DNA of 24,000 nt from Clostridium sp. (GCA_029257045.1 JARIDB010000068.1:3095-27094); one strand, 5' to 3'. Counted from the stretch's first letter, positions 1 to 24,000 are shown. Notes: generated by a model not told the origin, from the letters alone. A program made the numbers and translations.

Positions 1-909
1 AAAGGAAATAGAACTTTCTCTCATTTCTAAAAAGGTATTTTCATTTATATTACCTAATTTATATTTATCAATAGAATAAAAATCACAAGGATAAGCATCC
101 CCATTAGCTTCAATAACATAATAACAACTACATATCCCAGATACACCGCAGTTTTCAGGGGCTTCACCAAGTATCATTTGAATATAATTATCGAAAAGTC
201 TTATGCTAGTATAATTTCCAGTAAAATAATCATTTTTATAAATTTTGAATAAAGTATTCAAAGCATAGGTATAATCATTATTTTGTAATGAATATTTATT
301 TGGTGATTCAACTGATTCTAAGGGTTCTAAACAAGGAATAAATTGAAGGTAGTTAAATCCTTGCTTTTTATAAAAGTTATAAACTTTATTAATATGTTTA
401 GCATTAAAGGCTGTTAATACACAAAGTATATTAAAAGGCACATTATATTTATTTAATATATTTGTAGATTTTAGCACTCTATTAAATGTTCCCTTAAAAC
501 CTTGAAATGTTCTTAGCTCATCATTTATTTCTTTTGGGCCATCTAAAGATATTCCAACTAGAAAATCATTTTTTTTAAAAAACTTTGCCCAGTCGGTATC
601 TATTGTATAGCCATTTGTTTGTATTGAATATTGGATATTGGCATTGTATATATTATGTTTATTTACTGCTTCAACAAAATACTCAAAATATGATAAACCA
701 GCTAAAGTAGGTTCACCACCTTGAAATGCAAAGCTTACAACTTTATTAGAAGGTATAAGAGCATTTTTTATAATGTTTAAAGCTGTAGTTTCAGTCATAA
801 TTCCATTGGAGTATGATTCACGATTTGCAGCTACATCCTTGTAAAAGCAATATTTACAGCTTAAATTACAAAGAGAAGATGCAGGTTTAATTAAAATTGA
901 AATAGACAT
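1..909 (-). CDS. Anaerobic sulfatase-maturating enzyme (radical SAM, anSME type); N-terminal 303 codons, C-terminus lies beyond the window edge
   Basis: This ORF is absent from the ORF track because it is open to the window edge. My minus-strand translation from the ATG at 909..907 reads MSISILIKPASSLCNLSCKYCFYKDVAANRESYSNGIMTE...FAFQGGEPTLAG...GISLDGPKEINDELR...CGVSGICSCYYVIEANGDAYPCDFY. It has the CxxxCxxC radical-SAM cluster motif and a GGEPTL motif, and the start of the Cys-rich SPASM region is collinear with Clostridium perfringens anSME as I recall it. A GGGGG SD (916..920 on the + strand as ccccc) lies 6 nt upstream of the ATG. Confidence 0.85.
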   Translation of the reverse strand, partial: MSISILIKPASSLCNLSCKYCFYKDVAANRESYSNGIMTETTALNIIKNALIPSNKVVSFAFQGGEPTLAGLSYFEYFVEAVNKHNIYNANIQYSIQTNGYTIDTDWAKFFKKNDFLVGISLDGPKEINDELRTFQGFKGTFNRVLKSTNILNKYNVPFNILCVLTAFNAKHINKVYNFYKKQGFNYLQFIPCLEPLESVESPNKYSLQNNDYTYALNTLFKIYKNDYFTGNYTSIRLFDNYIQMILGEAPENCGVSGICSCYYVIEANGDAYPCDFYSIDKYKLGNINENTFLEMRESSISF

Positions 910-1159
910 TATTAGCCCCCTATTATGTATTTTAAAGATAATATTAAAAAAGATTAATGATTTGTGGAACATGTAAAAATATATCTTATAAGTTATAGTA
1001 CATTTTTATATATAATTAGTTTAGATACTATAACCATAGCAAAAAGTAAGAAAACTTTCTATAACTTATTACTTTTTTTAGATGTATTTACATTAATTAA
1101 AGATTAAGATGTTAGCTAATAACTGTAACTTTAATGGATTTTAAGGTATATTGATAAGT

Positions 1160-1320
1160 ATTATATTGCTAATTTAATGACAACAATATACATATAAAAC
1201 AACACAATATTGTTATATAAAAAACGTTTACTTTGAATTATACTACAAGTACAAAGAAATATAACATAGTATAAAGAAAGATAAGAAAATATAAAATGTT
1301 TAAAGGGGGAAAAGGGAATT
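1160..1320 (+). promoter_or_regulatory. Promoter/5' leader copy A upstream of the permease-GH112 operon; paralogous to 8697..8852
   Basis: By manual alignment it is collinear with 8697..8852. Shared blocks are taatttaa, aacaatata, aacacaatat, AACGTTTAC, ttatactacaa and aaatataa. The last 42 nt (ataagaaaatataaaatRtttaaagggggaaaagRgaatt + ATG) differ at only 3 positions. A possible sigma-A promoter is TTGCTA(1166..1171)-17-TACATA(1189..1194). Confidence 0.6.
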
Positions 1321-2205
1321 ATGAGAAAGTCGGAAAAGCAATTTATTTTTGCTTGCATGGCACCAGCTGTGATTCTTGTAACAATATTTATGGTAATACC
1401 AACATTTAATGTATTTAGAATGTCTTTATACAAATGGGGGGGGATTTCTAATAATAGAACATTCCAAGGATTTAAAAACTTTGGAATTATAATGAAGGAT
1501 AAAAACTTCTTGCAATCTATGCAAAACTCGATTCTAATTATTACACTTGTAACAATTTTCACATTAATAATTGCAATATTCTTTGCTGCAGTACTATCTA
1601 AAGAGAATATTAAAGGAAAAAACTTCTTTAGAATAATATTTTACATACCTAATATATTAAGTATTGTAGTTATCTCAGCTATTTTTGGAGCAATTTATGA
1701 TCCTCAATCAGGACTATTAAATAGTATGCTTGGTTTCTTAAACTTAGATAACTTGAAAAGAATGTGGATGGGGGACCCTAATGTAGTAATCTATTCATTA
1801 ATTTTTGCTCTTGTTTGGCAGGCAATTGGATATTACATGGTTATGTATATGGCAAGTATGGCTTCTGTTCCAGATAGTTATTATGAGGCAGCTGGATTAG
1901 ATGGAGCAGGTAAAATTAAACAGTTTTTCACAATTACCTTACCACTAATTTGGAGCAACATTCGTACAACTTTAACATTTTTTGTTATTAGTACAATTAA
2001 CCTAAGCTTCTTAATGGTTCAAATTATGACAGGTGGCGGTCCTAATGGACAAACTGAAGTGTTCCTAAATTATATGTATAAGCAGGCATATACAGCATCA
2101 GCTTATGGTTATGGTATGGCAATTGGAGTAGTAGTATTCTTATTCTCCTTTATTTTATCTGCCGTAATTAATAAAATTACTGAGCGTGAAGCTCTAGAGT
2201 TTTAG
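1321..2205 (+). CDS. Carbohydrate ABC transporter permease (MalF/UgpA-like, CUT1 family)
   Basis: 294-aa polytopic membrane protein with an SD (aaaggggg/aaggga) upstream. It has CUT1-type permease sequence features (EAAGLDGAGKIKQFFTITLPL, the EAA loop). Confidence 0.85.
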   Translation: MRKSEKQFIFACMAPAVILVTIFMVIPTFNVFRMSLYKWGGISNNRTFQGFKNFGIIMKDKNFLQSMQNSILIITLVTIFTLIIAIFFAAVLSKENIKGKNFFRIIFYIPNILSIVVISAIFGAIYDPQSGLLNSMLGFLNLDNLKRMWMGDPNVVIYSLIFALVWQAIGYYMVMYMASMASVPDSYYEAAGLDGAGKIKQFFTITLPLIWSNIRTTLTFFVISTINLSFLMVQIMTGGGPNGQTEVFLNYMYKQAYTASAYGYGMAIGVVVFLFSFILSAVINKITEREALEF

Positions 2206-2215
2206 GAGGTAAGAT

Positions 2216-3112
2216 ATGAAAAATATTAAAGACACAAAATCAAATAATAAAAAAAATAATAGAAGTTTATATAAAATATTTATTTATATAGCGTTAATTA
2301 CTCTAGCAGTTTCAATTATTGTACCAGTTTTATGGGTGTTTATGGCAAGCCTTAAATCTAATTCTGAGTTTGTGGGCAAAGATATTAATCCTTTTGCATT
2401 TCCTAAAGAATTAATATGGGAGAACTTTAATGTTGCTTTTGGTAAAGCAAAGATGGGTGAATACTTATTAAACTCTGTAATTGTTACAACAATGGCACTT
2501 GTTATTTTATTATTAGTAGCATTGCCAGCATCTTATTGCTTGGCTAGGTTTGAGTTTAAAGGTAAAAAGTTTTTAAGTGCTGGATTTATGGCAGGTTTAT
2601 TTATTAATGTTAACTATATTGTAGTTCCAATATTCTTAATGTTAAGTGCAACAAATAGAATGCTAGATGTTAAGTTCTTCTTAAATAATAGATTTATCCT
2701 GGCTTTAGTTTATGCATCAACCCATTTACCATTTACTATTTATTTGTTAAGTGGATACTTTAAAACATTACCTAAAGCTTATGAAGAGGCAGCATTAATT
2801 GATGGTTGTGGATATTTTAAAACAATGCTTAAAATTATGATTCCTATGGCTAGACCAAGTATTATTACAGTTATATTATTTAACTTTTTAGCTTTCTGGA
2901 ATGAGTATATTATTTCATTTACACTAATGACTACAACAAATAAAACTTTACCAGTTGGGTTACAGAACCTAATGGCAGTTGAAAAGACAGCAACAAATTA
3001 TGGAATTATGTATGCAGGATTAGTAATTGTAATGTTACCTACATTAATTTTATATATTTTAGTACAGAAAAAACTCACACAAGGTATGAGTCTTGGTGGA
3101 TTAAAAGATTAA
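2216..3112 (+). CDS. Carbohydrate ABC transporter permease (MalG/UgpE-like, CUT1 family)
   Basis: 298 aa, with an AGGAGG SD 10 nt after the previous stop. The EAA loop reads EEAALIDGCGYFKTMLKIMIPMARP. It is tightly linked to the upstream permease gene. Confidence 0.85.
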   Translation: MKNIKDTKSNNKKNNRSLYKIFIYIALITLAVSIIVPVLWVFMASLKSNSEFVGKDINPFAFPKELIWENFNVAFGKAKMGEYLLNSVIVTTMALVILLLVALPASYCLARFEFKGKKFLSAGFMAGLFINVNYIVVPIFLMLSATNRMLDVKFFLNNRFILALVYASTHLPFTIYLLSGYFKTLPKAYEEAALIDGCGYFKTMLKIMIPMARPSIITVILFNFLAFWNEYIISFTLMTTTNKTLPVGLQNLMAVEKTATNYGIMYAGLVIVMLPTLILYILVQKKLTQGMSLGGLKD

Positions 3113-3123
3113 GGAGGATTATT

Positions 3124-5286
3124 ATGGCAAAGACAAAGGGGAGAGTTACGTTACCAAGTGAAAGTAACTTCCTTAATGAGACAAAAGAATTATTATCACG
3201 TTGGGGTGCAGATGCTATTAGAGATAGTGATGGTACAAAACTTAGTGATGATATTAAAAAGTTAGATGCAAAAATATATACAACATATTTTGTTGCAAGA
3301 GGGCATAATGATTTTGCAGAAAAACATATGGATGAATGTCAACAAATCTATTTAATGAGTGAATATATATTAGCTACATCTAATAGCTTAGAAATAAACT
3401 TCTTAGCTTCTTATTATGATAAGCAAGTAAAAGCAGATTATGATCACGATCCAAAAGTATGGTGGGAAGTTATAGATAGAACAACAAATAAAGTTGTTTC
3501 TTCTGAAAGTTGGGATTATGATAAAGAAAATAATATAGTTAAGGTAAAGGATTGTACACCTTTCCATGAATATACTCTTTCATTCCTTGCATATATATTA
3601 TGGGACCCAACACAAATGTATAATCATATTACAAATAATTGGGGTGATGTGCCTCATGATATACCTTTTGATTTAAGAAAACCAAATTCAAAGAAGTTTG
3701 CTACTGAATACTTAACACAGTGGTTAAAGGATAATGCTGATACAGATGTTGTACGTTTTACAACTTTCTTCTATCACTTTACATTAATTTTTAACAACTT
3801 AGCAAAAGAGAAGTTTGTAGATTGGTGTGGATATGGTGCTAGCGTTTCTACAGAGGCAATTCTAGCTTTTGAAGAAGAATATGGATATAGATTAACTCCT
3901 GAAGTATTTGTACAAAATGGTTATTATAACTCAACATTTTGTGTTCCTACAAAGGAATATAAAGAATTTATTGATTTCCAACAAAGATTCGTATCTAAAA
4001 CTGCAAAAGAGTTAGTTGAATTAACTCATAAAGCTGGTAAGGAAGCGATGATGTTTCTTGGAGATAACTGGATAGGTACTGAACCTTATGGTAAGTATTT
4101 TAGTGACATTGGATTAGATGCAGTTGTAGGAAGTGTTGGAGGAGGAGCTACTCTTAGATTAATATCTGACATTCCTGGTGTAAAATATCATGAAGGAAGG
4201 TTTTTACCATACTTCTTCCCAGATACTTTTTATGAAGGAAATGATCCAACTATAGAAGCTATTGATAATTGGTTAAGTGCAAGACGTGCTATTATGAGAA
4301 AGCCAATAGATCGTATTGGATATGGTGGATACCCTAGTTTAGCTTACAAATTCCCTAAGTTTGTGGACTATATAGAAAAAACTTGTGATGAGTTTAGAGA
4401 AATTTATGATACTATTCACAATCAAAAACCATACTGTGGATTAAAAGTAGCTATTTTAAATAGCTGGGGAAAATTAAGAAGCTGGCATCCTTACATGGTT
4501 GCACATGCTTTATATTGTAAACAAATTTACTCTTATAATGGAATATTAGAATCCCTTAGTGGAGCTAGCGTAGATGTAATATTTATAAGTTTTGATGATA
4601 TAAAAGAAAATGGTATCCCAGAAGGTATTGATGTAATAATAAATGCTGGTGATGCGAGCACTGCATTCTCTGGTGGAGATGTTTGGGCTGATCCTAAGTT
4701 TGTAGCAAATATACGTGAGTGGATTTATAACGGTGGAGGTTTTGTTGGAATGGGTGAACCTACAGCCTTTGAAAATGGCGGTCATTACTTCCAATTAGCA
4801 GATGCCTTTGGTGTAGATAAAGAATTAGGATTTACATTACACACTGATAAGTACTTCCACAAAGAAGTAGGAAAACATTTTATTATAGAAGATAAAGTGG
4901 AAGACTATGACTTTGGTGAAGGTATGAAAAATATTTATGCAACAAAAGAGTCTACACAAATAATTGCTTATAGTGATGGAGAAGTAAATATTTCAAGTAA
5001 TGATTATGGAAAAGGCAGATGTGTATACATTGCAGGACTTCCATATTCAGAGCAAAATACTCGTTTATTAATGAGATCTTTATACTATTGTGCAAATAAA
5101 GAAGAAGAATTTAAGAAATGGTATGCAGATAATTTATATTGTGAAGTACATGCATATCCAAGTGCTAATAAATATGCGATTTTAAATAATACAAATAAAG
5201 AACAAGTTACTAATGTTTATGACGGTAATGGAAATAGTGTTCAGGTTACTTTAGAACCTGGTGAAATTAGATGGATGGTGATGTAG
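3124..5286 (+). CDS. lnpA: 1,3-beta-galactosyl-N-acetylhexosamine phosphorylase (GH112; galacto-N-biose/lacto-N-biose phosphorylase family)
   Basis: The 720-aa product is collinear from end to end with Bifidobacterium longum LnpA as I recall it. Matching segments include GRVTLPSE, WGADAIRDSDGT, VVRFTTFFY, GKEAMMFLGDNWIGTEPY, IPGVKYHEGRFLPYFFPDTFYEGNDP, ILNSWGKLRSW and YGKGRCVYIAGLPYS. The exact acceptor specificity (GNB, LNB or Gal-Rha) cannot be read from the sequence. Confidence 0.9.
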   Translation: MAKTKGRVTLPSESNFLNETKELLSRWGADAIRDSDGTKLSDDIKKLDAKIYTTYFVARGHNDFAEKHMDECQQIYLMSEYILATSNSLEINFLASYYDKQVKADYDHDPKVWWEVIDRTTNKVVSSESWDYDKENNIVKVKDCTPFHEYTLSFLAYILWDPTQMYNHITNNWGDVPHDIPFDLRKPNSKKFATEYLTQWLKDNADTDVVRFTTFFYHFTLIFNNLAKEKFVDWCGYGASVSTEAILAFEEEYGYRLTPEVFVQNGYYNSTFCVPTKEYKEFIDFQQRFVSKTAKELVELTHKAGKEAMMFLGDNWIGTEPYGKYFSDIGLDAVVGSVGGGATLRLISDIPGVKYHEGRFLPYFFPDTFYEGNDPTIEAIDNWLSARRAIMRKPIDRIGYGGYPSLAYKFPKFVDYIEKTCDEFREIYDTIHNQKPYCGLKVAILNSWGKLRSWHPYMVAHALYCKQIYSYNGILESLSGASVDVIFISFDDIKENGIPEGIDVIINAGDASTAFSGGDVWADPKFVANIREWIYNGGGFVGMGEPTAFENGGHYFQLADAFGVDKELGFTLHTDKYFHKEVGKHFIIEDKVEDYDFGEGMKNIYATKESTQIIAYSDGEVNISSNDYGKGRCVYIAGLPYSEQNTRLLMRSLYYCANKEEEFKKWYADNLYCEVHAYPSANKYAILNNTNKEQVTNVYDGNGNSVQVTLEPGEIRWMVM

Positions 5287-5289
5287 TCT

Positions 5290-5457
5290 ATGAGTACAAC
5301 AATAAAAACAGGTATTAATATTGTCGCTTTTGTAGTGTTTTTATCAATGATTATTATAGGACAAAAACATATTGGAGTTCCAGGATTATGCACAATGCTA
5401 GTTGGACTTACTGGACTTCTTACACAGTTATTTTTATATAATAAAAAGAATAAGTAA
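5290..5457 (+). CDS. Small hypothetical membrane protein (55 aa, two predicted TM helices), below the ORF-track size cutoff
   Basis: The ATG lies 3 nt after the GH112 stop, suggesting coupling, with a weak GGTGAT SD. My translation is MSTTIKTGINIVAFVVFLSMIIIGQKHIGVPGLCTMLVGLTGLLTQLFLYNKKNK, i.e. two hydrophobic segments and a basic tail. I recognise no family. Confidence 0.4.
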   Translation: MSTTIKTGINIVAFVVFLSMIIIGQKHIGVPGLCTMLVGLTGLLTQLFLYNKKNK

Positions 5458-5560
5458 TTTAATTAATAAAAAAGGTGCTGTGGCACAATTAAAAAGATGA
5501 CAGATGATTTTACTTTAGAAACTTTTAAAATATGAAATTGTATAAATTTTGAAATGATAC

Positions 5561-5604
5561 TTGATAAGAATACCCTTATGGTGTAATATTACACTATAGG
5601 GGTA
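5561..5604 (+). promoter_or_regulatory. Sigma-A promoter of the XRE gene overlapped by a 34-bp near-perfect palindrome (candidate autoregulatory operator)
   Basis: The promoter reads TTGATA(5561..5566)-17 nt-TAATAT(5584..5589). The palindrome TACCCTTATGGTGTAAT|ATTACACTATAGGGGTA spans 5571..5604 with 15 of 17 positions symmetric and is centred on the -10. It could alternatively fold as an RNA hairpin (the two mismatches become G-U pairs) followed by TTTTG. Confidence 0.55.
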
Positions 5605-5661
5605 TTTTGTTAATTGAGTAATGTTTAATTAATGTAGAAGTATAACAAAGGTGGAAACGTA

Positions 5662-6114
5662 ATGACAAAAAGTGAATTTATAAAAAAAGTAGATGAAAAG
5701 GTTAGATTAATAAGATTAGAAAAAGGATACACGCAAGATAAAATGGCAGAAATAATTGGAATATCTAAAAAGACTCTTGTTCAAGTTGAAAAGGAAAGAA
5801 GTAGTTTAGGCTGGTCAGCTGCTATTGCAGTATGTATTATTTTTAATGCAAGTGAAATATTAGAATTAACATTTGGAGGTGACGTAGAAGAGATAATTAG
5901 ATCATTATCATTTGAAAACAATGAAAGAGGGTATATGATGCCCACCCTTGGGGGAAAGATTTGGTGGAAGGATATACAAACTAAAGAGGGATATATAGTT
6001 CAACAAAATATAATATCAAATCATTACAGAATTTTAGATAGTAATTATAGAAGAATCTGTTATTCCTTTGAGATTGAATATATAAACCAAAGATTTAGTG
6101 AACTGACTAAGTGA
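5662..6114 (+). CDS. XRE-family helix-turn-helix transcriptional regulator with an uncharacterised C-terminal domain
   Basis: 150 aa. The N-terminal HTH_3-like segment is LIRLEKGYTQDKMAEIIGISKKTLVQVEKERSS. The SD is AAGGTGGA. I cannot assign the C-terminal ~70 aa (GGKIWWKDIQTKEGYIVQQNIISNHYRILDSNYRR). Confidence 0.75.
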   Translation: MTKSEFIKKVDEKVRLIRLEKGYTQDKMAEIIGISKKTLVQVEKERSSLGWSAAIAVCIIFNASEILELTFGGDVEEIIRSLSFENNERGYMMPTLGGKIWWKDIQTKEGYIVQQNIISNHYRILDSNYRRICYSFEIEYINQRFSELTK

Positions 6115-6209
6115 AAATTTTAGATAGTATTAAAAAATAAAAGGGTACTAAAAGATAAAAAGGTGTTAAAAGATAAAATATAATTTTTACAGAAATTTAA
6201 GGGGGATTT

Positions 6210-6734
6210 GTGGTGAATACTAAAAAAAGTATAAAAATTTATAATGTGGTTTTTCCTATTTGGCTGCTTTGGCTTTTTCCTTTAACTTGGATAGTTGTTT
6301 TACCAGGAAATTTTATAATAGATTCTTTGGTTGTTTTAATAACATTAAAGTTATTAAATATTAGTAATATTAAAAACGTATACAAGAAAACTATTATTAA
6401 AGTTTGGTTATTTGGTTTTCTATCTGATTTTATAGGAACAGCAATAATGCTTATGCCTGAACTTATAGAGAGTAAGGCTCCTGTTGCCTATAGAGAATGG
6501 TGGTATAAAAACCTAACATCAGCTGTTTCATATAATCCATTTAAAAGTGGTTATGCAGTTGCTTGGATTTTAATGGCAATGATTATAACTTCATTTTTTA
6601 TTTACTTATTTAATTATAAAATAAGTTTTAAAAAGTTGGATATGGAAGAAAAGACAAAGAAAAAACTTGCACTATCTCTAGCAATCTTTACTGCACCATA
6701 TTTATTTCTTTTACCTACAATGTGGTTTGCTTAG
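6210..6734 (+). CDS. Hypothetical integral membrane protein (about 4-5 TM helices)
   Basis: 174 aa, GTG start preceded by an AAGGGGGA SD. The protein is hydrophobic throughout and I recognise no motif. Confidence 0.5.
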   Translation: MVNTKKSIKIYNVVFPIWLLWLFPLTWIVVLPGNFIIDSLVVLITLKLLNISNIKNVYKKTIIKVWLFGFLSDFIGTAIMLMPELIESKAPVAYREWWYKNLTSAVSYNPFKSGYAVAWILMAMIITSFFIYLFNYKISFKKLDMEEKTKKKLALSLAIFTAPYLFLLPTMWFA

Positions 6735-6763
6735 AGCTTATTCATTCATCAAAATTAATGGGG

Positions 6764-6793
6764 GCTGTGGCACTAATTATTTAGTGCCACAGC
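6764..6793. terminator. GC-rich hairpin between convergent genes (13-bp stem GCTGTGGCACTAA / TTAGTGCCACAGC, loop TTAT)
   Basis: The inverted repeat is perfect and can be read directly. There is no clean U-tract on either side, so terminator function is uncertain. Its left arm recurs at 5477..5491. Confidence 0.4.
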
Positions 6794-6794
6794 T

Positions 6795-6903
6795 CATCTA
6801 CCAAAAGAAGAGAGGTAGATGATCCATTACTTATAGTGAACATATAATGGTTTGAGATGACTTGGAGCGTAGCGACTGAATAAGCAAACTATTATATGTT
6901 CAC
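6795..6903. repeat. Diverged third copy of the two-hairpin repeat element found in tandem at 8383..8552
   Basis: Hairpin 1 is CATCTACC(6795..6802)/GGTAGATG(6814..6821), identical in its stems to the 8434..8459 hairpin. It is followed by TCC.TTA, TAGTGAAC and a loop carrying AGCGTAGCG, all motifs shared with the 87-bp units. Hairpin 2 is GTGAACATATAATGGTTTG(6836..6854)/CAAACTATTATATGTTCAC(6885..6903). Confidence 0.5.
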
Positions 6904-6910
6904 CTTTTTT
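6836..6910 (+). terminator. Long-stem hairpin plus T-run; likely rho-independent terminator for the 6210..6734 transcript, with the U-tract overlapping the sulfatase stop codon
   Basis: The stem is 19 bp with one mismatch and the loop is 30 nt. It is followed directly by CTTTTTT (6904..6910). Confidence 0.45.
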
Positions 6911-8363
6911 ATAATATATTAGATAAGTTATTTAATGGTTTACAACCATCTTTAAGATTAACTCCATCACTATAACCTTCTTCTCTATCCTTCAATTCTT
7001 TAATTAAACAATTTCTTAAATAAGTAATACGGTCTTTATGAGAAGGATCATTAATTAAATTATGCTCTTCTCTAGGATCTTCTTTAAGATTAAAGTACTG
7101 TTCTTCATTTTTTTCACTATACCATATAAATTTATCTGATTTTGTAACAATATACTGATTAGATAAATTAGAGTGAAAACTATGCTCTCCATGGATATAT
7201 TCACGATTATTTATTTCATCTCCACGAATTTCTGGAGCAAGTGAGAATCCATCAACACCTTCGGGAACTTCTATTCCAGCAAAATCTAAAATAGTAGGGA
7301 GAATATCTCTAAGTTCTGCAAGTGTATCACTTCTAAATGGTGACATATGTTTTATATTATCACCAACATGAATAATTAATGGAATATGAGTGCTTCCTTC
7401 ATATGGAAATGCCTTACGATATAAGTTGTTATCAAATAAAAGCTCACCGTGGTCTGATAAAAACAAAATAATTGAATTATCGTAGGTTCCATCTTCCATT
7501 AAAGAAGTAAGAAGTCTACCTATTTGATGATCAACATGGGTAATGCAAGCATAATATCCACACATAGCATCATGGCGAAGTTCTTCATCTTTGCATCCAT
7601 AAATTGAATCTTTTATGCTTCCATATTTTTCAGTAAGGCTAGGATCCACCCAATCTCCCTTTGCTGGTTCCCTTAAAGATTTATTTTTATATAAATCAAA
7701 GTAAGTTTGTGGTGCATCAAAAGGTTGATGAGGACGAACAAAGGAACTCATTAAAAAAAATGGTTTTGTACGATCTCTTGTTTTTAGAAAACGGATACTT
7801 TCATCTACTACCCAATTTGTAGGATGAAGTTTTTCTTCATAAATCCAAGGATGAGTAACCCAAGAATTACATTCAGGACCTGTTGCATTAAAGTCGGCAT
7901 GTTGCCCTTCTTTACCTTTTAAATAGTATAAGTAATCATCTGTTACTTCTTGATGTTGATAATGAGGTATAACACTATTTCTATAATGTCCTAAATATCC
8001 ATCATGTAGCTTTAAGTTATTAAATCCACAGGAAAGACGAGGAGGATGTACATGCATTTTACCAATACATTGTGTTTGGTAACCGCTATCAGATAGTTTC
8101 TGGGCAAGCATATGTTTATAGTTCCATGGAATTCCATCTTCATAACCAACACGTCCATGATTTATTTGACTTTTTCCAGTAAATAAAGCAGCTCTAGCAG
8201 GAATACAACTAGGACAGGCTGAGTATGTTCTATCAAAAGAGACACCTTTGGTGGCAAGTGTATCTAAGTAAGGAGTCTTTACATCTGGATGACCTTTAAA
8301 AGATAAAGCATCACCACGAAATTGGTCGCACATTAATAGTATAATATTTGGTTGTTTCATCAT
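6909..8363 (-). CDS. Cys-type sulfatase (formylglycine-dependent, S1 family), no signal peptide, so predicted cytoplasmic
   Basis: I trimmed the ORF-track ORF 6909..8633 to MMKQPNIILLMCDQFRGD. ATG codons at 8363 and 8360 follow the strong SD AAAGGGGA (8366..8373). The sulfatase signature SACPSCIPARAALFTGK contains C-x-P-x-R (Cys codon 8205..8207). Other family motifs are LLMCDQ, GKMH and LFLSDHGE. The upstream 90 codons are the translated 87-bp repeats, and no SD precedes 8633. Confidence 0.85.
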   Translation of the reverse strand: MMKQPNIILLMCDQFRGDALSFKGHPDVKTPYLDTLATKGVSFDRTYSACPSCIPARAALFTGKSQINHGRVGYEDGIPWNYKHMLAQKLSDSGYQTQCIGKMHVHPPRLSCGFNNLKLHDGYLGHYRNSVIPHYQHQEVTDDYLYYLKGKEGQHADFNATGPECNSWVTHPWIYEEKLHPTNWVVDESIRFLKTRDRTKPFFLMSSFVRPHQPFDAPQTYFDLYKNKSLREPAKGDWVDPSLTEKYGSIKDSIYGCKDEELRHDAMCGYYACITHVDHQIGRLLTSLMEDGTYDNSIILFLSDHGELLFDNNLYRKAFPYEGSTHIPLIIHVGDNIKHMSPFRSDTLAELRDILPTILDFAGIEVPEGVDGFSLAPEIRGDEINNREYIHGEHSFHSNLSNQYIVTKSDKFIWYSEKNEEQYFNLKEDPREEHNLINDPSHKDRITYLRNCLIKELKDREEGYSDGVNLKDGCKPLNNLSNIL

Positions 8364-8382
8364 AATCCCCTTTCTTGGCATT

Positions 8383-8552
8383 GAACACTTAGTGAACTCA
8401 AGTGTAGCGTAGAGTGAACTTAGTGTGAAAGCCCATCTACCGAATATATGAGGTAGATGTTCCTTATACGAACACTTAGTGAACTCAAGCGTAGCGTAAA
8501 GTGAACTTAGTGTGAAAGGCAATCTACCGAATTTATAAGGTAGATGTTCCTT
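8383..8552. repeat. Two tandem copies of an 87-bp structured repeat in the sulfatase 5' leader
   Basis: Unit 1 is 8383..8469 and unit 2 is 8470..~8552. By my hand alignment there are 6 mismatches in ~83 aligned nt. Each unit has the hairpin CATCTACC-N10-GGTAGAT(G/T) (e.g. 8434..8441/8452..8459). Each also has a second imperfect hairpin (ACACTTAGT/ACTTAGTGT arms) whose loop carries AAG(T/C)GTAGCGTA. Confidence 0.8.
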
Positions 8553-8696
8553 TAGCTTTATATTACAACCATAATAAGCTTTGCTTAACTTTTCTATAAC
8601 TTCATCGTTTTTATTAATTAGATATATATTCATTGAAGTTTAAAAAGTAACTTATAGATGTAATTTTTTTAAGTATATCACTATTTATTCATAAGA

Positions 8697-8852
8697 ATTA
8701 CATTATTAATTTAAGAATAACAATATATATATAAAATAACACAATATCATTATGTGAATAACGTTTACAGTAGGTTATACTACAAATGAAAATAAATATA
8801 ATACAAACAAATATAAGAAAATATAAAATATTTAAAGGGGGAAAAGAGAATT
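8697..8852 (+). promoter_or_regulatory. Promoter/5' leader copy B upstream of the solute-binding protein gene; paralogous to 1160..1320
   Basis: See copy A. The candidate promoter here is TTATTA(8703..8708)-17-TATATA(8726..8731), and the conserved core AACGTTTAC is at 8760..8768. The spurious antisense ORFs 1161..1562 and 8780..9049 both contain FSPFK[HY]FIFSY, which independently shows the duplication. Confidence 0.6.
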
Positions 8853-10193
8853 ATGAAAAAATTATTATGTATGTCATTAGTAGCTCTTATGGCTACAACT
8901 ACACTTGTTGGATGTGGATCTAAAACAGAAAAACCAAATGCTACTGAAGGTAATAAAAGAGTTTTAAAGGTTGCTGCCTTCGAAGGTGGAAACGGAAGAG
9001 CAATATGGGAAAACCTTGAAAAGGATTTTGAAGCTGCAAATAAAGACATAGATGTTCAATTACAACTTTCATCAAAATTAGATGAGGAATTACGTCCTCA
9101 AATGCAAAATGGAGAATACCCAGATGTAGTTTACTATAATATGGGACAAAAGAGTGGGTTCACTGAAACAATGATTAAAGAAGAAGCTTTATTAGATATT
9201 TCAGATGTATTTACAGGTGAATTAAAAGAAAAGTTAGCTGATGGATTTGCTGAGAACGCAATTACTCAACCATATGGAGATGGAAAAACTTATTTAGCTC
9301 CAGTATTCTATTCACCAACAGGATTATGGTATGACGGATCTAAATTTGAAGAAGGAAAAGCACCAGCTACATGGGATGAAATGTGGGCATATGGTGATAA
9401 ATTAAAAGGAGAAGGTAAAGCGTTATTTACTTATCCTCAATCAGGATACTTAGATGGAACATTATTTGCAATGTTATATCAAGCTGGTAATGCAGATTAC
9501 TACAAAAAAGCATTAGAATATGATGCTAATACTTGGAACTCAAAAGAGGGACAACTAGTAATAGATACAGTTTCTAAATTGGCTGGATATACTTGGGATG
9601 CAACTGTAGCAAATGCAAATAGTGATGGTGGATTTAAGAAAAATCAACAATCTGTAATAGATGGTGATGCAGCATTTATGCCTAATGGAAACTGGGTAGT
9701 TGGAGAAATGGCTGAGTCAACTCCAGAAAACTTTAAATGGGGATTTATGCCTTTACCAGCATATGAAAAAGGTGGAGACCGTTATGCTTATACATTCTTT
9801 GAACAAGTTTGGGCACCAAAAGAAGCTAAAAATCCAGAGGATGCTAAAGAATTTATCAAATTTTTATATTCAGATACAGCAATTGATATTATGTTAAAAA
9901 ATGAAGTGACAAATAAAGAAGGAAAAGTAGTTCCATCACCAGTTGTTCAACCGGTTAAAGGAATCGTTGAAAAACTTGATGGAGATATGAAGCTGTTCTA
10001 TAGTATTTATGAAACAGAAGGAGTATTACCAGCATTAGGAAACTGGGCTACAACAGATACAATTGAAGGATTAGACTTTAAGAAAGATGTATATGGAGCA
10101 ATGGATTCATTAGTTGATAGATCAATGACTGCTGATGGGTGGAAAGCTCAATTAAATGAAACATTTGCAAAATGTAAGGCAGCACTTAAGTAG
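8853..10193 (+). CDS. ABC transporter extracellular solute-binding lipoprotein (family 1, sugar-binding)
   Basis: 446 aa. The lipoprotein signal is MKKLLCMSLVALMATTTLVGC (lipobox LVGC). Size and composition are typical of CUT1 sugar-binding proteins. It is the presumed partner of the permeases at 1321..3112, based on the shared leader. Confidence 0.8.
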   Translation: MKKLLCMSLVALMATTTLVGCGSKTEKPNATEGNKRVLKVAAFEGGNGRAIWENLEKDFEAANKDIDVQLQLSSKLDEELRPQMQNGEYPDVVYYNMGQKSGFTETMIKEEALLDISDVFTGELKEKLADGFAENAITQPYGDGKTYLAPVFYSPTGLWYDGSKFEEGKAPATWDEMWAYGDKLKGEGKALFTYPQSGYLDGTLFAMLYQAGNADYYKKALEYDANTWNSKEGQLVIDTVSKLAGYTWDATVANANSDGGFKKNQQSVIDGDAAFMPNGNWVVGEMAESTPENFKWGFMPLPAYEKGGDRYAYTFFEQVWAPKEAKNPEDAKEFIKFLYSDTAIDIMLKNEVTNKEGKVVPSPVVQPVKGIVEKLDGDMKLFYSIYETEGVLPALGNWATTDTIEGLDFKKDVYGAMDSLVDRSMTADGWKAQLNETFAKCKAALK

Positions 10194-10207
10194 TTAAAAT
10201 AAGTTAT

Positions 10208-10246
10208 AAAGGGTGAATTAGTATAATTCACCCTTTATTTTTATTT
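10208..10246 (+). terminator. Rho-independent terminator after the binding-protein gene
   Basis: The stem is AAAGGGTGAATT(10208..10219)/AATTCACCCTTT(10225..10236) with loop AGTAT, followed by ATTTTTATTT. Confidence 0.8.
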
Positions 10247-10365
10247 GTATAGATATTTAATATAAACATAGTTCTAATCCTTCTATATTTTTTTAGATAG
10301 TGGATGTATAATGGAATAAGTTATAAATTACTTAGTATGGTGAGGAAGAGGGGTAATATCTAAAA

Positions 10366-10983
10366 ATGATATTTTTAAAAGGAATTATTATTGGTATGTT
10401 CGTTAGTTTTCCAGTTGGTCCATTAGGATTATTAGGGATACAAAGAACTATAAGTAAAGGGTGGAAGCTTGGCTTTTTATCTGGAGTTGGTGCAGCTGTA
10501 TCAGACTTAATATACTCTTCTATTGCTGTATTAGGGATAAGCTTTATTGAGGGGTTTCTAAATAAAAATAGATACCTAATTAACGAGATAACTGGAATAT
10601 TATTTTTAATTGTTGGAATTAACATAATTATGAGCGGAATAGAAAAAGGTAAAGTTAAGGACGTTAATAAAGAAGAATCAATGCATCCATTTTTCATTCA
10701 TTTCTTATTGGGATTATCAAATCCAATGACATTTATTATATTTTTTACAATATTCACAAGAACAGGTATAAGTGTTGATAATGGTGGCATGATACAAAAT
10801 ATAATGTTTGTTATATCAATCCTTATAGGCTCTTGTCTTATCTGGTTGATAACAACTAACATAATTGAAAGAACAAAAAAAAGACTTAAATTTGAAAGCT
10901 TTATATTTATGGATAAAATAATTGGAACTATTATTGTTTTATTTGGAGTCTTTAGTGTATTAAAAGGGTTAATAAGATTTTAA
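10366..10983 (+). CDS. LysE/RhtB-family amino-acid exporter
   Basis: 205 aa with about six TM helices. The N-terminus GIIIGMFVSFPVGPLGLL matches the family's conserved PxGP start region. Confidence 0.65.
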   Translation: MIFLKGIIIGMFVSFPVGPLGLLGIQRTISKGWKLGFLSGVGAAVSDLIYSSIAVLGISFIEGFLNKNRYLINEITGILFLIVGINIIMSGIEKGKVKDVNKEESMHPFFIHFLLGLSNPMTFIIFFTIFTRTGISVDNGGMIQNIMFVISILIGSCLIWLITTNIIERTKKRLKFESFIFMDKIIGTIIVLFGVFSVLKGLIRF

Positions 10984-11073
10984 TAAGTATGTAGTTAACC
11001 TTATGATTTTAAAAACTAATTATATATAGTTTACCTAATTTAAATATAAAAGTTAGTATAATATTAAAAAAAC

Positions 11074-11161
11074 TATATTAAACCTAGCAAAAAGCAATAT
11101 TAAATGCCTCTGTCAAGTAGATAGGAGTCAGTTTAATGTGAGTAATGCTAGGTTTAATATA
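11074..11161. repeat. 16-bp perfect inverted repeat with a 56-nt spacer between convergent genes
   Basis: The arms are TATATTAAACCTAGCA (11074..11089) and TGCTAGGTTTAATATA (11146..11161). No adjacent U-tract is present. Confidence 0.5.
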
Positions 11162-11185
11162 TTAGCTGTTTTTCTAAAAACCTTT

Positions 11186-12085
11186 TTATTTATTTAACAT
11201 TTTTAATAATCTTAAATAATGGTTAGCTTCACGCAAAACATGATCTGCTAGTAGTGGAGGTATAATAGATTTAATCTTACACTGCAATAATCCTTGTATA
11301 GCTGCCATTTTATAATTTTTAAATTCTTCTGTGTATTCTAAGCTATCTTTAATAATCTTTCTATTAGCAACTTCGATACATTCTTTTACTAAATCTTCAA
11401 ATTCTTCTATAAAGTTTTCTGCAGTTTTCTTAAGATCCTTTTCAGTTGGGTCTAGCATTCCATTAATAAATTCTCCATGGTCTTCCATTGTATGATTCCA
11501 GAAATTAATGTCTTCACATAAAGATTTCTCTGGAAGATTTTTATTTTTAAGAGCCTCTAATATCTCAAGATAATATTCTGCTTCATTAATAGTATGCTCT
11601 AAAAGATGGGGATACAAAGTAATAAATATTTTACAATTTAAAGAAAGACTTAATAACTTCTTTTTAAAAGCAATTACTTCTTTAAGTAAAGTATAAGACT
11701 TACAATTTAAATTATATATTATATCTTCTAAATCATTACAAGAATAAAGATCTAAAGAACTAGATAATTTAAGTTCAGATTTAGTTAAGTCTGTATTAAT
11801 ACTAGCTCCAGTTAATTTCGAAGTAACTTCCTCAGCTTTTAAGGTATAAGGAGTAACGAATTCATTTGATTCAATAGTGCATTTAGATAAAGAGCCATTA
11901 GCATAAGATATAGTTTCAGCTAAAAGTTTTTCAAAGCCATCCTTTAACATTTTAGATTGTAAAATATAGTTACTTTCCACTGGTTGCAAATTTGTTTCTA
12001 TTAGAAATAAATGTTCTTTTATAATTCTTTGAAAAAAAAGATTTATTTCAATAGAAAATTTAATAAAATCATTTTTTGATAACAA
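11186..12085 (-). CDS. DUF2935-like protein (two-repeat helical, hemerythrin-like fold family), function unknown
   Basis: 299 aa, TTG start with an AGAGGGA SD. The internal duplication is marked by NLFFQRIIKEHLFLIE in one half and NFWNHTMEDHGEFINGMLDP / HVLREANHYLRLL in the other, which I recall as characteristic of DUF2935. This has not been verified by search. Confidence 0.55.
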   Translation of the reverse strand: MLSKNDFIKFSIEINLFFQRIIKEHLFLIETNLQPVESNYILQSKMLKDGFEKLLAETISYANGSLSKCTIESNEFVTPYTLKAEEVTSKLTGASINTDLTKSELKLSSSLDLYSCNDLEDIIYNLNCKSYTLLKEVIAFKKKLLSLSLNCKIFITLYPHLLEHTINEAEYYLEILEALKNKNLPEKSLCEDINFWNHTMEDHGEFINGMLDPTEKDLKKTAENFIEEFEDLVKECIEVANRKIIKDSLEYTEEFKNYKMAAIQGLLQCKIKSIIPPLLADHVLREANHYLRLLKMLNK

Positions 12086-12181
12086 AATATTCCCTCTTTC
12101 ATCATAGTACTCAATTACTATAATAGATAAATGGTACTAAAAGTGTTACTAAATAAAGGTTTATAATATTGGAATACATAT

Positions 12182-12219
12182 TGTAACAAAATCACAAAGG
12201 TTCTGTAATTTTGTTACAG
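12182..12219. promoter_or_regulatory. 11-bp perfect inverted repeat TGTAACAAAAT-N15-ATTTTGTTACA in the divergent DUF2935/ferredoxin intergenic region
   Basis: The arms are 12182..12192 and 12208..12218. A nested CTGTAA-N5-TTACAG lies at 12203..12219. The right arm overlaps a possible -35 (TTGTTA 12211..12216, 17 nt, TATATA 12234..12239) for the ferredoxin operon. Confidence 0.45.
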
Positions 12220-12278
12220 TCCAAATTGATATCTATATATATGATATAAAATAGACTTATCTATTTAGGAGGAATACT

Positions 12279-12497
12279 GTGAATACTGTAAACAAAAAGG
12301 TAATTAGAAAAAAGGCTTATGTTGATACTAAATATTGTGTTGCATGCGGTGCATGCCAAAAGAACTGTCCATTTGAAGCTATTTCTATATATAAAGGAAT
12401 GTTTGCAAAGGTAGATTTAGATAAATGTGTTGGATGTTCTAAATGTGCTAAGGCTTGCCCAGCATCTACTATTGAAATAAAAACGGAGGGAAATTAA
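12279..12497 (+). CDS. 2x[4Fe-4S] ferredoxin-like protein
   Basis: 72 aa, GTG start 7 nt after AGGAGG. It has two CxxCxxCxxxCP motifs (CVACGACQKNCP and CVGCSKCAKACP). Confidence 0.85.
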   Translation: MNTVNKKVIRKKAYVDTKYCVACGACQKNCPFEAISIYKGMFAKVDLDKCVGCSKCAKACPASTIEIKTEGN

Positions 12498-12499
12498 AT

Positions 12500-13078
12500 A
12501 TGAAAAAGAAGAAGAAAAGGAATTGGTATGATTACCTTTGGATTGCTACTATATTATATTTAACTCTTGGGTTATTTAATATTTTATTTGCTTGGCTTGG
12601 ATTAATATGTTTTATAGTTCCTTTAATAATAAGCTTTACTAAAAAAGATAAAGCTTATTGCAATAAGTATTGCGGAAGAGGACAACTATTAGAATTAATG
12701 GGTTCAAAGTTTTCAAGGAATAAACCAATGCCAAAGTTTTTAAAAACATCATGGTTTAGATATGGATTTTTAATATTCTTTATGTCTATGTTTGTTAATA
12801 TGATATTTAGTACCTATTTAGTCTTTGAAGGAACTAATAGCTTAAAAGAAGTAATTACTCTTATTTGGACATTTAAAGTTACTTGGAAGTTTAATGAGTT
12901 ATCAAATATAACTCCTTGGGTTGCACAATTTTCCTTTGGTTTTTACAGTATGATGCTTACATCTACAATACTTGGAATTATTACAATGCTTCTATATAAA
13001 CCTAAATCATGGTGTGTATATTGCCCTATGGGTACAATGACTCAAAGGATATGTATTGTTAAAGAAAAGTTAAAATAA
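12500..13078 (+). CDS. Membrane-bound 4Fe-4S-binding protein (NapH/NosR-like Fer4_5-type Cys motifs)
   Basis: 192 aa with about 4 TM helices. The Cys motifs are YCNKYCGRGQ and WCVYCPMGT (CxxCPxG). The ATG is 2 nt after the ferredoxin stop and has a GGAGGG SD. Confidence 0.55.
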   Translation: MKKKKKRNWYDYLWIATILYLTLGLFNILFAWLGLICFIVPLIISFTKKDKAYCNKYCGRGQLLELMGSKFSRNKPMPKFLKTSWFRYGFLIFFMSMFVNMIFSTYLVFEGTNSLKEVITLIWTFKVTWKFNELSNITPWVAQFSFGFYSMMLTSTILGIITMLLYKPKSWCVYCPMGTMTQRICIVKEKLK

Positions 13079-13091
13079 AGTAATTATATAA

Positions 13092-13139
13092 GTACCCTAT
13101 CCTTAAAGTTTTATCTAAAGGATGGGGTACTTTCAATTT
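13092..13139 (+). terminator. Rho-independent terminator after the ferredoxin/membrane Fe-S pair
   Basis: The stem is GTACCCTATCCTT(13092..13104)/AAGGATGGGGTAC(13118..13130), 13 bp including one G-U pair, followed by TTTCAATTT. Confidence 0.7.
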
Positions 13140-13206
13140 ACATAAATCTTACCTCTTGATCATTAATAGAAATATAAAGAATTAAATATATTTAATTTAA
13201 TAAAAA

Positions 13207-13267
13207 TTGACAAATATAATAAAAAAACTTAATATTGAATAAATAATACAAAGAGGACATATGTCCT
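13207..13267 (+). promoter_or_regulatory. Near-consensus sigma-A promoter followed by the 14-bp perfect palindrome AGGACATATGTCCT, upstream of the Crp/Fnr-GRE operon
   Basis: The promoter is TTGACA(13207..13212)-17 nt-TAATAT(13230..13235). The palindrome is at 13254..13267, just downstream of the expected transcription start, and the half-site GAGGACAT is repeated at 13281..13288. Confidence 0.6.
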
Positions 13268-13314
13268 TTTTAATGTAAACGAGGACATGATATTATAAAA
13301 GCGAGGTAAATGAT

Positions 13315-14019
13315 TTGAGACGTAAGATATTAAAAGAAATAGAAAAGATTCCAAATTCTAATAGTGAATATTTTAAACAGTTACTTCAAAATGACACATT
13401 AAACTATTGTAAGGTTATAACAATAGAAGTTGGAACAAGATTTGTAACTTCAAAGGAAGATGTAAATAAGATCTGGATACTTTTATTAGGTAAAGTTAGA
13501 GCCTTAGAAGAGTATACTAGCGGAGATATTTATATATTCCAGAGGTTTGTTGCCCCGGAAGTGTTTGGGGAAATGGAAGCATTAGCTGAAATACCACACT
13601 TTAGAGCTTCATTAATAGCAGAAACAAAATGTGTATTTATTACTCTTCCAGTTATTCTATATTTGAATTTTTTGAAAGATAATTCAGAATTCCTATATAA
13701 AAGAACTCAATCTACGTTAAAGCGGGTTTTAGATGAAGAACGAGATAATAGAATATACCTTATGCTAAAGGGAATTGATAGAGTAAAAATGTATTTTATT
13801 CAACATTATGAAATAAGTGAAGTAGAAGGAATTTGTATCTTGAGAATTACAAGGCAACATATAGCTGATGAAACTGGATATTCTCTTAAAACAATAAATC
13901 GAGTTTTGAAAAGTCTAAAGGAACAAAAGTTTTTAGATACTGTAGGTCAAAAGATATTAATTACGGAAAATCAATACATAAAGATGATAGAAAGTATAGA
14001 AGAAATAAAAAAGTGTTAA
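13315..14019 (+). CDS. Crp/Fnr-family transcriptional regulator (cNMP-binding-like effector domain plus C-terminal HTH)
   Basis: 234 aa, TTG start 7 nt after GAGGT. The effector-domain motif is FGEMEAL and the C-terminal HTH is RQHIADETGYSLKTINRVLKSLKEQKFL. There is no N-terminal Cys cluster, so it is not a classical Fe-S FNR. Confidence 0.8.
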   Translation: MRRKILKEIEKIPNSNSEYFKQLLQNDTLNYCKVITIEVGTRFVTSKEDVNKIWILLLGKVRALEEYTSGDIYIFQRFVAPEVFGEMEALAEIPHFRASLIAETKCVFITLPVILYLNFLKDNSEFLYKRTQSTLKRVLDEERDNRIYLMLKGIDRVKMYFIQHYEISEVEGICILRITRQHIADETGYSLKTINRVLKSLKEQKFLDTVGQKILITENQYIKMIESIEEIKKC

Positions 14020-14051
14020 TAATTAATAATATAAAAAGGGAGTTATGGTAA

Positions 14052-15548
14052 ATGACTAATGTATTAGAGATAGTTACATCAAAAAAACTAACATATGAAC
14101 AAAAGGTATTTTCCTTAGCACATGCAGCTGAAGATAGTTTAGAGGTATTTGAAATATCTGAGAAGGCAAAATATTACTTTGAAAAAGAAGCAATATGTAA
14201 TCTTTTTGAAGGTAATGCACCTTATAGACCTAGATATATAATGCCAGATTATGATAAGTTTATTAAAAATGGTAGTGCTTTTTTAGAATTGAACCCTCCA
14301 GAAGATTTGGACGAGCTATTAAATTCATTAATGGTTCTTTATCGTCATGTTCCGTCTATTACAAGTTTTCCTGTTTACTTAGGTAACTTAGATAAGATGA
14401 TTGATCCTTTCTTAGAAGGACATAGTGATGAAGAAATTAAGAAAAAGCTTAAACTGTTTTTAAATTATTTAGATAGAACAATTACTGATAGTTTTTGTCA
14501 TGCAAATCTTGGACCAGAATACACAAGAGCTTGTAAGTTAATATTAGAAGTAGAGAGGGAATTACAAAATGCAGTTCCAAATTTCACTTTCAAATATGAT
14601 CCAGATATAACTCCAGATGATATAGCAGAATTAAGTCTTTACACTAGTTTATTCTGTGCAAACCCTGCAATGTGTAATCATAAAATCCATAAGGATACAT
14701 ATCCTTGCGATTACGGTATTTCTAGTTGCTATAATATACTACCAATAGGTGGTGGAGCTTATACTCTTTCTAGAATAACTCTTCCAGGATTAGCAAAGTT
14801 AGCAGAAACTAAAGAACAATTTTTAAATGAACTTCTTCCAGATTGCCTTAATTCAATGGGTGATTATATGAATAAAAGAGTAAGCTTTTTAGTAGAAGAA
14901 TCAGGATTCTTTGAAAGTTCATTTTTAGTAAAAGAAGGATTGATTGACCCAGATAAATTTATTGGAATGTTTGGACTTACAGGTTTAGCTGAATGTGCAA
15001 ATATTTTATTAGAGGGATCAGGTAAGAAATATGGACATGATGAAGACGTAGATAATTTAGCAGATGAAATTATGAATATCATATCTGAATTTGCAGCAAA
15101 CTTCCAAGCAAAATATTCAAAAATTTCAGGAGGACACTTTATGCTTCATGCTCAAGTTGGCCTTGATAGTGATTTTGGAATTACTTCAGGAGTTAGAATT
15201 CCAGTTGGTGATGAACCAGAAGATTTAGGAAAGCATCTTCGTCATAGCTCTCGCTTCCATAAGTTAATTACTACAGGATGTGGAGATATATTCTCAATGG
15301 AAACTACTACGAGAAATAATCCTTCTGCTATTTTAGATATTGTAAAAGGTGCATTTTTAATTGGTGTAAAATATATAAGTTTTTATGAGAAAAATAGTGA
15401 TTTAGTAAGAATTACAGGATACCTAGTTAAAAGAAGTGAGATGGAGAAATTTAGAAATAATGAAACTGTATTACAAAATACTACTCAGCTAGGTGGACCA
15501 AACTATGATAATAATAGATTGGCAGATAGAAAGGTTAGGGGAGTATGA
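14052..15548 (+). CDS. yjjI: YjjI-family glycyl-radical enzyme (short GRE, substrate unknown)
   Basis: 498 aa. The C-terminal glycyl-radical motif is DLVRITGYLVKR (Gly456, nt 15417..15419), of the RVxG[FWY] type. Its length is similar to E. coli YjjI (about 500 aa). It is immediately followed by, and overlaps, a YjjW-type activase gene. Confidence 0.75.
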   Translation: MTNVLEIVTSKKLTYEQKVFSLAHAAEDSLEVFEISEKAKYYFEKEAICNLFEGNAPYRPRYIMPDYDKFIKNGSAFLELNPPEDLDELLNSLMVLYRHVPSITSFPVYLGNLDKMIDPFLEGHSDEEIKKKLKLFLNYLDRTITDSFCHANLGPEYTRACKLILEVERELQNAVPNFTFKYDPDITPDDIAELSLYTSLFCANPAMCNHKIHKDTYPCDYGISSCYNILPIGGGAYTLSRITLPGLAKLAETKEQFLNELLPDCLNSMGDYMNKRVSFLVEESGFFESSFLVKEGLIDPDKFIGMFGLTGLAECANILLEGSGKKYGHDEDVDNLADEIMNIISEFAANFQAKYSKISGGHFMLHAQVGLDSDFGITSGVRIPVGDEPEDLGKHLRHSSRFHKLITTGCGDIFSMETTTRNNPSAILDIVKGAFLIGVKYISFYEKNSDLVRITGYLVKRSEMEKFRNNETVLQNTTQLGGPNYDNNRLADRKVRGV

Positions 15549-16381
15549 TAACAGCACCAATAAATAGGATTATTCCTTACAGTGTTGTTGATGGACCAGG
15601 TAATCGTACTTCAATCTTTTTACAAGGATGTAATATTAGATGTGCATACTGCCATAATCCAGAAACTCAAAATACTTGTTGTAATTGTGGAATATGTATA
15701 GATGTATGCAAATCATCAGCCTTATCTCTTGTAGATGGTAAGGTTATATGGGATGAAGAAAAATGTACTATGTGTGATAGCTGCATAAATATATGTCCTC
15801 ATAATGCATCACCTAAGATAAAAATGATGACTTCAGAAGAATTATTCATGGAAGTAAAAAAGAATATTCCATTTATCCGTGGAATTACAGTCTCTGGGGG
15901 AGAGTGTACTTTACATCCAGAATTTTTACTAGAACTTTTCACATTAGCTAAGGCAGAAAAATTAACATGCCTAATAGATAGTAATGGTATGGTAGATTTC
16001 ACTTTATATCCTGAGTTATTAAAAAAGTGTGACGGGGTAATGCTTGATGTTAAAGCATGGAATCTTAGCATTTATAAGAAACTTACAGGGTTTGGTAACG
16101 ATATTGTAAAGAAGAACCTGAAACTTTTGTCAGATAAGAACAAAATTGAAGAATTAAGAATTGTATGTATGCCAAATGAAGTTGATGCAGAAGATGTAAT
16201 TCAAGGAATTACCCAGATTATTGGAGAAAAGGTTGCAGATACAAAATTAAAATTGATAAAATTTAGACATTATGGCGTAAAAGGAAAATTAGAAAATATA
16301 AAAAGTCCAGATGATGAATATATGGATAATTTACATCAGAAGGCAATTAAAGCAGGATTTAAGAAGATTATTTTAACATAA
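15545..16381 (+). CDS. yjjW: YjjW-family glycyl-radical enzyme activating enzyme (radical SAM)
   Basis: 278 aa. The N-terminus reads VVDGPGNRTSIFLQGCNIRCAYCHNPET (CxxxCxxC). Two ferredoxin-like Cys clusters follow (CCNCGICIDVC and CTMCDSCINICP). An ATGA start/stop overlap with the upstream GRE gene suggests translational coupling. Confidence 0.85.
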   Translation: MITAPINRIIPYSVVDGPGNRTSIFLQGCNIRCAYCHNPETQNTCCNCGICIDVCKSSALSLVDGKVIWDEEKCTMCDSCINICPHNASPKIKMMTSEELFMEVKKNIPFIRGITVSGGECTLHPEFLLELFTLAKAEKLTCLIDSNGMVDFTLYPELLKKCDGVMLDVKAWNLSIYKKLTGFGNDIVKKNLKLLSDKNKIEELRIVCMPNEVDAEDVIQGITQIIGEKVADTKLKLIKFRHYGVKGKLENIKSPDDEYMDNLHQKAIKAGFKKIILT

Positions 16382-16477
16382 TAATAAAATCTATTAGTAT
16401 TTTATTATTTAATTTTAATAGAAATCATAAAAATTATTTTAAAATAATATATCAAATAACGGGGGGAATTTTTTATT

Positions 16478-17527
16478 ATGAAAAAAAGAATTTTAGGATT
16501 AATGTTAACGGTAAGTATGGTAGTTTCCTTGGCAAGTTGTGGAACAAAAGGTTCTGAAGTTGGTGGAAAAAAAGGGGATAAAGCCAAGTCAGAATTCTCT
16601 GTTGCAATGGTAGCGGACACCGGTGGTGTAAATGATCAAAGTTATAATCAATCTGCATGGGAGGGATTACAAGAGTTTGGTAAAGAAACAGGAGCCAATG
16701 TAAGTTATTTAGAATCTACTCAAGCATCTGATTTTTCATCTAACTTTGATAAGTTATCTGATCAAGACTTAAATTTAATATGGGGAATCGGATTCATTAT
16801 GGCAGATTCACTTTTAGAGGCTGCAAAGATGAACCCTGATAAAACATATGCAATTATTGATAATGAATATGGTGCAAACACACCTGAAAATTTAGCATGT
16901 GCTGTATTTAATGTTCAAGACTCATCTTTCTTAGTAGGGTACATAGCTGGTTTAACAACAAAGACAAACAGAGTAGGATATATTGGTGGAATGAAGAGTC
17001 CTACTATGGATTTATTCGAATATGGATATAGAGCAGGCGTAGATTATGCAGCTAAAGAATTAGGAAAAGAGATAGCAGTTGATATTCAATTTGCAGAAAG
17101 CTTTACAGATGCAGCAAAAGGTAAAGCAATGGCAGCTTCTATGTATAATTCAGGAGCAGATATTTTATTCCATGCTGCTGGTGGTGTAGGTGTTGGTGCA
17201 ATTGAACAAGCGGTAGAAGAAAATAAGCTTATAATTGGTGTAGACCGTGATCAAACTTATTTAGCTCCTAAGAATATTTTAACTTCAGCTCTTAAGATAG
17301 TAGGTGTTGCAACAAAAGAACTTACTAAAGAGGTTATGGATGGTAATGAAATTGGAGGAAAAACATTTACTTATGGATTAAAAGAAGGAGCAGTAGGTAT
17401 CCCAGAAAATAATCCAAATATGGATTCAAAAGTATATAAAAAGGCAATGGAAATTCAACAATTAATTAAAGATGGAAAAGTAGTTGCTCCTTATAGCGAA
17501 GAAAGTTACGCTGAATTTAGCAAATAA
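16478..17527 (+). CDS. BMP-family (PnrA/Med-like) nucleoside-binding ABC transporter lipoprotein
   Basis: 349 aa. The lipoprotein signal is MKKRILGLMLTVSMVVSLASC. BMP-family motifs are VADTGGVNDQSYNQSAWEG, GYIGGM and IIGVDRDQ. Confidence 0.85.
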   Translation: MKKRILGLMLTVSMVVSLASCGTKGSEVGGKKGDKAKSEFSVAMVADTGGVNDQSYNQSAWEGLQEFGKETGANVSYLESTQASDFSSNFDKLSDQDLNLIWGIGFIMADSLLEAAKMNPDKTYAIIDNEYGANTPENLACAVFNVQDSSFLVGYIAGLTTKTNRVGYIGGMKSPTMDLFEYGYRAGVDYAAKELGKEIAVDIQFAESFTDAAKGKAMAASMYNSGADILFHAAGGVGVGAIEQAVEENKLIIGVDRDQTYLAPKNILTSALKIVGVATKELTKEVMDGNEIGGKTFTYGLKEGAVGIPENNPNMDSKVYKKAMEIQQLIKDGKVVAPYSEESYAEFSK

Positions 17528-17604
17528 TAACTTTGACAATAAAAAGTAATTTCTATTATTAGAAGTTATAGTTTATAGTATGTAATTTGTTTTTTGAAAT
17601 TAAT

Positions 17605-17645
17605 ATAAAAAAGGGATTGTGAAATAAAAACATGTCCCTTTTTTA
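17605..17645 (+). terminator. Intra-operon rho-independent terminator/attenuator after the binding-protein gene
   Basis: AAAAAAGGGA...TCCCTTTTTT, with GGGA at 17613..17616, TCCC at 17635..17638 and a T-run at 17639..17644. Confidence 0.6.
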
Positions 17646-17781
17646 ATTTGAACAAAGGTAAAAAATCAATAATAGGATTTGTTTATAATAGACAACTGCA
17701 CATAGATTAAATGATTTTATAAAGTGTAGTTATCATGGTTTGTATGGAACATTGTAGTAAATAAGTGGGGGGAACATATTT

Positions 17782-19323
17782 ATGGAAATCAGAAAAGATT
17801 ATGCTGTCCAAATGCGTGGAATTACAAAAAGATTTGGTACATTTACTGCATTAGATAATGTAGATATAAATATTAAAAAAGGTACTATACATTCAATACT
17901 TGGTGAAAATGGTGCTGGAAAAAGTACATTAATGAATGTCTTATATGGGTTATATCAAGCAGAAGAAGGCGAGATATACATAAATGGAGAAAAAGTAAAT
18001 GTAAGTAATCCAAATATTGCTATTGATCATGGTATTGGAATGGTTCATCAACATTTCATGTTAGTAGATAATTTTACAGTAACTAAAAATATCATATTAG
18101 GAACAGAAGTAACAAATAAATTTGGAGTTCTTGATATGAATAAAGCAAAAGAAAAAGTTAAAGAAATTGTAGCTAAATATGGTTTAGAAGTAGATCCTGA
18201 TGCTTTAATAGAAAACATATCTTTAGGAATGCAACAAAGAGTGGAGATATTAAAAGCACTTTATCGAGGAGCAGAAATTCTTATTTTAGATGAACCGACA
18301 GCAGTATTAACTCCACAAGAAATTACTGAATTAATTAGAATTATGCATACTCTAATTGAAGACGGTAAAACAATTATAATAATTACACATAAATTAAAAG
18401 AAATTAAACAATCAGCAGAATTATGTACTATTATTCGAAGAGGTCATTATATTGATACAGTAGAAGTTGACAAAATTACAGAAGGGGATCTAGCTACAAA
18501 TATGGTAGGTCATGAAATAAAACTTGTAGTTGATAAAAAAGATTCTGATCCTGGCGATGTTATATTTGAAATTGATAATATAAATGTTAAAAATGAAAAA
18601 GGTCTTGATGCTTTAAAAAATCTATCCCTTAAAGTTCGTAAAGGAGAAATTCTTGGAATTGCTGGTATAGATGGAAATGGACAAAAGGAATTAATTGAAG
18701 CTATAACTTGCCTTGTTCCAACAGAAAAAGGAACAATAAAAATTAACGGAAAAGAGATACAAAATACAACACCTTTAAATGTAATAAACAATAAGGTATC
18801 AACAATACATGAAGATAGACAAAAAAGAGGACTTGTTTTAAATTTTACAGTAGCAGAAAATACAGTACTTGAAACTTATAGAAAATTACCATTTTCAAAA
18901 AATGGATTCCTAAATAAAAATAAAATATTAGAATATGCAAAAAAGATGATTTGTGATTACGATGTAAGACCATCCACATGTGAATCACAATTAGTTAGAT
19001 GCTTATCTGGTGGTAATCAACAGAAAATCATTATAGCTAGGGAAGTAGCAAATAATCCAGATCTTTTAATAGCTGTACAGCCAACAAGAGGATTAGATGT
19101 TGGGGCAATAGAATATGTACATAACGCATTAATTAAAGAGAGAGATAAAGGGAAAGCAATTTTATTAGTTTCATTAGAATTAGATGAAGTAATGAATGTA
19201 GCTGATACAATAGCAGTAATCTACGATGGAACAATAGTTGGATCATTTAAACAAGGAACAGTAGATGAAAATACAATAGGTTTATATATGGCAGGAGGAT
19301 CTGAAGATGGGAAAGATAACTAA
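17782..19323 (+). CDS. ABC transporter ATP-binding protein, duplicated ATPase type (nucleoside/sugar CUT2 family)
   Basis: 513 aa with two nucleotide-binding domains. The first has Walker A GENGAGKST and the second has the signature LSGGNQQK. This is the typical partner of BMP-type systems. Confidence 0.9.
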   Translation: MEIRKDYAVQMRGITKRFGTFTALDNVDINIKKGTIHSILGENGAGKSTLMNVLYGLYQAEEGEIYINGEKVNVSNPNIAIDHGIGMVHQHFMLVDNFTVTKNIILGTEVTNKFGVLDMNKAKEKVKEIVAKYGLEVDPDALIENISLGMQQRVEILKALYRGAEILILDEPTAVLTPQEITELIRIMHTLIEDGKTIIIITHKLKEIKQSAELCTIIRRGHYIDTVEVDKITEGDLATNMVGHEIKLVVDKKDSDPGDVIFEIDNINVKNEKGLDALKNLSLKVRKGEILGIAGIDGNGQKELIEAITCLVPTEKGTIKINGKEIQNTTPLNVINNKVSTIHEDRQKRGLVLNFTVAENTVLETYRKLPFSKNGFLNKNKILEYAKKMICDYDVRPSTCESQLVRCLSGGNQQKIIIAREVANNPDLLIAVQPTRGLDVGAIEYVHNALIKERDKGKAILLVSLELDEVMNVADTIAVIYDGTIVGSFKQGTVDENTIGLYMAGGSEDGKDN

Positions 19324-20429
19324 TATATTAAAGAAACAAATTACCATTACATTATTGGCCATTATCTTTGGTTTTATTGTATCAGGATTTATTTTGGCAA
19401 TAGCAGGGTATAATCCTTTCGAGGCATTTTCTATACTTTTTAAAGGTATGGTTTCTAAACCCAAATATATTGTAAATGTAATAACAAAAGCTACACCTAT
19501 TATTTTAACTGGTCTTAGTGTGGTATTTGCTTTTAAAGTAGGGTTATTTAATATTGGTGCAGAAGGTCAATATATTGTAGGTACAATTGCTGCAACAGTA
19601 ACAGGAATTCTTTTTGATTTCCCAGCTTGGATACAATATCCATTAGTAATTATATCAGGTATTATAGCAGGAGGATTATATGGTGCCATAATTGGATTTT
19701 TAAAAGCTAAATATGGTATTCATGAAGTAATCACAGGAATTATGTAACTGGATTGCATTTTATGCAGGTAATTATGTTGTTACTCTTAATAAATTTCACC
19801 AAGCTAATTCAACAAATACATATTCAATTAACCAATCTGGAATTGATTTTATTTATAATTGGAAAGTTTCAGAAGCAGGTATTGCTACATTAAAAAGTAA
19901 TCCAATATTATTAGAGATAATAGGTAAAACAGATATTAATATGGGAATACTATTTGCAGTTATCGTGGCAATATTAGTGAAAGTTGTTTTAAACAAAACA
20001 ACAAAGGGATTTGAGCTTAGAGCAGTTGGATTTAATAAAGATGCAGCAGAATTTGCTGGGATTAATGTAAAGCGTAATATTGTATATGCACTACTTGGTG
20101 CTGGAGCAATTGCTGGATTAGCAGGAGCTTTATCAATTACTGGGGTATCTCATAAGTTACTTACCCTTGGGGTATCTGAAAATTATGGATTTAATGGATT
20201 ATCGGTGGCAATGATAGCTGGTAATTCACCAATTGGTACAATATTTGCAGGATTATTATTTGCAGGACTTTTCTATGGTGGTGGTTCAATTCAGTCACAA
20301 ATTGGTGCCCCATCTGAGATTATTAATATTATGGTTGGAACAATTTTATTCTTTGTAGCAATAGCTAATATAGTTCCAATATTATTAAATAAATTATCTA
20401 AAAAGAGAGGTGCGAAAAATGTTAAATAG
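19307..20429 (+). pseudogene. BMP-system ABC permease interrupted by a frameshift (ORFs 19307..19747 and 19941..20429 are one gene)
   Basis: ORF 1 ends ...KYGIHEVITGIM-TAA (19745..19747). The +1 frame is open from 19731 and reads NWIAFYAGNYVVTLNKF... continuously into ORF 2. Joined, it gives ...HEVITGIM(L)NWIAFY..., the conserved junction of this permease family. The observed ATGTAACTGG is consistent with a 2-nt loss from ATGTTAAACTGG. Confidence 0.7.
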
Positions 20430-21336
20430 TATCTTATTATTAATTAGTATAACAATGATGTACTCAACTCCTTTAATATTTGGAGCTTTAGGTGGATTGA
20501 TTAGTGAAAAAAGTGGTGTAACTAATATTGGAATTGAAGGTATGATGACAATGGGAGCTGCAACTGCTGTATGTGTAGCATATACTACTGGAAACCCATG
20601 GATAGGATTTATATCAGCAGGTATTATGAGTGGGTTATTAGCTCTTCTTCATAGTATAGCAGCAATTAGATACAAAGCTGATCAGACTGTTTCTGGTATT
20701 GCGATTAACCTACTAGGTTCAGGAATAGCTTTATTTATTACACGTTTACTATTTGGTGGAACTAATACACCAGCTGTTCCTAATAAGTTACCAAAGATAT
20801 TTGGAGATAGTTCTAATTTAGGAATTCTAAAAAACTTTAATTTTGATGTTACAGTTATTATTGCATTAGCATTTACAGTGATTTTATGGTTTATATTATA
20901 TAAAACAAAATGGGGACTACGTATACTTTCTGTTGGTGAACACCCACAAGTAGCAGATACACTAGGTATTAATGTATATAAGATTAGATATATCTGTGTT
21001 ATTGCTTCTGGTGTTTTAGCCGGTTTTGGAGGAGCTTCAGTGACTCTAGCTATTATATCAAACTTTACTCCTACTGCAATAAGTGGTCAGGGATTTATAG
21101 CATTAGCAGCTGTAATATTTGGAAAGTGGAAGCCTTTTGGTGTATATAAAGCAGGTTTAGTATTTGGATTTGCACAAGCATTAACAATAGTTTTAGGCGG
21201 TGGAAAATCAATTGTACCAACTCAGCTTTTAGCAATGCTACCATATATTCTTACTATCATAGTATTAATATTATTTGTAGGAAAAACTGTTGGTCCAAAA
21301 GCAAGTGGTGTTCCATATGAAAAAGGACAAAGATAG
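20419..21336 (+). CDS. BMP-system ABC transporter permease (second permease)
   Basis: About 305 aa and polytopic. I prefer the ATG at 20419 (SD AGAGAGG 20404..20410, 8-nt spacing) over the ORF-track GTG at 20410, which lies inside the SD. Confidence 0.85.
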   Translation: MLNSILLLISITMMYSTPLIFGALGGLISEKSGVTNIGIEGMMTMGAATAVCVAYTTGNPWIGFISAGIMSGLLALLHSIAAIRYKADQTVSGIAINLLGSGIALFITRLLFGGTNTPAVPNKLPKIFGDSSNLGILKNFNFDVTVIIALAFTVILWFILYKTKWGLRILSVGEHPQVADTLGINVYKIRYICVIASGVLAGFGGASVTLAIISNFTPTAISGQGFIALAAVIFGKWKPFGVYKAGLVFGFAQALTIVLGGGKSIVPTQLLAMLPYILTIIVLILFVGKTVGPKASGVPYEKGQR

Positions 21337-21374
21337 ATAATAATAATAAAATTAATATAAAGGAGATACTAGAT

Positions 21375-22697
21375 ATGAGAATGTATGACTTAATTATGAA
21401 AAAGAAAAGTGGACAAATATTAACAAAAGAAGAAATTTCATATATGGTTAAGGATTATGTATTAGGAGAAATTCCAGATTATCAGATGTCTGCAATGTTA
21501 ATGGCAATCTGTTTTCAAGGAATGAATGAAAAAGAGATAACTGAATTTACTATGGAGATTGCAAGTTCTGGAGATATGGTGGATCTTTCTGAAATTGAAG
21601 GAATTAAAGTTGATAAACATAGTACAGGCGGTGTTGGTGACAAGACAACATTAGTAATTGGACCTATTGTTGCAGCTTGTGGAGTAAAAGTAGCTAAAAT
21701 GTCTGGACGTGGTCTTGGACATACTGGAGGAACTATTGATAAACTTGAAGCAATTCCAGGTATGAAGGTTGATTTAAATCAAGAAAAGTTTTTCTCTGTA
21801 GTTAATGAAGTTGGCGTAAGTGTTGTAGGACAATCTGGTAACTTAGCACCAGCTGATAAAAAGTTATATGCATTACGTGATGTTACAGGAACTGTAGATA
21901 GTATTCCTTTAATTGCGGCTTCTATTATGAGTAAAAAATTAGCTTCAGGTAGTAACTGTATCCTTTTAGATGTAAAGACTGGAAGTGGTGCATTTATGAA
22001 AACTATTGATGGATCAATTGAACTCGCAAAATGTATGGTATCTATTGGAGAACATGCAGGAAGAAAAACAATGGCAGTAATTACTGATATGGATATTCCA
22101 TTAGGAAAAGCAATTGGTAATTCTTTAGAGGTTATAGAAGCAATTGAAACTTTAAAGGGAAAAGGACCAGAAGATCTAACAGAAGTATGCTTAAGTCTTG
22201 CTTCTAATATGCTATATTTAGCTGGAAAAGGTGAAATAGAAGAATGTAGAAATCTTGCAAAGGAAGCCATATCAAGTGGAGCTGCATTACAAAAGCTTGT
22301 TGAAATGGTTGACGCTCAAGAGGGAGATTCTTCTGTTATATTAGATACTGAGAAGTTTACTAAGGCATCTTATAGTTATGAGTTAAAATCTAGTGAAGCT
22401 GGTTATATTACTCATATGGACACTGAAGGGTGTGGAATTGCATCTGTAGTTCTAGGTGCAGGAAGAGAAACAAAAGATAGTGAAATAGATTACTCAGCTG
22501 GTATTGTTTTAAACAAGAAAACAGGTGACTATGTAAATGAAGGAGATACCCTTGCAATTTTATATGCATCTTCAAAAGATCTATTTTCAAAAGCAGAGTC
22601 AATATTAAAGGGTGTTTACACGCTATCAAAAGAAAAAATAAAAGAAGAGCCACTAATATTTGCAAAGGTTAGTATTGACAGTGTAGAAAGATACTAA
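21375..22697 (+). CDS. pdp: Pyrimidine-nucleoside (thymidine) phosphorylase
   Basis: 440 aa. The N-terminus MRMYDLIMKKKSGQILTKEEISYMVKDYVLGEIPDYQMSAMLMAI closely parallels Geobacillus PyNP as I recall it. It contains the KHSTGGVGDKTTL motif. Confidence 0.9.
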   Translation: MRMYDLIMKKKSGQILTKEEISYMVKDYVLGEIPDYQMSAMLMAICFQGMNEKEITEFTMEIASSGDMVDLSEIEGIKVDKHSTGGVGDKTTLVIGPIVAACGVKVAKMSGRGLGHTGGTIDKLEAIPGMKVDLNQEKFFSVVNEVGVSVVGQSGNLAPADKKLYALRDVTGTVDSIPLIAASIMSKKLASGSNCILLDVKTGSGAFMKTIDGSIELAKCMVSIGEHAGRKTMAVITDMDIPLGKAIGNSLEVIEAIETLKGKGPEDLTEVCLSLASNMLYLAGKGEIEECRNLAKEAISSGAALQKLVEMVDAQEGDSSVILDTEKFTKASYSYELKSSEAGYITHMDTEGCGIASVVLGAGRETKDSEIDYSAGIVLNKKTGDYVNEGDTLAILYASSKDLFSKAESILKGVYTLSKEKIKEEPLIFAKVSIDSVERY

Positions 22698-22717
22698 TAT
22701 CTAATATTAAATATATA

Positions 22718-22747
22718 AAAACCGTACAGATTTTTTTGTACGGTTTT
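22718..22747. terminator. Bidirectional rho-independent terminator between pdp and the convergent TetR gene
   Basis: The arms AAAACCGTACA(22718..22728) and TGTACGGTTTT(22737..22747) have A/T runs on both sides. Confidence 0.8.
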
Positions 22748-22758
22748 ACTGTTTTATA

Positions 22759-23331
22759 TTAAACTTTTAATTGCTGTTTATAATTAACTACTTCATTTAA
22801 AAATTTAACAAGATCAGCAGGAGATTCTTTTAAGTCATTTTCAAGCCAGGTTTGAATAATTGATAAAATCCCGCCTATAGAATATTTTATTAAGTAATCT
22901 AAATAAACCTCGTCAATATCTGGGTTTCCTATAAGTTTATCAATATCTACTTTATGAGCTATATAAAGGATACGATCTAGAATTTTACTTCCTCCTTGCT
23001 TACAAAGTAATATTTTACATAAAGATCTATTTTGAAATATTAACTCAAATACATTAATTAATAAAGTATCTAGATGATTTTCAATTGGAGTTTCCATAAC
23101 ATATTTTAATATTTGATCAAACAATTCATCTTCTATAGATTGCAGTAGGTCATAGGCATCTTTGTAATGAGTATAAAATGTTCCTCTATTTATATCAGCC
23201 TTTTTACAAATATCCGTAACTGTAATTTCATGTATTTCATTATCTTGAAGTAACTCTATTAAACTTTCAATAATTATTTTTTTTGTATATACAACTCTAC
23301 GATTTCCTTTAGTTCCTGCCATTTTACTCAC
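22759..23331 (-). CDS. TetR/AcrR-family transcriptional regulator
   Basis: 190 aa. The N-terminal HTH is ITVTDICKKADINRGTFYTHYKDAYDLL, which is typical of TetR_N. Confidence 0.85.
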   Translation of the reverse strand: MSKMAGTKGNRRVVYTKKIIIESLIELLQDNEIHEITVTDICKKADINRGTFYTHYKDAYDLLQSIEDELFDQILKYVMETPIENHLDTLLINVFELIFQNRSLCKILLCKQGGSKILDRILYIAHKVDIDKLIGNPDIDEVYLDYLIKYSIGGILSIIQTWLENDLKESPADLVKFLNEVVNYKQQLKV

Positions 23332-23573
23332 CTTCTTAAATATAGTTTAATTCCTTAAATTATAAGTTAACATTTTAACAATTTTATATTATTTGATATT
23401 AAGTAGACAGACTTTTATTAAGTGTTCATTTAATACCAAACTGAAAATATGTGGCTATTGTTACTAACACAATTATTATTTATACTAAGTATTGTAATAT
23501 TAAATATACAAGATGTCTACTTTATAACATTTAGTGTAGATATCTATTGTAATAAGTTAAATGGAGGTAGACT

Positions 23574-24000
23574 ATGTCCTATATAGAAATTATAGATGAA
23601 CATAAAAGATATAAAATTGGGGAAAATGTTGTTGTTGCTAATGATGGAATTAATTTTTCAGTAGAAAAGGGAGAATTAGTTATAATATTAGGTCCAAGTG
23701 GTGCTGGTAAATCAACAGTACTTAATATACTTGGAGGAATGGACACTTGTGATGAAGGAAAGATAATAATTGATAAAGTAGATATAGCTAAATTCAATAA
23801 TAAAGAGCTAATAAATTATAGAAGACATGATGTTGGGTTTGTATTTCAATTTTATAATTTAGTACAAAACTTAACTGCAAGAGAAAATGTAGAACTTGCT
23901 ACTCAAATTTCAAAAAATGCTTTAGATGTAGACAAGACCCTTGAGGCTGTAGGTCTTCAGCACAGAAAAGATAATTTTCCATCTCAGCTATCAGGAGGAG
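23574..24000 (+). CDS. ABC transporter ATP-binding protein (MacB/LolD-like exporter ATPase), 3' end beyond the window
   Basis: This ORF is absent from the ORF track because it is open to the window edge. The ATG at 23574 lies 6 nt after GGAGGT. My translation is MSYIEIIDEHKRYKIGENVVVANDGINFSVEKGELVIILGPSGAGKSTVLNILGG...FVFQFYNL...LSGG, showing Walker A, the Q-loop and the signature motif. It is divergent from the TetR gene. Confidence 0.85.
   Translation, partial: MSYIEIIDEHKRYKIGENVVVANDGINFSVEKGELVIILGPSGAGKSTVLNILGGMDTCDEGKIIIDKVDIAKFNNKELINYRRHDVGFVFQFYNLVQNLTARENVELATQISKNALDVDKTLEAVGLQHRKDNFPSQLSGG

Follow-up and report, generated by a model that had tools for sequence, protein, structure and literature searches.

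Gene content of the locus

The window, which is the whole stretch of 24,000 nucleotides analysed, belongs to an 85%-complete MAG of 188 contigs, and every feature named in the original prediction was found where it had been placed. The minus strand of 1..909 carried the 5' 303 codons of a gene for a radical-SAM/SPASM sulfatase-maturing enzyme (anSME), the full-length gene of which (379 aa) was located at G000:C52:2864-4003. As had been claimed, it was divergent from a plus-strand block (1321-5286) of two ABC permease genes and a GH112 gene. Permease 1 (perm1, 1321..2205) was of the CUT1 type and MalF/UgpA-like, permease 2 (perm2, 2216..3112) was MalG/UgpE-like, and both matched PF00528; they were 84-93% and 84-89% identical to perm1 and perm2 of relatives, respectively. 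The GH112 gene (3124..5286) encoded a 1,3-beta-galactosyl-N-acetylhexosamine (GNB/LNB) phosphorylase, which matched TIGR02336 with 1071 bits (cut-off 560), contained all three GH112 Pfam domains (PF09508, PF17385 and PF17386), and aligned with B. longum GLNBP (3WFZ/2ZUS) at 850 bits, including the Asp of the FLGD(N/Q)W motif. An XRE-type HTH gene (5662-6114, HTH_3) and a membrane ORF of no family and no Pfam match (6210-6734) were inserted next, both on the plus strand. Beyond them lay the sulfatase gene (6909..8363, minus strand), a tandem ~87-bp repeat in its 5' leader (8383..8552, no strand assigned), the ancestral divergent promoter/leader P of the sulfatase (-) and the binding protein SBP (+) (8591..8852, plus strand), the SBP gene (8853..10193, plus strand), and a hairpin with a 15-bp stem followed by a T run (10206..10238, plus strand). 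The SBP promoter/leader occurred a second time ahead of perm1 (P', 1056..1320, plus strand), where it would now drive perm1-perm2-GH112.

The full anSME matched TIGR03942 with 362.9 bits (cut-off 349.45) and NF010321 with 437 bits, slightly below its cut-off of 441, and carried the CX3CX2C motif (CNLSCKYC) plus the SPASM cysteines. No other anSME was found in this genome, which is 85% complete.

The SBP matched TIGR03850 with 530 bits and had the lipobox LVGC, as expected of a lipoprotein of a GNB/LNB-type ABC importer. Its closest solved relative was Blon_0883 (BiGFL-BP) of B. longum subsp. infantis (PDB 9H0N/9H0O/9H0P; 9H0N, E 1.4e-94), which binds GNB, LNB, fucosyl-LNB, H1 and Lewis-a, and the fold of which has side cavities admitting decorated disaccharides (PMC12345172). 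The residues at the Gal and HexNAc rings (G47, Y208, D210, W290, E294 and E327) were kept, which suggested that the importer fits the GNB/LNB role ascribed to it. In contrast, the fucose-cavity residues were replaced (Q98M, S100Q, T101K and T205Q). These changes were independent of the presence of a sulfatase, and no difference in ligand-site residues was found between sulfatase-linked and sulfatase-free loci.

The leaderless sulfatase and its nearest characterised relatives

The sulfatase started with MMKQPNIILLMCDQ, and a good SD (AAAGGGG) was present 5-6 nt upstream. It matched NF010322, the 'arylsulfatase' family, with 602.9 bits (cut-off 481), while its score for NF052527 (Mn_arylsulf), 460 bits, was under the cut-off of 850. 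No other S1 sulfatase of the NF010322 family was found in the 85%-complete genome. Residues D13, Q14, C53, P55, R57, K102, H104, Q280, D304 and H305 were kept across the clade, and the Cys-type formylglycine motif reported earlier, SCIPAR, was confirmed as C53-I-P-A-R57. The PF00884 match began at residue 5, and the fold as a whole at residue 3-5, leaving no space for either a signal peptide or a lipobox; the leaderless state extended over the clade, and the predicted cytoplasmic location is supported clade-wide. A longer ORF of 574 aa (start 8633) was rejected as spurious. It read through the tandem repeat, which was not present in the sulfatase|SBP intergenic regions of relatives, and the relatives had no such extension, since in their genes stop codons lay 0-25 codons before the equivalent start.

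The nearest characterised sulfatases were BT1918 of B. thetaiotaomicron and EfAS of E. faecium. BT1918 (S1_46) is a 3-O-sulfo-GlcNAc sulfatase (bioRxiv 10.1101/2021.07.23.453482), and its structure was taken to be PDB 7OZ8 from the deposit list. The window sulfatase matched it over the full length (E 7e-98), and both had an unusual metal site (equivalents of Q292 and H318). The equivalents of Y94, in the GRVGY motif, and of R327, which contact the N-acetyl group in BT1918, were also kept, and the enzyme is an S1_46-like relative of carbohydrate sulfatases. Y408 was missing, as is reported for members from gut Firmicutes (bioRxiv 10.1101/2021.07.23.453482). Differently from the window sulfatase, which is Cys-type, leaderless and GH112-linked, BT1918 is an exported, periplasmic enzyme of the Ser type that takes part in heparin/heparan sulfate catabolism. 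GNB and LNB, being beta1,3-linked, cannot carry a 3-O-sulfate on their HexNAc, so either the specificity must differ from that of BT1918 or the target is another sugar. The best solved match was EfAS, a Mn-dependent arylsulfatase (PDB 9KOQ, E 4e-113), which is likewise leaderless and Cys-type and shares the catalytic and metal residues (equivalents of EfAS D20, C61, D311 and H312). Caerulein and estrone sulfate are among the compounds that EfAS desulfates, and the enzyme is promiscuous towards aryl sulfates, phosphates and phosphonates; its characterisation has been confined to phosphoesters, bioactive sulfates and aryl sulfates, with no glycan context reported (PMC12421950).

Pairing of the sulfatase with GH112 in related genomes

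In an order-wide sample of 401 genomes, with linkage taken as a sulfatase within 12 kb of GH112, the two genes were linked in 13 of the 24 genomes bearing the sulfatase family, and in 12 of 13 within the genus of the window. Two single genes in a 3.5-Mb genome would be expected to lie this close by chance in below 1% of cases, and the linkage in related genomes is thus far above chance. The 8 close or moderate sulfatase relatives found among the searched genome contigs all directly adjoined SBP-perm-perm-GH112, and the clade of the window in the sulfatase tree was GH112-linked throughout (12/12). The combination of sulfatase, ABC importer and GH112, on which the original prediction was built, therefore recurred in related genomes, and the pairing was kept through at least four gene orders with sulfatase identity down to ~50%. 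These orders were the divergent sulfatase|SBP-perm-perm-GH112; AraC | GH112, NTP-transferase, APH (NahK-like) kinase, PGM, SBP, perm, perm, leaderless GH95, sulfatase; BadF-kinase, GH112, HK, RR, SBP, perm, perm, sulfatase; and, in Anaerorhabdus, AraC | SBP-perm-perm-GH112-sulfatase with a GH101 gene 6.5 kb downstream. The leaderless GH95 of the second order would be cytoplasmic. Some of the orders were co-directional and appeared operon-like, such as that of Anaerorhabdus, where no plus-strand terminator was found between GH112 and sulfatase. The sulfatase of G346, counted as 'unlinked', had as neighbours an ABC importer, a second sulfatase, and AraC, ROK, GalE, LnpC-like and NahK-like genes.

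The sulfatase is dispensable for this type of locus. About 70% of the GH112-bearing genomes of the genus were without it, and near-identical modules lacking it exist (L053; L035-38 versus L024). This gain or loss at the margin of modules that are otherwise identical would agree with a general cytoplasmic aryl/ester sulfatase like EfAS, a mere passenger of the GH112 locus. Such an enzyme would not act on the importer cargo but would be used to scavenge sulfur or to turn over sulfated small molecules, such as phenol, steroid or tyrosine sulfates. The EfAS match, the promiscuity of that enzyme and the NCBIfam family name point in the same direction, as does the class-wide sample, in which 17 of 19 genomes with the sulfatase family had no GH112. 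However, the linkage persisted through the rearranged architectures described above, and within operons the sulfatase stood immediately behind perm2, GH95 or GH112. Outside this order the family had different surroundings, and other contexts of it were also glycan loci (GH123 + ABC importer, a heparinase-like gene, GH28); the N-acetyl-contact residues of BT1918 were kept. A general role was considered unlikely.

Somewhat less probable still is a sulfatase acting on a sulfated monosaccharide (e.g. GlcNAc-6S, GlcNAc-3S or GalNAc-S) imported by another route, GH112 merely belonging to the same mucin-sugar regulon. It is in line with BT1918, the closest characterised carbohydrate sulfatase, acting at a monosaccharide-level 0 subsite, and with the AraC regulator common to the locus types. 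A precedent reportedly exists in B. breve UCC2003, where ats2 is said to be an intracellular glycosulfatase cluster (AtsA2 sulfatase, AtsB2 anSME, transporter and regulator) for the monosaccharide GlcNAc-6-sulfate, with its own transporter. In the Clostridium modules, by contrast, no separate transporter stood beside the sulfatase, and in several architectures the sulfatase was the last gene of the SBP-perm-perm operon. The ats2 cluster resembles the proposed route in its logic, since in a Gram-positive gut anaerobe a sulfated mucin sugar is reported to be imported and then desulfated in the cytoplasm by a Cys-type sulfatase that an adjacent anSME matures, but it is not known to be linked to GH112 or to an importer of GNB/LNB. 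The contrast drawn earlier with secreted sulfatases was fair, although this cluster reportedly offers an intracellular precedent.

Rearranged layout and proposed route

The window layout, perm1-perm2-GH112 ... sulfatase|P|SBP, appeared to be a derived, circular permutation of the conserved module, and only in this genome was the SBP separated from its permeases. The interleaving noted in the original prediction is present, but as a secondary rearrangement rather than a designed operon layout. The module has apparently moved away from the ancestral MsrA|AraC site, which was cleanly empty on C183, and seems to have gained a duplicated promoter/leader in front of perm1 plus a neighbouring non-orthologous anSME. 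P' was 73% identical to 8591-8832, had a window-specific SD segment in common with P in the alignment, and contained the AAACGTTTAC and ACAATAT boxes kept in all sulfatase|SBP intergenic regions of relatives; P aligned to those regions with the conserved boxes AATAACAATATATA, ACAATAT and AAACGTTTAC. Between the window anSME and the one that adjoins the sulfatase in relatives, identity was 41-46%, versus 82-93% for the other module genes. The anSME beside the permeases is not the orthologue of that sulfatase-adjacent anSME, a detail in which the locus differs from the original picture. The hairpin at 10206..10238, which in relatives is intra-operon between SBP and perm1, is predicted here to terminate a monocistronic SBP unit, with the rearrangement breakpoint immediately beyond. 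The HTH gene and membrane ORF (5662..6734) were missing from all related loci and do not belong to the conserved module; they were on a separate Logan contig, each end of which broke at a repeat.

In run SRR14857237, the independent Logan contigs broke at 5581-5596, 6852 and 8416, all at repeats or hairpins and the last inside the tandem repeat, so three joints were unsupported outside the MAG assembly. A layout produced by misjoining contigs of the fragmented MAG at repeats is nevertheless very improbable: the joints proving the split, anSME|P'|perm1 and SBP|hairpin|LysE, were each on a single Logan contig (99.9% identity), the sulfatase|P|SBP joint was ancestral and found in all relatives, P' was a diverged copy that an assembler would not confuse, and the ancestral site was empty.

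The window rather probably contains, in rearranged form, a conserved clostridial module for the uptake of GNB/LNB-type host-glycan fragments and their breakdown in the cytoplasm, including its own cytoplasmic sulfatase. In the proposed working, a GH101 endo-alpha-N-acetylgalactosaminidase, attached to the wall by an LPXTG anchor and encoded at another site of the genome, and other secreted enzymes would free core-1/type-1 disaccharide blocks from mucin. The SBP and two permeases, driven by a shared MalK-like ATPase whose gene lies elsewhere, would then import GNB/LNB, sulfated forms included. In the cytoplasm, the leaderless sulfatase, its Cys53 converted to formylglycine by the anSME, would cleave the sulfate ester from the disaccharide or from the sulfated HexNAc remaining after phosphorolysis, and GH112 would phosphorolyse Gal-beta1,3-HexNAc to Gal-1-P and HexNAc. 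The first and last steps are based on family membership, and the two between them are what we infer. The route envisaged originally is partly supported: the linkage, the cytoplasmic location and the importer fit hold, and the non-orthologous anSME and the derived interleaving depart from it. GNB and LNB are mucin and milk disaccharides and the genome is that of a gut Clostridium; the recurring pairing suggests a so far undescribed route by which such a bacterium may import sulfated fragments of host sugars and then desulfate them intracellularly. No paper describing a cytoplasmic sulfatase paired with a GNB/LNB importer and GH112 was found in the literature.

Known systems were compared with the module. 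The C. perfringens arylsulfatase and anSMEcpe, the seeds of NF010322 and NF010321, share the sulfatase family (clade II in the tree) and the maturation chemistry. C. perfringens-like genomes also have a GH112-HK-RR-SBP-perm-perm operon, but ~500 kb from the sulfatase or on a different contig. The B. longum GNB/LNB pathway (lnpABCD, GL-BP/GltABC) likewise combines a Gal-beta1,3-HexNAc ABC importer with a cytoplasmic GH112, and the related loci L022, L033 and L054 also have NahK-like, LnpC-like and GalE genes. The bifidobacterial cluster, however, has no sulfatase or anSME; the window SBP is of the Blon_0883 type and not a GL-BP orthologue, and neither a NahK nor an LnpC homologue (lnpB, lnpC) was found in the window genome, which is 85% complete. 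The clostridial module also differs in its regulation by an AraC-type protein: the AraC-family regulator that accompanies it in relatives probably controls it through the sulfatase|SBP intergenic boxes.

Gene content of the locus, its importer and its phosphorylase

The gene set originally predicted for positions 1-10193 was borne out in every particular, and the gene identities in the first 10.2 kb are secure. On the minus strand, the window starts within the gene for an anaerobic sulfatase-maturing enzyme (anSME, radical-SAM/SPASM, TIGR03942; to 909) and carries the sulfatase gene at 6909-8363 (PF00884, NF010322). The plus strand contains two CUT1-type ABC permease genes (perm1, 1321-2205, and perm2, 2216-3112; PF00528), a GH112 phosphorylase gene with all three GH112 domains (3124-5286; TIGR02336), an XRE-type HTH gene (5662-6114; HTH_3), a membrane ORF of no family (6210-6734) and the gene for a substrate-binding lipoprotein (SBP, 8853-10193; TIGR03850), followed by a LysE exporter gene (10366-10983; PF01810). 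The window is AT-rich (G+C 26-34%), and the source genome is fragmented (188 contigs, 84.7% complete).

The GH112 protein comprised the TIM barrel, central and C-terminal domains, with matches of 705 bits to PF09508, 315 bits to PF17385 and 77 bits to PF17386, and scored 1071 bits for TIGR02336 against a cut-off of 560. Residues were mapped on alignments to the solved structures 9H0N, 7OZ8, 9KOQ and 3WFZ. The alignment with B. longum GLNBP (3WFZ/2ZUS, 850 bits) placed the segment FLGDNW opposite FLGDQW, by which the catalytic Asp (D313 in GLNBP numbering) is present. Judged from its sequence, this enzyme is a predicted galacto-N-biose/lacto-N-biose (GNB/LNB) phosphorylase acting on Gal-beta1,3-GlcNAc/GalNAc.

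The SBP scored 530 bits for TIGR03850 (cut-off 299) and carried a lipoprotein signal with the lipobox LVGC. Its closest solved relative was 9H0N (E 1.4e-94), which is Blon_0883/BiGFL-BP, a protein with similar affinity for GNB, LNB and the fucosylated H1 and Lewis-a trisaccharides (PMC12345172). The contacts to the Gal and HexNAc rings (G47, Y208, D210, W290, E294 and E327) were kept in the window SBP and in 30 related SBPs from GH112 loci, and the window protein is a Blon_0883-type binding protein for which binding of GNB/LNB is predicted. Differently from Blon_0883, the fucose-cavity residues were replaced (Q98M, S100Q, T101K and T205Q). The lysine at T101K was considered as a sulfate-binding mark and rejected, as the Q-K pair also occurred in a near-identical module without sulfatase (L053); K/R or D-P at the fucose-cavity positions did not track with sulfatase linkage, and the idea was dropped for this reason.

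Elsewhere in the genome, a large LPXTG-anchored GH101 endo-alpha-N-acetylgalactosaminidase with a GalBD-like domain and an F5/8 type C domain was encoded at C181:7897-12769, where the contig end cuts the gene. GH101 is the enzyme class that frees GNB from core-1 O-glycans, and this protein is likely the extracellular GNB source for the importer. The downstream kinase and GalE genes had been noted as missing from the window; the genome has GalE (C148) and a BadF-type HexNAc kinase (C182) on other contigs, together with a MalK-like ATPase (C185). No homologue of NahK, LnpC or GH95 was found in this 85% complete assembly (tblastn for NahK and LnpC), and the set found fell short of the complete bifidobacterial-type lnpABCD (NahK, LnpC, GalE and lnpA).

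Further along the window, 13315-22697 encodes a Crp/Fnr regulator, a YjjI-type glycyl-radical enzyme, a YjjW activase, a Bmp-family binding protein, an ABC ATPase, permeases and a pyrimidine-nucleoside phosphorylase. The first BPD_transp_2 permease gene of the nucleoside-type ABC system was split into two ORFs (19307-19747 and 19941-20429), separated by ~190 nt and covering profile positions 1-90 and 136-268; a frameshift, a pseudogene or an error of assembly could account for this.

The sulfatase, its maturase and its nearest relatives

The sulfatase start was placed at 8363 (MMKQPNIILLMCDQ), with the Shine-Dalgarno sequence AAAGGGG 5-6 nt upstream. A longer ORF from 8633 (574 aa) was rejected as false, since it merely reads through a tandem 87-bp leader repeat. 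This repeat, a tandem two-hairpin unit of ~87 bp at 8383-8552, was absent from the intergenic regions of the relatives. In 18 related sulfatase genes, stop codons were located 0-25 codons upstream of the common start M-x-K-P-N-I-I-L. With the start of the catalytic fold at residue 3-5 and of the Pfam sulfatase domain at residue 5, no space is left for a signal peptide or lipobox in the window sulfatase or its clade. In this way the N-terminal signal of exported mucin sulfatases was lacking, in agreement with the original prediction.

Matches to PF00884 (174.6 bits) and NF010322 (602.9 bits, cut-off 481) were obtained, the Cys-type formylglycine motif expected in the protein was located at C53-I-P-A-R57, and D13, Q14, K102, H104, Q280, D304 and H305 were kept in 15/15 clade members examined. 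The fold, the C-X-P/A-X-R motif and the metal and sulfate ligands of an S1 formylglycine-dependent Cys-type sulfatase were thus all found.

The full anSME gene extends 230 bases past the window start and encodes 379 aa, with a CNLSCKYC motif carrying the radical-SAM CX3CX2C cysteines and nine C-terminal SPASM Cys. It scored 362.9 bits for TIGR03942 (cut-off 349.45) and 437.2 bits for NF010321, just below 441. This was the only anSME found in the genome and adjoins the only sulfatase of its family found there, from which the obvious inference is that it matures that sulfatase. As ancestral partner of the sulfatase it was ruled out, because it was merely 41-46% identical to the anSME of relatives and five relatives had no closer copy. 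A B. breve ats2-type cluster would have sulfatase, anSME, dedicated transporter and regulator at one locus. In the window, sulfatase, anSME and ABC importer are adjacent; the AraC regulator of its module lies at a separate locus (C183).

The best solved relative of the sulfatase was 9KOQ (E 4e-113), which is EfAS, a Mn-dependent and catalytically promiscuous arylsulfatase of Enterococcus faecium (PMC12421950). The next was 7OZ8 (E 7e-98), the best characterised carbohydrate-sulfatase match, which belongs to the deposit set of a Bacteroides carbohydrate-sulfatase study and is taken to be BT1918, an S1_46 3-O-sulfo-GlcNAc sulfatase. Placement with BT1918, a Q/H metal site, the GRVGY tyrosine (Y94), N174 and R327 were used as marks of S1_46, with Y408 optional in Firmicutes. 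The unusual Q/H metal site was common to both proteins (equivalents of Q292 and H318), and equivalents of the N-acetyl-contacting Y94 and R327 were present; that of N174 was ambiguous by one column, and Y408 was replaced by H, a position not conserved in gut Firmicutes members (bioRxiv 10.1101/2021.07.23.453482). Given the metal site and N-acetyl contacts common with BT1918, the window protein is provisionally classed by alignment as an S1_46-like carbohydrate-sulfatase relative, outside the mucin 6S-GlcNAc and 3S-Gal subfamilies. A 3-O-sulfate on HexNAc is incompatible with the beta1,3 linkage of GNB/LNB. A less likely rival explanation, with which the likeness to BT1918 fits, is that the enzyme desulfates monosaccharides within a mucin regulon to which GH112 also belongs.

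Linkage of sulfatase and GH112 and a proposed cytoplasmic route

The prediction depended on the gene linkage recurring in related genomes, which it did. In a search of GTDB species genomes, eight sulfatase relatives of 61-88% identity were found in C. sartagoforme, C. nigeriense, other Clostridium sp., an Erysipelotrichaceae MAG and Anaerorhabdus, and 8/8 were directly beside SBP-perm-perm-GH112. An order-wide sample of 401 evenly drawn genomes was then scored for the sulfatase at NF010322 level, with distances taken from coordinates: the sulfatase occurred in 24 genomes and GH112 in 77, and the two were within 12 kb in 13 of the 24. For the window's genus the proportion was 12/13, the exception being a 78% complete genome that yielded no GH112. 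These counts include kin and are not independent; the pair was nonetheless kept through clearly different architectures.

In type B1, MsrA is followed by GH112, perm2, perm1 and SBP genes read leftward, then by the promoter/leader P and by the sulfatase, (anSME) and AraC genes read rightward. In type B2, a leftward AraC gene precedes GH112, an NTP-transferase, an APH/NahK-like kinase, PGM, SBP, two permeases, GH95 and the sulfatase; with a GH95 domain that begins at residue 5, this fucosidase is cytoplasmic too. Type A consists of a BadF-type kinase, GH112, HK, RR, SBP, two permeases and the sulfatase. The Anaerorhabdus locus has a leftward AraC gene, then SBP, two permeases, GH112 and the sulfatase, and GH101 is encoded 6.5 kb downstream; no plus-strand terminator was found between GH112 and the sulfatase, and a 14-bp hairpin follows the latter. 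In the maximum-likelihood sulfatase tree, the window clade (B1, Anaerorhabdus and B2; 12 rows) was entirely GH112-linked, and a C. perfringens-like clade was mixed. One 'unlinked' sulfatase (G346) had as neighbours an ABC importer, a second sulfatase, AraC, ROK, GalE, and LnpC-like and NahK-like genes.

Two of the loci had features of their own. In a type B2 locus (G145:C72:1340-3481), GH112 was interrupted by an in-frame TGA into two ORFs, a possible pseudogene, with the downstream importer and sulfatase intact. In the MAG of Erysipelotrichaceae bacterium UBA3379, SBP, perm1 and sulfatase were 78-86% identical to the Clostridium module, GH112 showed just 52% identity and an ABC ATPase gene lay in between, a pattern that reflects either a recent horizontal transfer followed by mosaic repair or wrong binning of the contig.

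The sulfatase is an accessory to the GH112 locus. About 70% of the GH112-bearing genomes of the genus were without it, and near-identical modules were found with and without it (L001 vs L053 and L024 vs L035-38). C. perfringens-like genomes kept a GH112-HK-RR-SBP-perm-perm operon with the sulfatase ~500 kb off. In the class-wide sample, 19 other genomes had the sulfatase and 20 had GH112; both occurred in 2, on different contigs, and obligatory coupling was ruled out by this 2/19. Outside the order, this sample thus showed no case of the pairing. Elsewhere, the family was found in HK-SBP-perm-perm-GH123-sulfatase order, with a heparinase-like gene and anSME, and with GH28, and other members had unrelated neighbour genes. 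In another clostridial family (L058, G547:C42), the operon HK-(RR)-SBP-perm-perm-GH123-sulfatase carried a beta-N-acetylgalactosaminidase in GH112's place. Because its contexts vary in this way (GH112, GH123, heparinase-like, GH28), the family is a cytoplasmic, glycan-associated one with several partners, of which GH112 is characteristic for Clostridiaceae and some Erysipelotrichaceae. Another less likely rival, a general aryl/ester sulfatase riding along with the GH112 locus, is in keeping with the promiscuity of EfAS and the many family members in genomes without GH112; the BT1918-like N-acetyl contacts and the persistence of the linkage through different architectures speak against it.

Comparative genomics makes functional coupling of the sulfatase to the GNB/LNB pathway fairly probable, and a sulfated GNB/LNB disaccharide is put forward tentatively as its substrate. 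The route favoured as most likely would begin with extracellular release of GNB/LNB-type blocks, followed by import, sulfated forms included, through the Blon_0883-type ABC system, cytoplasmic desulfation by the anSME-matured sulfatase and phosphorolysis by GH112. A possible, still somewhat doubtful, joint reading is that Clostridiaceae and some Erysipelotrichaceae break down mucin O-glycans by an additional, so far undescribed branch in the cytoplasm, in which sulfated (in some species fucosylated) core-1/type-1 disaccharides enter whole via Blon_0883-type ABC systems and are stripped inside by the S1_46-like Cys-type sulfatase, with cytoplasmic GH95, before GH112 acts.

What chiefly keeps bacteria from using colonic mucin is its sulfation. 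The known solutions are sulfatases that Bacteroides and Akkermansia export and, in Bifidobacterium breve, the GlcNAc-6S route. Work by Egan in 2016 reportedly described that B. breve imports a mucin sugar and desulfates it within the cell; the principle is already known in this way, and the GH112 pairing is a variant. A literature search turned up no work that connects GH112 to a sulfatase gene, and R. torques, a mucin degrader with GH112, was explicitly reported to be without sulfatases (PMC11323728). If true, the favoured route would represent a third strategy, import first and desulfation inside, in Gram-positive anaerobes of the gut, a number of which are opportunists, and would explain how Gram-positive mucin foragers without secreted sulfatases handle sulfation. 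It would also give S1_46-like enzymes a new specificity, sulfated GNB/LNB, and the widespread 'arylsulfatase' family (NF010322, EfAS-like) a physiological substrate class.

Permuted gene order of the module

In relatives, the module of sulfatase, SBP, perm1, perm2 and GH112 is located between MsrA and AraC. In the source genome these two genes are adjacent on C183 (55766-57207), ~130 bp apart with nothing between, and the order in the window (C52) is perm1-perm2-GH112, XRE and membrane ORF, sulfatase on the minus strand, P (8591-8852) and SBP. The window order is the ancestral one permuted circularly, with the cut falling between SBP and perm1. The SBP/perm1 hairpin of the relatives remains behind the window SBP (10206-10238), and homology stops just past it. 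A second promoter/leader, P' (1056-1320), precedes perm1 and is a 73%-identical copy of that of SBP; it has the boxes kept in all relatives (AATAACAATATATA, ACAATAT and AAACGTTTAC), and its Shine-Dalgarno segment is common only to the window's own P. Tandem duplication with reciprocal losses, or circle excision with re-insertion, would yield this order. The AraC protein was left at the old site, its putative operator being kept by both module halves. As an example of operon evolution, circular permutation of the module went with a doubling of its promoter/operator, and both halves can stay under the left-behind regulator. Identity to relatives was 81-93% for module genes versus 61-82% for the old-site flanks, which hints that the module was transferred more recently. 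The C52 flanks (a lipoprotein gene and DUF2935), looked for together in relatives, were not syntenic.

That the layout is an assembly artefact is the weakest rival, as Logan contigs from run SRR14857237, which match the window at 99.9% identity, carry both sides of the importer split (anSME-P'-perm1-perm2-GH112 on one, SBP-hairpin-LysE-DUF2935 on a second) and support it independently, with the joints around the XRE block resting on the MAG assembly only. A third Logan contig held XRE and the membrane ORF; the contig breaks, all at repeats, were at 5581-5596 and 6852 (repeats/hairpins) and at 8416 in the leader repeat. The XRE gene and membrane ORF (5662-6734) between GH112 and the sulfatase were absent from every related locus and look like a small inserted module.

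Genus-mates without sulfatase (L039, L043-L049 and L052) had a common order of a leftward AraC gene followed by perm1-perm2-GH112-SBP, with SBP last as in the window. Their genes were only 42-67% identical to those of the window, by which the window order is convergent with an existing working layout.
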